DNA from: Candidatus Oxydemutatoraceae bacterium
GTDB taxonomy: Bacteria; Pseudomonadota; Gammaproteobacteria; Poriferisulfidales; Oxydemutatoraceae
Assembly (NCBI GenBank): GCA_965220085.1
Contig: CBDCOZ010000003.1
Coordinates: forward strand, 960,001-1,024,000
Length of the DNA stretch: 64,000 nucleotides
Direction of reading: 5' to 3'
A program made the translations under genes and the position numbers. Of the stretch, positions 1 through 64,000 are shown in pieces. How positions within the stretch are numbered: position 1 is the first letter of the stretch; each line of letters opens with the position of its first letter. Under the pieces are notes generated by a model, which made no database searches, was not told the DNA's origin, and worked only from the letters and a program-made list of their open reading frames with translations.

Positions 1-575
1 AGCGCGGCGTTGCATTTTGTTACCGCACCGAGGCGCTGCAAATACAACCCGATGACAAAGGAGCGGCAGTGATAACCGACGCGGACAGGTTGCGGTTTGA
101 CCACATCGTCTGCTGTCTCGGGGTCGAGTCCGATCGCTTGTTAGCCCCGCTGGGCATCGACAGCGGTATCTATCCGGTCAAAGGCTACTCCATCACGATT
201 GAATTGAGCGATGAAGCATCAAAACAAGCCGCGCCGACCGTGTCGTTGTCGGATGCCCGGCACAAGATCGTCGTCAGCCGCCTCGGCGACCGTTTGCGGG
301 TGGCGGGCATTGCCGAAATCGGCGACACCGCCGCCGATGTGCGCGCACACCGCATCGACTTATTGACGAAGCGGACGCGGGCGTTGTTTCCCGCGGTATC
401 TCTGCGCGAGTTTTCGCCTTGGGCCGGTTTGCGTCCGATGACCCCGTCTAACTTGCCGCGCGCAGAGCGCAGCCGTCACCCGCGGGTGTGGCTTAATTGC
501 GGACACGGCGCGCTCGGTTGGACGGCCGCGATGGCAACGGCGGAGATGATCGCGTGTGATATAATCAAAAACTGA
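1..575 (+). CDS. FAD-dependent D-amino acid dehydrogenase/oxidase family protein, 5' truncated by window edge
   Basis: YPVKGYSIT, RLRVAG, WAGLRPMTP and NCGHGALGWT motifs typical of the DadA C-terminal half; frame is open from the window start. Confidence 0.85.
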   Translation, partial: RGVAFCYRTEALQIQPDDKGAAVITDADRLRFDHIVCCLGVESDRLLAPLGIDSGIYPVKGYSITIELSDEASKQAAPTVSLSDARHKIVVSRLGDRLRVAGIAEIGDTAADVRAHRIDLLTKRTRALFPAVSLREFSPWAGLRPMTPSNLPRAERSRHPRVWLNCGHGALGWTAAMATAEMIACDIIKN

Positions 576-606
576 CGATCGTTACCGAGTTTGGAGAGTT
601 TGGACT

Positions 607-1317
607 ATGACGGATATTGGAAAGACTTCATTTTTGCCGGTGTTTTTATGCGCATTTCTGAGCCTTGCGACAGCGTGCTCGCAAGACACTGCCGAAGACA
701 CCCCGCAAGCGCAGGTACAAGGCCCCATCGCGCCGGGCTGGGGCGCTCTTGAGTTTGACTTCCCCGCCGCCGGCAGCTATCGCCTGCATCGCCTGTTTCC
801 GGCGCCCGGCGGAGAAATTGTGCTGAGCGACGGCCGCCCGACCCGACTGGAGCATCACCTGCGCGACAAGATAACGATTCTCACTTTTATTTATACCAGT
901 TGCACCGACGCCAACGGCTGTCCCCTCGCCACCTTCGTTTTGCACTCTTTGCAAAAAGCCGTGCACGAGCGGGAAGACTTGAAAGACCGGGTGCGGTTTA
1001 TCAGCCTGAGTTTTGATCCCGAGAACGACACGCCGGAAGTGATGCGCGAATACGGAAAAGACTACCCGAAGAAGGAAGGGTATGAGTGGTTGTTTGCCAC
1101 GACCGCTTCGCAGGATAAATTACAACCGATACTGGACGGCTACGGACAATATGCTTTTAAGATGGAATCCGAAGACGATGAAATCGTATTTGCCCACATC
1201 TTGCGCGCTTATCTGGTTGATGAGAGCGGCCAAGTCAGAAACATATACAGCGTTGATTTTCTCCATCCCACGGTTCTGCTCACCGATATTGAAACGTTGT
1301 TGCTGGGAAGAAGCTGA
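607..1317 (+). CDS. SCO1/SenC family copper chaperone (probable lipoprotein)
   Basis: FIYTSCTDANGCP Cys pair, SFDPENDTPEVM, conserved His in FAH, LATAC lipobox-like N-terminus. Confidence 0.85.
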   Translation: MTDIGKTSFLPVFLCAFLSLATACSQDTAEDTPQAQVQGPIAPGWGALEFDFPAAGSYRLHRLFPAPGGEIVLSDGRPTRLEHHLRDKITILTFIYTSCTDANGCPLATFVLHSLQKAVHEREDLKDRVRFISLSFDPENDTPEVMREYGKDYPKKEGYEWLFATTASQDKLQPILDGYGQYAFKMESEDDEIVFAHILRAYLVDESGQVRNIYSVDFLHPTVLLTDIETLLLGRS

Positions 1318-1350
1318 GTCGCGTTTTTGCCGGCGGGTAAGAATTTCTCG

Positions 1351-2661
1351 ATGAACCGCGCGCTACGCATCGCTTGTTTTGGCGCGCTGGCCGGCATCGC
1401 CGCAGCCATAGCCGCAACGGAAGAACTGCCGCGGGCGGGGGATTACAAAGGCAACTACGAGTCGCCGGACTATAAGACTTCTTCGCTCAGCGTAGAGGAA
1501 CGCAAAGGCAAGCCGGCTGACCTGTATCAACTCTCCCACAACCCGCCCAAAGGCCTGCCGGCGGTTTCGATTCCCGACGACAACCCGCAGACCCGCGAAG
1601 GCATCCTGCTGGGGCGGCGTTTATTCTTTGACCGCCGCCTGTCGCTCAATAACACGATGTCGTGCGCCATATGCCATGTGCCCGAGATGGGGTTTGCGAA
1701 CAATGAGATGAAAACGCCGGTGGGGTTTGAAGGGCGGACGGTCAAGCGCAACGCGCCGACTGTGCTCAACGCCGCCTACAAGACGCGCATGTTTCACGAT
1801 GGCCGCGAGACAAGTTTGGAAAATCAAGTGTGGTCTCCCTTGCTCGCCGGGAACGAGATGGCGAACCCGTCCATCGGCTATGTCATAGAAAAGATACAAG
1901 CGATAGACGAATACAAGGGTTTGTTTGAAAAAGCATTTGCAGGTCGCGGCGCGACAATGGAGACGATTGCCAAGGCGCTGGCGCAATATCAACGCTCGTT
2001 GCTTGCGGGTAATTCGCGCTTCGATCGCTGGTACTACGGCAAAGACGAAAGCGCCTTGAATGCGGAGGAGCAACTCGGGTTTGCGGTGTTTGCCGGCAAA
2101 GGGGCTTGCGCCGCCTGCCATACGATCGGCCCCGAACACGCGCTGTTTACCGACAACAAACTTCATAACACGGGGCTGGGATACGAAATATCCATGAAAA
2201 AAGAAACGCCGACCGAGAGAGTACAGTTAGCGCCGGGGATATTTGTCGATGTCAGGCGCGAGTTTATAAAAGAAGTCACGCGCGTTGGCGCTGCCCAGAA
2301 TGACTTGGGCGCATACGAAGTCACTCAGGATCCGGCGGACCGCTGGAAGTTTGCGACGCCGACATTGCGCAACGTTGAGCTGACCGCTCCGTATATGCAC
2401 AACGGCAGCATGTCGACATTGGAAGAGGTCATTGAGTTTTATGACCGCGGCGGGGTGGCGAACGAACTGCTAAGCCCCCTGATAAAACCGCTCGGCCTCA
2501 GCATCAAAGAAAAAGAAGCGCTACATGCCTTTCTCTTGACACTGACGGCGGGCAACTACACCGAATTAGTGCTCGACGGCTTTGCCGCCCCGGTCGGAGA
2601 GTTGGATGCCAACGATCCGTTCTGGTCCAACCGGCGCAAACCCGGGCAGATCTCTCCCTGA
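1351..2661 (+). CDS. Di-haem cytochrome c peroxidase / MauG family protein
   Basis: LGRRLFFDRRLS, two CxxCH motifs (CAICH, CAACH), [30 protein letters not shown]; signal peptide. Confidence 0.9.
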   Translation: MNRALRIACFGALAGIAAAIAATEELPRAGDYKGNYESPDYKTSSLSVEERKGKPADLYQLSHNPPKGLPAVSIPDDNPQTREGILLGRRLFFDRRLSLNNTMSCAICHVPEMGFANNEMKTPVGFEGRTVKRNAPTVLNAAYKTRMFHDGRETSLENQVWSPLLAGNEMANPSIGYVIEKIQAIDEYKGLFEKAFAGRGATMETIAKALAQYQRSLLAGNSRFDRWYYGKDESALNAEEQLGFAVFAGKGACAACHTIGPEHALFTDNKLHNTGLGYEISMKKETPTERVQLAPGIFVDVRREFIKEVTRVGAAQNDLGAYEVTQDPADRWKFATPTLRNVELTAPYMHNGSMSTLEEVIEFYDRGGVANELLSPLIKPLGLSIKEKEALHAFLLTLTAGNYTELVLDGFAAPVGELDANDPFWSNRRKPGQISP

Positions 2662-2755
2662 TGTGTCGTTCAATGTGTTCGGTTGAAATATTCAACGGCG
2701 CAGACAACAAGTTTGCGGCTCGGTTTGTTATACTTTCCCCCGAGGATACGGTCGT

Positions 2756-3979
2756 ATGAAAGAATTTGACAAGCAAGAGGCAACGGAGATTATCGCCGGG
2801 GGCGAGGGCGACCGAGTGGAGTTCAAGGAAGCCCTGTCCGGCAAATCCAAGAAGAGCATCATGGAAGCCATCTGCGCCTTTGCCAACGACCTGCCCGGGC
2901 ACGATGAGCCGGGGTATGTCTTTGTGGGTGTGCGCGATGACGGCACCCCCGCCGGCATTCAAATCAGCGACGAGACCTTGCTCAGCCTGGCCGACATACG
3001 CAGCAGCGGCAACATCCTCCCCTTGCCCTCCATGACGGTGGAGCGCATCAGTCTGCGGGGTGAGCAGGTGGCGATGGTCACCGTGCAACCGTCGGATTCC
3101 CCGCCGGTGCGTTGCTACGGCAACATAATGATTCGCACCGGCTCGCGTCGCGGTCTGGCCTCGGCTCAGGATGAGCGCATCCTCAATGAAAAGCGCCGCA
3201 GCCGCGATGCCCGCTATGAGCTGCGCCCGGCACCCCGCGCCAGAATGCAAGATCTGAGCATCACCAGATTCAAAGAAGATTATCTGCGCCACGCTTTCTC
3301 CAAAGAGGTGTTGACGGCTAACGAACGCACCGAGGAGGAGCAACTGGCGGCGCTCAAAATGATAGACAGCGCAGATAATCCGGTGCCCACGGTACTGGGC
3401 ATGCTCAGCATTGGCAGAGACCCGCTGGCCTTCCTGCCCTGCGCCTACATTCAGTTCCTCAGGTTTAAGGGCGACGAAATGTCCGACCAAATTTCCCGCC
3501 ACGTGGAAATCAGCGGCCCCTTGCAAACCATAATGGAGCGTCTGGACGGCATTTTTCAGGCCCACAATCATGAGGCGATAGATACGAGCGGCCCGCGGGA
3601 AAAGCGCATAGCGCTTTACCCCTGGGCAGCGCTACAAGAGCTCAGCCGCAACGCTATCATGCACCGCGACTACGAAACCAGCAACGCGCCGATTCGCATA
3701 CATTGGTTCGACGACCGCGCAGAGATTATCAATGCCGGCGGCGCCTACGGCGAGGTGACAGGGCACCTGGGCGAACCGGGATATGCCGATTACCGCAACC
3801 CCGGTCTGGCCACTGTCATGCGCGACATGGGCCTGGTGCAACGCTTTGGCACAGGCATACAGACAGCCCGCAAAGCCCTGCAAGACGGGGGCAATCCGCC
3901 GCTGGAACTATACGGGGATGACTCCATCGTTCGCGCCACCATCCGCCCCAGCCCGAGGTACACATATGGAACCCGCTGA
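2756..3979 (+). CDS. Schlafen/AlbA_2 domain protein with RecG-C-like (HATPase_c_4) domain
   Basis: [24 protein letters not shown]-terminal motifs; [19 protein letters not shown] and RNPGLA...GTGI C-terminal motifs. Confidence 0.85.
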
Positions 3980-4013
3980 GACCGATCCCATTCATACGAT
4001 AGGCGCTACAACT

Positions 4014-4138
4014 CCGACTTTGCGCAATGTTGAGTTGACCGCTCCGCATATGCGCAACGGCGGCATGTCAACATTGGCAGAGGTCATTGAATTTTATAAT
4101 CGCGGAGGCGTGGCGAACGAACTGCTGAGCCCCCTGAT
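4014..4138 (+). pseudogene. Duplicated internal 3' fragment of the ccp/mauG gene (copy of ~2359-2483)
   Basis: Translates as [42 protein letters not shown], near-identical to the intact gene. Confidence 0.9.
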
Positions 4139-4183
4139 GCAGAATGCAGTTCCCGATAGCTGGTGTGCATAATGAGTAGTTAG

Positions 4184-7100
4184 ATGAAACAAGAAAATTT
4201 CACCAGTAGCCATGGCATTCGCGACAATCGCGAGCGTGGCAGTGTCGGTGCGGACTTTCTCCGTAGATACTTGCGAAAGGGGACAGATCTCTCCATCGTC
4301 TCGGCCTACTTCACTATTAACGCCTACGAGTACCTGAAGGATGAATTGGAATCTATAAAGGGCCTACGTTTCCTGTTTGGCGAGCCAAGTTTGGTTGGTG
4401 TGAAGCAAGGTGATCAGGAAACCAAGGCATTTCAGTTAACCGATCAAGGCTTGTCGTTGGCCAATCAGCTGGAACAAAGCAGACTTGCCAAAGCGTGTTC
4501 CATTTGGATTCAGGAAAAGGTGCAGATTCGCTCCATGCAACAGGGAGATTTTCTGCACGGCAAGATGTACCACCTACAAAACGACGGAGCATCCAGTGCT
4601 CTGTTGGGCAGTTCTAATTTCACAGCGGCCGGCCTCGGCAGGTATGGTGGTAATGTGGAACTCAACTTAATTGTGGACAGCGACCGAGATCGTCAGGAGC
4701 TATTAAGCTGGTTTGAGCAGTGGTGGGAGGATGACGAGCGCACCGAGGATGTCAAGGAGCATGTGTTACGAGAATTAAAGCGACTCTACGATAATCACCC
4801 GCCTCAATTCATCTACTACCTGACCCTCTTTCACTTGTTCCGTGATGATGCCGAAGATGATGATAGCCAGCGTGATCAGATGGAAGGCCTCAAGCTACCT
4901 GATACGCAAATCTGGGAAAAGCTTTATCAGTTCCAGAAGGACGGAGCCAAGAGTGCTATCAATAAACTACTCAGACTGAACGGTTGCATACTGGCTGACA
5001 GCGTGGGATTAGGTAAGACCTTTACAGCTCTGGCGGTCATCAAGTACTTTGAGCTCAGGAACGAACGCGTCTTGGTGCTATGCCCCAAAAAACTGCACAG
5101 AAATTGGTCTATCTACCGGCAAGGTAACGATCTCCGTAATATCTTGTCGGAAGATCGCTTTGACTACGACCTGCTGGCGCATACCGATCTCAGCCGCACG
5201 AGCGGGACATCTGATACCGGTATGGATTTAGCCAATGTTAACTGGGGTGGCTATAGCCTCGTAGTGATTGATGAATCACATAATTTCCGCAACAACAGGT
5301 ACGCAGGTGAGGAAGGTAAGCAGACACGCTACGAAAAGCTTATCAAAGACATCATCGGTAGCGGTAGCAAAACTAAGGTTCTGCTACTGTCCGCTACCCC
5401 TGTCAATAATGAACTTTCCGACATCCGTAATCAAATTTCACTAATTGCTGGCGGTGATGTCAGCAGAGTACCTGAGGCCGATGCCGCCTTTGCCGCCTCT
5501 CAGACTTCCCTAGGTATCCCATCAGTCAAAGAGACTACTCGCATTGCTCAAAAGTACTTTACTGACTGGGCTAGAGCAGCTGAGACGAGTGAGCGGACCA
5601 CTAGTAGCCTGCTGGAAGTTCTCGGCGGTGATTTTTTTCATATGCTAGATGGTCTGCTTATCGCTCGCTCCCGAAGTAATATCAAGTACGCCTACGCAGA
5701 AGAAATGGGTAAGCTAGGTGGATTCCCAAATCGACCTACCCCGCAATCTATCTACTCACCCTTGGATTTGCTAGATGGTTGCCCATCCTTTGAAGAGATA
5801 GAGGGTAAAATCAGTCAACTTAGCTTAGCTTTGTATAACCCTACCGAATTTTTGAGGGAAGATTTAGACGAGGATACGCGGCTTTCCTATGAAGCTAAAA
5901 TCCACGGTGTCTTTACTCAGATGGGGCGTGAACGGATTCTGGTGGGCATGATGAAGACTAATTTTCTGAAGCGTCTAGAGAGTTCAGTGGATTCCTTCCG
6001 CCATACTCTGGAACGCACCATTGACAAAGCCAATGCTTTGCTAGATAAGCTGAATAGCTTTGCCGCGCGAGATACCAATACCGAGTTAAATGATAGTGAT
6101 GTCAATCCTGATGCTCTGGATGAAGAAGACGAGGAGCTGGTGGTTGGGAAGAAACGCAAAGTTTACTTAGGCCACATCGATATTGCCAGATGGAGAGAGT
6201 GCATTGAGAATGACCAGTGCCTTTTGAAAGGATTGCTAAATAAGACTCGCATAGTGAACCCCGAACGCGATGCCAAGCTGGCACAGCTATGTAAACTCAT
6301 CCAAGACAAGCTGCACAGTCCCAATGTCACCAAGGATGGGCGTGAGAACCGCAAGGTGTTAGTCTTCACCGCCTATGCTGACACTGCCTCGTATCTTTAT
6401 GAGAATCTAGAGAGTGCGGTGCGGTCGGAAGGTTGTCACATTGCTCTAGTACGGGGTGATGGTAACAACCGCAACACTTTGGGCGGTAACGAATTTGGGG
6501 AAATATTGGATTATTTTAGCCCACGATCTAGGATGCCTGAAAGAGAACCCGAAGATGAGGAGATTGACGTACTGATTGCCACCGACTGTATCTCTGAGGG
6601 GCAGAACCTGCAGGACTGCGACATAGTGGTCAATTACGACATTCACTGGAATCCAGTGCGCATTATCCAGCGCTTCGGGCGTATTGATCGCATAGGATCG
6701 AAGAATAGCGAGGTACACCTAGTGAACTTTTGGCCTGTGGAAGATCTGGATAACTATCTTAATCTGAAACACAGGGTGCAAGCTCGTATGGCGCTCGTGG
6801 ACGCAACCGCCACACAATCTGATAACTTGCTCACACAAGAAGGGTTGGAAGAACTGGTCACTAAAGATATACAACTCCAGAATCAACAATTGCATCGTTT
6901 GCAGGAGGAAGTTTTGGATTTGGAAGAGTTGGATGAGGCAGGTATTAACCTCAGTGATTTCTCATTGGAAGAGTTCCGTAACGAGCTCATGCAGTTTCTC
7001 AAAGCTGATCGCCAAGCACTAGAGTCTGCCCCCCTAGGCTTGTACACTGTGGTACAAGCCGACCCCGACATCCCAGCACGACCAGGTGCCGTGTTCTGCC

Positions 7101-7525
7101 TGCGCCAGAGAGAGCGGGAGGGAAGTGAGATGGCATCTAACGAGAGTGGCATCAACCCATTGGGCAGACACTACTTAGTTTATGTACACGACGATGGGGA
7201 GGTACGCCTTACTTTTACTTACCCCAAACAAATTCTGGACTTGTTGCGCCGTATAGCCGCAGGGCATGAGCAGGCATTGGCAGAGTTGTGCGATTTGTTT
7301 GACCGGAATACCGAACATGGCATGAACCTGCAACACTACGATGATTTGATAGAGAAAACCTTGCAATCCATCGCGAATGTCTACAGTAGATGTGCTGACA
7401 GAAATTTAGCTTCAGGGCGTGATGGCAGGCTACCTCTTACCTCTTCTCGTCCTACTAGGGATGAGGAAGACTACGAATTGTTAACTTGGTTTGTCATAAT
7501 TGCCCCCGAGGAGACTGTCTCATGA
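4184..7525 (+). CDS. SNF2-like helicase with N-terminal PLD nuclease domain (restriction/defence associated)
   Basis: HGKMY...GSSNFT (HKD-type PLD), ADSVGLGKT Walker A, DESHNFRN, SATP, TDCISEGQNLQD, QRFGRIDRIG. Confidence 0.9.
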   Translation: MKQENFTSSHGIRDNRERGSVGADFLRRYLRKGTDLSIVSAYFTINAYEYLKDELESIKGLRFLFGEPSLVGVKQGDQETKAFQLTDQGLSLANQLEQSRLAKACSIWIQEKVQIRSMQQGDFLHGKMYHLQNDGASSALLGSSNFTAAGLGRYGGNVELNLIVDSDRDRQELLSWFEQWWEDDERTEDVKEHVLRELKRLYDNHPPQFIYYLTLFHLFRDDAEDDDSQRDQMEGLKLPDTQIWEKLYQFQKDGAKSAINKLLRLNGCILADSVGLGKTFTALAVIKYFELRNERVLVLCPKKLHRNWSIYRQGNDLRNILSEDRFDYDLLAHTDLSRTSGTSDTGMDLANVNWGGYSLVVIDESHNFRNNRYAGEEGKQTRYEKLIKDIIGSGSKTKVLLLSATPVNNELSDIRNQISLIAGGDVSRVPEADAAFAASQTSLGIPSVKETTRIAQKYFTDWARAAETSERTTSSLLEVLGGDFFHMLDGLLIARSRSNIKYAYAEEMGKLGGFPNRPTPQSIYSPLDLLDGCPSFEEIEGKISQLSLALYNPTEFLREDLDEDTRLSYEAKIHGVFTQMGRERILVGMMKTNFLKRLESSVDSFRHTLERTIDKANALLDKLNSFAARDTNTELNDSDVNPDALDEEDEELVVGKKRKVYLGHIDIARWRECIENDQCLLKGLLNKTRIVNPERDAKLAQLCKLIQDKLHSPNVTKDGRENRKVLVFTAYADTASYLYENLESAVRSEGCHIALVRGDGNNRNTLGGNEFGEILDYFSPRSRMPEREPEDEEIDVLIATDCISEGQNLQDCDIVVNYDIHWNPVRIIQRFGRIDRIGSKNSEVHLVNFWPVEDLDNYLNLKHRVQARMALVDATATQSDNLLTQEGLEELVTKDIQLQNQQLHRLQEEVLDLEELDEAGINLSDFSLEEFRNELMQFLKADRQALESAPLGLYTVVQADPDIPARPGAVFCLRQREREGSEMASNESGINPLGRHYLVYVHDDGEVRLTFTYPKQILDLLRRIAAGHEQALAELCDLFDRNTEHGMNLQHYDDLIEKTLQSIANVYSRCADRNLASGRDGRLPLTSSRPTRDEEDYELLTWFVIIAPEETVS

Positions 7526-10500
7526 CGAATCTCAGCAAGCAAGAAATTCAAGACATCATCGATTGTCTAGCTGGGGGTAATTTGGCGCAGGAGGCGTATG
7601 CCCTGTTTAAGGCGCTTGGTTACCGCAGTGGTCGCACCGGGAATTCATCTGGCGCTGTTGGTGATTTTTTGACTCACGGTGGCTACAAGCTTACCGGCAC
7701 AGAAAGTGAAGCAACCTTTAAGGAGCAGGCTAAGGCCGTGCATATCCTATTCCAGATTACCGAAGACGAGATTAAGGCTGGGGTTGGTAATATGCTTGGG
7801 GAAGATGTCGACTTTAATTCCGGCAACAACAAGAGCTTTGTCTTCGTGGTCTCCGAGCTGTGTGAAGATTCCTATTCTCGTAGCCAATATGCCGCATTCA
7901 CCCGCGAAATCAACAAGCGCCTCCCCATGCCGGTGGTGGTGCTGTTCCGCACGGCATCAGGGCGCGTCTCGCTGGCATTCGTGCACCGCCGTCCTAGCAA
8001 AGTCAACACTGACCGTGATGTGCTTGGTCATGTGTCTCTGGTGCGTGAAGTCAATACACAGGCTCCCCACCGCGCTCACTTACAAACATTGCAAGACCTG
8101 TGCCTGCACAGGCGGCTGGAGTGGATACGCGATCACAGCCGCGATGAGAATTTTGACGGGCTACTGGATGCTTGGCTCGTAGCACTGGACACCCAAGAAC
8201 TCAACAAGCAGTTCTACAAAGAGCTGTTCGACTGGTTTAAGCGCGCAGTTGCAGAGGCAAGCTTCCCAGAGAGTGCTGGTTTGAAGCCCGAAGAGCAGAT
8301 TATCCGTCTCATTACCCGCCTGCTATTCATCTGGTTTATCAAAGAGAAAGGCTTGGTGGCCGATGAACTGTTTGTGGAAGAGCAGGTTGGGGGCCTGTTG
8401 AAGGACTATGATCGGGACAGCGGCGATTCCTATTACCGCGCTGTACTGCAGAATCTGTTCTTTGCCGTCCTCAACACGGAGATTGGGGAGCGCCGCTTCA
8501 GCAAGCAGACAAACGAGACACATCGGGATTTTTCCTGCTACCGCTACCGAAAAGAGATTGTGAAAACGGATCGCTTGCTGGCCATGTTTGACAAAACTCC
8601 CTTCATCAACGGTGGCTTGTTCGATTGCCTTGACGATTTTGAAGGTGTGAAGGAAGGTGGCAAACGAATTGACTACTTCACGGATAATCCTGCCCAGCGT
8701 CGCGGCTATTCCATGCCCAACCACCTGTTTTTTGGCCCCGAGGGACTAATCACGCTGTTTAGTCGCTATCACTTCACTGTAGAGGAGAACACCCCCATCG
8801 AGAGGGAGGTGGCATTGGATCCGGAGCTACTAGGGCGGACTTTCGAGAACCTGCTCGCCGCCTACAACCCAGAGACGAGGGACAAAGCCTCCGAGCGGAA
8901 ACTGACCGGGTCGTTCTACACGCCGCGCGAAGTGGTGGATTACATGGTGGATCAAGCACTATTGGAATCGCTGGCGGCTCTAGTCACTACAGACGAGGCT
9001 AGTTGGTGGCGCGATCGGCTAGGGTATCTGCTGGATTATGCCGATGCCTGTGATGACGCTTGGGAGTTGTTTGATGCCGAGGAGCGTAAACGCATCGTTG
9101 CCGCCGTGGCAAAGGTAAAAATCCTTGACCCGGCGGTAGGTTCCGGGGCATTTCCCATGGGAGTACTCCACAAATTAACGTTAATACTACGTCGCTTGGA
9201 TCCCGACAATAAAAAGTGGCGCAAGGTACAACGCGATCTAGCTACAGAGCGAGCAAGTAAGGCTTTCAAACGAACTGGTAAGGAGCAACGCAAAGAGGCT
9301 CTGCAAGAAATCAACGAACTCTTTGAGAGTTACAGTGGTTCAGATTTTGGTCGCAAGCTGTACCTAATCCAGAACAGCATTTTCGGGGTGGATATACAGC
9401 CAATCGCCTGCCAAATAGCCAAGCTACGCTTCTTTATTTCGCTAGCCATAGAGCAGAGACCAAATAAGAACAAGCAATCAAACTATGGTATCCGGCCACT
9501 ACCCAACTTGGAAACCCGCTTTATTGCGGCTGATTCGCTCATAAATATACTGATTCCTTCTCAGCTAACGATGGTGTCAGATGAAAAAGAAAATATAAAG
9601 CAAGAAATTAAAGATAATCGCGAGTGTTATTTTCATGCCGCCACACGCTCGGATAAAAAGGCGATGATTGAAAAGGATAAAGATCTGCGCATTAAATTAG
9701 CAGACCTACTGTGGCAAGAGTGGGGGCAAGGAGATGCCGGCGAGATTGATGGGGCGAATTTGTGGCGGAATAAAAACAAAGAACATAAAAAGGAAAAGGA
9801 ATATACCGATAAGATAGCTCAATGGGACCCTTACGATCAGAATAGTTATGCAGGTTGGTTTAATTCCGAATACATGTTTGACATTACCGAGGGCTTTGAC
9901 ATCGTCATCGGCAATCCGCCGTACATTCAACTCCAGAAGATAGACAGCAAGATGAAGAAGCTCTACATGGCAGAAGGGTATAAAGTATGTGTGGGCAATG
10001 GGGATATTTATACCCTGTTTTATGAGCGCGGCCTGCAACTGTTGAAAGATGGGGCGCACCTGTGCTTTATCACATCTAATAAATGGATGTGCGCCGGATA
10101 CGGCAAAAAGTTGCGCGAATTGTTCTCCCAGAAATGCCCCAAAAACCTTATCGATTTCAGCGGCTTTCGGGTCTTTGACAGTGCGACCGTGGACACCAAC
10201 ATTATTCTGATAGCCAAAGCCAATATGCCCGCCGATGGCAAGTTGCAGGCCACTTCCATGCGCGATGACTTCAGTCCTGAGAACAGCATACATAAGTATG
10301 TGGAGGACAACAAAATTGACATTAAAGCAGAGAATCTGAAGATGGCGGAGGCACCGTGGATTATCTGCACACCCGCAGAATTTGCCTTGAAAGAAAAGAT
10401 TGAAAGGATAGGTGTGCCCTTGAAAGAGTGGGATATTTCCATTAACTACGGAATAAAGACTGGTTGTAACGATGCGTTTATCATTGATAACGAAACTAGG

Positions 10501-11172
10501 GAAGCCTTACTAGCAGAGGATTCTAAATCCGGAGAGATTCTAAAACCGCTCCTGCGGGGCCGTGACATCAAGCGCTATAGGGCTAAACGGGCTGAGAAGT
10601 GGCTGATTACCACGCATAATGGCTATGGAGATGTGCCACCTATTGATATCGGTGACTACCCAGCTGTGAAAAGACATCTGGATCGGTTCCATTCGCGAAT
10701 AGTGGCACGAGAAGATCAGGGTACCACCCCATATAACCTTCGCCATTGCGCGTACTACCCCGAGTTTATGCGCGATAAGATTGTTTGGAGTGATATTTCC
10801 ACTAAACCAGCATTCACGATGATGAAAGCAGGGGTATATCTCTTGAATACAGCGTATATGATTACTACAGACAAGCCATACCTTCTTGCTTTCTTAAATT
10901 CCAAATTAGCAGGATACTATATGTCCCTGACAGCAACTGGCTTAGGTGGGCATGGGGTCAGATACTTTAAACAATTTGTGGAGAAGGTTCCTGTCCCAAA
11001 GATAAGTGATGATAAGCATAAATCCTTCGCAAACATAGCAGACAGGATTCTGAATTCCGAAAATCAACCAGCCCACGTCACCAAATTAGAGCGGGATATT
11101 GACCATTTAGTCTATGCGCTCTATGACTTCACTGATGCAGAGATTCAGATGATTGAGAGCTACCAATCATAG
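7522..11172 (+). CDS. Type IIG / Eco57I-like N6-adenine methyltransferase-restriction protein with C-terminal target recognition domain
   Basis: GSFYTPREVV, LDPAVGSGAF (motif I), GNPPY (motif IV), PFINGGLF, TaqI_C-like TRD; ATGA overlap with the helicase. Confidence 0.9.
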   Translation: MTNLSKQEIQDIIDCLAGGNLAQEAYALFKALGYRSGRTGNSSGAVGDFLTHGGYKLTGTESEATFKEQAKAVHILFQITEDEIKAGVGNMLGEDVDFNSGNNKSFVFVVSELCEDSYSRSQYAAFTREINKRLPMPVVVLFRTASGRVSLAFVHRRPSKVNTDRDVLGHVSLVREVNTQAPHRAHLQTLQDLCLHRRLEWIRDHSRDENFDGLLDAWLVALDTQELNKQFYKELFDWFKRAVAEASFPESAGLKPEEQIIRLITRLLFIWFIKEKGLVADELFVEEQVGGLLKDYDRDSGDSYYRAVLQNLFFAVLNTEIGERRFSKQTNETHRDFSCYRYRKEIVKTDRLLAMFDKTPFINGGLFDCLDDFEGVKEGGKRIDYFTDNPAQRRGYSMPNHLFFGPEGLITLFSRYHFTVEENTPIEREVALDPELLGRTFENLLAAYNPETRDKASERKLTGSFYTPREVVDYMVDQALLESLAALVTTDEASWWRDRLGYLLDYADACDDAWELFDAEERKRIVAAVAKVKILDPAVGSGAFPMGVLHKLTLILRRLDPDNKKWRKVQRDLATERASKAFKRTGKEQRKEALQEINELFESYSGSDFGRKLYLIQNSIFGVDIQPIACQIAKLRFFISLAIEQRPNKNKQSNYGIRPLPNLETRFIAADSLINILIPSQLTMVSDEKENIKQEIKDNRECYFHAATRSDKKAMIEKDKDLRIKLADLLWQEWGQGDAGEIDGANLWRNKNKEHKKEKEYTDKIAQWDPYDQNSYAGWFNSEYMFDITEGFDIVIGNPPYIQLQKIDSKMKKLYMAEGYKVCVGNGDIYTLFYERGLQLLKDGAHLCFITSNKWMCAGYGKKLRELFSQKCPKNLIDFSGFRVFDSATVDTNIILIAKANMPADGKLQATSMRDDFSPENSIHKYVEDNKIDIKAENLKMAEAPWIICTPAEFALKEKIERIGVPLKEWDISINYGIKTGCNDAFIIDNETREALLAEDSKSGEILKPLLRGRDIKRYRAKRAEKWLITTHNGYGDVPPIDIGDYPAVKRHLDRFHSRIVAREDQGTTPYNLRHCAYYPEFMRDKIVWSDISTKPAFTMMKAGVYLLNTAYMITTDKPYLLAFLNSKLAGYYMSLTATGLGGHGVRYFKQFVEKVPVPKISDDKHKSFANIADRILNSENQPAHVTKLERDIDHLVYALYDFTDAEIQMIESYQS
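10437..10613 (+). repeat. Left arm of a ~175 bp inverted repeat inside the methylase at the start of its TRD
   Basis: TTCCATTAACTACGGAATAAA...AACGATGCGTTTATCATTGATAACGA...ACTAGGGAAGCCTTACTAGCAGAGGAT matches the reverse complement of 11773-11949. Confidence 0.92.
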
Positions 11173-11174
11173 AG

Positions 11175-11957
11175 CTAACGCCGCTCTTCAATTATCGCTA
11201 TCTCAGCTTTTGTTAGACTAAATAGCGTATATGCCAGATTATCTACTTGCTCTTCTAACTTATTCGTGTTCTCGCGCCTCGCTTTCGCTACGCTGATTTT
11301 TTGCAACAGCTCTACAAAAGGTTGCTGCTCGTTTTGCGGTATTCTGGGAATTGTGATGTTCTCTGCAAAAAGTTTCTGCATCAAATACCCCTTGCTATCC
11401 CGTGAATAGACATACAATGGTATCAAAAATCGAACAATCTTCGAGTTTAACATGGTGCACAGATAAGGCAGGTGTTGCCCTGTGATAATGAAGGCAGTCT
11501 TATCTGTTACAAGTTCGTTGCCAAAATCCATAAAGAATCTGGGGAATTCATCAGGCATACCCTTAGCCTCCCTCATCGTTTCAGGATACACAATCTTATC
11601 GCGCATAAACTCGGCGTGGTATGCAATGCTATCTTGAGTCTCATACCATTTGTAGCCAGTTGCCTTTCGGCTACCAGGCGCACCAGTCTGCTGCAGTCGA
11701 TGCTTGCCAAATGAAAGCAGGTGACGCTTTACAGCCTGATAATCATCAATGTCCAATTCTAGTGCAGGCAATGTGGCAATCAACCACAGTTCGGCCCATT
11801 CCGCCCTGTAGCGTTTTATGTCGCGGCCTCGCAGTATCGGCTTCAGAATCTCCTCGGATTTAGGATCCTCTGCTAGTAAGGCTTCCCTAGTCTCGTTATC
11901 AATGATAAACGCATCGTTGCAGCCCGTTTTTATTCCGTAGTTAATGGAATTGTTCAA
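11175..11957 (-). CDS. Silent alternative target recognition domain (C-terminal cassette) for the type IIG enzyme
   Basis: Begins SINYGIKTGCNDAFIIDNETREALLAED, identical to the expressed TRD start, then diverges; no methylase motifs; tail-to-tail with the main gene. Confidence 0.85.
   Translation of the reverse strand: MNNSINYGIKTGCNDAFIIDNETREALLAEDPKSEEILKPILRGRDIKRYRAEWAELWLIATLPALELDIDDYQAVKRHLLSFGKHRLQQTGAPGSRKATGYKWYETQDSIAYHAEFMRDKIVYPETMREAKGMPDEFPRFFMDFGNELVTDKTAFIITGQHLPYLCTMLNSKIVRFLIPLYVYSRDSKGYLMQKLFAENITIPRIPQNEQQPFVELLQKISVAKARRENTNKLEEQVDNLAYTLFSLTKAEIAIIEERR
11773..11949 (-). repeat. Right arm of the inverted repeat
   Basis: Reverse complement of 10437-10613 with mostly third-codon-position differences. 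Confidence 0.92.
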
Positions 11958-12016
11958 TCCTTAACCTCTTTGTTTCTGTTATAAGAGGATTTTCATTTAA
12001 CTGGGAGACCATATCC

Positions 12017-12982
12017 ATGAAATCAATAATTCAACACTCAATCACAGATATTCGCCGAGATATTGTTACTGGTGCTTTGGCTCAAAACACTATCCGCACA
12101 TATAAAAAGGCATGGGACGATTTTTCTGCCTATTGTAAAAGTCGGCGAATTAAGCCACTTGCAGCGACACCAGACACAGTGGCAGAGTTTCTGATAGAGA
12201 GTGCTACTAAACCATCACTTGCTACTGGCCGGCCATTGTCGGTCGGGTCTCTATCAATCCTTAATTGTGCGATTGCAAAACACTTCTGGTTGCATGAGAG
12301 ACAATCACCCACCAACCACCCAAAGGTAGTGACCGCTATGCGAGGACTGGCGCGTATCAACGGTAAGCCGCCCAGACAGGTCAAGGCATTGCGCGAGAAG
12401 CACATAGTCGAAATGATAAAGCAGTGCGATACCGGCACGTTAATAGGGACGCGCGATGCGGCGCTACTGGCGGTGGGTTTCTCTGCTGCGTTGCGTCGTA
12501 GTGAACTTTGTGCATTGCAAGTCGACGACATTGAGGTGATAGATGACGAGGGCGGATTACGTATGATGCTGACCATCCGCAAATCTAAAACCGACCAAGC
12601 TGGACTAGGCCAAGCTATACCGGTGCTAGATGGCAAGTTCATAAGGCCTGTCACCCATTTGCTGCAATGGTTGCACGAATCTGGCATCACCGATGGTTAC
12701 ATATTTCGTTCTTTGCGGCGCGGAGGGCATATGAGGGGTGATTGTTTGCACCACAGTGATATCCCGCGCCTAGTAAAACGCTATGCTGCTGCCATTGGTC
12801 TTGACCCTGCACATTACGCAGGCCATAGCCTACGCGCTGGATTTGTCACTAGTGCCGCTGCTCACGGCGCACGCATGGATAAGATTATGGAGGTCACGCG
12901 GCATACTAACACCCAGACCTTGATGAAGTATATCCGCGATGCCAATGTATTCAGTGAACATGCAGGCACTAAATTTCTGTGA
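12017..12982 (+). CDS. Tyrosine recombinase (Cre/phage integrase family), candidate invertase
   Basis: RDAALL, LRRSEL (R), KSKTDQ (K), GHSLRAG (HxxR), RH and KYIR (Tyr) catalytic residues. Confidence 0.92.
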   Translation: MKSIIQHSITDIRRDIVTGALAQNTIRTYKKAWDDFSAYCKSRRIKPLAATPDTVAEFLIESATKPSLATGRPLSVGSLSILNCAIAKHFWLHERQSPTNHPKVVTAMRGLARINGKPPRQVKALREKHIVEMIKQCDTGTLIGTRDAALLAVGFSAALRRSELCALQVDDIEVIDDEGGLRMMLTIRKSKTDQAGLGQAIPVLDGKFIRPVTHLLQWLHESGITDGYIFRSLRRGGHMRGDCLHHSDIPRLVKRYAAAIGLDPAHYAGHSLRAGFVTSAAAHGARMDKIMEVTRHTNTQTLMKYIRDANVFSEHAGTKFL

Positions 12983-13118
12983 ACAATTTGAATAAGGCCA
13001 GCTGTTAAATCTTGGGTAACCACAAAACATAACCAAAGTTGAGGAGGATGAAAGATGAGTGTCGGTTCGTAGTGGTATAGCTGAATACCTCCTACTTAAA
13101 TCCTAATATCAAATTAGT

Positions 13119-13342
13119 TCAATTGTGCAGAATCAGGATTTCGCCTTTGCCGTTTGCGGCACAGTCGCCGACATAGCGGTTTGCCAGCTTTGGCAAGGGC
13201 AAGGGCTCAAAGCCGATGTCAAGCTTTTGCAAGTAGTTTGACAGTAAGGTCAGAAACTCGGTTTCAAAGTATTTATTCTGGTTGATAAAGGTCTGGGGCA
13301 GGCCGCCCTGCGGTAATTGACGCAGGATGATGCTCCCTCTTT
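13119..13342 (-). pseudogene. Displaced duplicate of the fhcC 3' end (direct repeat of 17987-18210)
   Basis: ~224 bp near-identical copy including the stop codon; the few differences I found are synonymous. Confidence 0.92.
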
Positions 13343-13461
13343 CCAGAGCGGAATTGACAAGGATGAAGTGTAAAAGGTATGCGGCGGATGTTTTTGAAGG
13401 TGGTGAGGAGGCTTTTAATATGCAAAAATCCAAATATGACTTTTGAATATGGATACAGACA

Positions 13462-14664
13462 ATGCTGAAAAGTGAACTTCTGGAATTAATCGACCAAGGG
13501 GAAGGGCCCAAACTGGAATTTGATCGCGATGATGTCCGCCCTGAAAATCTGGCTAAGGAAATAGTGGCTTTCACCAACATGAACGGCGGCCAAATACTTA
13601 TGGGTGTTGAAAATGATGGAGACATCAGCGGCATACGGAGGAATAACCTTCGGGAATGGGTAATGGATACGGTTATTGGTCGCCATGTTCATCCATATAT
13701 TCATCCGGACTATCAAGAAATTTCGCTTGAAGATAAGAAAGTAGCCGTGATTGATATCCCCATGGGGACTGTCAAGCCATACACTCTCAAACACAATGAT
13801 CGCCAAGATGCGTATGTTCGTTATGGGAATATATGTAAGCCGGTAAATCGTGCACAGCAGGCAAGGTTGTATGCATCCGGCGGGTCTTATTCGATTGAAA
13901 GACTTCCCGTTCCGGGTTCAAAGATTAGTGAACTGAGCAAGCCTCGCTATCTCCAATATTTCTCCGATGTTTTGGAAGAAACGATAGACATTGATGAAGA
14001 GTTTCTTGAAAATCGTTATTTCCTCGTAGATTCAAGTGGTGGCCTATCGTGCAGTTATTTCGCATATGCGCTGTTTGCCAAGAGACCTGGTCTGCGGTTG
14101 CCACAGGCGCCGGTTCGCGTAACTGTATATCCCGGCAATGATAAGGATTACGATACTTCATTGGATGAGAGTCCGGATGTGCCCTATGTGGGGTTATGCA
14201 ATGATGAAGGTGCTGTTGTCGAACCCGCCATTCATGAGAGAGTCATGGCGCTGATACAGTCGCATATCAGTAAAGAACAGTTGGTGGATGCCACCCGAAC
14301 ACGGCTGTGGGACTATCCGCCGGAGGCTATCAGGGAGGCCATAGTCAATGCGCTTGTCCATCGCGATTGGACCAAGACGGGCTGTGTGCGCTTGGAGGTG
14401 TATGGCGACCGCTTGGAAATCCATAGCCCCGGTTCTCTGCCCAATGGCATGACTGTCGATGGGGTAAAACATGGGGCGCGATTTGCCCGCAATCAGCAGT
14501 TGGTTCGCGTATTCAATGATTACGGATATATGGAAGGCCGGGGAATGGGTATACGCCGCAAGATTATCCTGCTGAGCTTGAAACATAGTGGCCGTGAGCC
14601 AGACTTTGAGGCAACAGAAGACCACTTCAAAGTGATACTGTATAAGAAAGATGCTCGCACCTGA
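13462..14664 (+). CDS. Second Schlafen/AlbA_2 + HATPase_c_4 domain protein
   Basis: GEGPKLEF, IVAFTNMNGG, MGVENDG; YPPEAIREAIVNALVHRDW, SPGSLP, RNQQL, GMGI. Confidence 0.85.
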   Translation: MLKSELLELIDQGEGPKLEFDRDDVRPENLAKEIVAFTNMNGGQILMGVENDGDISGIRRNNLREWVMDTVIGRHVHPYIHPDYQEISLEDKKVAVIDIPMGTVKPYTLKHNDRQDAYVRYGNICKPVNRAQQARLYASGGSYSIERLPVPGSKISELSKPRYLQYFSDVLEETIDIDEEFLENRYFLVDSSGGLSCSYFAYALFAKRPGLRLPQAPVRVTVYPGNDKDYDTSLDESPDVPYVGLCNDEGAVVEPAIHERVMALIQSHISKEQLVDATRTRLWDYPPEAIREAIVNALVHRDWTKTGCVRLEVYGDRLEIHSPGSLPNGMTVDGVKHGARFARNQQLVRVFNDYGYMEGRGMGIRRKIILLSLKHSGREPDFEATEDHFKVILYKKDART

Positions 14665-15001
14665 AACCGAACAACCGATTATCAACTCGCCATACGAGGA
14701 ACCGAAGGCGCACTGGAAGATTCATGCCCATGAACCGGCAGAGAAGGTGGAGGGGCGGCGCATGGCGGCTTATATGTATCTGCCATCCGGCAAGTCCCAT
14801 GATGTGGAGGATGAGCGCAAGACCGGCTACGAACTGGAATTGCAACTGGTGACACTGTTGCGTGAGCGGGTTACCGAGTGGCGGGAGATGGCACGGCGCG
14901 GCGAGGGCGGTGTCAGCAGGGTGACTATGGAACTGCTGAACTACTGGCGCCGCGAAGGGCGGAAGCATCGGTTGTTCTTTGCGCAGTTGGAAGTAGCGTA
15001 G
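14651..15001 (+). pseudogene. Truncated N-terminus of a type III restriction-like (Res/DEAD) subunit
   Basis: PIINSPYEEPKAHW, LRERVTEWR, TMELLNYW and LFFAQLE resemble the N-terminus of large type III Res proteins; stops after 116 aa before any helicase motif. Confidence 0.7.
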
Positions 15002-15080
15002 GTGGTTGTATTTCTAGCCTTTCAGGTTTTGTTTCAGTTATGGTATAACAGCCAGTACCCTTACAACTGGAGACCATACC

Positions 15081-15665
15081 ATGAAAATTTTCATATTCTC
15101 ACCCCAATCCATCTATATGGAGATTTGGCAATGCCTTAAGATTCGCCGCTCTGTTTATGTGCAAAACAGAAATCTATATTTCTTGACGATGCTTGTTGTC
15201 GCACTTACAGCATCTACAGACGCATTCGCCGCAAATCTAGACCAGCACATAAACATGGGCCCTACTGAAAGGGAAATCGGCATGATGCTTGATGAACAAG
15301 TTTTCAAGAATGGAATAGAAGTGTTCAATAAGAAGAACTGGTTTCCCCCTGCTAGATGCAAAGCTTATTTAGGTGGTGCAAAAGACCATCCAACACAAGT
15401 ACGTCTATTAACTGATGCCAAAAAGGGCTACATGCCCATAGTAATAAGGTCATATCTGAGATTCCAAGGGGATGGCTGTAGAGGGGTTTTCAGACCCTTT
15501 GTAAAATCTCAGTATGTAGGATTTGCTGTTAAAATTCTCCCTGCCCCTGCCAATAATCCCAAGTGCGGGAAGATGATTGTATTGGAGAAATCAAATATTA
15601 AGAAATTGCCAGGGATAATAGAAACCAATATAGACAAAAAAATGAAATACCAAATATGCAGCTAG
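15081..15665 (+). CDS. Hypothetical, probably secreted protein (true start likely further downstream)
   Basis: AT-rich ORF; LVVALTASTDAFA signal-peptide-like segment; four Cys in the mature part. Confidence 0.55.
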   Translation: MKIFIFSPQSIYMEIWQCLKIRRSVYVQNRNLYFLTMLVVALTASTDAFAANLDQHINMGPTEREIGMMLDEQVFKNGIEVFNKKNWFPPARCKAYLGGAKDHPTQVRLLTDAKKGYMPIVIRSYLRFQGDGCRGVFRPFVKSQYVGFAVKILPAPANNPKCGKMIVLEKSNIKKLPGIIETNIDKKMKYQICS

Positions 15666-15916
15666 TCTACTGGTAACAATTAATATAGCTCTGTATACTG
15701 GCTATTGCAGAGTGCGACTATGATGCTTATATTCAAGTCAAACAGGGATAATAAGCATTACTTAGTCTGGGTGGCGCATTAAGGTGCCGCCCGACGCTGG
15801 GTCAATGCGGTGAACGTCGACGGCAAGCATGGTCATTGGCAATATTGCATGGTGTCAGAAAGCGAGAAGGCCGTTGATGCGGTGGATGATGCCGTCAAAG
15901 CCGCGAGCCGCACATA

Positions 15917-16127
15917 GCCTATGCGCACTATCGGCTCCGAACACGGCGCTGTTTATCGATGCCAAGCTCCATAACACAGGGCCGGGGCACGAAGTATCCG
16001 TCAGAAAAGAGGCACTGACCGAGAGGGTCCGGCCTTCCAAGGCCTTTGTTGGGGCCAAGCATGAGTTTATAAAAGAGGTATCGCGCATCGGCAATAGCCT
16101 GAATGATTTGGGTGCGTATAATGTAAC
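15917..16127 (+). pseudogene. Degenerate internal fragment of ccp/mauG (homologous to ~2113-2325)
   Basis: ALFIDAKLHNTGPGHEVSVRKEALTERV...EFIKEVSRIG..NDLGAYNVT versus ALFTDNKLHNTGLGYEISMKKETPTERV...EFIKEVTRVG..NDLGAYEVT. Confidence 0.85.
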
Positions 16128-16207
16128 AAGAAAATGGGTGGCAGGTGGCCACTGGGCTGCACATAGGATAAAGATACCTCATTCCACACATATATAAACT
16201 GACTACG

Positions 16208-17383
16208 ATGAAAATTGAACGTATAGAGATTAATAATTTCCGCGCGCTACATAGTGTGGTTCTGAAAGATATTCCCAGCTTAGCTGTTTTTATTGGCAAA
16301 AACGGCAGCGGCAAGTCCACTTTGTTTCAAGTATTTGGTTTCTTAAAAGATGCACTGCAGAATAATGTACAAACAGCTTTGCAAAGAATGGGCGGATACC
16401 ATGAGGTGGCGACGCGAGGTCATTCGGATGAGCCAATCAGCATAGAAATAAAGTTCAGGATGAAGATTGCCGAGAAAGAACGACTGGTCACATACCGCGT
16501 TGAGATTGCCCGCAGAGACGACCGGCCTTTCGTCCGCCGCGAGATACTGCGTTACAAGAGAGGGTCTTTCGGTTCTCCGTTTCATTTTCTGGATTTTAGC
16601 AATGGCAACGGCTACGCGATTAACAATGAGGAGGATTTCAATAAACCGGACATAGAACTGGAGAAAGAGCATCAGAAGTTGCCCGACAATGTTCTGGCCA
16701 TCAAGGGCTTGGGGCAGTTTGAAAGGTTTAAGGCGGCCAGCGCTTTTCGCCATCTGATAGAGAACTGGCATGTCTCCGATTTCCATATAGCCGCCGCACG
16801 GCAGCGCGCAGAAGCCGGTGTGGCCGAGCATCTGTCTCCGACAGGAGACAACCTGCCGCTGGTCGCCCAATATTTGCAGAAGGGGAATCCGGAGGTGTTC
16901 CGGAAGATATTGGATAGGTTCCAAGAGCGGATTCCGGGCATGGGGAAGGTCACCGCGGATGTTACTCAGGATGGGCATGTGCTGCTGCGATTTAGCGATG
17001 CTTCTTTCAAAGATCCTTTCATTGCGCGATTTGTATCTGACGGAACCATTAAGATGTTTGCCTATCTGGTTTTGTTGCATGATCCCGAGCCTCACCCCTT
17101 TTTATGTATTGAGGAACCGGAAAACCAGCTTTACCCGGATCTTTTTGAAGCATTGATGGAGGAGTTGCGCGAATACGGCAGACTGGGAGGACAGGTATTT
17201 GTGTCCACGCATTCGCCGGACATCATGGATTATGCGGAGATTGAGGAAGCATTTCAGTTGGAAAAGAACTCCGGCAAAACTCAGATAAAAGCAATAAAGA
17301 ACAACGAGCAGGTCGCGGCGCTTGTCGAAGGGGGAGACAAACTGGGCTGGCTTTGGAATCAAAATTTGCTGACAGCCGATTAA
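16208..17383 (+). CDS. ABC-type AAA ATPase (AAA_15/AAA_21 family), defence associated
   Basis: GKNGSGKST Walker A, SDGT signature, IEEPEN Walker B, STHS switch. Confidence 0.88.
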   Translation: MKIERIEINNFRALHSVVLKDIPSLAVFIGKNGSGKSTLFQVFGFLKDALQNNVQTALQRMGGYHEVATRGHSDEPISIEIKFRMKIAEKERLVTYRVEIARRDDRPFVRREILRYKRGSFGSPFHFLDFSNGNGYAINNEEDFNKPDIELEKEHQKLPDNVLAIKGLGQFERFKAASAFRHLIENWHVSDFHIAAARQRAEAGVAEHLSPTGDNLPLVAQYLQKGNPEVFRKILDRFQERIPGMGKVTADVTQDGHVLLRFSDASFKDPFIARFVSDGTIKMFAYLVLLHDPEPHPFLCIEEPENQLYPDLFEALMEELREYGRLGGQVFVSTHSPDIMDYAEIEEAFQLEKNSGKTQIKAIKNNEQVAALVEGGDKLGWLWNQNLLTAD

Positions 17384-17385
17384 CC

Positions 17386-17985
17386 ATGCCTGAAACCGCA
17401 CATCTGTGTTTGTATGTCATGCTGGAGGAACGTAGCGCCGAGCGCTTGATGAAAGCACTGTTGCCTCATATCCTTCCCGAAGAACTGGCATCCGGCGCCA
17501 TAAGCGCCAAATGCATCCCCCACAGAGGCAGAGGTGATTTGCAAAAGTCTATTCCCAACAAACTGCGTAACTGGCGCACTCCAAACTCCCTTTTTGTGAT
17601 TTTGCACGATCAAGACAATGAGGATTGTCACGGATTAAAAAGAGATTTGCGTTCCCTGTGTGCGGGCAGCCAATGTGAGCATAATCCGCTGATAAGAATC
17701 GTATGCACTGAGTTAGAGTCTTGGTATTTTGGAGATTTGGACGCTGTGGAAGCGGCATACCCCGGATTCAAGGCGGATAGATATCGCAACAAGAGCCAAT
17801 ACAGGGTGCCGGATGCCATTCAAAAGCCGAGTGAGAGGCTTAAGAGCTTAATCAAAGAGTTTGATAAAAGTACGGCTGCCAAGAAAATACCCCGACACAT
17901 GGATATTAACCGTAACCGTTCCGCAAGTTTTATATGTATGGTGGAAGGTATCCGCAATCTGGTGCGCGGAGCAATAGTAGCGTAG
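17386..17985 (+). CDS. DUF4276-like (TOPRIM-related) partner of the ATPase
   Basis: MLEERSAE, LHDQD, ELESWYFGD and NRSASF motifs; directly coupled to the ATPase. Confidence 0.75.
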   Translation: MPETAHLCLYVMLEERSAERLMKALLPHILPEELASGAISAKCIPHRGRGDLQKSIPNKLRNWRTPNSLFVILHDQDNEDCHGLKRDLRSLCAGSQCEHNPLIRIVCTELESWYFGDLDAVEAAYPGFKADRYRNKSQYRVPDAIQKPSERLKSLIKEFDKSTAAKKIPRHMDINRNRSASFICMVEGIRNLVRGAIVA

Positions 17986-17986
17986 C

Positions 17987-18799
17987 TTAATTGTGCAAAA
18001 TCAGGATTTCGCCTTTGCCGTTTGCGGCACAGTCGCCGACATAACGGTTTGCCAGCTTTGGCAAGGGCAAGGGTTCAAAGCCGATGTCAAGCTTTTGCAA
18101 GTAGTTTGACAGTAAGGTCAGGAACTCGGTTTCAAAGTATTTATTCTGGTTGATAAAGGTCTGGGGCAGGCCGCCCTGCGGTAATTGACGCAGGATGATG
18201 CTCCCTCTTTTGATTCCTTGTGCGCAAGAATTGCCGCATTGTCCGGAGACGATGACTGTGCCGGCTTTCATCCGTGAAGCGCAGAAAGCTCCCGCATCAC
18301 CGCGTATTGCAATCAGGCCGCGACGCATATGGTCGCCGCTGCGCTCGCCCGCATTGCCCAGCACAAAAATTTCGCCGCCGCGCATTCCTTGTATGGCTCC
18401 TGTTACCGCACCGCCGCAAAAGTCGCCTGCATTGTTGTGCACGATGACGCGCCCGCCGCTCATGGCATGGCCGCAAAAGTTGCCGACATGCCCGCGCACC
18501 CGTATCACTCCTCCGGACAGTTTGGCTGCGGTATAGTGGCCGACATCGCCGGTGACTTGCAACTCGCCTTGGGTCATCGCTGCGCCGACATAATTGAGCT
18601 GCTTACAAGCGCCGGTAATTTCCAACGCTTCTTTTGTGTCCTGTATTACTTCGAACAGATCGCCGACACGGATAGTGTCTCCGGCTGCTTTCAATGTTTG
18701 CCTCTCAATCTCCGAAATGCTCTGCTGCTGACAAAACTCAGGCGTCAGCGGCGACATATCAACACTGTTATCGGGTTTGTTTTTCAGTCTCAATTTCAT
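17987..18799 (-). CDS. fhcC: Formyltransferase/hydrolase complex subunit C (FwdC-like)
   Basis: GXGXG beta-helix repeats (GAAMTQG, GHAMSGG, GDHMRRG); ATGA overlap with fhcD. Confidence 0.9.
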   Translation of the reverse strand: MKLRLKNKPDNSVDMSPLTPEFCQQQSISEIERQTLKAAGDTIRVGDLFEVIQDTKEALEITGACKQLNYVGAAMTQGELQVTGDVGHYTAAKLSGGVIRVRGHVGNFCGHAMSGGRVIVHNNAGDFCGGAVTGAIQGMRGGEIFVLGNAGERSGDHMRRGLIAIRGDAGAFCASRMKAGTVIVSGQCGNSCAQGIKRGSIILRQLPQGGLPQTFINQNKYFETEFLTLLSNYLQKLDIGFEPLPLPKLANRYVGDCAANGKGEILILHN

Positions 18800-19719
18800 G
18801 CGCCCATGATTTCCCACAAATGAAAGTGATAGGGGCCGAGCCGCCCGTCGTAATGGCCGGCGGTAATAGTCGTAATGCCTTGCGCCAGCCCGAGTTCGCA
18901 GACAGCGCTGATGCCGATGCGCATCGCATTGATGATGTCCTGCACGCTCAAGCCGTCGATCACCACCTCCATCGTTGCGGTCGTATCGTCGCGCAAGTTC
19001 GTCGGCACCAACCCCTTGAGTGTCGGGCAATAGGATTCGTGGGTGGATGCGCTAAGCCAGCTATAGCGCGAGCCGACTTTGGAGCCGGAGCGCACGCCGC
19101 CGCCCGGGAAGGGCATAATCAGGTTGGGTAAGCTGGATATCGCATCGATCGCCGCTTCGCAGGCCTGCAATGCCTGCGTCATTGACTTTGCCATAATCAG
19201 AAAGTTGCCGCCGCCGATCGCATTGACCGAGGAAGTGCTTTCTTCGCATAAGAACTCTCCGTCCATAACGGGTATGCGCCAGTATCGTTTGTCTCCGATG
19301 ACCTTTGATATCTGATAGCCGTCCCCGAAGTAGCGTATATATTTACCGAGTGGCAAATCTTTTTCTCCGCCCTCAACGCCCGCAAACACCGCGCTGGTCG
19401 GGCATGTGAGTACACATTGTGCGACGCGTTTGGTCAGTTGCTCCGATAGTGCTTTGGTCGAGATGGCAAACAGCAACACCGAGAAGCCGGTGCGCCCGTC
19501 GGGCGTTTCGGACGGCTTCATTTTGCGCTCGATCCCGGCCTCGACATCACAGCCGATGACCGACGTCGCAAAGCCGACCATCGTATTGGCGGCGTTCTTC
19601 GCCCACTTGTAATTCATCGCCGTGATGATGATTCTGGTGGCGACCATCGGGAACGCCTCGGCAAAGGTGTCTTTTATCTCGACACCGTTTATAACGATGC
19701 CTTTTAGTGGGACTGACAT
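18796..19719 (-). CDS. fhcD: Formylmethanofuran:H4MPT formyltransferase
   Basis: DTFAEAF, GFATSVIGC, TPDGR, QCVLTCPT, GDGYQ, RSGSKVGS. Confidence 0.95.
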   Translation of the reverse strand: MSVPLKGIVINGVEIKDTFAEAFPMVATRIIITAMNYKWAKNAANTMVGFATSVIGCDVEAGIERKMKPSETPDGRTGFSVLLFAISTKALSEQLTKRVAQCVLTCPTSAVFAGVEGGEKDLPLGKYIRYFGDGYQISKVIGDKRYWRIPVMDGEFLCEESTSSVNAIGGGNFLIMAKSMTQALQACEAAIDAISSLPNLIMPFPGGGVRSGSKVGSRYSWLSASTHESYCPTLKGLVPTNLRDDTTATMEVVIDGLSVQDIINAMRIGISAVCELGLAQGITTITAGHYDGRLGPYHFHLWEIMGA

Positions 19720-21323
19720 GGGTGTACTACTATGGGGCTGCCCATAGCCTCTGACATCTCATCATCACTGATGGCAATATTTTCAAACGCCCGATTGTGG
19801 TATTTCGCATAATACTTCTTCAATCGCTTTTCAATCGCGTCATCGTATTCCGGTTTGACCACATGGGTGCGACCTGTCGGTGCGGCGACTACTTGCCCGT
19901 CTTTGACGACAAGCTCTCCGTGCTTGAACACATACAGCGGTCTGGCGAACATCGCTTCCGGGTCTTGTGACGGCTCGTAGACGACAATATCCGCGTCCGC
20001 TCCGCTCCCAAGGTGTCCTTTGTTTTGGAGCCCCAGACTCTTTGCCGGCGCGGCACGCGTTACGATGGCAATTTCATACAGGCTGTATTCGCGATCAAGC
20101 TGTTTGAGCAGTGTCATCTCTTGCGCTTGCGGATGCAAGCGGCTGAGAATATCGTTGCGGTAGTTGCGTTGCATCAGCAGGGCAATCAGGTGCGGGTAGC
20201 TGTCAAACGGTCCGCCATTCGGGTGGTCGGTCGTCAGGAATACGCGCCACGGGTCTTGAGTCAGCAAAAATATTTCAAGTCCGATTGCCCATTGCAGCGC
20301 ATTGACGAAATTCTGGTCGCGGTACTTGAACGGCACCACGCCGCAACCGGCTTCACACTCAATATCCATTACGACCCATTTGTTTGGCGATGCATGGGCA
20401 CTGTTTAAGTACTGGTGCAGTGTATCGCTTGAGGTGGTCACCGTTTGACCGAACATGACTTGTCCCACATCGGTGGAAACATTCGTGTGCTTGTTGATAG
20501 CGTCGGCGATTTCCTGTGCCGCCGATGAAAATGCCCGCTTGCCTTCGGTGCCGTAGCTGTGAAACTGTACGTGGGTTAAATGCAAGGGACGTCCTTCGGC
20601 AGCGCCGATCGTTTTCAAAGTGCTCTCGTAGTTTCCCGGAACGCCGAGGTTGCTTGTATGCGTGTGCAAGGGGTGTGGTACGCCGAGTTCGTCCAGTGCC
20701 CGTGTCAGTGCCTGCACGACCGCTCTTGGGGTGACATCGTAATAAGGTGTGCGCTCATCTATGTCCAGACCGCGAACATTGAATTTGAATGCATTGATGC
20801 CTCCGGGGTTAACGACCTTGACCGCCAGTGCCTGTGTTGCATCAAGCGTCCAGCCGACATAGTCGCGGATTTCGTCATGACTTGCATTGTTGGCCAGCAG
20901 TTGCATGAAGAAATCGTCATTGCCGAGCATGACGTAAGCGCCGACATCCACGATCGGTGTGTCGGCCATTTCATAGTGTGCCTGACGGGAGTTAGCCGCT
21001 ATCATTGCCGGCTCAAAGCATGCGGTATAGCCCATTTCGGCGTAGCGCAGGCCTGTTTCCACAGTACCCGGCACGATGAGGTCATCGCTCTGTTGTTCGC
21101 ACATCATGCAGCGCGCAATATTGACCTTGCCGCCGCCGATATGCGTGTGAATATCAATTGCACCGGGCATGATGACTTTGCCGCTGACATCGTACTCCTT
21201 AACCGGTTCGGAGGGGGCTGTTGTCGCTTCAATAATCTTGCCGTCCTGTACCAGCACATCGCGCACTTCGCCGTTGATATTATTGAGCGGGTCATAAACC
21301 GTTCCGCCGCATAGTTTCAGCAT
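19704..21323 (-). CDS. fhcA: Formyltransferase/hydrolase complex subunit A (amidohydrolase)
   Basis: IDIHTHIGG, KVVNPGG, NLGVPGN, QWAIGLE, TTDHPNGGPF. Confidence 0.95.
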   Translation of the reverse strand: MLKLCGGTVYDPLNNINGEVRDVLVQDGKIIEATTAPSEPVKEYDVSGKVIMPGAIDIHTHIGGGKVNIARCMMCEQQSDDLIVPGTVETGLRYAEMGYTACFEPAMIAANSRQAHYEMADTPIVDVGAYVMLGNDDFFMQLLANNASHDEIRDYVGWTLDATQALAVKVVNPGGINAFKFNVRGLDIDERTPYYDVTPRAVVQALTRALDELGVPHPLHTHTSNLGVPGNYESTLKTIGAAEGRPLHLTHVQFHSYGTEGKRAFSSAAQEIADAINKHTNVSTDVGQVMFGQTVTTSSDTLHQYLNSAHASPNKWVVMDIECEAGCGVVPFKYRDQNFVNALQWAIGLEIFLLTQDPWRVFLTTDHPNGGPFDSYPHLIALLMQRNYRNDILSRLHPQAQEMTLLKQLDREYSLYEIAIVTRAAPAKSLGLQNKGHLGSGADADIVVYEPSQDPEAMFARPLYVFKHGELVVKDGQVVAAPTGRTHVVKPEYDDAIEKRLKKYYAKYHNRAFENIAISDDEMSEAMGSPIVVHPCQSH

Positions 21324-22582
21324 TGTATCGCTCCGTTGCTTGGCAGTTGCTGCCGGATACCCGCAAGAACCTCTGTCGCGGAGGGCAATTCGGTTTGTCT
21401 GAGTTGTTTTAGCGGCACCATGACAACATTGTCGGTGCGGAATATGTGCCCGTTATGGTCTATGCCCGGAATGCCGACGGGGATATGTACCGCCGCCGGT
21501 TTTGCCGGGACGACATCCGGGCGGGTAATCGCAATCAGAGGGATATCGCAATCCGGAGGCGGGTCGGGGTGTAACGCTGCCGTCCAGATTAACAAATCAC
21601 TTGTCTTGTTGGCGAGCAGATCGGATGTTGCGTACTGTGAGGGGTCATAAGTCGGTGGTGTTGTGCCGAAATCGGTGCGAATCGGCAAACCGCTTTGCCA
21701 CAGGCACACATTGTTGAGGGTTGTACTGTTACCGCTCAGGGGCAAACCCACGCAACGTGTTTCTTTGTTGAAATGTTTGGTCAGGCCTGCGAGTGTTTCA
21801 ACGGTCAAGTCAGCGTGCGGCTGTTGCAAATCACCGGTGTCCCACAGTAGTGCGGTGTAAGCCGAGCTCTTAATTTTATCAACGATGCGCAACAGCGCTT
21901 TGCCGGTTTCGTGTTCCGGCGAGTGGCCGTTGGCAACCGCTGCCAGCATCTGTACACAATCCGGTATCTCTTCTGCCGATACATTGACGGCCTCAAACAG
22001 ATTTTCTTGCAAGTCGTCGGGGATGCGGTCTTGCCATGGCCCGATGAGCACAACTTCCGGTTCGGCGTTTTCATGAAAAAGTCTTGGCCCGGTCAGCACA
22101 CGCTCCACTACGCGCGGGTAGCGGTCTAATATCTGATTGCCGATGACGATGATGAAATCGGCGCGTGTTCTGACTTCGGCCAGTGTTGTCAGCACCCAGC
22201 CGCTATTCTGCAATATTCTGGTATTGCACGCGCTGGCATCGCCATCGCTGTGATCCACAATGCCGCCGCACGCTCTGGCAAGCTTGAGGACTTCCCGCGC
22301 ACCTTCAACATCCAGTGATGCGCTACTCAGCAGGGGCCGTTTTGCCGCTTGAATCAGGTGCGCCGCTTCTGCGACAGCTGCATCAAGCGTAGTGCTTTTG
22401 CCGTCTATTGTCGGCGGCGCGTTGGTGCTCTCTGCGGCACTGTTCTCAAAGTATGCGCGGCAAGTCACGGGCAATGTCTTTGTGGCTTCCAAAGTATGTC
22501 CTTTGCAACTTACCTCAAGGTCGTCGCAAGCAAGCCCGCAAAAAGGGCAAGTCACATTATGAGAGGCGGTGTGTTCGTTCAT
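21317..22582 (-). CDS. fhcB: Formyltransferase/hydrolase complex subunit B
   Basis: VTCPFCGLACDD, TTLAEVRTRAD, PVGIPGIDHNG..FRTD; operon position. Confidence 0.9.
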   Translation of the reverse strand: MNEHTASHNVTCPFCGLACDDLEVSCKGHTLEATKTLPVTCRAYFENSAAESTNAPPTIDGKSTTLDAAVAEAAHLIQAAKRPLLSSASLDVEGAREVLKLARACGGIVDHSDGDASACNTRILQNSGWVLTTLAEVRTRADFIIVIGNQILDRYPRVVERVLTGPRLFHENAEPEVVLIGPWQDRIPDDLQENLFEAVNVSAEEIPDCVQMLAAVANGHSPEHETGKALLRIVDKIKSSAYTALLWDTGDLQQPHADLTVETLAGLTKHFNKETRCVGLPLSGNSTTLNNVCLWQSGLPIRTDFGTTPPTYDPSQYATSDLLANKTSDLLIWTAALHPDPPPDCDIPLIAITRPDVVPAKPAAVHIPVGIPGIDHNGHIFRTDNVVMVPLKQLRQTELPSATEVLAGIRQQLPSNGAIQC

Positions 22583-22687
22583 GGTTGATATTGGGGGCAC
22601 CCTGTATCAAGGTACAGCGTTTTTATGTTTTGAGTGGCATATTATACGCATAAACAGGTATTGTTGTTTGTTGCGAGCGCCGGCCCG

Positions 22688-22840
22688 ATAATGCCCGAAA
22701 TATTGCGGATTCCTGATATCAACACAAGCCGCGAAGAATGCCCGAAACATGCCGGATTCTTGGCTTTAACAAAGGCCGACAGGCAATATCAGCATATCGG
22801 AAACGCCGCCGCAACCTGCCGCCGGAGGCGGTCGCAGAGA
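22688..22840 (+). repeat. Degenerate copy of the palindromic repeat family plus its associated ~70 bp GC-rich module
   Basis: ATGCCCGAAATATTGCGGATTCC... and AAGGCCGACAGGCAATATCAGCA...GCCGGAGGCGGTCGCAG match 32161-32420 and 24695-24800. Confidence 0.8.
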
Positions 22841-22856
22841 TTTGACAAAAAAGCGC

Positions 22857-22884
22857 TTGCAAAGGACTCACTTTGTGGTATAGT
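22857..22884 (+). promoter_or_regulatory. Putative sigma70 promoter for the first Cys-rich gene
   Basis: TTGCAA-16 bp-TATAGT with extended -10 TG; exact copy at 24819-24846. Confidence 0.55.
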
Positions 22885-23121
22885 GCACGGAATCCATGAA
22901 AAAAGGAGGGCAACGCTTGAACTTAGAAATGACCGAATTTATGAAACAGTGCGACATTAAACAGTTGCATGGAGCACAAACAGTGATGGAACGCAAACAA
23001 TTTAAGAAATCACAAACAACAAAGTTGTTTGTGCTCTTACTACTGTGCTCTTACTACCGTGCCTCATCAAATGTTGCTTGTGCACATATGCCGTACGGTC
23101 ACATCTATCAGGAGTAAAACA

Positions 23122-24454
23122 ATGATCCAACAAAACAACATGAAATTACGAATTACTAATACTACCCCCCCCCCCCCCCCCCCCTCCTTCGCATAGGCGG
23201 ACAGCGCTAACTCGGCTTAGTCTCTGGTCGCTGGTTCTGCCGGCGTTGTTTGCTTGCGCTTGTATCTTCGCCGCGAGCGCCGCACACGCACAAGCCGCTT
23301 GCCCCGCCGGGCAAACGCGAGTCACGAATCAGGCCGGCGCCACCGGTTGCTTTCTTGATGCCAATGTCAAAATTCTGACGGACTGTGAAAACAGCGGATG
23401 GATTGGTCGCGAAGATGTGGCTCTGCCCCCCGATACAGGTTTAGCCTGCGCCATTCGCAGCAGGTTGTTGGGGGGATTAGGCTCTAGCGGCCCGAGCGCA
23501 GGGTTGTGCCTGATTGTCACCGACAATACTTTTCTTCCCACTGTTTTTCCCTCTTGCACCGCAATGTACGGTAACCCGCCGGTTTTTCCGAAAGCGGAGG
23601 ACCATCCTAATGTTGTCAGCCCGATACACCCGAGCGTGGATGGTAGCGGAGATGATTATTTCCACGCAAACTGCGATCGTGACGGGGGTGTCCCCGGCGG
23701 TTATCCGCCGGACCACAACATCAATGGCGAAACCGAATGCGCCTGCGATTTGGACTCGCACATCGGCGAATGGCCGGACTGCGTTGCCGCGCCGGATTTG
23801 ACCCGCGCCCAACGGCAGGGGGTTGGCACATGCGCGAGTCAAGGGTGGAATGTTTCCACCGCCACTGACGCCATCAAATGCGAAATTCCGCTGACTTCGG
23901 GCGGGATGGATTTTCCCGGCGGTTGCTTTTTTGACGAGGGTACGCCGCTGTGCGCGGATGTGTTCGGAGAGACATACGCCTTTCCGGATGGAACTTCGCC
24001 GACGCTCGTGCGGAGTCTTTACGACGGCTTTAACGCCATAAGCTCAGATTCCGCAGAGGTCAGAACCGCGGCGAGAGTTTATCGGGATGCGGTTTTGGCG
24101 CGATACGAAGGCGACCCGAACTATCTTGTCGCGCCGCTCGCCAACATAGAGGGCAACTCCGACAACAATAATCTGGCAATTGTCCGCAGCGTGTTGTTGC
24201 CAGTGTTCTCCGCGAACGACAAGATTCCTTTTGACTTTGTGGGAAGCGGGACAACCGACGCAGAGCGCCTTGCGGCGTTGCCCGGCTTAATCACGGCGGC
24301 GTTTGAGATGATTCCGGTTCGGGACCCGTATGTTTTCAACTGCGGCGCGGGCATGATTCCGGCAACGGTCAACACTGTCGGCGCGACGGAATGCGCTCGC
24401 CAACTGGACCTGCGCTTGCGCTTGCGCGTTTTCCTTGAAGGCCCGTTGCGGTAG
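23122..24454 (+). pseudogene. Cys-rich secreted protein paralogue 1, out of frame at a C20 tract (phase-OFF or assembly slip)
   Basis: RBS GGAG plus ATG at 23122 reads into C20 (23165-23184) and hits TAG at 23194; the rest of the gene is intact in the +1 frame and ends LRLRLRVFLEGPLR. Confidence 0.8.
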
Positions 24455-24818
24455 CGCGAGTGCTCCCCTTGCAGGACTTGTGCGCACACTCCCCTTGCGG
24501 GAGTCGACAAGCTAAGGGGGCTGGCGGGTAGCCTGACTACTCCGACACGTTGCTATCGCACCATCCCCGCAGGCGCACTGGCGGGAGTGTTGGGTGCGCA
24601 AGCGATATGTGAACACTGCTTAAAGCATGTTTAAGCGGAGGGAAGGGGAGTATTATGGGCGCACAAGGGGAGACAGATACGCTTGCAAATGACTGAAACA
24701 TGTCGGAAACATGCCGGATTGCCGGCTTCGGCAAAGGCCGACAGGCAATAGCAACGCATCGGCAACGCCGCCGCAAGCGGTCGCCGGAGGCGGTCGTTGC
24801 GATTTGAAAAAAAAGCGC

Positions 24819-24972
24819 TTGCAAAGGACTCACTTTGTGGTATAGTGCACGAAATCCATAAGGGGAGAGCAACAGTTGGACTTGTAAATAACTGAACTTA
24901 TGATATAGTGCACGGAATCCATAAGAGGAGAGCAACGATTGAACTTATAAATGACGGAATTTATGATATGGT
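24819..24972 (+). promoter_or_regulatory. Three stacked promoter-like units with a 63 bp period
   Basis: TTGCAA/TATAGT (24819/24841), TTGTAA/TATAGT (24882/24904), TTATAA/TATGGT (24945/24967), each with TG upstream of the -10. Confidence 0.55.
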
Positions 24973-25164
24973 GCGCCATTAAACAATCCACAAATAGTTT
25001 ATGGAATACAAACAATTTGAAGAAACCACAGACAATTAGATTAAACACACACAAACAACCGAGTGTTGTTTGTGCCTCTTATTACTGTGCTCTCATATCG
25101 TTTGTAGCTTCTTATGTTGCTTGCGCACATATGCCGTACGGTCACATCTTTCAGGAGTAAAACA

Positions 25165-26490
25165 ATGATACAACAAAACAACATGAAATTACGAATTACT
25201 AATACTACCCCCCCCCCCCCCCCCCCCTCGCATAGGCGGACAGCGCTAACTCGGCTTAGCCTCCGGGCGCTGGTTCTGCCGGCGCTGTTTGCTTGCGCTT
25301 GTATCTTCGCCGCGAGCGCCGCACACGCACAAGCCGCTTGCCCCGCCGGGCAAATGCGAGTCACGAATCAGGCCGGCGCCACCGGTTGCTTTCTTGATGC
25401 CAATATCAAAATTCTGACGGACTGTGAAAACAGCGGATGGATTGGTCGCGAAACTAGGGGGGTAACCCCCGCCGTAGGCTTAGCCTGTAGCATTCGCAGT
25501 AGATTGCTTAGGAGGCTCGTCCTTGGCGGCCAGAGCGCAGAGCTGTGCGTAATTGCCACCACCAATACTAGTGTGATCGATTTTATTCCCTTTTGCACTA
25601 CAATGTACGGTAACCCGCCGGTTTTTCCACAAGCGGAGGACCATCCTAATGTTAGCAGCCCGATACATCCGAGCGTGAATAACAGCGGAAAGGACTATTT
25701 CGTGGCAAACTGCGATCATGGCGGGGATGTCCCCGGCGGTTATCCGCCGACCCACAACCTCAACGGCGCAACCGAATGCTCCTGCGATTTGGACTCGCAC
25801 ATCGGCGAATACCCGAACTGCGTTGCCGCGCCGGACTTAACCCGCGCCCAACGGGAGGGGGTTGGCACATGCGCGAGTCAAGGGTGGAATGTTTCCACCG
25901 CCACCGATGCCATCAAATGCGAAATCCCGCTGACTTCGGGCGGGGCGGACTTTGACGGCTGCTTTTTTGACGAGGGCACGCTGCTGTGCGCGGATGTGTT
26001 CGGAGAGACATACGCCTTTCCGGATGGAACTTCGCCGACGCTCGTGCGGAGTCTTTACGACAGCTTTAACGCCATAAGATCAGATAACGCCGAGGTCAGA
26101 ACCGCGGCGAGAGTTTATCGGGATGCGGTTTTGGCGCGGTACGAAAGCGACCCGAACTATCTTGTCGCGCCGCTCGCCAACATAGAGGGCAACTCCGACA
26201 ACAATAATCTGGCAATTGTCCGCAGCGTGTTGTTGCCAGTGTTCTCCGCGAACGACATGATTCCTTTTGACTTTGTGGGAAGCGGGACAACCGACGCAGA
26301 GCGCCTTGCGGCGTTGCCCGGCTTAATCACGGCGGCGTTTGACATGATTCCGGTTCGGGACCCATATGTTTTCAACTGCGGAGCGGGCATGATTCCGGCA
26401 ACGGTCAACACTGTCGGCGCGACGGAATGCGTTCGCCAACTGGACCTGCGCTTGCGGTTGCGCCTCTTTCTGGAAGGCCCGTTGCGGTAG
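25165..26490 (+). CDS. Cys-rich secreted protein paralogue 2, in frame through a C20 tract
   Basis: C20 at 25208-25227 encodes a poly-Pro run; signal peptide ending AAHA; ends LRLRLRLFLEGPLR. Confidence 0.85.
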   Translation: MIQQNNMKLRITNTTPPPPPPSHRRTALTRLSLRALVLPALFACACIFAASAAHAQAACPAGQMRVTNQAGATGCFLDANIKILTDCENSGWIGRETRGVTPAVGLACSIRSRLLRRLVLGGQSAELCVIATTNTSVIDFIPFCTTMYGNPPVFPQAEDHPNVSSPIHPSVNNSGKDYFVANCDHGGDVPGGYPPTHNLNGATECSCDLDSHIGEYPNCVAAPDLTRAQREGVGTCASQGWNVSTATDAIKCEIPLTSGGADFDGCFFDEGTLLCADVFGETYAFPDGTSPTLVRSLYDSFNAIRSDNAEVRTAARVYRDAVLARYESDPNYLVAPLANIEGNSDNNNLAIVRSVLLPVFSANDMIPFDFVGSGTTDAERLAALPGLITAAFDMIPVRDPYVFNCGAGMIPATVNTVGATECVRQLDLRLRLRLFLEGPLR

Positions 26491-26638
26491 CGCGGGTAAC
26501 CGGCGGCAGAGTAAGAAGAGTGTTATGAGGCGCACAAGAAGATGAGACAGGATCCAAAGATACTTGCGAATGACTTTGTGGCGGAAGCGCTCCTTGCGCA
26601 ACTGCCTTCACGAAACATAAACCAGAAGGAGAATTACT

Positions 26639-27931
26639 ATGAACTGCCAAATTTCTGATACTGCCCCTCGGCATCGGCGGGCAACGCTGACCCGGCTTAG
26701 TTTCCGGGCGCTGGTTCTGCCGGCGCTGTTTGCTTGCGCTTGTATCTTCGCCGCGAGCGCCGCACACGCACAAGCCGCTTGCCCCGCCGGGCAAACGCGA
26801 GTCACGAATCAGGCCGGCGCCACCGGTTGCTTTCTTGATGCCAATGTCAAAATTCTGACGGACTGTGAAAACAGCGGCTGGGTTGGTCGCGAAGATGCGG
26901 CTCTGCCCCCCGACACAGGTTTAGCCTGCGCCATTCGTAGCAGACTGTTGAGGGGATTAGGCTCTGGCGGCTCTAGCTCAGGGTTGTGTCTGATTGTCAC
27001 CGACAATGCTGTTTTCCCCACTTTTATTCCCTTTTGCACCGCAATGTACGGTACCCCGCCGGTTTTTCCGAAAGCGGAGGACCATCCTAATGTTGTCAGC
27101 CCGATACATCCGAGAGTGGATGGCAGCGGAAATGATTATTTCCACGCAAATTGCGATCGTGACGGGGGCGTCCCCGGCGGCTATCCGCCGGACCACAACC
27201 TCAACGGCGCAACCGAATGCTCCTGCGATTTGGACTCGCACATCGGCGAATACCCGAACTGCGTTGCCGCGCCGGACTTAACCCGCGCCCAACGGGAGGG
27301 GGTTGGCACATGCGCGAGTCAAGGGTGGAATGTTTCCACCGCCACCGATGCCATCAAATGCGAAATCCCGCTGACTTCGGGCGGGATGGACTTTGACGGC
27401 TGCTTTTTTGACGAGGGTACGCCGCTGTGCGCGGATGTGTTCGGAGAGACATACGCCTTTCCGGATGGAACTTCGCCGACGCTCGTGCGGAGTCTTTACG
27501 ACAGCTTTAACGCCATAAGATCAGATAACGCCGAGGTCAGAACCGCGGCGAGAGTTTATCGGGATGCGGTTTTGGCGCGGTACGAAAGCGACCCGAACTA
27601 TCTTGTCGCGCCGCTCGCCAACATAGAGGGCAACTCCGACAACAATAATCTGGCAATTGTCCGCGGCGTGTTGTTGCCAGTATTTTCCGCGAACGACATG
27701 ATTCCTTTTGACTTTGTGGGAAGCGGGACAACCGACGCAGAGCGCCTTGCGGCGTTGCCCGGCTTAATCACGGCGGCGTTTGACATGATTCCGGTTCGGG
27801 AGCCGTATGTTTTCAACTGCGGCGCGGGCATGATTCCGGCAACGGTCAACACTGTCGGCGCGACGGAATGCGCTCGCCAACTGGACCTGCGCTTGCGGTT
27901 GCGCGTTTTCCTGGAAGGGCCGTTGCGGTAG
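26639..27931 (+). CDS. Cys-rich secreted protein paralogue 3 (no poly-C tract)
   Basis: AGAAGGAG RBS; near-identical to paralogues 1 and 2 outside the variable segment; ends LRLRLRVFLEGPLR. Confidence 0.88.
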   Translation: MNCQISDTAPRHRRATLTRLSFRALVLPALFACACIFAASAAHAQAACPAGQTRVTNQAGATGCFLDANVKILTDCENSGWVGREDAALPPDTGLACAIRSRLLRGLGSGGSSSGLCLIVTDNAVFPTFIPFCTAMYGTPPVFPKAEDHPNVVSPIHPRVDGSGNDYFHANCDRDGGVPGGYPPDHNLNGATECSCDLDSHIGEYPNCVAAPDLTRAQREGVGTCASQGWNVSTATDAIKCEIPLTSGGMDFDGCFFDEGTPLCADVFGETYAFPDGTSPTLVRSLYDSFNAIRSDNAEVRTAARVYRDAVLARYESDPNYLVAPLANIEGNSDNNNLAIVRGVLLPVFSANDMIPFDFVGSGTTDAERLAALPGLITAAFDMIPVREPYVFNCGAGMIPATVNTVGATECARQLDLRLRLRVFLEGPLR

Positions 27932-28077
27932 CGCGAGTAACCGACGGAGCAGGAGAGTGTTATGAGATGCACAAGAGGATGAGACAGGATCCAAAGATAC
28001 TTGCGGATGACTTTGCGGCGGAGAAGGGGAGTGTTATGAGGCGTAAGAGGATGAGACAGGATGTGAAGTATGTACAG

Positions 28078-28272
28078 TTTAATGAGGCACGGTGATAAGA
28101 GCACAGTAATAAGAGCACAGTGATAAGAGCACAAACAACTCAGTTGTTTGTGTGTCCTTGATTAGTTGTTTGTGTGTCCTTGATTAGTTGTTTGTGTGTC
28201 CTTGATTAGTTGTTTGTGGATTGTTTAATGAGGCACGGTGATAAGAGCACAGTGATAAGAGCACAAACAACT
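28078..28272. repeat. Composite short tandem repeat block (14 bp GATAAGAGCACAGT units; 22 bp AGTTGTTTGTGTGTCCTTGATT x3.5; CACAAACAACT-C-AGTTGTTTGTG palindrome)
   Basis: Read directly; 22 bp units start at 28142, 28164, 28186 and (partial) 28208. Confidence 0.9.
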
Positions 28273-28290
28273 TAAGAAACCACAAACAGT

Positions 28291-28603
28291 TTGCGGAGTT
28301 TGAAGCGGGTTTGTTGCCGACCCACATTCGGGTATTCAATAATCATCGGATAAAATATCTGCCATGGTTTAATACCCAACGACCACACTGCGGATTGAGG
28401 CTCCAAACACCTATGAGACAAATTACAAAATATCTGCCCAAAGTTTCCAATATGTCATGGCATCATACATTTAATAATCATCGGATAAAATATCCGCCAT
28501 GGTTTAATACCCAACGACCACACTATGGGTTGAGGCTTCAAACACCTATGAGACAAATTACAAAATATCCGCCTCAGGCATCCGATATGTTATGGCATCA
28601 TAC
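28291..28603 (+). mobile_element. IS481-like transposase 3'-end remnant, tandemly duplicated (135 bp unit)
   Basis: FNNHRIKYLPWFNTQRPHCGLRLQTPM...SNMSWHHT resembles the integrase-core C-terminus (YN..RPH..L...TP); first unit ends ...CATACA like a TGT/ACA IS end. Confidence 0.6.
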
Positions 28604-28704
28604 GCGGGGTGGCGTTGCGGGCGCGGGTGAGGCATAATGGCATCGGCGCGGGATGGGTCTGCGCTGATTTCTTCTGGCGAAACATTGACAATACGGGGCA
28701 TGCT

Positions 28705-30933
28705 ATGAAAAAGTTTTTTGATGATTTGTTTGGGGTCGCGCGGGTTGCGGGGCGGGTTGCCGCTCTCGCTCTGGCGCTGGCATCATCGCCGGCCATGGGG
28801 CAGAAGGTTACGCTGGTGCCATCGGATGCGAGCCCCATGGAGAATGCCGGCGCCATCACATTGACGGCGACCGCGGACTCTGCGCCATCCGCCGACATCA
28901 CCATCACCGTGACATCATCGGCATCCTACCTGAGAGTGCCCGCGGCCAACACCCTGACCATAGCATCGGGTGCCACCGCATCCACCGGCAGCGGGCTGTC
29001 GCTGACCCTGGTGGATGACATAGTGGCCGGACAGGACAGGACGGCCGTGCTGTCGGCCACCATAGCCAGCACCGACACCGGCGCGGCCGCCCCCGATGAT
29101 GTCACCATCACCATAGTGGAGGACGACGAGTTGCGGATGAATCTGCAGACCAGCAGCCTGTGGCGCGAGGGCAGCGAAGAGCAGGCCTGCGTCACATTCT
29201 CCACGCCTTTTGCCGGCTCCATAACGATGGGCTTCACTGCGACGGCGACCGCGCTGGGCGAGATATTTGACCCCACCGCCAGCACCCGCGCCGAAATCAC
29301 CGAGAACAACTATGAGGACGGCGACTTGGCGCTTCCAAACCCGCCCTCCGTCACCGCCGTCGCCGGTAACACCCAGGTGTGCTTCGAAATCGGCGTCAGG
29401 GACAATGACGAGTCGGACGGCCCGCGATTCTTCACCCTGTCGTTTGGCGATATCAGAACCGAGACCATTAAGTTCCCCATAGTCGGCGACAACACCGCCA
29501 TCCAGCAGATTGCGGATGATGATAATACGCCCGCCACCGGCGCGCCGGCCGTCACAGCGGCGGACAATGCCGACCTGACAATGGCGGGGCCCAATGAGGA
29601 CAGCCTGCTGACCGCCGCTCGCGGCGCCATAGACGATGACGATGGCCTCATCACATTCGCCCCGACCTGGGTCTGGCAACAGGGCGATGCCGCCGATGGC
29701 GTCTTCACCGACATAATATCGGCCACCGCCGCCACCTTCGCGCCCCTGCAGGCCCATGTCGGCAAGTTTCTGCGCGCCTGTGCCACCTTTGACGATTACG
29801 CCGGCAAAAGCGAGACCCGTTGCTGGACCTCGGTCGCCGCCGTCGTCAATGTCGATGATGCTCCGGTTGCGATGGGCAACACCATCCATGTGCCGGTGGG
29901 CGGCAGCTATACGTTCTCGGCGGATGACTTCCTCTTTGCCGATGAGGACGACGATGCGCTGGTCAGCGTTGTCATAGAGGGCGCACCCACCGCCGGCACC
30001 CTGAGCGTGGCGGGCATCTCGTTGACCGCCAACAGTGCGGCCGTGACTGTGTCCGCCGCCGGCATCAACAACAACAGCATCGTATACCAACCGGCGAGCG
30101 GCCAGTCCGCTACCGCTGGCTACGCCACATTCACATTTAATGTGACTGCCAACGCCAAGACCAGCGACAACGATGCCGCCATGACCATAGACCTGGTGCC
30201 ATCTGCCAACACGACGGCCACCGGCGCGCCGACGGTGACGGCTACAACGGGCACCGCCGCCTATGACGAGAATGTGGAACTGACCGCATCCGCCACCGGC
30301 GTAACCGATGCCAACGGCATCCCCGCCCACACCCGCATCTGGCAATGGCAATCCGCCGCCGCCGCCAGCAGCACCCCGACCGCCAGCGCCTACGCCGACA
30401 TCCCCGGGGCCGCCGCCGCCAACTTCACGCCCCGGCGGGTCCATGTCGGCCAATACATCCGCGTCTGCCTCCGCTTCACCGATGGCATAGGCACCACAGA
30501 GGGCGGCGACGCCGCTTCCCCCACGCTGTGCTCCGTCGGCGCCATCATCGCCAGAGCCAATTCGGTGAGTGTGCCGACTACCGCCGACGAATCAAAGCCC
30601 TATGTTTTCAAGCTATCCGACTTCATGTTCCCGGAGGACACCGGCAATCCGCAAAGCATAACCATACGCACCGCCATAGCATCCTACAAGGGCACATTGC
30701 ACAACGGCAGCGACCCGGTGACCGCCGGCGCCACAGTGACCGCCGCCGAGTTGCGCAACGGCGACCTTGCTTTCTATCCCGCGGGCAGATTCGCCGCCGC
30801 CTTCAACTTCGCCAGTTTCGCCTACACCGTGAACTATGGCGGCACAGACACCGAAACCCGCACCATGAACATACATCTGGTAGAGCGCCTGCGCTTGCGC
30901 TTGCGCGTATTCCTCGAAGGCCCCCTGCGGTAG
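28705..30933 (+). CDS. Secreted adhesin-like protein with Calx-beta and Ig/cadherin-like repeats
   Basis: Signal peptide; TLVDD, TIVEDD and IADDDN Calx-beta-type motifs; two ATGAP.V...W(Q/V)WQ...DI.GA.AA.F.P...HVG..R modules; DDAPVA..YTFSADDF; ends LRLRLRVFLEGPLR. Confidence 0.8.
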   Translation: MKKFFDDLFGVARVAGRVAALALALASSPAMGQKVTLVPSDASPMENAGAITLTATADSAPSADITITVTSSASYLRVPAANTLTIASGATASTGSGLSLTLVDDIVAGQDRTAVLSATIASTDTGAAAPDDVTITIVEDDELRMNLQTSSLWREGSEEQACVTFSTPFAGSITMGFTATATALGEIFDPTASTRAEITENNYEDGDLALPNPPSVTAVAGNTQVCFEIGVRDNDESDGPRFFTLSFGDIRTETIKFPIVGDNTAIQQIADDDNTPATGAPAVTAADNADLTMAGPNEDSLLTAARGAIDDDDGLITFAPTWVWQQGDAADGVFTDIISATAATFAPLQAHVGKFLRACATFDDYAGKSETRCWTSVAAVVNVDDAPVAMGNTIHVPVGGSYTFSADDFLFADEDDDALVSVVIEGAPTAGTLSVAGISLTANSAAVTVSAAGINNNSIVYQPASGQSATAGYATFTFNVTANAKTSDNDAAMTIDLVPSANTTATGAPTVTATTGTAAYDENVELTASATGVTDANGIPAHTRIWQWQSAAAASSTPTASAYADIPGAAAANFTPRRVHVGQYIRVCLRFTDGIGTTEGGDAASPTLCSVGAIIARANSVSVPTTADESKPYVFKLSDFMFPEDTGNPQSITIRTAIASYKGTLHNGSDPVTAGATVTAAELRNGDLAFYPAGRFAAAFNFASFAYTVNYGGTDTETRTMNIHLVERLRLRLRVFLEGPLR

Positions 30934-30959
30934 TGCGAGTGACCTGCGGCAGAGAAGGG

Positions 30960-31216
30960 GAGTATTGTGGGATGCGCAAGGAGTGAGACAAGACACAAAT
31001 GAATGCATTCAATGAACGCTTTAATCGTCTCTTCGGGAAAGGCTGCGGAATTTGAAGAGAGTTTGTTGCGGACCGACATTCGGACATTCAATGATTGTCG
31101 GATAAAGTATCTGTCATGGTTTCACACCGTCGCTAAGGGAGCACACTACGGCCTGAGGCTTCAAGCGCCCATGACACCAATCACACAATATCCGCTCCAT
31201 GTGTCGGCATCATACG
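30960..31216 (+). mobile_element. Second degenerate IS481-like remnant
   Basis: ATGAATGCATTCAATGAACGCTTTAATCGT = MNAFNERFNR (integrase-core N...ERFNR motif), followed by a homologue of the 28291-28469 segment ending GGCATCATAC. Confidence 0.6.
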
Positions 31217-31302
31217 CTGACTTGCGATAGCCACTGACTTGCGGTCGCCGATGAACCGTGCCTGCGCGGTATCCGACAATGGTGGTAGTATGGGACGGGC
31301 AG

Positions 31303-32166
31303 ATGGTTAAAAACAAGAAAGTTCTAATCGCCGGCATGGGCAAGCTGGGCAGCGCGCTTGGCGTACGGCTTGCCAAGGCCGGCGCAGAGGCGGCGGGCAT
31401 TCGCCGCCGCGCCGATTTGATTCCGTCAGAGGTGATGGCAATCCGGGCGGATTTGTCCGACCGCAAAGGTTTGGAAAAGGTCAAGGCGTTGTCCGCTCGG
31501 TGGGATGCGGTGGTCTATGCCGTGGCCGCCGGCGCATTTAACGAGGCCGATTACCGGCAGGCGTATTTGGATAACCTCAACAATCTGTTGGCGCGGGCAG
31601 AGGTCGCTGCCGGCGGCAGGATTATCTTTGTGTCCAGCTCCGCTGTGTACGGGCAGGATGACGGCGCGTGGGTGGATGAGGATTCGCGAACGGCTCCGTC
31701 TCACTTTAACGGCAAGATTATGTTGGAGGCCGAGCGCGCTGCGTTGCAAACCGGCATTGCGACCGTCGTGCGCTTTAGCGGCATATACGGCGCCCGGCGC
31801 ACACGCTTGCTTGAGCAGGTCGCCGCCGGGACGGTTGCCCCGTTGCAACCGGTTATCTACAGCAACCGGATTCACGAGGAGGATTGCGTCGGCGTGTTGG
31901 AGTTTTTGCTGACCGATGCGCTGGCAGGCCGAGCGCCGGATGACATATACATCGCATCCGACTGTGAGCCGGCGCCGCTGGCCCAAGTGCAACGCTGGAT
32001 CGCATCGCGGTTGGGCATCGATGCGCGACAGTTGGAGGAGCGGGCATCGCCGCGTCGGGCGGGAAGCAAACGTTTGAGCAACCGCAAGTTATTGCGGGCT
32101 GGCTACCGCTTTCGCTACCCGACATACCGCGATGGTTACGGGCAAGCGGCGGCTCGGCGCGAATAA
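31303..32166 (+). CDS. Atypical SDR / NAD-dependent epimerase family protein
   Basis: IAGMGKLG, FVSSSAVYG, RFSGIYG, SNRIHEED, GSKRLSNRKL. Confidence 0.85.
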   Translation: MVKNKKVLIAGMGKLGSALGVRLAKAGAEAAGIRRRADLIPSEVMAIRADLSDRKGLEKVKALSARWDAVVYAVAAGAFNEADYRQAYLDNLNNLLARAEVAAGGRIIFVSSSAVYGQDDGAWVDEDSRTAPSHFNGKIMLEAERAALQTGIATVVRFSGIYGARRTRLLEQVAAGTVAPLQPVIYSNRIHEEDCVGVLEFLLTDALAGRAPDDIYIASDCEPAPLAQVQRWIASRLGIDARQLEERASPRRAGSKRLSNRKLLRAGYRFRYPTYRDGYGQAAARRE

Positions 32167-32750
32167 CGCCGGAAACATTGCGGATTCCCGGCATCGACAC
32201 GGGTTGTCATGAATCATGCCGGAAGCATTGCGGACTCCCGGCATCAACACGGGTTGTCATGAATCATGCCGGAAGCATTGCGGACTCCCGGCATCAACAC
32301 GGGTTGTCATGCATCGTGCCGGAAGCATTGCGGGCCCCCGGCATCAACGAAGGCCGACAGGCAATATCAGCACATCGGCAACGCCGCCGCAACCGCCCGC
32401 CGGAGGCGGTCGCAGGGACTGAATAACGCCGGAAACATTGCGGACTGCCGGCATCGGCACGGGTTGCCGAATCATCCGGAAACATGCCGGACTCCTCGCA
32501 TCGACACGGTTGCCGAATCATGCCGGAAACATTGCGGAGTCTTGGCATCGGCACGGGTTGCCGAATCATGCCGGAAACATTGCGGACTGCCGGCATCGAC
32601 ACGGGTTGTCATGAATCATGCCGGAAATATTGCGGATTCCCGGCATCGACACGGGTTGTCATGAATCATGCCGGAAACATTGCGGAGTCTTGGCATCGGC
32701 ACGGGTTGCCGAATAACGCCAGAAGCATTGCGGACTGCCGGCATCAAGCG
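32161..32750 (+). repeat. Tandem array of ~11 palindromic 46-50 bp units (REP/BIME-like), interrupted once by a ~70 bp module
   Basis: Consensus GAATCATGCCGGAAACATTGCGGACTCCCGGCATCGACACGGGTTG(TCAT/CC) with an ATGCCGG...CCGGCAT stem. Confidence 0.92.
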
Positions 32751-32816
32751 GGCGTCATGCAAATTGCTTGGGCTATAATGTCTCTTCCGACGCTTCACAT
32801 GTAATTTGGTAGTCAA

Positions 32817-33803
32817 TTGAAGAACGAACACGGCTGGCAGGTGACCGCTCCGGCGCGCCTGCACTTTGGGTTTATCAATCTGGATCATCGCGCGCCCCGT
32901 CGTTTTGGCGGGCTCGGCGTGGCATTGGCGGCGCCGGTGTGTCGGGTCACATGGCAACCCGCTGCGCAGTTGACTATCGTCGGCGATGCGGAGGGCAAAC
33001 TGCGGGATTTGATCATGCGCTTTGATCGGCTGTACGGCGTGACAACCGCCGGTCGCGCAGAGTTGGCGGAATGTATCCCGCGTCACGCCGGGCTCGGCTC
33101 CGGCACACAGTTGGTCTTGGCTGTCGGTCACCTGCTGGCGCGCGCGCATGGTTTGCAACTGGATAGCAGGGATATTGCCGCACAGTTTCAGCGCGGTCTG
33201 CGCTCCGGCATCGGTGTCGCCGCTTTTGACCGCGGCAACTTTGTCGTTGACGGCGGCAAGAAGGAGGAGGCGCGACAGGCGCCGCCATTGCTGGCGAATC
33301 CGAAGTTTCCCGCCGAGTGGCGTATCGTGCTGGTGCTGGATTACCAAGCCGAAGGTTTGCATGGCAGCGATGAGCGCGCGGCATTTGATCTGCTGAAGCA
33401 ATCGTCGCCGCCGTGTGCGAAGGAGCTCAGTTACTTGGTACTGACAGGGATACTGCCGTCCTTGGTCGAGGGTGATTACGATGGCTTCGGCGATGCCTTC
33501 GGGCGGTTTCAGCGGATGATGGGCGACGGCTTCGCATCGTTTCAGGGAGGCGGGCGTTACAGCAGTCCGAATGTCGCAAAGGTCTTGGAATATTTATGCA
33601 AACAAGGTATAAAAGGCATCGGTCAGAGTTCCTGGGGGCCGAGCGCGTACGCCATCGCCAGAGACTCGGGCCACGCCGACGAGATAAAGCGATTGATTAA
33701 GCGTGTTGTCAAAGCCGATGCTGCGATAGCGGATGCGTCAATCGGCATACTTGAAACCCAAGCGAATCCGATCGGCGGCACGATCGAAAAACTTATTCTT
33801 TAG
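32817..33803 (+). CDS. mptG: Beta-ribofuranosylaminobenzene 5'-phosphate synthase (GHMP family)
   Basis: APARLHFG, HAGLGSGTQL, RSGIG, GQSSWGPS. Confidence 0.92.
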   Translation: MKNEHGWQVTAPARLHFGFINLDHRAPRRFGGLGVALAAPVCRVTWQPAAQLTIVGDAEGKLRDLIMRFDRLYGVTTAGRAELAECIPRHAGLGSGTQLVLAVGHLLARAHGLQLDSRDIAAQFQRGLRSGIGVAAFDRGNFVVDGGKKEEARQAPPLLANPKFPAEWRIVLVLDYQAEGLHGSDERAAFDLLKQSSPPCAKELSYLVLTGILPSLVEGDYDGFGDAFGRFQRMMGDGFASFQGGGRYSSPNVAKVLEYLCKQGIKGIGQSSWGPSAYAIARDSGHADEIKRLIKRVVKADAAIADASIGILETQANPIGGTIEKLIL

Positions 33804-33823
33804 CAGCAGAGGAGATTACGGGA

Positions 33824-34732
33824 ATGGCTCAGAAACGATATATCTTGCACATGTTTACGCCGACAGCCAATGTCAGTCCGTTTGATGTCAATATGGCGGC
33901 GGATGCCGGTTGGGATACGGTTATGCCTTATACCGCGTTGGAGAGCGGGGATATTGCGCCGCTGACGCAGGATGCGATTTTTTCGCGCGGGCCGTCGGGC
34001 GTCAAACGCACCGGCATCTTTATCGGCGGCCGGGATATGCGCGGCGCGTTGGAGATGTTGGATGCCGCGCGCAAGGCTATGGTGCCGCCGTTTGAAGTGT
34101 CGGTGATGGCCGACCCCAGCGGGGCTTTTACAACGGCCGCGGGCATGATTGCCGCCGTCGGCGGCGCATTGGAAGCGGCCGGCGCGGGGTGGCAGTCGCG
34201 TCGGGTGTTGGTGCCGGGAGGCACCGGCCCGGTCGGGATGGCGGTCTCGGTGTTGGCGGCTCAACTCGGCGCCGAGGTCACTATTATGAGTCGGGCGCAG
34301 GAGAAGGCCGACAAAGCGGTTGCGATGTGCCAAAGTTTGGTTGATGGCAAAGGCAGTCTGAGCGGCAGCGGACAAGACCGCAAAGCGGAATTGTTGTCGC
34401 AGACAGAGGTGCTGCTGGCGACGGCTGCGGCGGGCATTGAAGTGATGAGCGCGGATGAAGTGACGGCGGCGGCCCGCCTCAAAGTGGCCGCCGATGTCAA
34501 TGCGGTGCCGCCGTCCGGAATCGCCGGACTGGATGTGATGAGTTCGGATACCGTCTTGCCCGCTTCGCCGTCTTCGGCGATCGGTGTCGGTGCGCTTGCC
34601 ATCGGCAATATCAAATACCAATCTCAGCATCGCCTCTTGAAGCAGATGCGCGAAAGCGACGCGCCGCTGTGCTTGCATTACGAAGATGCCTGTCGGGCGG
34701 CGCAGGAGTATGTCGCGGAAAAACAAGCCTGA
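33824..34732 (+). CDS. mtdB: NAD(P)-dependent methylene-H4MPT dehydrogenase
   Basis: SPFDVNMAADAG, QDAIFSRGP, DPSGAFTTAA, GGTGPVG, DVNAVPP, GALAIGNIKY. Confidence 0.9.
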   Translation: MAQKRYILHMFTPTANVSPFDVNMAADAGWDTVMPYTALESGDIAPLTQDAIFSRGPSGVKRTGIFIGGRDMRGALEMLDAARKAMVPPFEVSVMADPSGAFTTAAGMIAAVGGALEAAGAGWQSRRVLVPGGTGPVGMAVSVLAAQLGAEVTIMSRAQEKADKAVAMCQSLVDGKGSLSGSGQDRKAELLSQTEVLLATAAAGIEVMSADEVTAAARLKVAADVNAVPPSGIAGLDVMSSDTVLPASPSSAIGVGALAIGNIKYQSQHRLLKQMRESDAPLCLHYEDACRAAQEYVAEKQA

Positions 34733-35813
34733 GACTTTAATCGTCTCCTCAAGCGGCCGCTGGTTGGCGGCGTCGGCTGCGCGCAAACAGCACAGCGTCG
34801 GCGTGATAGATATGTTTGCCGATACCGATGTGCGCCGGCATAGTGTGTTTTGCGAACGCGTGCCGCCCGCCGCCGCCGGCGGTTTTGATGCGCAGCGCTT
34901 GCGCAGCGCCTTTGCGCGTTGTGCCGCCGCTCACGATTCGCTGACCGGCTGGATTGCGGGCAGCGGTTTTGAAGCGGCGGCAGATTTGTTGCGCGAGATG
35001 GCGTCTTGCTTGCCTCTGATCGGCAATGATCCGCGGATATTTGAAACCTGCGCACAGCCCGGCGCGCTCAAGCGGCGGGCGGGGCGGCTGGGAATAAGCT
35101 GTGTGCCGCAGGACGATGACATGCCTTGCCTGCTCAAGCGTCCGACTGCCGGCGGCGGGTGGCATATCCGTTTGAATGCGGATGCGATGCCGTCTGATGT
35201 GCGCGAGACGTATCTGCCGGGTGTGGCGCTCTCGCATGTGTTTGTTGCCGCAGAAGGGCGGATATCCAGCATCGGTTTTGGCACCCAGTGGCATTCCCGT
35301 CACGACACGGAACGGCCTTTTGCTTATGGCGGCGCGATCAACCGCTGTCTGCTGAGCGCAGACGAACAACAAAAACTGATAGCGCGGAGCCGTTGTCTGA
35401 GCGCCGATCTGGGTTTGCGCGGATTGAATAACATAGACTATTTGTGGTGCGCGGGGGAGGTTTGCTTTCTTGAACTCAATCCGCGCCCGAGCGCGAGCAT
35501 GGCGGTGTATGATCCGGATTACCGCGACGGCCTGTTTGCCGCGCATCTGAACGCGTGTCGCGGTCGCTTGCTGCCGGCGAATCCGGTGTCGCGGGTCAGA
35601 GCCCACGCGGTGATTCACGCCCAATGTGATTTTGTCTTGCCCGATAATTTTGCGTGGCGGGAAGCGGCTTGCGATCGCCCGCGCCCGCGTTCGTTTGGCA
35701 AGGGGGAGCCGGTTTGCAGTTTGGTAGTACAATGTGCCACTGTCGAATCAACCTTGTCACTATTACAACAAGAAACACGCGAACTCATTGCCCGCTTTGC
35801 CCGCGCGGCCTAA
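34710..35813 (+). CDS. ATP-grasp protein of H4MPT clusters (OrfY-like)
   Basis: DMFADTD, GSGFE, GGGWHI, LELNPRPSAS; position between mtdB and mch. Confidence 0.8.
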   Translation: MSRKNKPETLIVSSSGRWLAASAARKQHSVGVIDMFADTDVRRHSVFCERVPPAAAGGFDAQRLRSAFARCAAAHDSLTGWIAGSGFEAAADLLREMASCLPLIGNDPRIFETCAQPGALKRRAGRLGISCVPQDDDMPCLLKRPTAGGGWHIRLNADAMPSDVRETYLPGVALSHVFVAAEGRISSIGFGTQWHSRHDTERPFAYGGAINRCLLSADEQQKLIARSRCLSADLGLRGLNNIDYLWCAGEVCFLELNPRPSASMAVYDPDYRDGLFAAHLNACRGRLLPANPVSRVRAHAVIHAQCDFVLPDNFAWREAACDRPRPRSFGKGEPVCSLVVQCATVESTLSLLQQETRELIARFARAA

Positions 35814-35858
35814 AACCCGGTTTAACAGCCCGTTAAAGAACATTTAAGGAAGCAATTT

Positions 35859-36830
35859 ATGAATGCCGATGAACTCAGTATCAATACGCTGACGATACCG
35901 CTGCTTGAATCGTTATGCGCCAGGGCTGTGCCTTTGCGGCTTGGTATCAAGCGTTGTGAGAGCGGTGCGCGGATTATCGATGCCGGAATTGCATCGGCAG
36001 GCGGCCTTGAAGCGGGGCGCGCGATCGCCGAGATTTGTCTCGGCGGATTGGGTCATGTGCGCTTGATGCACGATGGCGTAAGCGAAAGATGGCCGCTGAC
36101 GGTGCATGTGCACACATCCGATCCGGTCATCGCTTGCTTGGCATCGCAATATGCGGGCTGGAGTTTGTCGCACAAAGATGGCGGCGAATCTTTTCACGCG
36201 CTGGGTTCCGGGCCGGCGCGGGCGTTGTCACGGCGCGAACCGCTGTTTGCGGAGCTCGGTTACCGCGACAGTTGCGAGCGGGCGGCGCTCGTTTTGGAAG
36301 CGGATCAACCGCCGCCTCCGCCGTTAGTCGAAAAGATTGCCGGGCAGTGCGGCGTGGCTGCGGATAACTTGTCGCTGATTCTGACGCCGACGAGCAGCCT
36401 TGCGGGTTCTGCTCAAGTCGTTGCCAGAGTTTTGGAAGTGGCGCTGCACAAAGCGCATGCGCTGGGTTTTGATTTGAACCACATCGTCGATGGCGCCGGC
36501 AGTGCGCCGCTGGCGCCGCCGGCTTCCGATTTTCTCACGGCGATGGGGCGCACCAATGACGCGATTATGTTTGCCGGTCGGGCGCAACTGTTTGTGAATG
36601 GCACGGCGGAAAAGGCCGAAGCATTGGCACAAGCATTACCCAGCAATACATCGCGCGATTACGGCGAGCCTTTTGCAAGTATCTTTAAGCGCTACGAATA
36701 TGACTTCTTCAAGATCGATCCGATGCTGTTCAGCCCCGCCCAAGTGATGGTTTCGCATCTGCCGAGCGGGAAAACGTTCCGCGCCGGATCGCTGGATACC
36801 GAGTTGCTTGAGAAGTCTTTCGCCGCCTGA
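35859..36830 (+). CDS. mch: Methenyl-H4MPT cyclohydrolase
   Basis: EICLGGL, SQYAGW, LGSGPARAL, QVVARVLE, MGRTND, DFFKIDPMLFSPA. Confidence 0.95.
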   Translation: MNADELSINTLTIPLLESLCARAVPLRLGIKRCESGARIIDAGIASAGGLEAGRAIAEICLGGLGHVRLMHDGVSERWPLTVHVHTSDPVIACLASQYAGWSLSHKDGGESFHALGSGPARALSRREPLFAELGYRDSCERAALVLEADQPPPPPLVEKIAGQCGVAADNLSLILTPTSSLAGSAQVVARVLEVALHKAHALGFDLNHIVDGAGSAPLAPPASDFLTAMGRTNDAIMFAGRAQLFVNGTAEKAEALAQALPSNTSRDYGEPFASIFKRYEYDFFKIDPMLFSPAQVMVSHLPSGKTFRAGSLDTELLEKSFAA

Positions 36831-36859
36831 GCCGGTCATCTGTTTGTTGTTTCCGGACA

Positions 36860-37777
36860 ATGGCCGCTGACAATATCGGGGATAGCACAATTTCCATCGC
36901 GCTGATAAGCGATGCACCCGGCTGGCACAGTGAGCAATTAATCAATTCTTTCTCCAAACGATCTTGCACGGTCAAAGTCGTGCCTCTGCAACAATGTCAT
37001 ATCACAAGCGATCGCGGCGCGGTGCGCTTGCCGGGCTTTGCAGACCGGTTGCCGCATGGCGTGTTTGTTCGCGGTATCCCGGCGGGCTCGCTTGACACGG
37101 TTACGTTTTATCTCGATGTGCTTCATGCGCTGGCGCATCTGGGGGTATTTGTTTATAACGATGCCGCGATGATAGAGCGCAGTGTGGATAAGAGTATGAC
37201 GAGCTTTTTACTGTCTCTGGGAGAGGTTGCGACGCCTTTGGCGTGGTCTTTTTCCGACTGGGATAAGGCTGCCGGGGTCGTTGAAGCGCAACTGCAAAAC
37301 AAAGCTTGCAAGCTGGTATTAAAGCCTGTTTTCGGTTCTCAAGGTAAAGGTCTGGAGTTGATTCAAAATCTGCAAGCTTGGCAAGTGGCGCATGCGCACA
37401 ACAAAGACAATGAATGTGTTTGCTATCTGCAATCGTTTGTTGAAAGCGGGGAGGGCGGCGATATGAGAACATTTGTCATCGGCGGCAAAGTTATCGCGGC
37501 GATGAAACGCATTGGCGAAGGTTGGATTAATAATGTTGCTCGCGGAGCAAAATGCGTCAGCGTTGATTGCACCGATGAGATGGCCGAGTTGTCACAGAAA
37601 GCAACGGCACAACTCGGCATTTTTTACGGCGGGGTTGATCTGATAAGAGATGCTGACGGTAAGTTGTGGGTAATCGAGGTGAACAGCATTCCGGCATGGA
37701 AGGGTTTGCAGGGCATTTCCGATATAAATATAGCCGATTGCCTGGCGGAGGATTTTCTTGACAAGATTGCCGTGTAG
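36860..37777 (+). CDS. RimK-family ATP-grasp glutamate ligase (Orf5/MptN-like)
   Basis: IERSVDK, KPVFGSQGKG, NNVARG, YGGVD, EVNSIPAW. Confidence 0.85.
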   Translation: MAADNIGDSTISIALISDAPGWHSEQLINSFSKRSCTVKVVPLQQCHITSDRGAVRLPGFADRLPHGVFVRGIPAGSLDTVTFYLDVLHALAHLGVFVYNDAAMIERSVDKSMTSFLLSLGEVATPLAWSFSDWDKAAGVVEAQLQNKACKLVLKPVFGSQGKGLELIQNLQAWQVAHAHNKDNECVCYLQSFVESGEGGDMRTFVIGGKVIAAMKRIGEGWINNVARGAKCVSVDCTDEMAELSQKATAQLGIFYGGVDLIRDADGKLWVIEVNSIPAWKGLQGISDINIADCLAEDFLDKIAV

Positions 37778-37801
37778 CGGGCATTGTCGGAGGGTTTGCA
37801 G

Positions 37802-38665
37802 ATGGACAAGGTGAAGCGGTCGCGGCAGTTGACGGAGTTGTTTCATGCCGCGTGTGTCACTGACATTGAAGCGCTGAAGCCGGGCAATGTCGGCCTTCAC
37901 GATGCGGGACAGTCGCTGACATACCGGGACTTTGTTCGGAGTGCCGATTTGTGTGCCGGGCCGATTTGTGAGCCCGACCTGTCTCTTGGCAAAAGAGTTC
38001 TCAATGCCATTCGCGCGACCCGCGCGGGTGTGTCGCATAATACCAATCTCGGCATCGTGTTGTTGTGCGCGCCGTTGATACAAGCGGCTTATCAGAAACG
38101 GAGCGGACAGTCTTTGCGCGACGCGCTGGCCGGGGCGCTGGCGACAACGACAACGGACGATGCGGCGGATGTGTACGAGGCGATCCGCGTATCAGGCGCG
38201 GGCAATCTGGATACGGTGACAGAGGCGGATATCGCGGATACGCCTTCGGTAACCCTCTCTCAGGCGATGCATCTTGCGCGTGATCGGGATATGGTCGCAA
38301 GGCAGTATGTTAATGATTATGCAGATATATTTGACTTTGCTTTGCCTTGCCTGCTTGAATTTCGGGCGCGATGGGATTACAATGCTTGGCCCGTCACCGG
38401 CGTCTACTTGGCGCTGTTGGCGCGGTATCCGGACAGCCTGGTAGCTCGTAAGTTCGGTATGGATAAGGCGGAACGAATCCGCCGCGATGCCGAACTTCTC
38501 TATAGCGAGTTTTCCGGGAGTCAAGAGCCGGCGGCGTTCGCAGAACGCTTGCTGGCGATGGATGGGGGGCTCAAAAAAGATGGTCTCAATCCTGGCACAA
38601 CGGCTGATTTTGCAGTCGCCGCCGTGCTGGTCGCATCCATGAAATCTACGTTAAATGAAACATAG
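37802..38665 (+). CDS. CitG-family triphosphoribosyl-dephospho-CoA synthase-like protein (Orf7)
   Basis: KPGNV, NTNLGIVLL, PDSLVARKFG, NPGTTAD. Confidence 0.85.
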   Translation: MDKVKRSRQLTELFHAACVTDIEALKPGNVGLHDAGQSLTYRDFVRSADLCAGPICEPDLSLGKRVLNAIRATRAGVSHNTNLGIVLLCAPLIQAAYQKRSGQSLRDALAGALATTTTDDAADVYEAIRVSGAGNLDTVTEADIADTPSVTLSQAMHLARDRDMVARQYVNDYADIFDFALPCLLEFRARWDYNAWPVTGVYLALLARYPDSLVARKFGMDKAERIRRDAELLYSEFSGSQEPAAFAERLLAMDGGLKKDGLNPGTTADFAVAAVLVASMKSTLNET

Positions 38666-38674
38666 GAGAATAAA

Positions 38675-39199
38675 ATGTCAATTAACAAAGTAATGGTAGG
38701 GGAAGCCCTGGTAAACGACAATGACCCATCAGGCACTATGGCGGAGATCGCCCATATTGACTTGCTGATAGGCCCTCGCGGTTCGGCTGTTGAATCGGCT
38801 TTCTGCAATGGCTTGGTCAATAACAAAGACGGCTTTAGCTCTTTGCTGGCCGTGATTGCGCCCAACTTGCCTTGCAAGCCCAACACCATGATGTTCAACA
38901 AAGTGACCATCAAAGGCGAAAAGCAAGCAGTGCAAATGTTCGGCCCGGCCCAAGCCGCGGTAGCGAAAGCTGTTCAGGATTGCGTCGCCGATGGCGTGAT
39001 TTCGCAGGACGATGCGGACGATGTCTATATCTGTGTCGGCGTTTTCATTCACTGGCAAGCCGAAAGCAACGAAGCTATCTACGAGAACAACTACAAGGCT
39101 ACCAAGATGGCCATTGAGAATGCCGTCCAAGGCAAGCCCAGCGTTGCCGAGGCGACAGCACAGAAAGATTCCGCTGATCATCCGTTCAAAGGTTTCTAA
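38675..39199 (+). CDS. fae: Formaldehyde-activating enzyme
   Basis: [41 protein letters not shown]. Confidence 0.95.
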
Positions 39200-39245
39200 T
39201 CTGACTCAAACTACGGACAGCCCTGGTGCGCTGTGTTCGTCAAAG

Positions 39246-39782
39246 ATGACCGCAACACAGCCGCTCCAAGGGCTGCCTCCGTTGACCGACCCGACCGACC
39301 CGGCTCGCGCGCGGGTCTTAATTCTGGGTTCCATGCCGAGCGCGGCATCCATTGCCGGGCAGGCTTACTACGCCCACCCCCGCAATCATTTTTGGCCTTT
39401 GATGGGGGCCTTGTTCGGAATCGCCCGCGATGCGCCCTACCCGCGGCGTTGTCGGCGTCTGATCGCTTGCAACGTGGCGGTTTGGGATGCGTTGTCGCAA
39501 TGCTTGCGCGAGGGCAGTCTTGATTCTGCGATCGTGGAATCTTCTATCGTGCCCAACGATATCGGCGGGTTTTTGCGGCGACATCGGAAGATACGGCATG
39601 TCTTTTTTAACGGGCGCAAATCGCAGCAGATATTTAAGCGTTACATAGCCGATGAGGTATTGCAACTTGAGCGTGAGATGACGTACCGGCGCTTGCCATC
39701 AACCAGCCCGGCTAATGCTGCTTTGACTTTGGATGACAAGCTCAAAGTCTGGCAGATTGTTGCCGAGTGTGCCGGAACATAG
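39246..39782 (+). CDS. Uracil/hypoxanthine DNA glycosylase family protein
   Basis: LILGSMP, YYAHPRNHFW, GSLDSAI, FFNG, LPSTSPAN. Confidence 0.85.
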   Translation: MTATQPLQGLPPLTDPTDPARARVLILGSMPSAASIAGQAYYAHPRNHFWPLMGALFGIARDAPYPRRCRRLIACNVAVWDALSQCLREGSLDSAIVESSIVPNDIGGFLRRHRKIRHVFFNGRKSQQIFKRYIADEVLQLEREMTYRRLPSTSPANAALTLDDKLKVWQIVAECAGT

Positions 39783-39784
39783 AT

Positions 39785-40309
39785 TTATATTCCCGCTCGG
39801 CAGCGGGCAATAATAAATTCACAAATGGCATTGATGTCGTCGATATGCATCATCGGTATTTGAATATCTGCGGGCGGCTCAATATCGCTGACAAAAGCGA
39901 TGATGTTCGGGTCTTGCGGATACATCGGTTGGCGTCCGCAGGCCCCTCGGTGCAATTCAATCTTGTCAAAGTTCTCGCGTTTGAAGCCCTCGATCAGAAT
40001 CAGATCGATGTCGGGGCAGGTCATCGTTGCAATCAGTTCCTCCGGCGTTGCTTCCGCCTCGTCGGCGAGTTCGTGAATCAATGCCCAGCGCCGATTTGAT
40101 GCGACCAGCATTCTTTTCGCTCCCGCCTTGCGCAGTTCGTAGCTGTCCTTGCCGGGGCGGTCGGTGTCAAAGCTGTGATGCGCGTGCTTGATGATGCCGA
40201 CACGCATGTTTCTTGCCGCCAATGCCGGCAGCAGTTTGGTCAGCAGGGTGGTTTTGCCGGTGCCGCTGTATGCGCAAAAGCCTATGATCGGGGGTTTCTT
40301 GGTCGCCAT
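39785..40309 (-). CDS. mobB: Molybdopterin-guanine dinucleotide biosynthesis protein B
   Basis: SGTGKTT, IKHAHH, PGKDS, IEGFK. Confidence 0.93.
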   Translation of the reverse strand: MATKKPPIIGFCAYSGTGKTTLLTKLLPALAARNMRVGIIKHAHHSFDTDRPGKDSYELRKAGAKRMLVASNRRWALIHELADEAEATPEELIATMTCPDIDLILIEGFKRENFDKIELHRGACGRQPMYPQDPNIIAFVSDIEPPADIQIPMMHIDDINAICEFIIARCRAGI

Positions 40310-40312
40310 AAT

Positions 40313-40906
40313 CTATGCGTTAGAGCGGGTTTGAGATAAGTCTTGCGGCGTGTTGATGTTATGGAAAGCGTCGCGCTCATGCTCAAAATTGCAACGCGCC
40401 GCTTTGATCTTTTCAAACCAGCGGTCTATCTTGCGTTCGCCGCCGGCGAGTTGTTCGCGCAGGGAGTCGAGCAGGGAGGTTTTCATCAGGCAGAAAACAG
40501 GATGCATCCTGCGGCCGTCGTCGGCAACCGCCAAGTCGCTGTCAGTGTCGAGCAGCGCTTCGCTCAGTCGTTCGACGAGATCGGCGGGCGGGTTCGGGCT
40601 GTCGCACGGCACGGTTGCCAGATAGGGCGTGTGTGCGGCGCTCAGCGCGGTTTCCACGCCGGCGAGAGGGCCTTGAAAGTCGGGATGCTTGTCACGGATG
40701 ACCGGATAGCCGTAACTTTGATAAACCGGCAGATTGCGGTTGGCGTTGATCAGCAAAGTCGCAACCTGCGGATCGAATGCGGCGATGACGTGCTCTATCA
40801 GCGGTTTGCCGGCGAGTTCAATCAGGCCTTTGTCCTCTCCGTTCATGCGCATTCCTTTGCCGCCGGCCAGTATGACACCGGTTGTCATGTTTTTTATTTC
40901 TGTCAT
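40313..40906 (-). CDS. mobA: Molybdenum cofactor guanylyltransferase
   Basis: LAGGKGMRM, GPLAG, VPCDSP, NINTP. Confidence 0.93.
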   Translation of the reverse strand: MTEIKNMTTGVILAGGKGMRMNGEDKGLIELAGKPLIEHVIAAFDPQVATLLINANRNLPVYQSYGYPVIRDKHPDFQGPLAGVETALSAAHTPYLATVPCDSPNPPADLVERLSEALLDTDSDLAVADDGRRMHPVFCLMKTSLLDSLREQLAGGERKIDRWFEKIKAARCNFEHERDAFHNINTPQDLSQTRSNA

Positions 40907-40996
40907 GGGTAATGATGTTTCTCAAGGCAATCCTTCCATTCTATTTTATAATGGAAACTGTCACAGCGCAGTTTGAATATATGATAAGGAGGGAAT

Positions 40997-41293
40997 ATGT
41001 CCGGCGATGACAAACGATCCGCGATTGAAGCGGCGGTTTACCGACGGTTGGTGCGGCACCTGCAAGAAAAGACCGAAGTACAGAATATAGATTTGATGAA
41101 TCTTTCCGATTTTTGCCGCAACTGCCTTGCCAAATGGTATGTGGCGGCAGCCAAAGAGGAAGGCGCGGAGATCGATTACGAGCAGGCGCGCGAGGAGGTT
41201 TACGGCATGCCTTATGCCGAATGGAAACAGCGTTACCAGAAGCCTTTGACCGCAGAGCAGAAGCGGGCGATGAAAGCGCACGGCAATTCCTGA
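40997..41293 (+). CDS. DUF1244 family protein
   Basis: VQNIDLMNL..FCRNCLAKW, VYGMPY.EWK. Confidence 0.85.
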   Translation: MSGDDKRSAIEAAVYRRLVRHLQEKTEVQNIDLMNLSDFCRNCLAKWYVAAAKEEGAEIDYEQAREEVYGMPYAEWKQRYQKPLTAEQKRAMKAHGNS

Positions 41294-41308
41294 CCGCCGT
41301 TCCCCGAT

Positions 41309-42058
41309 ATGCCGGATTCCGAAGACAAGCGATTGTTGCGTTACAGTCGCCATATCCTGTTGCCGCAGATCGGCGAGGAAGGGCAGGCGAAGCTCGCCGC
41401 ATCCGGCGTTCTCATCGTCGGTTTGGGCGGGCTGGGTTCGCCGGCGGCGATGTATCTCGCCGCCAGCGGCGTCGGTCGCTTGTTGATCGCCGATTACGAC
41501 ACGGTGGAGTTATCCAATTTGCAGAGACAGATATTGCATACGACAGCGCGCATCGGCGAGGCCAAAACCGACTCTGCGATTGCGTGTTTGAGGGAGTTGA
41601 ATCCGGATACGGAGCTCGTCGGATACGGCGAGCGGCTCGATCGGGAAACGCTTTCGGCCTTGGTCGCGGATGTCGATGCGGTCATCGATGCGTCCGATAA
41701 CTTCGCTACGCGCTATGCGATCAATGAGGTCTGTTGGCGGCAAACCACCCCGTTGGTGAGCGCCGCCGCGATACGGCTGGAGGCGCAAATCAGCGTATTT
41801 GACCCGACGGATGCCGCCAGTCCGTGTTATCAGTGCCTTTATCCGCCGGGGACGAATGTTGACGACAGTTGCGTGAATAATGGCGTCTTGGCGCCGCTGA
41901 CAGGCGCGATCGGCGCGATGCAGGCAATCGAAGCGATCAAGTTGCTGGTCGGTTTTGGCGAGGCGGCTTGCGGGCGGGTGTTGTTGTTTGATGCGGCGAC
42001 GATGGCATGGCGGCAGGTGAAACTTAATAAAGACCCGGAGTGTTCTGTTTGCAAATGA
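41309..42058 (+). CDS. moeB: MoeB/ThiF family adenylyltransferase
   Basis: RYSRHI, GLGGLG, SNLQRQ, DNFATR, CYQC and C-terminal CxxC. Confidence 0.85.
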   Translation: MPDSEDKRLLRYSRHILLPQIGEEGQAKLAASGVLIVGLGGLGSPAAMYLAASGVGRLLIADYDTVELSNLQRQILHTTARIGEAKTDSAIACLRELNPDTELVGYGERLDRETLSALVADVDAVIDASDNFATRYAINEVCWRQTTPLVSAAAIRLEAQISVFDPTDAASPCYQCLYPPGTNVDDSCVNNGVLAPLTGAIGAMQAIEAIKLLVGFGEAACGRVLLFDAATMAWRQVKLNKDPECSVCK

Positions 42059-43275
42059 AAGATTCTATTCAATCAATTGTCGGCGACCAGCCGTTTGCTT
42101 CCCTGCGAGTCGGGGATACCCAAGTGGATATTATCGGCACCGCGCATGTATCCGTGTTGAGCCGCGATACGGTCGGCGCTCTGGTGCGACAAAAGTATTA
42201 CGATACCGTGGCGCTCGAGTTATGCGAGAGGCGACACGCGGCGCTGGAGGGCGTCGATCATCTGGCGGAAATGGATCTGTGGAGCGTCATCAAGCAAAAC
42301 AAGATGTTTTCGGTCATGGCCATGCTGGTGTTCGGAGCGTATCAGCGGCGTATCGGCGCGCAACTCGGGGTGGAGCCGGGGGCCGAGTTTAAGGAAGCCA
42401 TCGCGCGGTGCAAGGAATCGGATATTCCGATCGCATTGGTCGACCGTGATATCGGCGTCAGCTTGAAACGTTTCTACCGCAAGATGAAATGGTGGCATCG
42501 CCCCGTGTTGTTCTCCGCCCTGATAGCGAGCATGTTCGCCGATCACAGCATCAGCGAGCGCGAGTTGGAGAATATGAAAAAGGAAGGGGCGCTCTTCAGC
42601 GCGGTAGATCAGTTGTGGCCGGGCTCCGAGCAGTTAGTGCGCACACTTTTGACCGAGCGCGATCAATACATGGCGGCAAAGATTCGGCAGCATATCGCCG
42701 AGCATAAGCCATCGCGCATGCTGGTCGTCATCGGCGCCGGACACCTCAAAGGCATGCGCGAAATTTTGGAGCAAGGCATGGGAGAGCGCGAAGCAAACGA
42801 GAAGTTGATCGATGAATATTGCGAAGTGCCGCCGCGCGGCGCATATCTCAAATATTTTCCGTGGGCGTTGACGGCTTTGATCCTCAGCGGCTTTGTCATC
42901 GGTTTTTCGCGCGACACGGAAGTCGGCGCGGCGCTGGTCGTTTATTGGTTCCTCGCCAACGGGGTTCTGGCCGCGCTCGGGGCGACGCTGGTATTGGCGC
43001 ATCCGCTGACAGTCTTGGCGGCGTTTTTGGCGGCGCCGATAACTTCTTTGAACCCGCTGATCGGCGCGGGCATGGTGACGGCCGCCGTGCAATTTGTTCT
43101 GCGCAAACCGCATGTGTCCGACTTTGTGACGGTCAAAAGCGATATGATCAGCTTCGCGGGTTGGCGTCGCAACCGCTTTACCCATCTGTTTCTGGTGTTC
43201 TTATTCAGCAGCATAGGCTCCGTCGCCGGCACCTATATCGGCGGGATCTATATCTTTAGTGTCCTGTCAGGCTAG
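42055..43275 (+). CDS. TraB/GumN family membrane protein
   Basis: GTAHVS, PGAEF, DRDI, ERDQYM, GAGH, APITSLNP plus C-terminal transmembrane helices. Confidence 0.88.
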   Translation: MKDSIQSIVGDQPFASLRVGDTQVDIIGTAHVSVLSRDTVGALVRQKYYDTVALELCERRHAALEGVDHLAEMDLWSVIKQNKMFSVMAMLVFGAYQRRIGAQLGVEPGAEFKEAIARCKESDIPIALVDRDIGVSLKRFYRKMKWWHRPVLFSALIASMFADHSISERELENMKKEGALFSAVDQLWPGSEQLVRTLLTERDQYMAAKIRQHIAEHKPSRMLVVIGAGHLKGMREILEQGMGEREANEKLIDEYCEVPPRGAYLKYFPWALTALILSGFVIGFSRDTEVGAALVVYWFLANGVLAALGATLVLAHPLTVLAAFLAAPITSLNPLIGAGMVTAAVQFVLRKPHVSDFVTVKSDMISFAGWRRNRFTHLFLVFLFSSIGSVAGTYIGGIYIFSVLSG

Positions 43276-44430
43276 GTCTTGCAGGCCTTTGACGAGACGG
43301 TCTATTCCCTGTTCCAACTTGTCGGCAGTCAGAGCGCCGTATGAAATGCGCAGCGCCGGTTGCCCGGTGTCGCCGAATGCCGAACCGGGCAAGACCGCAA
43401 CCCGGCGCTCATCGATGAGCCGGCATGCGATTTGCTTGTCCGGCGTGTCGGTGTTTAAGCGCACAAACAAATACATCGCCCCGGCGGCGGGAGGCGCGGA
43501 GATGATGCCTTGCTCTGCCAGCGGCGCCAGCTTTTCAAGGCATAGTTCGCGGTTTGCTTTTATCACGCGCAATTGTTCCGCGAGGTAAGGGCGTCCGTCG
43601 CGCAAGCAAGCGATCGCCGCATACTGTGAGATTGCCGGAGGGCAGATGAGGATGTTGTCTTGCACTTTGGTCAAAGCCTTGCCCAGTTGTTTGGGCACAA
43701 CCATATAACCGATGCGCCACGACGCAAAGCCGTAGCTTTTTGACATGGAAAACAGCGACAAGGTGTGCGCGCCCGCGCCGGCGATGCTCGCCGGAGAAAA
43801 GTGCGGCGTTTCGTAAGCGAAGTCTTCGTACGCTTCGTCGCTGATATGGTAGATATTATGTTCGGCGCACAGCGCGTTGATCGCGGTCAGCGTCTGCTCG
43901 GAGTAGACGCACCCGCTCGGGTTGTTTGGCGATACGGTGACGACGGCGCGGGTCTTGGGGCCGATAGCGTTTTTGATGTTTTCAAGCATCGGCTGAAAGC
44001 CGTCGTCGGTGCGCGCGCAACGCGCCTTGCAACCGCACATGACGGCGGTCATCTCGTGATTGAAGTAGTAAGGGAGGAGCAGTATGACTTCATCGCCGGG
44101 GGCGCAGCAGGCGAGCATCAGCGCGTTAAAAGCCATGTTGGCGCCGGCTGTGACAAATATCATCTGCCGCTCGTCGGGCTTGATATTATTGTCGGTGTCG
44201 AGCTTGTCTGCGAACGCTTCGCGAAGTTCCGGCAAGCCTTCTACGGGCCCGTAGAGGTGTTGGTTGCCGCGGCGGGACATCTGTTCCGTCGCGTATGCGA
44301 TGGCTTGCGGCGGCGGCGGGTAAAAGACAACCCCCTGACCGAGCGAGATGGTTCCCGGAGTTTCGGCAATGCGTCGGTTGATGAGCGGGATGATCGCCTC
44401 CTCTACCGCATCCATTCTGTTGTTTTGCAT
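43267..44430 (-). CDS. PLP-dependent class I/II aminotransferase
   Basis: ISLGQG, SPNNPSG, SDEAY, SMSKSYGFASWRIG. Confidence 0.9.
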   Translation of the reverse strand: MQNNRMDAVEEAIIPLINRRIAETPGTISLGQGVVFYPPPPQAIAYATEQMSRRGNQHLYGPVEGLPELREAFADKLDTDNNIKPDERQMIFVTAGANMAFNALMLACCAPGDEVILLLPYYFNHEMTAVMCGCKARCARTDDGFQPMLENIKNAIGPKTRAVVTVSPNNPSGCVYSEQTLTAINALCAEHNIYHISDEAYEDFAYETPHFSPASIAGAGAHTLSLFSMSKSYGFASWRIGYMVVPKQLGKALTKVQDNILICPPAISQYAAIACLRDGRPYLAEQLRVIKANRELCLEKLAPLAEQGIISAPPAAGAMYLFVRLNTDTPDKQIACRLIDERRVAVLPGSAFGDTGQPALRISYGALTADKLEQGIDRLVKGLQDLA

Positions 44431-44543
44431 GGCTTTATGTTTCGGCTTGTATCCCCGCCGCGCGGTCGCGACGATAAAATGCGTTCCTATTGTAATGTAG
44501 CGGGGCGGAATGCCATCGCGCCTGCGGCGCGCGACGGGCGGCG

Positions 44544-45245
44544 TCATTTTTGCGCTTTATCCCGCAACAGGCATTGTCGCGCCTGATTGATCATCGCCGC
44601 CAGATGCGGCGTGCCGCCTTGGTCCGGGTGCAGCCGTTGAATCAGGCGGCGATAAGCGGCGGTAATCTCGGCCTCGCTACAGCCGGGGCTTAGCCCCAAA
44701 ACCTGATGCGCCTCATCGGTCGTCATGTCGCTTTGCGCGGGCGCTTGTTCCCGCGTCCGCTGTGACGCGCCGCCTTGGCGCATCTCAAAATAACTTTTTA
44801 ACAAGGCGGCGGCGGGCGGGTCGTCGCGCGCAAACTGCTCCGCTAAGGTTTGCAATTCCTCTTGACTGAGAGTGTTCAGGCGTCTGCCCGCGAATTGACC
44901 GACCAGTATCTTGCCATCCGCCGTGCCTGTCAGGGGGTTCACTTCTATCACCAAACTGTCGCTCCGGAAGTTGGAGTAGTTCTGTTTGCCGAAACGAACA
45001 CCGTGCATAAGTCTGACCAGCAGAGGCGCGAAGCGCAACAGCGCGAAGAGTTTTGCCAGAAACGGCAGCGTTGCGGCGCCCGCTGCGATAATCCAGTTCA
45101 GTCTGCCGGTTAATGCAAGCCCGATGAGTATCGCCGCGATTGCAATGAGCAGCCATTGCAGGCGTGTTTTGCGCGGCTGGCGCTTCAGCCAGCGCAAGAA
45201 GAAAAAGGCCGCAACGATGGCGCCGATGATGAGTAATTGTTGCAT
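44544..45245 (-). CDS. Membrane-anchored J-domain protein
   Basis: N-terminal transmembrane segments; C-terminal VLGL...LHPDQGG. Confidence 0.85.
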   Translation of the reverse strand: MQQLLIIGAIVAAFFFLRWLKRQPRKTRLQWLLIAIAAILIGLALTGRLNWIIAAGAATLPFLAKLFALLRFAPLLVRLMHGVRFGKQNYSNFRSDSLVIEVNPLTGTADGKILVGQFAGRRLNTLSQEELQTLAEQFARDDPPAAALLKSYFEMRQGGASQRTREQAPAQSDMTTDEAHQVLGLSPGCSEAEITAAYRRLIQRLHPDQGGTPHLAAMINQARQCLLRDKAQK

Positions 45246-45285
45246 GGTTATGATGATAATACAGGTTTGGTAGAATTTTACTGCG

Positions 45286-46140
45286 ATGGAGTGGATTAAC
45301 GTACTAGAAGTCCCGCTTGGTTCGGACATGCGGCAGTTGAATCTTGCCTTGAAGCACGACGGGGTGGCGCACCGCATCACCGAAAAGGGCGGCAAGCAGG
45401 TTTTGTCTTTGATGTATCCCAAAGACCGGGCATTGGCCGAGCGACGCATTGCCGAATGGCGCGATGATGCGTTGCCGTTGTTAGCCGAGCGCAAGCGACG
45501 AGCGGCGCCGCGTTCTGCTTTGCGCGCGTTACTCGGCGCGCCGATTGTTCTGATAACAGCGCTGCTCGGCGCGGCGGGAAGCGCGATCGTATGGTTTGAC
45601 CTGCCGTATTTGCTGGGGCTGTTGATCTTTCAATCGGTCGAGTCGGTCGGCGGCAATATGTATCCGCGGGCCGCTTGGGGCGCGCTGGCCGACGGGCAAT
45701 TATGGAAGTTGTGGTCGCCGATGTTTTTGCACTTCGGCATCTTTCACCTGATATTTAATTTGCTGTGGCTGTTTGAGTTCGGCGTCAGGATTGAGCGGTA
45801 TCAGTCCGGCGCAAGGTTGTTGCTCGTCATTTTGGCTTCCGGTCTGGTTTCCAATATCTGCCAATTTTTTGCCGAGCCGACGGTCATTTTTGGCGGTTTA
45901 TCGGGCGTTGTCTACGGTTTGTTCGGGTACTGCGCCCTGCACAGCCACCTGTACAAGTTCTCTTCTTTGGCGCCGCGTCCGGGCGTGACGGTGTTTTTGC
46001 TTGCATGGTTGTTGATCGGCATAAGCGGCATTGTCTCTATGCTTGGAATCGCAAATATCGCCAATGCGGCGCATATCGGAGGGTTGCTAACGGGTTTGTT
46101 GCTGGCTTTGTATCCGCGCGCAAAGCGCGGCAACCGTTGA
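45286..46140 (+). CDS. Rhomboid intramembrane serine protease (GlpG-like)
   Basis: HLIFN, GLSG catalytic Ser, AHIGG catalytic His. Confidence 0.9.
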   Translation: MEWINVLEVPLGSDMRQLNLALKHDGVAHRITEKGGKQVLSLMYPKDRALAERRIAEWRDDALPLLAERKRRAAPRSALRALLGAPIVLITALLGAAGSAIVWFDLPYLLGLLIFQSVESVGGNMYPRAAWGALADGQLWKLWSPMFLHFGIFHLIFNLLWLFEFGVRIERYQSGARLLLVILASGLVSNICQFFAEPTVIFGGLSGVVYGLFGYCALHSHLYKFSSLAPRPGVTVFLLAWLLIGISGIVSMLGIANIANAAHIGGLLTGLLLALYPRAKRGNR

Positions 46141-46150
46141 GCTCGCGCGG

Positions 46151-47329
46151 CTAGTCGCGGCGCAACTTGTCGGTCAAGGCGATGGGCGACGGATAGCGGC
46201 TGACAATCAGGTAAGGCGAAATGATGAATGTCAGCATCATAGTCAGCTGAATCAGATGATTGACTTCCTGCCCGATAAGTCCTAACTGAAAGGCGAGCAC
46301 CGATATCAGCAGCGAGAATTCGCTGCCTTGCCCGAGCCGGATGCCGACTTCTTTGGCGCGGCTTTTTTCTTCCTCGTTGTGCCCGCGCAGGAGGAAGCGA
46401 AAGACGTACGGTTTCAGCAACAATATGATGGCCGCCAAAATAAGGCTCGGAATGATGACGTGTTCAAACACCTCGGGGTTGATGCCGCTGCCGAGCGTGA
46501 CAAAGAAGACAATCAGAAAGAAATCGCGCAAAGGCTTGAGCGAGTCGGCGACATACAGCGCGATAGGATTGAGGGCGACGATGACACCGGCGATGAAAGC
46601 GCCCATCTCATGCGACAGGCCGATCCATTCGGTGAGGTGGGCTATGCCCAGACACCAGCCGATCATCAGCAAAAAGATGTATTCCCGAATTTTACTGAAG
46701 CGGCGCAGCAAAGGGAGCAGCACATAACGCTGTGCCAGCCAAATCAGGGCGATTAAAAAGGGCAGCGATGCGAGCGTCAGCAAGGTGCCGCTCAACTCGC
46801 TTCCGATATCGCCGGTCGCCATAACGTGCAGCGTGAACAGCACGGCGATTGCCAGAATGTCTTGCAGCAGCAAGACGCTGATAATCACTTCGCCGGTGGG
46901 TTTGTGGTGCAGGACGGTAGTCGGCAGCAACTTCAGCCCGATGATGGTGCTGGAAAACATCAACGCTGCCGCGAGCACGATGGTCTCGACTGTTTCCAGT
47001 CGCATAAAGTAGCCGAAAGGCACGGCGATTGAGGTCAGAGCCAGACAACTCAATAGCGTCGGCAACGCGGTCGGCTTGAGCATTTTGAAAAGCTTGGCCG
47101 GAGACAGGTCGAGCCCCAAGAGAAAGAGCAGCAGGGTGATGCCTATCTGCGAAACCTGATTAATTTCTTGCGAGTCTTTTATCAGGTTAAAACCGACCGG
47201 GCCGAGCAACAGGCCGAGGAGCAGATACGCCGTCAGCATCGTCTGACGAAGGACTATCGCCAGTGTTGCGACAACCGCAGCGCCGGTGAATATCAGAACG
47301 AGGGTGAGCAACGCTTGATTTTCAATCAT
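46151..47329 (-). CDS. CPA2-family cation:proton antiporter
   Basis: LLFLLGL, FSSTII, LLQD, GAFIAG, LRDFF, GQGSEFS. Confidence 0.9.
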   Translation of the reverse strand: MIENQALLTLVLIFTGAAVVATLAIVLRQTMLTAYLLLGLLLGPVGFNLIKDSQEINQVSQIGITLLLFLLGLDLSPAKLFKMLKPTALPTLLSCLALTSIAVPFGYFMRLETVETIVLAAALMFSSTIIGLKLLPTTVLHHKPTGEVIISVLLLQDILAIAVLFTLHVMATGDIGSELSGTLLTLASLPFLIALIWLAQRYVLLPLLRRFSKIREYIFLLMIGWCLGIAHLTEWIGLSHEMGAFIAGVIVALNPIALYVADSLKPLRDFFLIVFFVTLGSGINPEVFEHVIIPSLILAAIILLLKPYVFRFLLRGHNEEEKSRAKEVGIRLGQGSEFSLLISVLAFQLGLIGQEVNHLIQLTMMLTFIISPYLIVSRYPSPIALTDKLRRD

Positions 47330-47517
47330 CGTATGCGGCCTTTGAGCGTATGGAGGTTTGTCGGATTTTGCATGATATCAGCATATGGTTGAGACGGTTT
47401 TGTTTGTTTGTAAGCGAGTAAAATTATATGCATAAGCCCATAAGAGGCAAATAAAACAGGCAATGGTAAACTATGATTCCTATTGTAATTCCATTGCTTT
47501 TTATCGGGGTATGAATA

Positions 47518-47736
47518 ATGACAAGACTGACAGCCGCATGTATTTTGTGCTTCTGGCTCTTATCGGGGTGCGGCAATAGCCAAGAAGTCGATGCGTGCAT
47601 ACATGAATATATCTCCGACACAACGCTTTCTGACTGGTCGGACAAAGACCATTCCGATTGGGATGAAGAGAAAAAAGCAAAATACCATTACCTCTATGCG
47701 GAGGCGCATTGCCAGGATGAATATCCCGACGAATAG
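47518..47736 (+). CDS. Small putative lipoprotein
   Basis: LLSGC lipobox, acidic mature part. Confidence 0.5.
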   Translation: MTRLTAACILCFWLLSGCGNSQEVDACIHEYISDTTLSDWSDKDHSDWDEEKKAKYHYLYAEAHCQDEYPDE

Positions 47737-47929
47737 GGATGCATTTTCCATATCTGAGCGATTTCTTTTATTTGCGCAAAAGCCATGCATGGGGCAGCCA
47801 AACCGTTTGACAGTCTGTTGTTTGGCGGCCGCAAGCCAAATAGCCGGATGGCAGCGGCTCCCCGCCCGGCGGGGTTTCCCCTCTGCGCATCGTTGCCTCC
47901 CCTTGCAATTCCGGCGCAGTCTCAGGATA

Positions 47930-50505
<2,576 letters not shown>

Positions 50506-50509
<4 letters not shown>

Positions 50510-51570
50510 GATTTGAGACCGATGATCTGAAAATTAAAGAGATGAAGGAGCTGATCGCTCCCGAGAGCCTGATTGAGAAATTTCCGATCAGCGACGAGGC
50601 ATCAAAGTGCGTGCATGATGCGCGCGAAGGCGTGAGCGGTATCATGCGCGGCGACGATGACCGCATCGTCGTCATCGTCGGCCCGTGTTCGGTGCACAAT
50701 CCCGCCTCGGCGATTGAGTACGCGACAAAGTTGCGGCCTTTGATTGCCGGCTATGCGGATTCTTTGCGCATTATCATGCGCGTGTATTTTGAGAAGCCGC
50801 GCACGACAGTCGGTTGGAAGGGTCTCATCAATGATCCCGATCTCGACGACAGTTTCCGCATCAACAAAGGGCTCGAGACGGCGCGCAAGTTGTTGCTGGA
50901 TCTCAACAATATGGGCGTGCCCGCCGGCACCGAATATCTGGACCTGATCAGCCCGCAGTATATCGCCGGTCTGATCAGTTGGGGCGCGATTGGCGCGCGC
51001 ACAACCGAGAGCCAGAGCCATCGCGAACTTGCATCGGGCTTGTCGTGCCCGGTCGGTTTTAAGAACGGCACCACCGGCAATATTCAGATTGCGATCGACG
51101 CGCTGAAGTCGGCGTCTCAGCCGCATCATTTTCTGTCGGTGACCAAACAAGGGCGGTCGGCGATTTTCTCCACGACGGGCAATCCCGATTGTCATATTAT
51201 CATGCGCGGCGGCAAGGAGACGAACTATGACGCGCAGAGCGTCGCCGCGGTGGCGGCAGCGCTCGCCGCCGGCAAACAGCGCGAGAAAATGATGATTGAC
51301 TTCAGCCACGCGAACAGCCGCAAGCAGTTCAAGCGACAGCTGGACGTCGGCAAAGCGGTTGCCGATCAGATACGAAACGGAGAGACCCGCATCATGGGAG
51401 CGATGATTGAGAGCAATCTGGTCGAAGGCCGGCAAGACCTCGAGCCCGGCAAGGAATTGACTTACGGGCAAAGCATCACCGATGCGTGTGTCGGTTGGGA
51501 TGACACATTGGTTCTGTTGGATATGCTGTCTGACGCGATCGGCGCGGCCAGGACCGCCCGCGCCGCATAA
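50506..51570 (+). CDS. aroG: Class I-alpha DAHP synthase (AroF/G/H type)
   Basis: GPCSVH, MRVYFEKPRTTVGWKG, IGARTTESQ, DFSHANS, YGQSITDAC; the feedback isoform cannot be determined. Confidence 0.9.
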
Positions 51571-51572
51571 TA

Positions 51573-52886
51573 ATGCGACCATTGACGTTGCGGCGGCTGG
51601 ATTCGTCCGATCGCACATTTGATGCCGAACTGTCGCGCCTGATTCGTCAGAGCAAGACAGCGGATAGCGGCATTGTCGATACCGTTCGCGAAATCATCTC
51701 CGCAGTGCGACAGCGCGGCGACAGCGCGTTGCTGGAGTATGTCGCGCGGCACGATGGCATACAAGCCGATGACGCAGCATCGTTGCGGGTTACCGCGACG
51801 CAGATTTCGGCGCGAGCATCATTGGCCGAGCCGCGGCAAAGGCGGGCTTTGGAGCAAGCGGCGGCTCGCATCGAGGCATTCGCCCGCAAGCAAAAGATGA
51901 CCTCGTGGGAATTTGAACAAGACGGCGCGCGCCTCGGCCAGCATATCCGCGCGCTGGAGTCGGTCGGTATTTATATTCCGGGCGGCAAGGCATCGTACCC
52001 GTCATCGGTTTTAATGAATGCGATTCCGGCGATGATTGCGGGCGTTGAGCGCATTGTCGCGGTAACACCGGCGCATGACGGCGAATTGAATCCGTTGGTT
52101 GCCAGAGCGCTGCAACTTGCCGATGTCAACGAAGTCTATGCGATGGGCGGCGCACAGGCGATCGCGGCATTGGCGTACGGGACCGAGACGATAGCGGCGG
52201 TGAAAAAGATTACCGGCCCGGGCAATGCGTATGTGGCCGAAGCCAAGCGGCGGGTATACGGCGAGGTCGGCATCGACATGCCGGCCGGCCCTTCCGAGAT
52301 TTTGATTATCAGCGACGGCACGACGGACCCGGCGTGGATTGCCCGCGACTTGTTTTCGCAAGCGGAGCACGACGAAATGGCGCGCGCGATATTGCTGTGC
52401 GATGAGCCGGATTATTTTGACGAAGTGTCGGAGCGGATGGAGGCGTTGATCGGTCGCATGCCGCGGCGGGATATCATCGCCGCCGCGCTGAAAAACCACG
52501 GCGCGTTTATCAAAGTCACATCGCCGGATGAGGCGGTGGAAGTTGCCAATCGCATCGCCCCGGAGCATCTCGAGTTATCGGTGAAGGATGCCGAAAGCCT
52601 GTTGCCCAAGGTCAGGAATGCGGGCGCGGTTTTTCTCGGCTCCTATGCCAGCGAGGCGCTGGGCGATTATTGTGCCGGCCCCAATCATGTTCTGCCGACG
52701 AATGGCGCGGCGCATTTTTCATCGCCGCTCGGTGTCTATGACTTTCAAAAGCGCATCAACACCCTGCGTTGCTCGCCCGAGAGCGCCGCGCGGCTCGGCG
52801 AGATAGCCGAGTGTCTGGCACAAGCGGAAGGGCTTCCCGCCCATGCCGAAGCGGCGCGGGCGCGGATGGCCAAACCCAATCGCTGA
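51573..52886 (+). CDS. hisD: Histidinol dehydrogenase
   Basis: [40 protein letters not shown]. Confidence 0.96.
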
Positions 52887-52908
52887 TTCATCGACGGAGC
52901 GGACACAT

Positions 52909-53991
52909 ATGAAAGATTCGCCCGCATGTATCCGGTGGATTCGCGATGAGATTCGCGCCGCCGATGCGTATCGTCCGTCGGCGCTTGATGTGGGGATCAA
53001 GTTGGATGCGATGGAGAGCCCTTACGGTTTCAGCAAGGACTTGCGCATAGAGTGGTTGTTGCAGCTGAGCGATTGCGACTTGAACCGTTACCCCGACAAA
53101 CAGGACAAGTTGCGCGAGCGGCTGGTGTCGCACTTCAAGTTGCCGTCCGATTGCGCATTGCTGATGGGCAATGGCTCCGATGAGTTATTGCAGATCGTTG
53201 CGATGTCCGTATCGGGTCATTGTCTCTTGTCGGTGACGCCGGACTTCTCCATGTACCCGATCATCGCGCGCAATTGCGGGTTGCGGCATGTGGGTGTGCC
53301 GTTAGCGGATGGTTTCTCGTTGGACGCGCAGGCGGCGCTTGCGGCGATAGAGAAACACCGTCCGGCGGCGGTATGGTTGTCATGCCCGAATAACCCGACC
53401 GGCAAGGTTTGGGATGAGCGGCAACTTATGCGGATTATCCGCCATGCGCCGGGCATGGTGTTGATCGATGAGGCTTACGCAGCGTATAGCGATTCAAGTT
53501 ATTTGGATCGCTTGGCCGAGTTTGACAACTTGCTGATCATGCGGACTTTTTCCAAAGTCGGTTTGGCGGGCTTGCGCTTCGGCGTATTGCTCGGCAGAAA
53601 GGAGTTGATCGCCGAATTGGACAAATTGCGTCTGCCCTACAACATCAACGCGCTCACTCAAAGCAGCATGCGGTTTGCCCTTGAGCATATGGCGCATTTG
53701 AATGATGCGGCGGAGATTGTCAAAGAAGAGCGCAAGCGATTGTATCGGGGTTTGATAAAGACGCAAGGAGTGATTCCGATCGAGAGCCGCGCTAATTTCA
53801 TTTTGATGAAGTTCCCGACAAATGCGACGAAAATATACCGCAAACTATGCGAACACGATATATTGGCAAAGCATTTTCCGAATGATCCGGCGTTGCGGGA
53901 ATATTTGCGGGTCACGGTCGGAACGCCGGAAGAAAATGATATATTTATAGATACGCTGGCTGCCGTGATACAGCGGGTTGGCAGCGTGTGA
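52909..53991 (+). CDS. hisC: Histidinol-phosphate aminotransferase
   Basis: GNGSDE, PNNPTG, DEAY, RTFSK..LAGLR. Confidence 0.92.
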   Translation: MKDSPACIRWIRDEIRAADAYRPSALDVGIKLDAMESPYGFSKDLRIEWLLQLSDCDLNRYPDKQDKLRERLVSHFKLPSDCALLMGNGSDELLQIVAMSVSGHCLLSVTPDFSMYPIIARNCGLRHVGVPLADGFSLDAQAALAAIEKHRPAAVWLSCPNNPTGKVWDERQLMRIIRHAPGMVLIDEAYAAYSDSSYLDRLAEFDNLLIMRTFSKVGLAGLRFGVLLGRKELIAELDKLRLPYNINALTQSSMRFALEHMAHLNDAAEIVKEERKRLYRGLIKTQGVIPIESRANFILMKFPTNATKIYRKLCEHDILAKHFPNDPALREYLRVTVGTPEENDIFIDTLAAVIQRVGSV

Positions 53992-54010
53992 TGTGCCATG
54001 AGAAAGTACG

Positions 54011-54769
54011 ATGACAACGATTTCTGACATTGCCGAATACGCAAACCGCTATTTGGACATTCGCCGATACCAAGATTATTGTCCGAACGGTTTGCAAGTC
54101 GAAGGCGACCGCGAAGTCAATCGCTTGGCGTGCGGGGTTACCGCCTGCCTCGATTTGATCGATGCGGCCGCGGATGCGCGCGCCGATGCGATACTCGTTC
54201 ATCACGGCTGCTTCTGGCGCGGCGAAGACGCGGCATTGACCGGGATGAAAGCCGGACGGATACGGCGTTTGTTTGAAACAGGGATAGGGCTTTTGGCCTA
54301 TCACTTGCCTTTGGATGCGCATCCCGAGGTCGGCAACAATGCGCAGCTTGCGCGCTTGCTCGATATGCGGGCGGAGGGCCCGTTGGAAGACGATGTGTCC
54401 GCGCCGATCGGATTATGTTGTCGCCTCGATGCGCCGCGCAGCGCCTCCGATTTTGCCGGACATATCGCCAATGTGCTAGAGCGCGAACCGACCTTGATCG
54501 CGCATGCGGACGCACAGATTGAGACAGTCGGCTTATGCACCGGCGCCGCGCAGGACTATATCAATTATGCCGTCCGACACAAACTGGATGCTTTTATCAG
54601 CGGGGAGATTTCCGAGCGCACAACCCATATCGCGCGGGAAGAGGGCGTTTGTTATTACGCCGCCGGTCACCATGCGACGGAGCGCTACGGCGTACAGGCG
54701 CTGGCGCAACACCTGTCGGAGCGCTTCGGTTTTGAAGCGCTCTTCATAGACATAGACAACCCGGTTTAA
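54011..54769 (+). CDS. Nif3/YbgI-like dinuclear metal centre protein
   Basis: DYCPNGLQVEG, VHHG, YHLPLD.H, GHHATE. Confidence 0.92.
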   Translation: MTTISDIAEYANRYLDIRRYQDYCPNGLQVEGDREVNRLACGVTACLDLIDAAADARADAILVHHGCFWRGEDAALTGMKAGRIRRLFETGIGLLAYHLPLDAHPEVGNNAQLARLLDMRAEGPLEDDVSAPIGLCCRLDAPRSASDFAGHIANVLEREPTLIAHADAQIETVGLCTGAAQDYINYAVRHKLDAFISGEISERTTHIAREEGVCYYAAGHHATERYGVQALAQHLSERFGFEALFIDIDNPV

Positions 54770-57024
54770 TCTCGCCGCAACGATACACAGCGTCGGAAGA
54801 CGCGCAGAATGATCGCGGCGCACTTGAGGAGGCCCAATGCGCCGAGGGCTTTTTTGAGGGTGTCTTTGCCAAAACGGAAGGTCTTTTTCAGAATGTTTTT
54901 GCCGAGATAGCCGAGGTGAGTAATGTAGTAGTCGGGGTCGGTGGCGGCGACCTGCTTGAGTTGCGCGGATGAGGGGTGGATTTTGATCTTGGCATCGCGC
55001 ATGATGATTGTCTCAACAGCGAACACAGTGAACAGATCGCAAGTATTATTTCCGGCCTTCAAAAAAGGTTGCAGACTTTCAAAATCATCGGCGCTATATA
55101 CTCTGGCGAATTTACCGAGGGTGTGCCGGTACTTATCCAGCGCTGCATCGCCGATGACATAAAGTCGGATTTCTCTGTGATCATCCGTTTGTATTTCACC
55201 CAGAATGTGTCGGTATCTGCGCAGCACCAATGCCTGTGACGGCAGGTGCCGATGCGTAGCGAGCCACGATGCTTTGGGTGCGATATTTGGCAAGTGCATA
55301 CAGTGGTAGATGCCGTTGGAAAATTTGGTCTCTATCCAAGTGCGAGTCTCTAAAGCGTTATGTGTCGCCGGCAGACAGTTATTGCCGAGTTGGTATTGAA
55401 TGTCCTTGGCCAGTGTTTGAATGTGCTTAGCGGCGGGCAATACGGCGCGGTAGCGATGCGCGGCAGCGCGGTGTTCCTGCTCGCGGTTTTCAAAGCGGCG
55501 CACGATTAGCGTTGTGTCGTCGTCAACCGGGACCTCGGCGGCAATGATGCGGCGATCGTTGATGCCTGGGTCCAACTGTGTTTCCATGACCCATTGCGCC
55601 GCTACGCCTCGCTTGTCCGGGCCCGTGCCATAAACTTGCGCTTGCTCCAGATCAACGAAGTCGGCGGGGGAACGTTGTTGTGCTTGTCCCCGATTGTAGC
55701 GGGCGTCCAGATCCCACGGTGTGATGACAGCGACGCGTCCCAGCCGCACCGCTTCGCATAGTAATGTCGACAGCCGTTGTTTGTTGCGCAGCACACCGCC
55801 GGCTTCGGCGTATTCGTGAATCAGGTAATGTTTCCCATCGCAAGGGACGGGTTCGGGCAGTGGCGGTTCGGCAAGCGGTTGAGGTCGAGGTGTCGGCCCT
55901 GATTTCCTTTTAGTAATGTCGGCCAGATAGGGGTTATTCAGTGAGAAGCGGAAAGAATTCAGAAAATCGGTGTTGATGTGCGCGTAGGCGCTGTTGTAAA
56001 TAAGCTCCTCTACAGCATAGACGAAAGTATTATCGGGATCACCGGGAGTAGCGAGAGGGGATCGGGTTGTTTGCAGTGTTCGTCCTTGCAGGTCGGTGCC
56101 ACCGGGCAGGTACTCTTTGTATTCAATTTCTCTGGCGAGCAGATGTTCGTCGTCTGTGATGGCACCCGGCGGCGGCAAGCGGCGGTTCAATTCGGGGAAG
56201 TTGCGGGCGGTGAAGACGCGGTAGTGTTTTTTCAGTTCATCGTGGTATTCGGTGTCTTCCATATTGCTCATGATGTACAGCGGCGCGTTCGGCACCGGCA
56301 GGAAACGGCAGATCATTTTCAGCAATTTGTCAGGGCACACCCAGAATTTCCATTTGTCTTCATAGATGAGGCGATCGCCTAAGCGCAGATGCAAGCAGGC
56401 ATAGGCGCCCGGGGGCATCTGCCGTTGCTTGTCGACAGTTCTGCAGCGTGGCAGAAAGTCCTGATCCGGCGGCGGTGGCAGGCCGTCGCCGAGGACATCG
56501 ATGATGCTTGCCGCCGCTTTGCGGATTGGTGCGGTCGTTTTCAATACTACGTTGTAATCCTGCTTCGGCAGTTTCTTCAAGCCGATATTCTTATACACAT
56601 AATTTGAAGCATTTCCCCATTTGTCACCGAGCAAGGTCGAGGTGTCGCGGATAATCAGCGCGTAACGGAGGTCGCTTTCTTCGTCGATGAAGTGATTTTG
56701 TTCGGCGCCGATGACTTTGATTTCCCCGGCTTTGAAGGCCGCAAAATCCAGATCGTTCTTGTCAATCCAATCCGGCGCCTTGGGGGCGTTGCCCGACTCT
56801 AAAATGCGCGATGCGTCAAGGTCAATCATATCGCCGATTGGGCGCATTTGTCGTTTGCCGAAGTTGTGCATTGAAGCGATGCACAGAGGGTGGAGCACGG
56901 CGATGCGATTCAACAGATAGGCCTCTTTTAGCACCCCCTGAAGAAGATGACGCTGATGCTTGAGTCCGCTCCAGATCTTGGTCGGCTTGGAAACCACATC
57001 GTAATAGAGATAGCGTTTATCCAT
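54766..57024 (-). CDS. Two-domain O-fucosyltransferase-like (GT-B) protein
   Basis: EAYLLNRIAVL, YACLHLRLGD, LYIMSN, VYAVEELI; second degenerate domain EAVRLGRVAVI, YHCMH, LYVIGD, FAVETII. Confidence 0.6.
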   Translation of the reverse strand: MDKRYLYYDVVSKPTKIWSGLKHQRHLLQGVLKEAYLLNRIAVLHPLCIASMHNFGKRQMRPIGDMIDLDASRILESGNAPKAPDWIDKNDLDFAAFKAGEIKVIGAEQNHFIDEESDLRYALIIRDTSTLLGDKWGNASNYVYKNIGLKKLPKQDYNVVLKTTAPIRKAAASIIDVLGDGLPPPPDQDFLPRCRTVDKQRQMPPGAYACLHLRLGDRLIYEDKWKFWVCPDKLLKMICRFLPVPNAPLYIMSNMEDTEYHDELKKHYRVFTARNFPELNRRLPPPGAITDDEHLLAREIEYKEYLPGGTDLQGRTLQTTRSPLATPGDPDNTFVYAVEELIYNSAYAHINTDFLNSFRFSLNNPYLADITKRKSGPTPRPQPLAEPPLPEPVPCDGKHYLIHEYAEAGGVLRNKQRLSTLLCEAVRLGRVAVITPWDLDARYNRGQAQQRSPADFVDLEQAQVYGTGPDKRGVAAQWVMETQLDPGINDRRIIAAEVPVDDDTTLIVRRFENREQEHRAAAHRYRAVLPAAKHIQTLAKDIQYQLGNNCLPATHNALETRTWIETKFSNGIYHCMHLPNIAPKASWLATHRHLPSQALVLRRYRHILGEIQTDDHREIRLYVIGDAALDKYRHTLGKFARVYSADDFESLQPFLKAGNNTCDLFTVFAVETIIMRDAKIKIHPSSAQLKQVAATDPDYYITHLGYLGKNILKKTFRFGKDTLKKALGALGLLKCAAIILRVFRRCVSLRRD

Positions 57025-58078
57025 GTCGGCGGCTCTTGCGGGCTGTGATAATCTGTCTGCGCATGCGTGCGGCGAATATCTTTCCGCGCGCATGCAATAT
57101 GCGCCATTTTGGCATATAAGCTTCCGCGCCGAGCAACGAAAAATCATGACGCATCCGCGCGCGCGAATGGAACATGACACAGGCGTGAGCCATGATGAAA
57201 AACTCCGCGCAATCGATAATCCATGGCTGGCATTCGGCGGCTTCGCCTCGGGCCAGATAGGGTCGCAGTTCCTCAAAGTCATCGCGGGTGCGAATATCGT
57301 AATGGCGCTTGAGCAAATCCACGGCGCGATGCGCGGCGCCCGCGCCGTAACCGTTCGTGCGCACATAGAACGGGATGCGGCATTCGGGCACCAGTCGCGC
57401 GATCTTTTTCAAACAGCGGCGGGCGGCAAAGACGGAATTTGTTTGCCGGCGAAGATCCACCCAGACATGAGAAAACGTCGTCTCCCATTGCTTGGGGGCG
57501 AGGGGGGCGGGTCTTAACATGGGCCGCAGTTGATGCAAATTGGGCGTGTCAAATCCTTGCAGCTTGGCAATCGTACGGTGCGCGAGCTCTTCGATATCGG
57601 CGGCGACGGGCATTTGTACGCAATGCCCGCGCGGATTCGCCGCTTCAAAGCATTGCAACGAATCCGGCGATGCGCCGCCCAAATCCCGAATCAGCACATC
57701 GGCGGCGTTATCGTCCTCGCTGATACGGTGAGCGCGGCTTGCGTCGATGACTTTGGCGGCGGCTTCCTCAAGTCCTGTGACATCGGTGCGCAACGCCCAT
57801 TGCAGCGGCGCGCCGTCTTTGGGTTGGCCGGGCCCGTGCAGGCGGCACCGGTCCATGGCTATCAATTGATGCGGCGCTTTGTTCACGCAGCGCCCGTCAA
57901 CACCGCGCAACTGCAGATGGCTGACGACGGCGGTGCGCCCGAGCAGCGCCGCTTCGCGCAGCTGACACTCCAGCAACGACATTTCTCCGGCGATATCGGA
58001 GCAGTCTTCGGGGCGCCGCCGGTAGAGCAGGTAGCGCGAAGCTTTGCCGCCGCTTGTGTTTTTAGAACTCCCGTTCAT
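57017..58078 (-). CDS. O-fucosyltransferase-like paralogue (divergent)
   Basis: RYLLY, EAALLGRTAVV, VDLRR, FYVRTN, DDFEEL. Confidence 0.5.
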   Translation of the reverse strand: MNGSSKNTSGGKASRYLLYRRRPEDCSDIAGEMSLLECQLREAALLGRTAVVSHLQLRGVDGRCVNKAPHQLIAMDRCRLHGPGQPKDGAPLQWALRTDVTGLEEAAAKVIDASRAHRISEDDNAADVLIRDLGGASPDSLQCFEAANPRGHCVQMPVAADIEELAHRTIAKLQGFDTPNLHQLRPMLRPAPLAPKQWETTFSHVWVDLRRQTNSVFAARRCLKKIARLVPECRIPFYVRTNGYGAGAAHRAVDLLKRHYDIRTRDDFEELRPYLARGEAAECQPWIIDCAEFFIMAHACVMFHSRARMRHDFSLLGAEAYMPKWRILHARGKIFAARMRRQIITARKSRRHG

Positions 58079-58081
58079 GCT

Positions 58082-59053
58082 TCATGAACTGTCGGTCAGC
58101 GCAAATTCGGTTTGACTTTGCGCGTGGCTGTGGATGCGCACAGTGGCGCTCTGAAGAATCACACGCTCAATGGCGAACAAACTCAAGTTGTCCCCGATTC
58201 TGTCGCCGTCGGGATAAAAGGCTCGCAGTTGCGGAAAGTCGTCGGCGAACTTGGTCGGCCAATAGCGTTTGATTTCAGAGAAAAATTCTTGGTCCCGGAT
58301 ATTGGTCATCAAATACAGCGGGATATCGCGTCCGGGCAGGCTGCGCTTTAGATTCTTAAATACCATTTGCGGCGTAATACCGGCCTTAAACAACGGGATG
58401 ATTGTCGTTATATCGCCGCCTCGCACATGTGCGCAGGCGTAAGCTCCGGCCGGGGCCGGGCGCCTGTTCGGCGCAAAAACCTCGGGGTCGCGGAGGCGAT
58501 AAGCGAAATCCATATGGGATCTGTTTATGCCGCCCAAATCGGCGATGACGCTTTGCGCAATGTCAGCGATGCGTTGCGCCGGTTGAAACGTGACGCGGAC
58601 CGTCGCGCGGTCGCTGCGAAAATTATCCAGAGCGAGACGCCATATGCTGAGTCGGCCGACTTGGCGGATGATGACCGGATAATCCCGGTTGTCTTGTTCG
58701 CTGATATGCGTATTTTCTCCCGCTCCAATGCGCTTGATTTCGCTTTCTGAAAATGCCTCTATGTTGAAATCTTTCCGCTCCGAACAGTTCATGGCGAACG
58801 AGCGAATGCCGTTCTCGTCCCCGAGCAAGATGTCAACACGAGGCGATACGAGATCGCCGAAAGGCTTTTGTAGCAAACGCCCCCAGTTATGTCGAGGCGT
58901 CAGATCGAAGGGCTGTAGCACGGGGATACGATTGAGCATGACCGCCTCGGTGATTAAGGCGGCAAAGTTGCTTATCCAATTATTGAAACCCGATGCAAAA
59001 CCATGCTCGGGTTGATACAGCAAATAGCGGGCGGAATCAGAGGCGTCGGACAT
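58082..59053 (-). CDS. O-fucosyltransferase-like protein
   Basis: SGFNN, EAVMLNRIPVL, YACAHVRGGD, LYLMTN, FAIERVI. Confidence 0.62.
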   Translation of the reverse strand: MSDASDSARYLLYQPEHGFASGFNNWISNFAALITEAVMLNRIPVLQPFDLTPRHNWGRLLQKPFGDLVSPRVDILLGDENGIRSFAMNCSERKDFNIEAFSESEIKRIGAGENTHISEQDNRDYPVIIRQVGRLSIWRLALDNFRSDRATVRVTFQPAQRIADIAQSVIADLGGINRSHMDFAYRLRDPEVFAPNRRPAPAGAYACAHVRGGDITTIIPLFKAGITPQMVFKNLKRSLPGRDIPLYLMTNIRDQEFFSEIKRYWPTKFADDFPQLRAFYPDGDRIGDNLSLFAIERVILQSATVRIHSHAQSQTEFALTDSS

Positions 59054-59435
59054 CGGCGGTTTTCATGCGCAACGGCCGCGCATGCTCAAACTGCCGCCGC
59101 GAACAGCCGCGTTCGGGCAAGCGCAAAGACTTTGCCGGCCAATATCATACGTTACGCGCCGGATGTTTTCCATGCGGATTTCAGGCAAGTCAAGCATAAC
59201 GGCTCATTATACACTCGCGAGTTTGCGCAAGGCTTAGGCTTTGAAAATGCGCCTCATCATGCGCCGGTGCGCACTCCCCGCCGCCCTTTGTTTGGGTTCG
59301 GGCCGAAGCGCTTGGTCAGTGGCTTTGGCAAGTTATCCCTATAATTCTCTCTCTGGCGCTGTTCATCTGTGGTAGAATATGCGCTTCGCTGCCGTTCTGG
59401 GGTAGCCAGATTCTTTTGATTATGGGGGTAAACCA

Positions 59436-59969
59436 ATGATAAAACAAGTAATTATTTTCGTGCTCGCAGCGTGTGTTCTTGTCGGCGGCGTGGCTTTTTC
59501 AAAACATCACGGTCATCACCACGGTCATCACCACGGCCACGGCGAATGGATGAAAAAATACGATTTGAATGCCGACGGAATGTTACAAGCGGCGGAGCAC
59601 GATGTAAAAGTGTCGGATAAGTTCCGGAAGATGGATGATGACAGTAACGGAGCGCTGACAGCAGAAGAGCTATCCGGCCACCAAGGCAAGGGCAAGTATT
59701 GTAGCAGACACAAACACAAAGGCAAGAACCGGATGAGCGAGGCCGACGCCGACGGCGACGGGGAAATCACCCAACATGAATTCACGACGATGGCGCAAAA
59801 GCATTTTGAAGAAAAAGACGCCGATAACGACGGTGCCGTGAGTCGCGAAGAGATGAAAGCATGGCACAAAACCCGCCGCGAAGAGATGAGGGGCGAGAAG
59901 TTTTTGCATCTTGACAAAGACGGCGACGGAGCGATTAGCCGGGAAGAGTTTATGGACGGCAGAAAGTAA
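59436..59969 (+). CDS. Secreted EF-hand protein with His-rich N-terminus
   Basis: Signal peptide, HHGHHHGHHHGHG, five DxDxDG-type loops. Confidence 0.85.
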   Translation: MIKQVIIFVLAACVLVGGVAFSKHHGHHHGHHHGHGEWMKKYDLNADGMLQAAEHDVKVSDKFRKMDDDSNGALTAEELSGHQGKGKYCSRHKHKGKNRMSEADADGDGEITQHEFTTMAQKHFEEKDADNDGAVSREEMKAWHKTRREEMRGEKFLHLDKDGDGAISREEFMDGRK

Positions 59970-60042
59970 GTGCCGTTGTTCTGTTCATATTTGGTTGCGC
60001 CGTTTCGGCGCCCGGCTCAAATCATTTTTGGAGACAGTCCGA

Positions 60043-60660
60043 ATGTCGGAACCTAACCGCGAAGCGGACACGGGCAATATGCGCCGCCGATTCCTGACCG
60101 CCGGCTTAAGCATTCTCGGCGGCATCGGCGGCGTGTTTGCAAGTTGGCCGTTTATCAAGGCTATGAGTCCGAGCAGCCGGGCAAAGGCCGCGGGGGTGCC
60201 GGTTGAAGTGGACCTCTCTAAAATTGGCCCCGGCAAGATGGTGCGCGAGAAGTGGCGCGGCAAACCGGTATGGATCGTTCGTCGTACGCCGGATATGCTG
60301 GCCACACTGGAACGTACCGAGAAGGCGTTGCGCGATCCGGACTCAAACGACTCGGTGCAGCCCGACTATACAAAAAACCGCTATCGTTCCATTAAACCCG
60401 AATATCTCGTGTTGGTAGGCATCTGTACGCACCTTGGCTGTTCGCCGTCGTATCGCCCGGATTCGGGCAACAGCGATGCCGAAGAGGGCGATAACTGGCA
60501 AGGAGGGTTTTTCTGCGCTTGTCATGGTTCGCGTTTTGATTTTTCCGGCAGGGTGTATCGCAGTGTGCCGGCGCCCAAAAACCTCGAAGTGCCGCCGTAC
60601 CACTTTGCTGGCGATAGCAAACTGGTTATCGGCAAATCATCCGCCGGGGAGACTGTTTGA
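60043..60660 (+). CDS. petA: Ubiquinol-cytochrome c reductase Rieske subunit
   Basis: RRRFL Tat motif, CTHLGC, CACHGS. Confidence 0.96.
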   Translation: MSEPNREADTGNMRRRFLTAGLSILGGIGGVFASWPFIKAMSPSSRAKAAGVPVEVDLSKIGPGKMVREKWRGKPVWIVRRTPDMLATLERTEKALRDPDSNDSVQPDYTKNRYRSIKPEYLVLVGICTHLGCSPSYRPDSGNSDAEEGDNWQGGFFCACHGSRFDFSGRVYRSVPAPKNLEVPPYHFAGDSKLVIGKSSAGETV

Positions 60661-62051
60661 TGAAAACAGACAACGGCGGCTTGCTTGCTTGGATAGACCG
60701 TCGGTTCCCGCTAAGCAAGTTGTGGCAGGACCATCTCGCCAACTATTACGCGCCGAAAAATTTTAACTTCTGGTATTTCTTCGGGTCGCTGGCATTGCTG
60801 GTGCTGGTCATGCAGATAGTGACCGGCATATTCCTGACGATGCACTATAAGCCGGATGCAAATCTGGCTTTTGAGTCGGTCGAATACATCATGCGCGATG
60901 TGGAGTGGGGGTGGCTGATTCGCTATATGCACTCGACCGGCGCGTCGGCTTTCTTCATCATTATTTACCTGCATATGTTCCGCGGAATAATGTATGGCTC
61001 GTTCAAAGAGCCGCGCGAGTTGCTCTGGATTATCGGCATGTTCATCTACCTGGCTCTGATGGCGGAGGCGTTTATGGGTTATCTTCTGCCTTGGGGGCAG
61101 ATGTCTTACTGGGGCGCGCAGGTCATTATCAACTTGTTCGGCGCGATTCCGTTTATCGGCCCCGATCTGGCCATATGGATTCGCGGCGACTATGTCGTCT
61201 CGGATGCGACCTTGAACCGCTTTTTTGCATTCCATGTCATCGCTTTCCCGTTGATTCTAATCGGTCTTGTTTTCATACACATCCTTGCCCTGCACGAGGT
61301 CGGTTCTAACAACCCCGACGGCGTTGAGATTAAAAAGCACAAAGACAACAAAGGCAACCCGATTGACGGGATTCCGTTCCACCCTTACTACACGGTGAAG
61401 GATATTTACGGGGCGGTCGTGTTTCTGCTGTTTTTCCTGATCGTGGTGTTTTATGCGCCGGAGATGGGCGGATATTTTCTGGAGCATAATAACTTTGTTC
61501 AGGCAAACTCTTTGCTGACGCCGGAACATATCTCGCCGCTATGGTATTTCACGCCGTTTTACACGGTGCTGCGGGCGATTCCGGACCCTTGGTACGGCGT
61601 ATTGGCGATGACCGCTTCTATCGTTATCTTGTTTTTCTTGCCGTGGATAGATCGCAATCCGGTTAAATCGATTCGTTATCGTTCGGTGTTGCATAGAATC
61701 AATCTGCTGGTATTCGTCGTTGCGTTTATTTATCTCGGTTATCTCGGAACTTTGTCTGTCAACACATTTCGCACCGAGATGGCGGTTCGTTTCAGCGAGA
61801 TTTATTTCCTGTTTTTCTTTGTGCTGTGGGCGCATAGCCGTCCGCGCTCAACAGGGTTCAATCTGGGCTGGTTGCTTGCGATTGTTGCCGTAATCACTTT
61901 CTATGATTTCGTGCGCGGCTATGACGAGATATGGAATCTCATCGCATGGGGATGGCTGATTCCGACGGGATACCTCGCATTCCAACTGGTGTTACCGACC
62001 TTCACAAGGCTTGCCGAGGACAAGCCCGAGCCCGACAGAGTCGTGTCATGA
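60660..62051 (+). CDS. petB: Cytochrome b of the bc1 complex
   Basis: RYMHSTGAS, LPWGQMSYWGA, RFFAFH, PLWYF. Confidence 0.96.
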   Translation: MKTDNGGLLAWIDRRFPLSKLWQDHLANYYAPKNFNFWYFFGSLALLVLVMQIVTGIFLTMHYKPDANLAFESVEYIMRDVEWGWLIRYMHSTGASAFFIIIYLHMFRGIMYGSFKEPRELLWIIGMFIYLALMAEAFMGYLLPWGQMSYWGAQVIINLFGAIPFIGPDLAIWIRGDYVVSDATLNRFFAFHVIAFPLILIGLVFIHILALHEVGSNNPDGVEIKKHKDNKGNPIDGIPFHPYYTVKDIYGAVVFLLFFLIVVFYAPEMGGYFLEHNNFVQANSLLTPEHISPLWYFTPFYTVLRAIPDPWYGVLAMTASIVILFFLPWIDRNPVKSIRYRSVLHRINLLVFVVAFIYLGYLGTLSVNTFRTEMAVRFSEIYFLFFFVLWAHSRPRSTGFNLGWLLAIVAVITFYDFVRGYDEIWNLIAWGWLIPTGYLAFQLVLPTFTRLAEDKPEPDRVVS

Positions 62052-62779
62052 CAGTAAGAAATTTGCTCCTGGCCTCATTGCTTCTTGCCCTGTCCTTTCC
62101 GGCGGCGGCGGCGGGCGGCGCGCAAAACACGGAAAAAATTGAAGTCAGTATCGACAATACCGCGGCGTTGCAACGCGGCGCCAAATACTTTGTCAATTAT
62201 TGTTTGAGCTGTCACAGCTCGGGCTATGCGAGGTATCAGCGGGTCGGCCGTGATCTGGGTCTGACCGATGCGATGGTCAAGGAAAATATGATATTCACGG
62301 ACAAGAAGATCGGCGACTTAATGTCGGTGGTGATGCCCGAAGCGGATGCCGCCGAGTGGTTCGGAGCCGCGCCCCCGGATTTGACACTGGTCGCGCGCTC
62401 GCGCGGCGCCGATTGGCTTTATGGCTATCTAAAGTCGTTTTACTTGGACCCCAAGCGTCCTATGGGGGTTAATAATCTGGTCTTTCAAGGAACGGCGATG
62501 CCGCATATAATGTGGGAATTGCAGGGCTGGCAAGAGCTTGTTGAAACGACCGATGCCAATGGTCATACCGCGCGGGAATTGCGCTTGATCAAGCCGGGCA
62601 CCGCATCGGAGGAAGAGTTTGATAATATAGCGCGTGATATGGTTACTTTCCTGGTGTATCTTGCCGAGCCGGCCGCTTTGGAACGTCAGGCGGTTGGCAA
62701 ATGGGTTATTCTTTTCCTGTTGCTTCTGCTCGGTTTTAGTTATTTTCTGTATAAGGAGTATTGGAAAGATGCCCATTAG
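62048..62779 (+). CDS. petC: Cytochrome c1
   Basis: CLSCH, PPDL, AMPH, C-terminal transmembrane helix plus KEYWKD. Confidence 0.95.
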   Translation: MTVRNLLLASLLLALSFPAAAAGGAQNTEKIEVSIDNTAALQRGAKYFVNYCLSCHSSGYARYQRVGRDLGLTDAMVKENMIFTDKKIGDLMSVVMPEADAAEWFGAAPPDLTLVARSRGADWLYGYLKSFYLDPKRPMGVNNLVFQGTAMPHIMWELQGWQELVETTDANGHTARELRLIKPGTASEEEFDNIARDMVTFLVYLAEPAALERQAVGKWVILFLLLLLGFSYFLYKEYWKDAH

Positions 62780-63413
62780 ACGCAATTCTTCTATCGACAG
62801 GCAAGTCTCAATGACATTGTTCTCCGGCCCCATGTGTTTGGAGAGCCATCGTGTGCGGATGACTTTGGCAGAGAAGAGTCTCAGTTTTGATACCGTCCTC
62901 GTCGCCGAAGGCGAGGTGTGCAGCGATTTGCAACATGTCAATCCTCATCACAGTGTGCCGACGCTTGTGGAGCGTGACGTAGCGCTGTATGACCCGCGCA
63001 TCATCATGGAATATTTGGATGAGCGCTTCCCGTATCCGTCTTTGATGCCGGCTGATCCGATCACCCGCGCCCAGTTGCGCTTATCCATGCACCATATTGA
63101 AAACGGCTGGTTTGCTCACTTTAAAGATACCGGTTTGCCCAACAGAAGGCATGCGACCAAAGCGGCCAGAGAGCTCAAAGAGATGATCATAGGCAGCGTT
63201 GATATCTTCAAGGCCAAGCACTATTTCATGCACGATGAATTCACTTTGCTAGACTGTTGTGTCGCATCGCTATTGTGGCGTGTGCAAGGATTGAAAGTCG
63301 TCAACCTGAGAGATTACGCGCCGATTATGCAATACATGCGCCGTATTTTTTCAAGGCCCACATTTCGCCGCAGTCTGACAGAAGACGAAGCCGAACTCGG
63401 GGTCATGCACTGA
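62769..63413 (+). CDS. sspA: Stringent starvation protein A (GST fold)
   Basis: SHRVR, VPTLVER, MEYLDERFP, follows petC. Confidence 0.9.
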   Translation: MPIRRNSSIDRQVSMTLFSGPMCLESHRVRMTLAEKSLSFDTVLVAEGEVCSDLQHVNPHHSVPTLVERDVALYDPRIIMEYLDERFPYPSLMPADPITRAQLRLSMHHIENGWFAHFKDTGLPNRRHATKAARELKEMIIGSVDIFKAKHYFMHDEFTLLDCCVASLLWRVQGLKVVNLRDYAPIMQYMRRIFSRPTFRRSLTEDEAELGVMH

Positions 63414-63452
63414 CCCCCCATATTGAATCTCTGTCATGACCAGACTGTCGGC

Positions 63453-64000
63453 TTAAGCCCGCCGCCACTTGATAGAGCAACCGATACTCGGAACCTGCTC
63501 TTCGGGGCCGCGTCCGGTTCGCGCCACGCAGACCATCGCATGATATAAATCGCGCCTTGCTCCTTTGACGTGTCGCATCCCGCTTGCGTCAAGCCGTCCG
63601 CGATATTGCAATTTATACTTGTTGTTATAGCCGAAGAAATCCGGTGTGCAAACCGCGCCGTACGCTCTGGCCGCTTCTTGCGTCTCGTCATACAGATAAG
63701 GAAACGGGAACTTGTATTTTTTAGCGACCTTTTTCATATTGGACGGAGAGTCCTCGCTGTATTCGTTCGGGTCATTGGACATGATGGCGACAGAACGGAC
63801 GCCGTGAGATTCTAATTCTTTTGTGTCCCGCACAATCTTATCTATGACGGCTTTGACGTACGGGCAATGGTTGCAGATGAACATGACAAGCAGACCGTTT
63901 TCGCCCATTAAATCTTGCGGGCGGTAATCGCTTCCGTCCGTGTCGGGCAGGCAAAAGCCGGGGGCTTTTAATCCGAATTCGCATACGGGTGTTTTTGTTT
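63453..64000 (-). CDS. AhpC/TSA-like thioredoxin family protein, 5' end at or beyond the window edge
   Basis: FICNHCPYV, AVCTPDFF, YRGRLD, PSIGCSIKW. Confidence 0.88.
   Translation of the reverse strand, partial: TKTPVCEFGLKAPGFCLPDTDGSDYRPQDLMGENGLLVMFICNHCPYVKAVIDKIVRDTKELESHGVRSVAIMSNDPNEYSEDSPSNMKKVAKKYKFPFPYLYDETQEAARAYGAVCTPDFFGYNNKYKLQYRGRLDASGMRHVKGARRDLYHAMVCVARTGRGPEEQVPSIGCSIKWRRA

Follow-up and report, generated by a model that had tools for sequence, protein, structure and literature searches.

The locus lies in a 64,000-nucleotide window, the whole stretch of DNA that was analysed, and comprises two translationally coupled genes, a silent cassette in reverse orientation and a recombinase gene (Table 1). 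The first gene encodes a protein with PLDc_2 (5.3e-9), SNF2-rel_dom (1.8e-10) and Helicase_C (6.7e-15) domains in Pfam, which matches the PADLOC model 'HKD+Snf2' (PDLC01075, 1.1e-121). Its stop codon overlaps the start of the second gene as ATGA, and this ATG (7522) was taken as the methylase start in place of the TTG (7486) given by the ORF finder. The methylase carries the Eco57I (6.3e-40) and TaqI_C (1.2e-9) domains, and hence methyltransferase and recognition domain, in one polypeptide; its translation contains DPAVGSGAF and NPPY motifs and matches the PADLOC model REase_MTase_IIG (1.9e-138).

Table 1. Features of the locus, in window coordinates.
Feature	Positions	Strand	Basis or remark
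PLD (single HKD motif) and SNF2 helicase protein, 1113 aa	4184–7525	+	Pfam, PADLOC
N6-adenine methyltransferase with C-terminal TaqI_C-type recognition domain, 1216 aa	7522–11172	+	Pfam, PADLOC, PDB
Outer inverted repeat IR1, left arm	10437–10613	+	Encodes conserved start of recognition domain
Expressed N-sub-module, type 'H' (THNGY...)	10614–10749	+	Alignment and segment identities
Inner inverted repeat IR2, left arm	10750–10784	+	Exact 25-nt core 10760–10784
Expressed C-sub-module 1 and stop codon	10785–11172	+	Alignment and segment identities
Silent C-sub-module 2	11175–11589	-	Tail-to-tail with C-sub-module 1; 2 nt separate the stops
IR2, right arm	11590–11624	-	Exact core 11590–11614
Silent N-sub-module, type 'F' (ATLPAL...)	11625–11772	-	Alignment and segment identities
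IR1, right arm	11773–11949	-	Opens silent cassette
Cre-like tyrosine recombinase, intact, 321 aa	12017–12982	+	Pfam Phage_integrase 7.5e-15

A preliminary description of this DNA had labelled the methylase type IIG, which fits the union of methylase and recognition domain in one chain but is not established for the nuclease domain. PDB sequence matches cover only residues 770–1204 (to the CamA, BseCI and TaqI methylases), and no Pfam or PDB sequence match was found before residue 465. VIA-align of an N-terminal model gave weak matches to MmeI (Z 8.6, residues 227–419) and to the N-domain of DrdV (Z 6.1, residues 5–215), and a Foldseek search of PDB with a 600-aa model of the N-terminal part returned nothing at E ≤0.001. 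The candidate E-x-K motif is variable among 15 family members (ELK, ELT, NLK, ELQ, ELR, QLT) and reads ELC here. The PLD-SNF2 protein, presumed to be the ATP-driven nuclease of the pair, is the likelier nuclease of the system than the N-terminal domain of the methylase.

The recognition domain opens with one arm of an inverted repeat, IR1, first noted as a repeat of ~175 bp and recovered by self-blastn as 177 nt at 85.3% identity (E 1e-54); a repeat search extended the arms to 190 nt at 83% (10424–10613 and 11773–11962). In the 2.49-Mb genome the IR1 arms occur twice only, both times at this locus. A second inverted pair, IR2 (35 nt, 91%), is nested inside IR1. The IR1 arms differ at 26 of 177 positions, 17 of them third codon positions (29% of the 59 available). 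Of the 26 mismatches, 6 fall within the initial 88 nt and 20 within the remaining 89. The first half retains exact runs of 27, 26 and 21 nt; if mismatches were placed at random, the third-longest run would reach 21 nt or more with P ~0.01. The small dyads previously reported inside perfectly conserved blocks are present at 10437–10453 and 10478–10490, both in exact blocks. A motif common to the IR1 and IR2 cores, GTTTAT-N4-GATAA, was discarded as a candidate site because it is unconserved in other loci and is dictated by codons.

The start-less second recognition domain of the preliminary description is likewise present. The active gene stops at 11170–11172 and the silent frame (11175–11957, minus strand) at 11175–11177; this frame is open for 260 aa (11178–11960), with no ATG and with a sole TTG two codons after an upstream stop. 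The silent cassette matches TaqI_C (2.4e-7), and its alignment with the active recognition domain shows 44% identity (E 3e-61); both cassettes match TaqI_C only in Pfam, and Methylase_S is absent from them.

The recombinase gene is intact, as had been noted, and lies outside the invertible segment on the methylase strand, 55–68 bp beyond the repeat (first estimated at ~70 bp). It scores 55.6 bits against PF00589 (cut-off 27.1), and no PADLOC model matches it. The earlier assignment as Cre-like agrees with our analysis: Cre is the closest solved structure (E 1.6e-8, aligned over residues 10–309), and the full catalytic set (R160/R161, K191, H270, R273, H296 and Y305) is invariant in eight of eight orthologues. 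The locus has the coding-sequence inverted repeats, partial inverted paralogue and adjacent recombinase of a programmed-inversion locus in the sense of Milman et al. 2023.

Inversion in silico at the two repeat pairs yielded uninterrupted reading frames in all four arrangements (1216, 1225, 1229 and 1220 aa); in each of them the cassette left outside the gene remains open too. Inversion does fuse the alternative recognition domain in frame, as had been predicted. The two-state shufflon originally envisaged does not hold, since the nested IR2 allows four chimeras and relatives are inverted at both repeat pairs; with all four arrangements intact in frame, the locus is a potential four-state switch. 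We consider it probable that it encodes a restriction-modification-like defence pair in which the recognition domain of an MmeI/Eco57I-like methylase is rebuilt by programmed inversion via the Cre-like recombinase. The neighbouring recombinase would act as catalyst at the two nested repeat pairs, with inversion at IR1 exchanging the whole variable part of the recognition domain for the silent cassette and inversion at IR2 exchanging the last ~130 residues only. One promoter would then express an N1-C1, N1-C2, N2-C2 or N2-C1 methylase, and each of these would presumably recognise a different motif. Distinct specificities of the four methylases would change the methylome and restriction range of a cell line, the PLD-SNF2 protein being predicted to cut DNA without the methyl mark.

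Comparison with related loci supports the association of these parts. Relatives of the methylase are very abundant: 256 were found, with two or three copies in several genomes. We compared the best 80 of these 256, for 66 of which at least 2 kb of downstream sequence was available. An inverted copy of the recognition domain is present at 9 of the 80 loci. A recombinase orthologue (45–58% identity) occurs at the same nine and at 0 of the 57 others with enough flank. The repeats lie at the same two positions in all nine, and the position and strand of the recombinase beside the outer repeat are constant across five phyla. Among metagenome contigs with this recombinase family, 10 of 21 carry an inverted cassette directly upstream. 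The related records are mostly sponge-associated MAGs. The further short inverted repeats seen in 12 related loci fall between genes, outside the methylase.

The N-sub-modules come in two types, 'H' and 'F', with one of each per locus; the types are ~30% identical to each other, and members of one type are 53–98% identical. The active/silent label changes 8 times on a 20-tip tree, against a mean of 6.9–7.0 for shuffled labels; the state of the switch does not track phylogeny. Direct comparisons of loci reveal past inversions. L026 and L027 are collinear at 74–82% identity, but the 926-nt segment between their inner repeats is inverted at 87%, with the C-sub-modules swapped (89% and 85%) and the N-sub-modules not. 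Between L066 and L073 the flanks are 96% identical and the N-sub-modules are swapped (98% and 83%), as are those of L082 relative to L026 and L027, and L058 and a metagenome contig (L120) carry a segment of 906 nt in opposite orientations (94% identity). Related genomes, named in the preliminary description as a check on orientation, thus contain both orientations, at the outer and at the inner repeat.

These comparisons bear on the view that the silent cassette is a functionless, decayed duplicate and that the repeats reflect protein-level conservation of the domain start. The repeats do encode INYGIKTG..AFIIDN and CAY..F...K motifs that are present in all homologues, but the two IR2 copies within a locus are identical even where a change would be synonymous, and also where the encoded residues vary from locus to locus. 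Moreover, 71 of the 80 homologous loci have no second cassette, the cassette is always inverted, tail-to-tail and beside the recombinase where it is present, and orthologous cassettes have been exchanged between related genomes. Already contradicted by the comparative data, this view is extremely improbable.

The catalyst requires separate consideration, as general homologous recombination might drive inversion or gene conversion while the recombinase, an Xer-like enzyme or an island integrase, is only carried along as a passenger. The perfect co-occurrence of recombinase and cassette (9/9 vs 0/57) and the fixed position and strand beside the outer repeat in five phyla argue against this. An exact core of 25 nt and arms at 85% identity would, in addition, generally make poor substrates for RecA-type exchange. 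On the other hand, no repeat core sequence shared between loci was found, so that a strictly sequence-specific site is not evident, and the IR1 arms, 85% identical here, are 95–100% identical in L056, L058, L066, L073 and L084 (those of L058 being 343 bp long and 99.7% identical), a similarity that homologous exchange would be expected to preserve. The recombinase family also has members away from any methylase (L105 and L117), and the nearest recombinase relatives in 60 kin genomes (40% identity in G053, 35% in G042) have no methylase or helicase nearby. A homologous locus in Lactococcus has an unrelated serine invertase, and no particular enzyme is therefore intrinsic to the design; as a dedicated invertase at the same position, however, it argues that a site-specific enzyme is required. 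We judge a passenger role improbable and regard the Cre-like recombinase as the putative catalyst.

Assembly data from run X1 were used to look for both orientations in this organism. The Logan contigs listed at the locus span 9900–10784, 10760–11614 (855 nt) and 11590–11958, and these de Bruijn contigs break exactly at both IR2 cores. In a k=31 unitig simulation the reference alone produced no break, while addition of an IR2-inverted copy produced exactly the observed IR2 boundaries. Logan is described as retaining 31-mers seen at least twice and dropping contigs of 150 bp or less (PMC12424806); the junction unitigs, at 35 nt, fall below this reporting size, and the evidence for inversion consists of contig boundaries, not junction sequences. 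These boundaries are suggestive of both IR2 orientations coexisting in the X1 population, and a co-resident strain with a cassette exchanged at the same cores could explain them equally. A 28-nt contig overlap at 9900–9927 was rejected as a counter-example because low-depth foreign homologues share an exact 32-nt stretch there, at the NPPY motif.

For the outer repeat, the contig 9900–10784 runs continuously through the left IR1 arm in run X1, leaving IR1 inversion unsupported in this population. In the simulation such an inversion gives boundaries at 10457, 10437, 11949 and 11929, of which only 11929 is observed among the contigs listed, and this pairs with 11958 as a plain 30-nt overlap. The one population signal in this organism is thus at the inner repeat, which the preliminary description had not reported. 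From ~1/100 of a Hi-C run (X2), 0 reads fell on the locus.

The family may be a real inversion switch that no longer flips here, the contig breaks then marking a second strain or a past exchange. Decay is common, as five of the nine related switch loci are visibly damaged: L058 by IS21, L084 by an IS630-like element, L066 and L073 by a 22-nt duplication and frameshift, and L056 by a truncated cassette and split recombinase. Such a history would also account for IR1 arms of only 85% identity with 29% of third positions changed, and for the lack of outer-repeat breaks among the contigs. Here, however, the helicase, the methylase, the 260-aa silent cassette and the recombinase with all its catalytic residues are intact, the exact 21–27 nt blocks of IR1 (P ~0.01) and the 25-nt exact core of IR2 persist, and the contig boundaries match both IR2 cores to the base. 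We consider loss of switching at this locus unlikely; programmed inversion may still be under way here.

More tentatively, and with rather less confidence than in the inversion itself, we propose that the recognition domain consists of two exchangeable sub-modules, an ancient H/F N-part and a hypervariable C-part, that the Cre-like recombinase may shuffle into 2x2 specificities, and that cassette and recombinase may have spread horizontally across at least five phyla, in records mostly from sponge-associated MAGs. Should each sub-module recognise a portion of the target, the boundary between them would be a natural splice point for engineering the specificities of single-chain methylases and nucleases; the natural half-domain chimeras L026 and L027 mark the place at which recombination within a TaqI_C-type recognition domain is tolerated, information of use for such work. 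If the switch is active, one uncultured, probably sponge-associated bacterium would present several methylation patterns and restriction ranges, hedging against phages and shaping gene flow in a dense microbial community.

Several known systems share parts of this layout. Class 1 DISARM comprises the DrmA helicase, DrmB (DUF1998) and DrmC alongside DrmD and DrmMI; here DISARM-like scores are partial (NCBIfam DrmD 161 bits against a cut-off of 610; PADLOC DrmMI 2e-22), and no DUF1998 or DrmA was found among the 10 neighbouring ORFs scanned. A type-2 BREX-related system combines a DUF499 ATPase, DUF3780, an HKD-Snf2 helicase and a methylase with a nested recognition domain (PMC12839542), whereas the recognition domain here is C-terminal and the ORFs scanned (600–17400) contain no DUF499 or DUF3780. 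By the weak model matches, the methylase appears to resemble the type IIL enzymes MmeI and DrdV (PDB 5hr4, 7lo5) in its nuclease-like N-domain, helical linker, gamma-class methylase and C-terminal recognition domain, but differs from them in its translationally coupled PLD-SNF2 partner and unconserved candidate E-x-K.

Among systems known to invert, the BREX type 1 PglX of Lacticaseibacillus rhamnosus is, by its published outline, similarly a large N6-adenine methylase in one chain that undergoes nested inversions and has a recombinase next to it (PMC9881135). Its two nested inversions are described as swapping a middle segment through one-inversion intermediates without a C-terminus, whereas all arrangements here are complete; the methylase scores 81.1 bits against NCBIfam BREX_1_MTaseX (cut-off 500), and no BrxC or PglZ was found among the neighbouring ORFs scanned. 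Type I hsdS shufflons, exemplified by pneumococcal SpnD39III with the tyrosine invertase PsrA (PMC4948785, PMC7096588, PMC7672463), likewise combine, as described there, a tyrosine recombinase with several pairs of inverted repeats and with silent, incomplete specificity genes, and exchange two half-modules combinatorially. They exchange two separate recognition domains of HsdS, whereas here one TaqI_C-type domain is split in two and the locus has no HsdS (Methylase_S) units.

The Lactococcus loci (L. cremoris JM1 pJM1F, NZ_CP016750.2; L. lactis FM03P pLd8 orf33-35) encode homologous PLD-SNF2 (30–32%) and methylase (32%) proteins. As here, a gene for a 'TaqI-like C-terminal specificity domain' sits in reverse orientation, tail-to-tail, and is accompanied by an inverted repeat of 270 nt (75%); a recombinase gene follows immediately downstream, on the same strand as the methylase. 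At the blastn threshold used, a nested second repeat was not detected. The 2018 pLd8 paper regards the methylase as lacking a restriction domain and the PLD-SNF2 protein as probably the cutting component (PMC6098607); the words 'inversion' and 'invertase' do not occur in it. The Lactococcus enzyme is a serine invertase (Resolvase/Mpi family), in contrast to the tyrosine recombinase here, and the shared layout is a clear case of convergent recruitment.

The preliminary description had called recombinase-driven shuffling less familiar for a PLD-SNF2 and type IIG pair with a Cre-like recombinase; inversion in a PLD-SNF2 and methylase pair is already published (PMC9881135). Milman, Yelin & Kishony (NAR 2023) report long reads confirming inversions in a 'Type II RM enzyme homologous to Cj0031', at loci adjoining PLD and SNF helicase coding sequences (Bacteroides ovatus CP083813.1:5322008-5329826; CP044495.1), and describe such homologues with repeats in three phyla. 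To judge from that description, those loci resemble ours in pairing a PLD-SNF2 gene with an adjacent type II methylase of one chain whose coding sequence is altered by inverted-repeat inversion; the hosts here are uncultured, and coexistence of variants is deduced from a contig graph, as against long reads there. The locus does not overturn current understanding: the switch design was described in 2023, and the locus presented here has two nested flip points.

The window (G000:C3:960001-1024000) comes from a 2.49-Mb genome of three contigs. The gene upstream of the methylase encodes a PLD-SNF2 protein (PADLOC 'HKD+Snf2' match, 1.1e-121). Its stop overlaps the methylase ATG as ATGA, and GGAG precedes this ATG. 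The active recognition domain ending the methylase gene and the silent cassette lie tail-to-tail, their stops 2 nt apart; they share 44% identity overall (E 3e-61) and about 88% across the first 59 residues. The inverted repeat, silent second recognition domain and adjacent intact recombinase that had been picked out from the sequence alone are all confirmed.

Features of the switch locus and its surroundings (window positions)
Feature	Position	Strand	Description
Schlafen/AlbA_2 + HATPase_c_4 protein gene	2756-3979		
PLD-SNF2 protein	4184-7525		1113 aa; one PLD/HKD motif, SNF2 helicase core (Pfam PLDc_2, SNF2-rel_dom, Helicase_C)
Methylase	7522-11172		Eco57I-type N6-adenine methylase core, TaqI_C recognition domain
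Outer repeat pair, IR1	10437-10613 / 11949-11773		177 nt, 85% identity, E 1e-54
Inner repeat pair, IR2	10750-10784 / 11590-11624		inside IR1; exact core 25 nt
Silent cassette	11175-11957	minus	260-aa open frame; TaqI_C the only match
Tyrosine recombinase	12017-12982		321 aa
Schlafen/AlbA_2 + HATPase_c_4 protein gene	13462-14664		
AAA_21/AbiEii-like ATPase gene	16208-17383		
Island ORFs with no Pfam match	3783-4172, 14651-15001, 15081-15665, 15829-16197		

The IR1 arms differ at 26 sites, of which 17 are third codon positions and 20 lie in the distal half; identical stretches measure 27, 26 and 21 nt. IR2 encodes the mid-TaqI_C motif AY..EFMRDKIV. A whole-genome search found no other copy of either repeat core. 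When the locus is inverted in silico at IR1, at IR2 or at both, the methylase ORF stays uninterrupted, at 1229, 1225 and 1220 aa respectively (reference, 1216 aa), with the displaced cassette remaining open in each case. The layout therefore permits four expressed proteins, not two, so the invertible specificity switch first proposed holds in essence but its two-state form does not.

The closest solved structure to the recombinase is Cre (E 1.6e-8, residues 10-309), and Arg160/161, Lys191, His270, Arg273, His296 and Tyr305 are invariant in all eight orthologues. The methylase matches solved structures in sequence from residue 770 on only (CamA, BseCI and TaqI methylases). For a structure model covering residues 1-600 (pLDDT 75), Foldseek returned no match, and VIA-align paired residues 227-419 with MmeI (Z 8.6) and residues 5-215 with the N-terminal domain of DrdV (Z 6.1). 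A candidate E-x-K in this region is not constant across 15 family members, and the window has E-L-C instead; the 'type IIG' label of the preliminary description is therefore unproven and says too much, and the PLD-SNF2 protein is likelier than the methylase to be the nuclease of the system. A 2018 paper on the corresponding operon of Lactococcus takes the same view (PMC6098607). DISARM, BREX and the type-2 BR system were rejected, their required partners being absent among the ORFs scanned and curated scores far under cut-offs.

A methylase scan with one genome per species gave 256 relatives, of which the best 80 were kept. Their record titles, which state no habitat, are mostly those of MAGs of Poribacteria and other sponge-associated groups. 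The PLD-SNF2 gene is present in 68 of these best 80 loci. Among the 66 with at least 2 kb 3' of the methylase, on which the cassette count rests, nine have a copy of the recognition domain in inverted orientation (L026, L027, L041, L056, L058, L066, L073, L082 and L084, from Chloroflexota, Thermodesulfobacteriota, Pseudomonadota, Acidobacteriota and Binatota). Exactly these nine, and none of the remaining 57, have a recombinase orthologue (45–58% identity) directly past the cassette. The IR1 position is occupied by repeats in all nine (73–100% identity), and at the IR2 position each of the eight loci examined has a short, near-exact repeat whose sequence is specific to that locus. Metagenomes scanned with an alignment of eight recombinases gave 21 loci, 10 with an inverted cassette directly upstream of the recombinase; at least two others (L105 and L117) have recombinases surrounded by unrelated genes, and the recombinase family is therefore not confined to cassette use. 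The methylase family spreads over many phyla, in records that are mostly MAGs of sponge-associated groups. Single Poribacteria genomes hold two or three copies (L049, L051 and L059 are one record), L029, L034 and L054 come from one assembly, and two copies stand in tandem once (L049:1208-4894 and 7001-10594). The spread over many phyla suggests intense horizontal exchange.

The variable part of the recognition domain comprises an N-sub-module of 45–54 aa and a hypervariable C-sub-module of about 130 aa. N-sub-modules fall into two deep types, H and F (~30% identity between, 53–98% within types), and each locus has one of each. The expressed type is H in the window, L026, L027, L073 and L058, and F in L041, L056, L066, L082 and L084. 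In a 20-cassette tree, the active/silent label must change 8 times, and shuffled labels need no more. Between the Dehalococcoidia loci L026 and L027, whose flanks are collinear (82% upstream, 74% downstream), the 926-nt inter-IR2 segment is inverted (87%), with C-sub-modules swapped (89%, 85%) and N-sub-modules unswapped (89%, 93%). N-sub-modules are swapped between L082 and L026/L027 (82–91%), and between the Thermoanaerobaculia loci L066 and L073 (98%, 83%), which are 96% collinear across 6.4 kb. The 906-nt inter-repeat segment of L058 is inverted in the metagenome contig L120 (94%). These pairs show that inversions bounded by the outer and by the inner repeat pair have both occurred in the family.

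Five of the nine cassette loci are visibly damaged. An IS21 element (IstA/IstB) lies within the active recognition domain of L058 (10231-12695), and in L084 (9888-13435) the left repeat arm is split by an IS630-like DDE_3 transposase and further ORFs lying exactly within it. In L056 the cassette is truncated and the recombinase match is split. Within the left (fixed) IR1 arm, L066 (about 9990-10040) and L073 (about 9900-9950) share a tandem duplication of 22 nt that puts the methylase out of frame; in L066 the recombinase is interrupted as well. Since these two loci are in opposite cassette states, the frameshift is older than, or was carried through, an inversion; it could be a heritable OFF state.

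The preliminary description proposed a check for both orientations in reads. A single public run, X1, available in the form of Logan contigs, contains the stretch; Hi-C run X2 of the same study gave 0 reads on the locus, from about 1 in 100 of the run. The X1 contigs cover 9900-10784, 10760-11614 (855 nt), 11590-11958 and 11929 onward, each with zero mismatches. Logan graphs are made of 31-mers that occur two or more times, and its output is limited to contigs >150 bp (PMC12424806). In simulation the reference arrangement on its own yields one continuous unitig; with an IR2-inverted copy included, the unitigs are exactly ...-10784, 10760-11614 and 11590-..., accompanied by two junction unitigs of 35 nt, which Logan would drop. 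The matching 25-nt overlaps thus indicate that sequences with recombination at both IR2 cores are present among the X1 reads. No inverted junction is seen directly, and the source is either the inverted arrangement itself or a co-resident variant in which exchange took place at these points. Simulated IR1 inversion predicts four boundaries, of which 11929 alone coincides, and the left IR1 arm is unbroken; IR1 flipping is therefore unsupported in this sample. The 30-nt overlap of the last two contigs (window 11928-11959) is a plain graph branch; 11929 is the first base of the outer 21-nt exact core of IR1.

The locus lies within a region of lower GC (about 4000-18000; 0.44–0.54 vs. 0.55–0.60 outside), probably a defence island, which also holds the ATPase gene. 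The two Schlafen/AlbA_2 proteins flanking the system share just 23% identity. According to a 2026 survey, Schlafen-kinase-wHTH genes are common companions of BREX and related loci (PMC12839542). A second, distant helicase and methylase pair on the same contig, beyond the window (G000:C3:1880359-1885924) is 29% and 20–24% identical to that of the window, and tblastn detected no second recognition-domain copy there.

Taken together, the locus is likely to be a programmed-inversion specificity switch of the form described, the main doubt being whether it still flips here. The preliminary description called such shuffling less familiar for a PLD-SNF2 plus type IIG pair with a Cre-like recombinase, but this kind of switch is not new. 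In Milman et al. (2023), long-read-confirmed programmed inversions include 'Type II RM enzymes homologous to Cj0031' with adjoining PLD and SNF helicase CDS, and nested inversions are described in PglX (PMC9881135). Lactococcus cremoris pJM1F (NZ_CP016750.2, 1668-10161) likewise has homologues of the PLD-SNF2 gene, the methylase and the inverted TaqI_C gene, and a 270-nt repeat, but its recombinase, at the corresponding position, is a serine invertase of the Mpi family. The window locus therefore belongs to an already known kind of switch, to which we add the two-module anatomy, comparative proof that the outer and inner repeat pairs have each flipped, and an indirect inner-pair population signal; pJM1F, a plasmid of a cultured dairy Lactococcus, would make a convenient experimental model of the design.

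Follow-up and report, generated by a model that had tools for sequence, protein, structure and literature searches.

A helix-less C-terminal tail on otherwise unrelated proteins as a probable surface-localisation signal in one proteobacterial family

The window examined here, a stretch of 64,000 nucleotides from a Candidatus Oxydemutatoraceae genome, contains four tandem genes on the same (+) strand, each of which ends in the same tail with a stop codon directly after it (..QLDLRLRLR[VL]FLEGPLR in genes 1–3, ..VERLRLRLRVFLEGPLR in gene 4); this observation, the starting point of a previous sequence-only reading, was confirmed. The body of gene 1 (23246..24454), 402 aa long when called from its TTG, belongs to the Cys-rich family with last-domain class C02 and closes with LRLRLRVFLEGPLR plus stop (24410..24454). 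Its leader (23122..23196), read directly from the sequence, has ATGs at 23122 and 23140 (peptide ..MKLRITNTT), is out of frame with the body and ends at a TAG at 23194; ATG 23140 is out of frame because of a 20-nt poly-C run (23165..23184, which would read as poly-Pro) between start codon and signal-peptide core. As assembled, gene 1 would be in phase OFF; the sequence-only reading needs correcting here, in that no start codon in frame precedes the signal peptide. Gene 2 (25114..26490; 458 aa), with ATG 25183, a 20-nt poly-C tract at its 5′ coding end (25208..25227) and its signal peptide all in frame, would be in phase ON as assembled, and ends in LRLRLRLFLEGPLR plus stop (26446..26490). Genes 3 and 4 have no poly-C tract. 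Gene 3 (26639..27931; 430 aa) is paralogous to genes 1 and 2, with the signal peptide ..LVLPALFACACIFAASAAHAQA and the tail LRLRLRVFLEGPLR plus stop at 27887..27931. Gene 4 (28609..30933; 774 aa from GTG) belongs to a cadherin-like passenger family (last-domain class C00), likely starts at ATG 28705 (MKKFFDD.., signal peptide ..ALALASSPAMG) and carries LRLRLRVFLEGPLR plus stop at 30889..30933.

The description of gene 4 as a Calx-beta adhesin was not borne out, as a Pfam search gave no Calx-beta match and only a borderline Cadherin_3 (25.3 bits, cut-off 25.5). Its lack of kinship with genes 1–3 beyond the tail did stand: once the tail was cut off, no blastp match to them was found at E<1e-3. 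A structure model of gene 3 is of low quality as a whole (mean pLDDT 63.9); in it the tail lies apart from the last domain and has no secondary structure (pLDDT <50).

When all six frames of the 2.49-Mb genome were scanned, a search of the kind that the sequence-only reading had proposed, F[LIV][EQ]G[PA]L[RQ] matched 220 times, far more often than chance would give. Of these matches, 215 have a stop as the next codon and so mark reading frames that end in the tail, which is thus far from limited to the four genes. Tail-ending frames of at least 100 aa (n=186) sum to 158,622 aa, about 19% of the genome, and the largest tail-bearing frame measures 15,193 aa. Allowing up to three substitutions in RLRLFLEGPLR gave 231 matches genome-wide, of which 222 are C-terminal and 9 internal. 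The 33-nt tail core occurs in 177 distinct DNA versions that encode just 8 peptides; across the 11-residue core, entropy at codon positions 1, 2 and 3 is 0.35, 0.02 and 0.90 bits (1.82 bits in each flank). Throughout the genome scan E, G, P and L of the signature are invariant and K never replaces R at the core positions. Stop codons behind the tail vary (TAG 135, TAA 52, TGA 28), and the stop falls exactly one residue past the L in 215 of 220 cases, as it does in relatives (24 of the 29 contexts read; 7/7 in relative genome G003), the last residue being R, Q, N or P depending on lineage. The tail is thus under strong purifying selection at the peptide level with synonymous change free, as had been proposed from the four genes. 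In the four genes, as a correction to that reading, weak DNA similarity continues for ~70 nt 3′ of the stop; genome-wide, only positions +1 to +6 past the stop are semi-conserved.

A conserved 3′ end could, together with the 5′ leaders, also be a DNA-level handle for recombination or gene conversion of surface-protein cassettes, the peptide being incidental. Upstream and downstream contexts are indeed shuffled around the tail: downstream contexts form 77 classes, the largest found behind 7 last-domain classes, one downstream element lies behind tails in 21 of its 22 genomic matches, several loci show tandem duplication of 3′ ends, and 123 of 170 tail genes are arrayed in groups of 2–7. Recombination, however, requires DNA identity. 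Here the peptide is fixed but third positions vary almost freely, reading frame and place of the stop are preserved throughout, and relatives encode the tail peptide with different codons; we regard this explanation as highly improbable. In three proteins the motif lies close to the N-terminus and runs on into GGS.. instead of a stop, so a free C-terminus is possibly not strictly required; they have one N-terminal module in common and probably reflect one evolutionary event.

The claim that the tail is an autonomous module on otherwise unrelated carriers was sustained: it is preceded by at least 16 unrelated last-domain classes, and 9,675 of 17,205 carrier pairs share no similarity beyond it. 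Carriers are, as anticipated, mostly proteins with signal-peptide-like starts (162/188 by a crude in-house heuristic); when a start codon was required, the proportion was 119/170 against 505/1,814 other ORFs. Cargo domains comprise cadherin, He_PIG, PPC, fn3, GLUG and two S8 subtilases in this genome, and cadherin-like, Big_9, PKD-like and GLUG domains in relatives; judged from these domains, the cargo would be typical surface and secreted material. Carrier bodies are strongly acidic (D+E 11.8%, K 1.06%) against a basic tail, and hydrophobic-R alternation reaches three units in 137/186 carriers, both of which would suit a zipper in which the Arg/Leu strands of the cargo pair mutually, or with an anionic polymer, into a mixed surface layer or matrix. 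Such generic pairing should nevertheless tolerate K for R and exchanges among L, I, V and F, at odds with the observed invariance, and it leaves the fixed tail-to-stop distance unexplained, which makes self-assembly very unlikely.

Genome-wide, 5′ poly-C tracts lie between start codon and signal peptide in 82 tail genes, 26 of which (about one third) are in frame in the assembled sequence. The carriers thereby present themselves as candidate poly-C contingency genes, largely phase-variable. Homopolymer-tract contingency loci, in which slipped-strand mispairing switches surface proteins, are known from Neisseria, Haemophilus, Campylobacter and Helicobacter; the resemblance here, drawn from tract and frame as assembled, lies in the long poly-C between start codon and signal peptide, and the difference in the very many loci for a 2.5-Mb genome. 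In a sister family, long poly-C tracts and many autotransporter genes are present within the same genomes.

Two further genera of this family carry variants of the tail (h-R-h-R-x-K/R-V-FLEG[PA]L-x-stop, h being hydrophobic), and none was found in 22 sister-family genomes or among 299 genomes sampled beyond the family. Elsewhere, homologues of the passengers end in an autotransporter barrel, as P0045 and P0054 do, and the tail occupies that position. Sister families have barrels (PF03797) above the cut-off, as many as 32 matches in a single genome; the 13 searched genomes of the tail's own family have none above it. In this genome, a custom model picked out a single relic autotransporter, broken by a frameshift, which shares the poly-C switch and the passenger type, and a lineage-specific model found no intact autotransporter-like barrel. 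By this comparison, the tail appears to be the functional replacement of the ~280-aa barrel of homologous passengers in sister lineages.

Such a replacement invites the idea of a barrel-less autotransporter, in which the Arg/hydrophobic strand ending in F descends from, or mimics, the last β-strand (β-signal) of the lost barrel and pairs with BamA or a shared barrel encoded elsewhere to carry the passenger through the outer membrane or onto its surface. Besides the exact coincidence of site, barrels of homologues end ..[Y/W]RL[R/Q]ARLRW, with the same alternation and a terminal aromatic (among 139 distant homologues, 18 have an h-x-h-x-[F/W] β-signal-like C-terminus, many of them ..RL[RQ]ARLRW, and 2 more, unclassed, end ..RW); sister genomes contain giant passengers of similar size with an autotransporter-barrel match (open frames up to 12,365 aa); and this genome pairs the relic barrel with a single Omp85, one BamA. 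Against this, the tail aromatic stands seventh from the end, the outer-membrane proteins of this genome itself end in ordinary ..x-F signals unlike K-V-F-LEGPL, one strand makes no pore, the lineage-specific model found no intact barrel, and the strand resemblance is generic, other sister-family autotransporters ending ..LLKVRF or ..SLAGRF. We consider this reading unlikely.

Type II secretion is family-wide (GspL in 18/18 family genomes versus 0/22 in sister families) and was not found where autotransporters occur. This genome has a complete gsp cluster, and neither a type I ABC exporter over cut-off nor TpsB was found in it. The tail-free genera g2, g5 and g6 have type II secretion as well, so the system cannot depend on the tail, nor can the tail be a general type II signal; for passengers of 10,000–15,000 aa, moreover, it is difficult to imagine type II secretion in folded form. 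The expected co-occurring transporter or partner did not emerge from distribution profiling: nothing that could serve as receptor, enzyme or transporter was found to be restricted to genomes with the tail, and three candidates whose distribution was compared are present in tail-free genera too, following the family rather than the tail. Since no receptor or enzyme was found, the mechanism is one that we infer. After Sec export, to which the signal-peptide-like starts point, cargo would take the type II route, a step suggested by elimination and by the complementary distribution with autotransporters, and one to which we give somewhat less than an even chance. The flexible tail, an Arg/Leu amphipathic strand and an E-G-P-L turn with the end exactly one residue later, would then be recognised by one specific putative partner, as residue invariance suggests, and retain or place the cargo on the cell surface. 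Our preference for non-covalent docking over cleavage is tentative and held with low confidence.

Cleavage would mean that a dedicated protease or transpeptidase reads F-L-E-G-P-L, trims off a few terminal residues and links the cargo covalently to a surface molecule, for instance lipopolysaccharide, a lipid or peptidoglycan; sortase, exosortase, rhombosortase and the type IX PorU are comparable enzymes. The variable last residue is what a leaving group would show, one trypsin-like protease paralogue carries the motif inside its own N-terminal propeptide, and the invariant signature, like LPXTG and PEP, includes G and P. But the protease family need not go with the tail, since homologues of that paralogue in other assemblies have GlyGly-CTERM and no motif; an enzyme specific to the tail was not found; and no transmembrane segment would hold the precursor at a membrane enzyme, a feature of all the signals of this kind described in the available part of Haft's 2023 preprint. 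A cleaved signal is therefore quite improbable.

We conclude that the tail, with the consensus hydrophobic-R-hydrophobic-R-x-[K/R]-[V/L/I/M]-F-L-E-G-[P/A]-L-x-stop in three genera of one proteobacterial family, probably serves surface proteins as a functional C-terminal localisation signal of a new, helix-less kind; the whole reading, with replacement and proposed route, we favour somewhat less firmly. It would be an alternative to the GlyGly-CTERM tag, still used by a few GlyGly-CTERM-like proteins of this genome, which has a rhombosortase. The sequence-only interpretation was thus supported as regards a peptide-level module on signal-peptide carriers outside known families, and its export-tag or donor-strand role is not among the supported parts. 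None of the findings it had named as fatal was made (restriction to four genes, equal frequency in cytoplasmic proteins, a defined sorting family or an integral strand of the last domain, the last judged from the one weak model of gene 3).

Placement outside defined sorting families was corroborated by NCBIfam and Pfam, in which no model matches the tail, and a literature search on its letters returned no relevant paper. In the available part of Haft's preprint, which lists attributes of C-terminal sorting signals, the tail shows six of eight. Like the tripartite signals (LPXTG/sortase, PEP-CTERM/exosortase, GlyGly-CTERM/rhombosortase, MYXO-CTERM and others) as treated there, it has many copies per genome, invariant signature residues, otherwise unrelated carriers with signal peptides, and homologues elsewhere with no signal or another one. 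The difference from these signals that had been claimed holds as well: the tail lacks the transmembrane helix described there and the terminal Arg cluster, is 14 residues in all with Arg interleaved, and has neither an NCBIfam match nor a cognate membrane protease that we could find. The type IX C-terminal domain (Por_Secre_tail) is likewise a shared tag on many unrelated surface or secreted proteins, including proteases and adhesin-like repeats. It is a folded domain of ~70–100 aa in Bacteroidota, served by a dedicated translocon and C-terminal signal peptidase, in contrast to 14 residues without NCBIfam match in a proteobacterium. Surface-retained type II substrates such as VesB of Vibrio cholerae resemble the proposed route in Sec and type II export followed by surface association. 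According to published work, a subset of type II substrates needs the PDZ domain of GspC (PMC12369372, PMC6219818, PMC13393428). GlyGly-CTERM processing anchors VesB, whose PDZ-dependent signal resides in an Ig fold and not in a linear tail such as the one described here (PMC12369372); GspC of this genome carries a weak PDZ-like C-terminal part. The type Va autotransporter β-domain (PF03797) takes the same position behind the same passenger family, although about 280 aa of barrel there face 14 aa without one, and the tail strand shares R/hydrophobic alternation and an aromatic residue with the autotransporter β-signal, from which it differs in continuing past that aromatic for six further conserved residues.

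Four tandem genes of the window, all on one strand (genes 1 to 4; 23246-24454, 25114-26490, 26639-27931 and 28609-30933), encode proteins that each end in LRLRLR[V/L]FLEGPLR directly before the stop codon. The first three genes are closely paralogous. Stripped of this tail, gene 4 has no blastp similarity to them, and its DNA identity with them begins at the tail. The shared C-terminus that the sequence-only reading had picked out in these four genes is real and turned out to be far more numerous than first noted. A six-frame scan of the genome containing the window (G000; 2.49 Mb in three contigs and, judged by conserved genes, a proteobacterium that has tetrahydromethanopterin-linked C1 genes) returned 220 matches to F[LIV][EQ]G[PA]L[RQ], 215 of them with a stop codon directly after. 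These 215 frames comprise 186 of at least 100 aa and 29 short fragments; the former total 158,622 aa, equivalent to 19% of the bases of G000, and the largest encode proteins of 15,193, 14,212, 13,236, 9,776 and 6,024 aa. Allowing up to three substitutions gave 231 matches, of which 222 were C-terminal (only 7 additional) and 9 internal. Within a greedy gene set, the tail genes of G000 occupied 83 loci, 47 of them singletons and the others arrays of 2-7 genes, one of which is formed by genes 1-4.

Across the 215 copies, entropy of the 11-residue tail core was 0.35 bits at the first codon position, 0.02 at the second and 0.90 at the third, compared with 1.82 bits in both flanks. A total of 177 distinct 33-nt versions of the core encode just 8 peptides (RLRLFLEGPLR in 149 copies, its I variant in 35 and its V variant in 26), and this pattern bears out the earlier proposal of purifying selection on the peptide. 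The conserved part spans 14 aa, and TAG, TAA and TGA alike serve as its stop codon. Each residue of R-L-R-x-F-L-E-G-P-L is kept in at least 212 of the 215 copies; invariance at F, E, G, P and L is partly imposed by the search pattern, to which the fuzzy search added just 7 C-terminal variants. The surrounding DNA is shuffled, with 77 classes of downstream sequence, the largest of which occurs behind seven last-domain classes, and one downstream element of ~100 nt lies almost exclusively behind tails (21 of its 22 genomic matches). Separately, partial conservation is seen across the genome in the six bases that follow the stop (consensus CGCGAG, for example window 24455-24460; entropy 1.0-1.4 bits vs ~1.9 further on). 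Tandem duplications of gene 3' ends, comprising the tail plus ~100-150 nt, leave strings of short orphan tail ORFs at G000:C3:513743-514211, 908957-909461, 1303686-1303926 and 102373-102529.

The proteins that carry the tail are heterogeneous. Grouped by the 110 residues that precede the tail, they form 16 classes (the biggest with 64, 42, 29, 14, 11 and 10 members), and 9,675 of 17,205 carrier pairs, compared with the tail removed, lack a blastp match at E<1e-3; single linkage unites 182 of the 186 carriers via shared, shuffled modules. Pfam annotation of 20 representative carrier pieces identified Cadherin, He_PIG, PPC repeats, fn3 and GLUG domains and two proteins combining Peptidase_S8 with Calx-beta. 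In composition, the carrier bodies are acidic and poor in Lys (D+E 11.8%, K 1.06%). According to our own heuristic rather than a trained predictor, 162 of 188 open frames contain a signal-peptide-like segment within the first 120 residues and, when a start codon is required, 119 of 170 carriers begin in this way vs 505 of 1,814 other ORFs. Residues 416-430 have no structure, at pLDDT <50, in an AlphaFold model of gene 3 built on a 21-sequence alignment (mean pLDDT 63.9). This is a weak indication that the tail is not a strand of the last domain, and the variation in the preceding domains and linkers points in the same direction. As part of one shared N-terminal module (signal peptide MKKLL.., ~20 residues, the motif, GGS), the motif also occurs just behind the signal peptide in three G000 proteins: two PPC-repeat fusions and one trypsin-like protease (L007:3869-5293, L007:16359-18002 and G000:C3:1171425-1173515). 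Homologues of this protease have GlyGly-CTERM in its stead, which would fit a portable anchoring module, although the three N-terminal copies probably reflect a single event.

Homologues of the gene 4 passenger provide a natural experiment, in which the same passenger domains are joined to an autotransporter barrel in one lineage and to the tail in the next. The closest foreign homologues, P0045 and P0054 (45% and 44% identity), run into an autotransporter beta-domain ending ..DYRLRARLRW; among homologues of carriers in general, P0027 and P0029 are without the tail. Among 139 further homologues from a library of 1.84 billion proteins, 19 have G000-type tails and 18 have a C-terminus resembling an h-x-h-x-[F/W] beta-signal, many reading ..RL[RQ]ARLRW; two more, unclassed, end in ..RW and one is PEP-CTERM-like. 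The autotransporter barrel family PF03797 was above cut-off 32, 9, 8 and 1 times in four genomes of one sister family (f2) and once in another (f3), within open frames of up to 12,365 aa, and in none of 13 genomes of the tail family, G000 included. A model derived from P0045 and P0054 did find one broken relic autotransporter in G000, just upstream of locus L031 (C3:834321-836031). Leader, 22-nt poly-C tract, signal peptide and cadherin-like passenger are present in it; beyond a frameshift come only the last ~150 barrel residues, which end ..WRLQARVRW and are 64-71% identical to P0045 and P0054. This frameshifted barrel and the barrel-bearing homologues therefore indicate that the lineage once used autotransporters for the protein family of gene 4.

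The DNA patterns first used to trace the tail beyond G000 were too strict. A first pattern, requiring Arg both eight residues before the end and last, had no match in 40 relatives and only 4 and 6 chance matches in genome_contigs and metagenome_contigs, respectively, and a second had none in 400 genomes of the class; both are blind to K/Q/N variants, so the G000-type tail is all that these scans exclude. A poly-C-linked gene of the related genome G003 ends in ..IRMRIKVFLEGALN before its stop codon, and therefore F-L-E-G-[P/A]-L was adopted as the better pattern and run on the 40 relatives and then on 300 genomes of the class. It matched 219 times in G000, 11-41 times in each of 5/5 genomes of genus g3, 7-26 times in each of 4/5 genomes of g4, twice in 1/4 genomes of g2 (G001) and in 0/4 genomes of g5 and g6, all genera of the same family, compared with 0-2 matches each in 22 genomes of three sister families and in controls. 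Raw counts exceed the number of tails (G012 has only 4 tails among 9 matches); of 29 contexts inspected in G002, G007 and G012, 24 were tails, for example IRIRTKVFLEGPLQ or VRVRVRVFLEGPLQ, each followed by a stop codon. With the stop included, the pattern found only G003 (7 matches) and five single matches in the 300 sampled genomes of the class. The stop lies one residue after L, the final residue being R, Q, N or P by lineage, and the cargo in relatives comprises cadherin-like, Big_9, PKD-like, GLUG and Calx-beta domains.

Among candidate export routes, G000 encodes a complete gspC-L cluster, a second secretin with an ATPase, one TolC and one Omp85. No TpsB was found in this genome, nor a type I ABC exporter above cut-off (best scores 293.8 vs 693.1 and 185.7 vs 510.2). 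Type II secretion and autotransporters are complementary across the tail family and its sister families, GspL being present in 18/18 genomes of the former vs 0/22 of the latter and GspC in 12/12 vs 0/8; mainly because of this complementarity, we favour the type II route for tail proteins. Type II secretion is present in tail-free genera too. Three candidate models for the tail are type II secretion plus docking, a barrel-less autotransporter and a cleaved signal.

Several candidates for tail-specific machinery were rejected. Tail-free genera also have GspC, the 479-aa protein adjoining the second secretin and the Asp-protease/TPR protein next to the gsp operon. The alignment of GspC, the C-terminal part of which gives a weak PDZ-like match (E 0.025), showed no visible difference between tail-bearing and tail-free genera. 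The retropepsin-like Asp-protease/TPR protein and a Wzy_C/TPR (O-antigen-ligase-like) protein are encoded directly upstream of gspC (L029:3565-7067; G000:C3:448564-452066), the former being present in 12/12 tail-family genomes searched and 0/8 from sister families. The trypsin-like protease with the N-terminal motif was also discarded as a sorting enzyme; its homologues carry GlyGly-CTERM and no motif, and it had no match among solved structures. A rhombosortase gene of G000 adjoins, directly downstream, the gene for a 1,369-aa GlyGly-CTERM-like protein (G000:C3:470148-475607, L032) that has no Pfam domain at E<=1e-6. The recurrent neighbours of tail genes included no chaperone or usher-like partner, just IS elements and a coiled-coil family. 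The latter has ten members with a C-terminal membrane anchor (MKKPKNLKAEDAAVAAYGSVENL..) and recurs beside tail genes, giants included (for example G000:C3:1300387-1300857, 1342026-1342886 and 1318416-1319042); six identical IS1595-like transposase genes adjoin tail genes elsewhere in G000.

Many tail genes additionally bear homopolymeric tracts at their 5' ends. In genes 1 and 2, a poly-C run of 20 nt separates an upstream ATG from the signal peptide (window 23165-23184 and 25208-25227), out of frame in gene 1 and in frame in gene 2. G000 contains 90 C/G homopolymers of 9 nt or more, and 82 of them are located on the coding strand at the 5' end of a tail frame. In the assembly, where tract lengths are unreliable, 26 of these 82 genes are in frame and 56 out, the in-frame share being close to the one in three that random tract lengths would give. 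Over the tracts, the raw-read run has almost no depth besides poly-C/G reads, and the contig run breaks there. Judged from these tracts, the 82 genes look like a very large collection of phase-variable genes for surface proteins. To our knowledge, 82 poly-C-switched genes in 2.5 Mb with one constant anchor would be among the larger contingency-gene sets, and such a set is relevant to surface variation in these bacteria. Long poly-C tracts occur in several relatives, tail-free ones included, which makes the switch separable from the tail.

Elsewhere in the window, a defence island (4184-17985) encodes an SNF2/DISARM DrmD-like helicase (1,113 aa), a BREX PglX-like methyltransferase (1,228 aa), a tyrosine recombinase and a MADS3-like ATPase. 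At 28311-28637 and 32178-32800 there are short repeats, tandem or dispersed, whose translation resembles transposase C-terminal ends (..WFNTQRPHCGLRLQTPMRQ..), and REP-like units (..CRKHCGLPASTRVVMNHAGNIADSRHRHGLS..).

Searches of known families returned nothing for the tail. The four window proteins matched no family of NCBIfam release 20 at E<=0.1; eight C-terminal 50-mers and one N-terminal module gave, at E<=10, a single irrelevant match of 12.9 bits located upstream of the tail; Pfam had no match on the tail; and a literature search for the motif letters returned unrelated matches only. The tail is thus absent from the libraries and literature searched, and in that sense new there. The best interpretation is a new C-terminal localisation signal, without a helix, that fulfils in one family the role formerly played by the autotransporter barrel. 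As such, it opens to testing the selection of folded or giant proteins for outer-membrane export and the recognition or retention of type II substrates, and it could serve as a very small portable surface-display tag.

Compared with established terminal signals, the tail differs from the outer-membrane beta-signal in that its F stands seventh from the end with no barrel domain ahead of it; outer-membrane proteins of G000 itself terminate in ..x-F and have no special likeness to the tail. Unlike type I secretion substrates, carriers have signal-peptide-like starts, and no RTX repeats were found in the 20 carrier fragments scanned. The type IX C-terminal domain is folded and ~70-100 aa long (TIGR04183-type), whereas the tail is conserved over 14 aa and has no NCBIfam match. 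If the tail were a PDZ ligand, its fixed distance to the stop would fit, while a final residue that is polar and varies, and the occurrence of three internal copies, would not. In Haft's account, short C-terminal sorting tags are tripartite, combining a motif with a membrane helix and a basic cluster, and each has a processing enzyme embedded in the membrane; the tail shows six of the eight attributes listed there for prokaryotic C-terminal sorting signals. Like these signals, it is C-terminal (stop directly after 215/220 strict and 222/231 fuzzy matches), is present in many copies in one genome (215 in G000) and has conserved residues, with F-L-E-G-[PA]-L kept across genera. Furthermore, most carriers have N-terminal signal-peptide-like starts by our heuristic, many carrier pairs have only the signal in common, and homologues of carriers elsewhere have no signal or another one. 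Unlike them, it has no hydrophobic segment of transmembrane length, Arg occupying alternate positions of its 14 residues with no sequence beyond, and no terminal basic cluster, its Arg residues being interleaved upstream of F. A 14-residue helix-less tag on ~200 proteins of a diderm bacterium thus stands outside the tripartite scheme.
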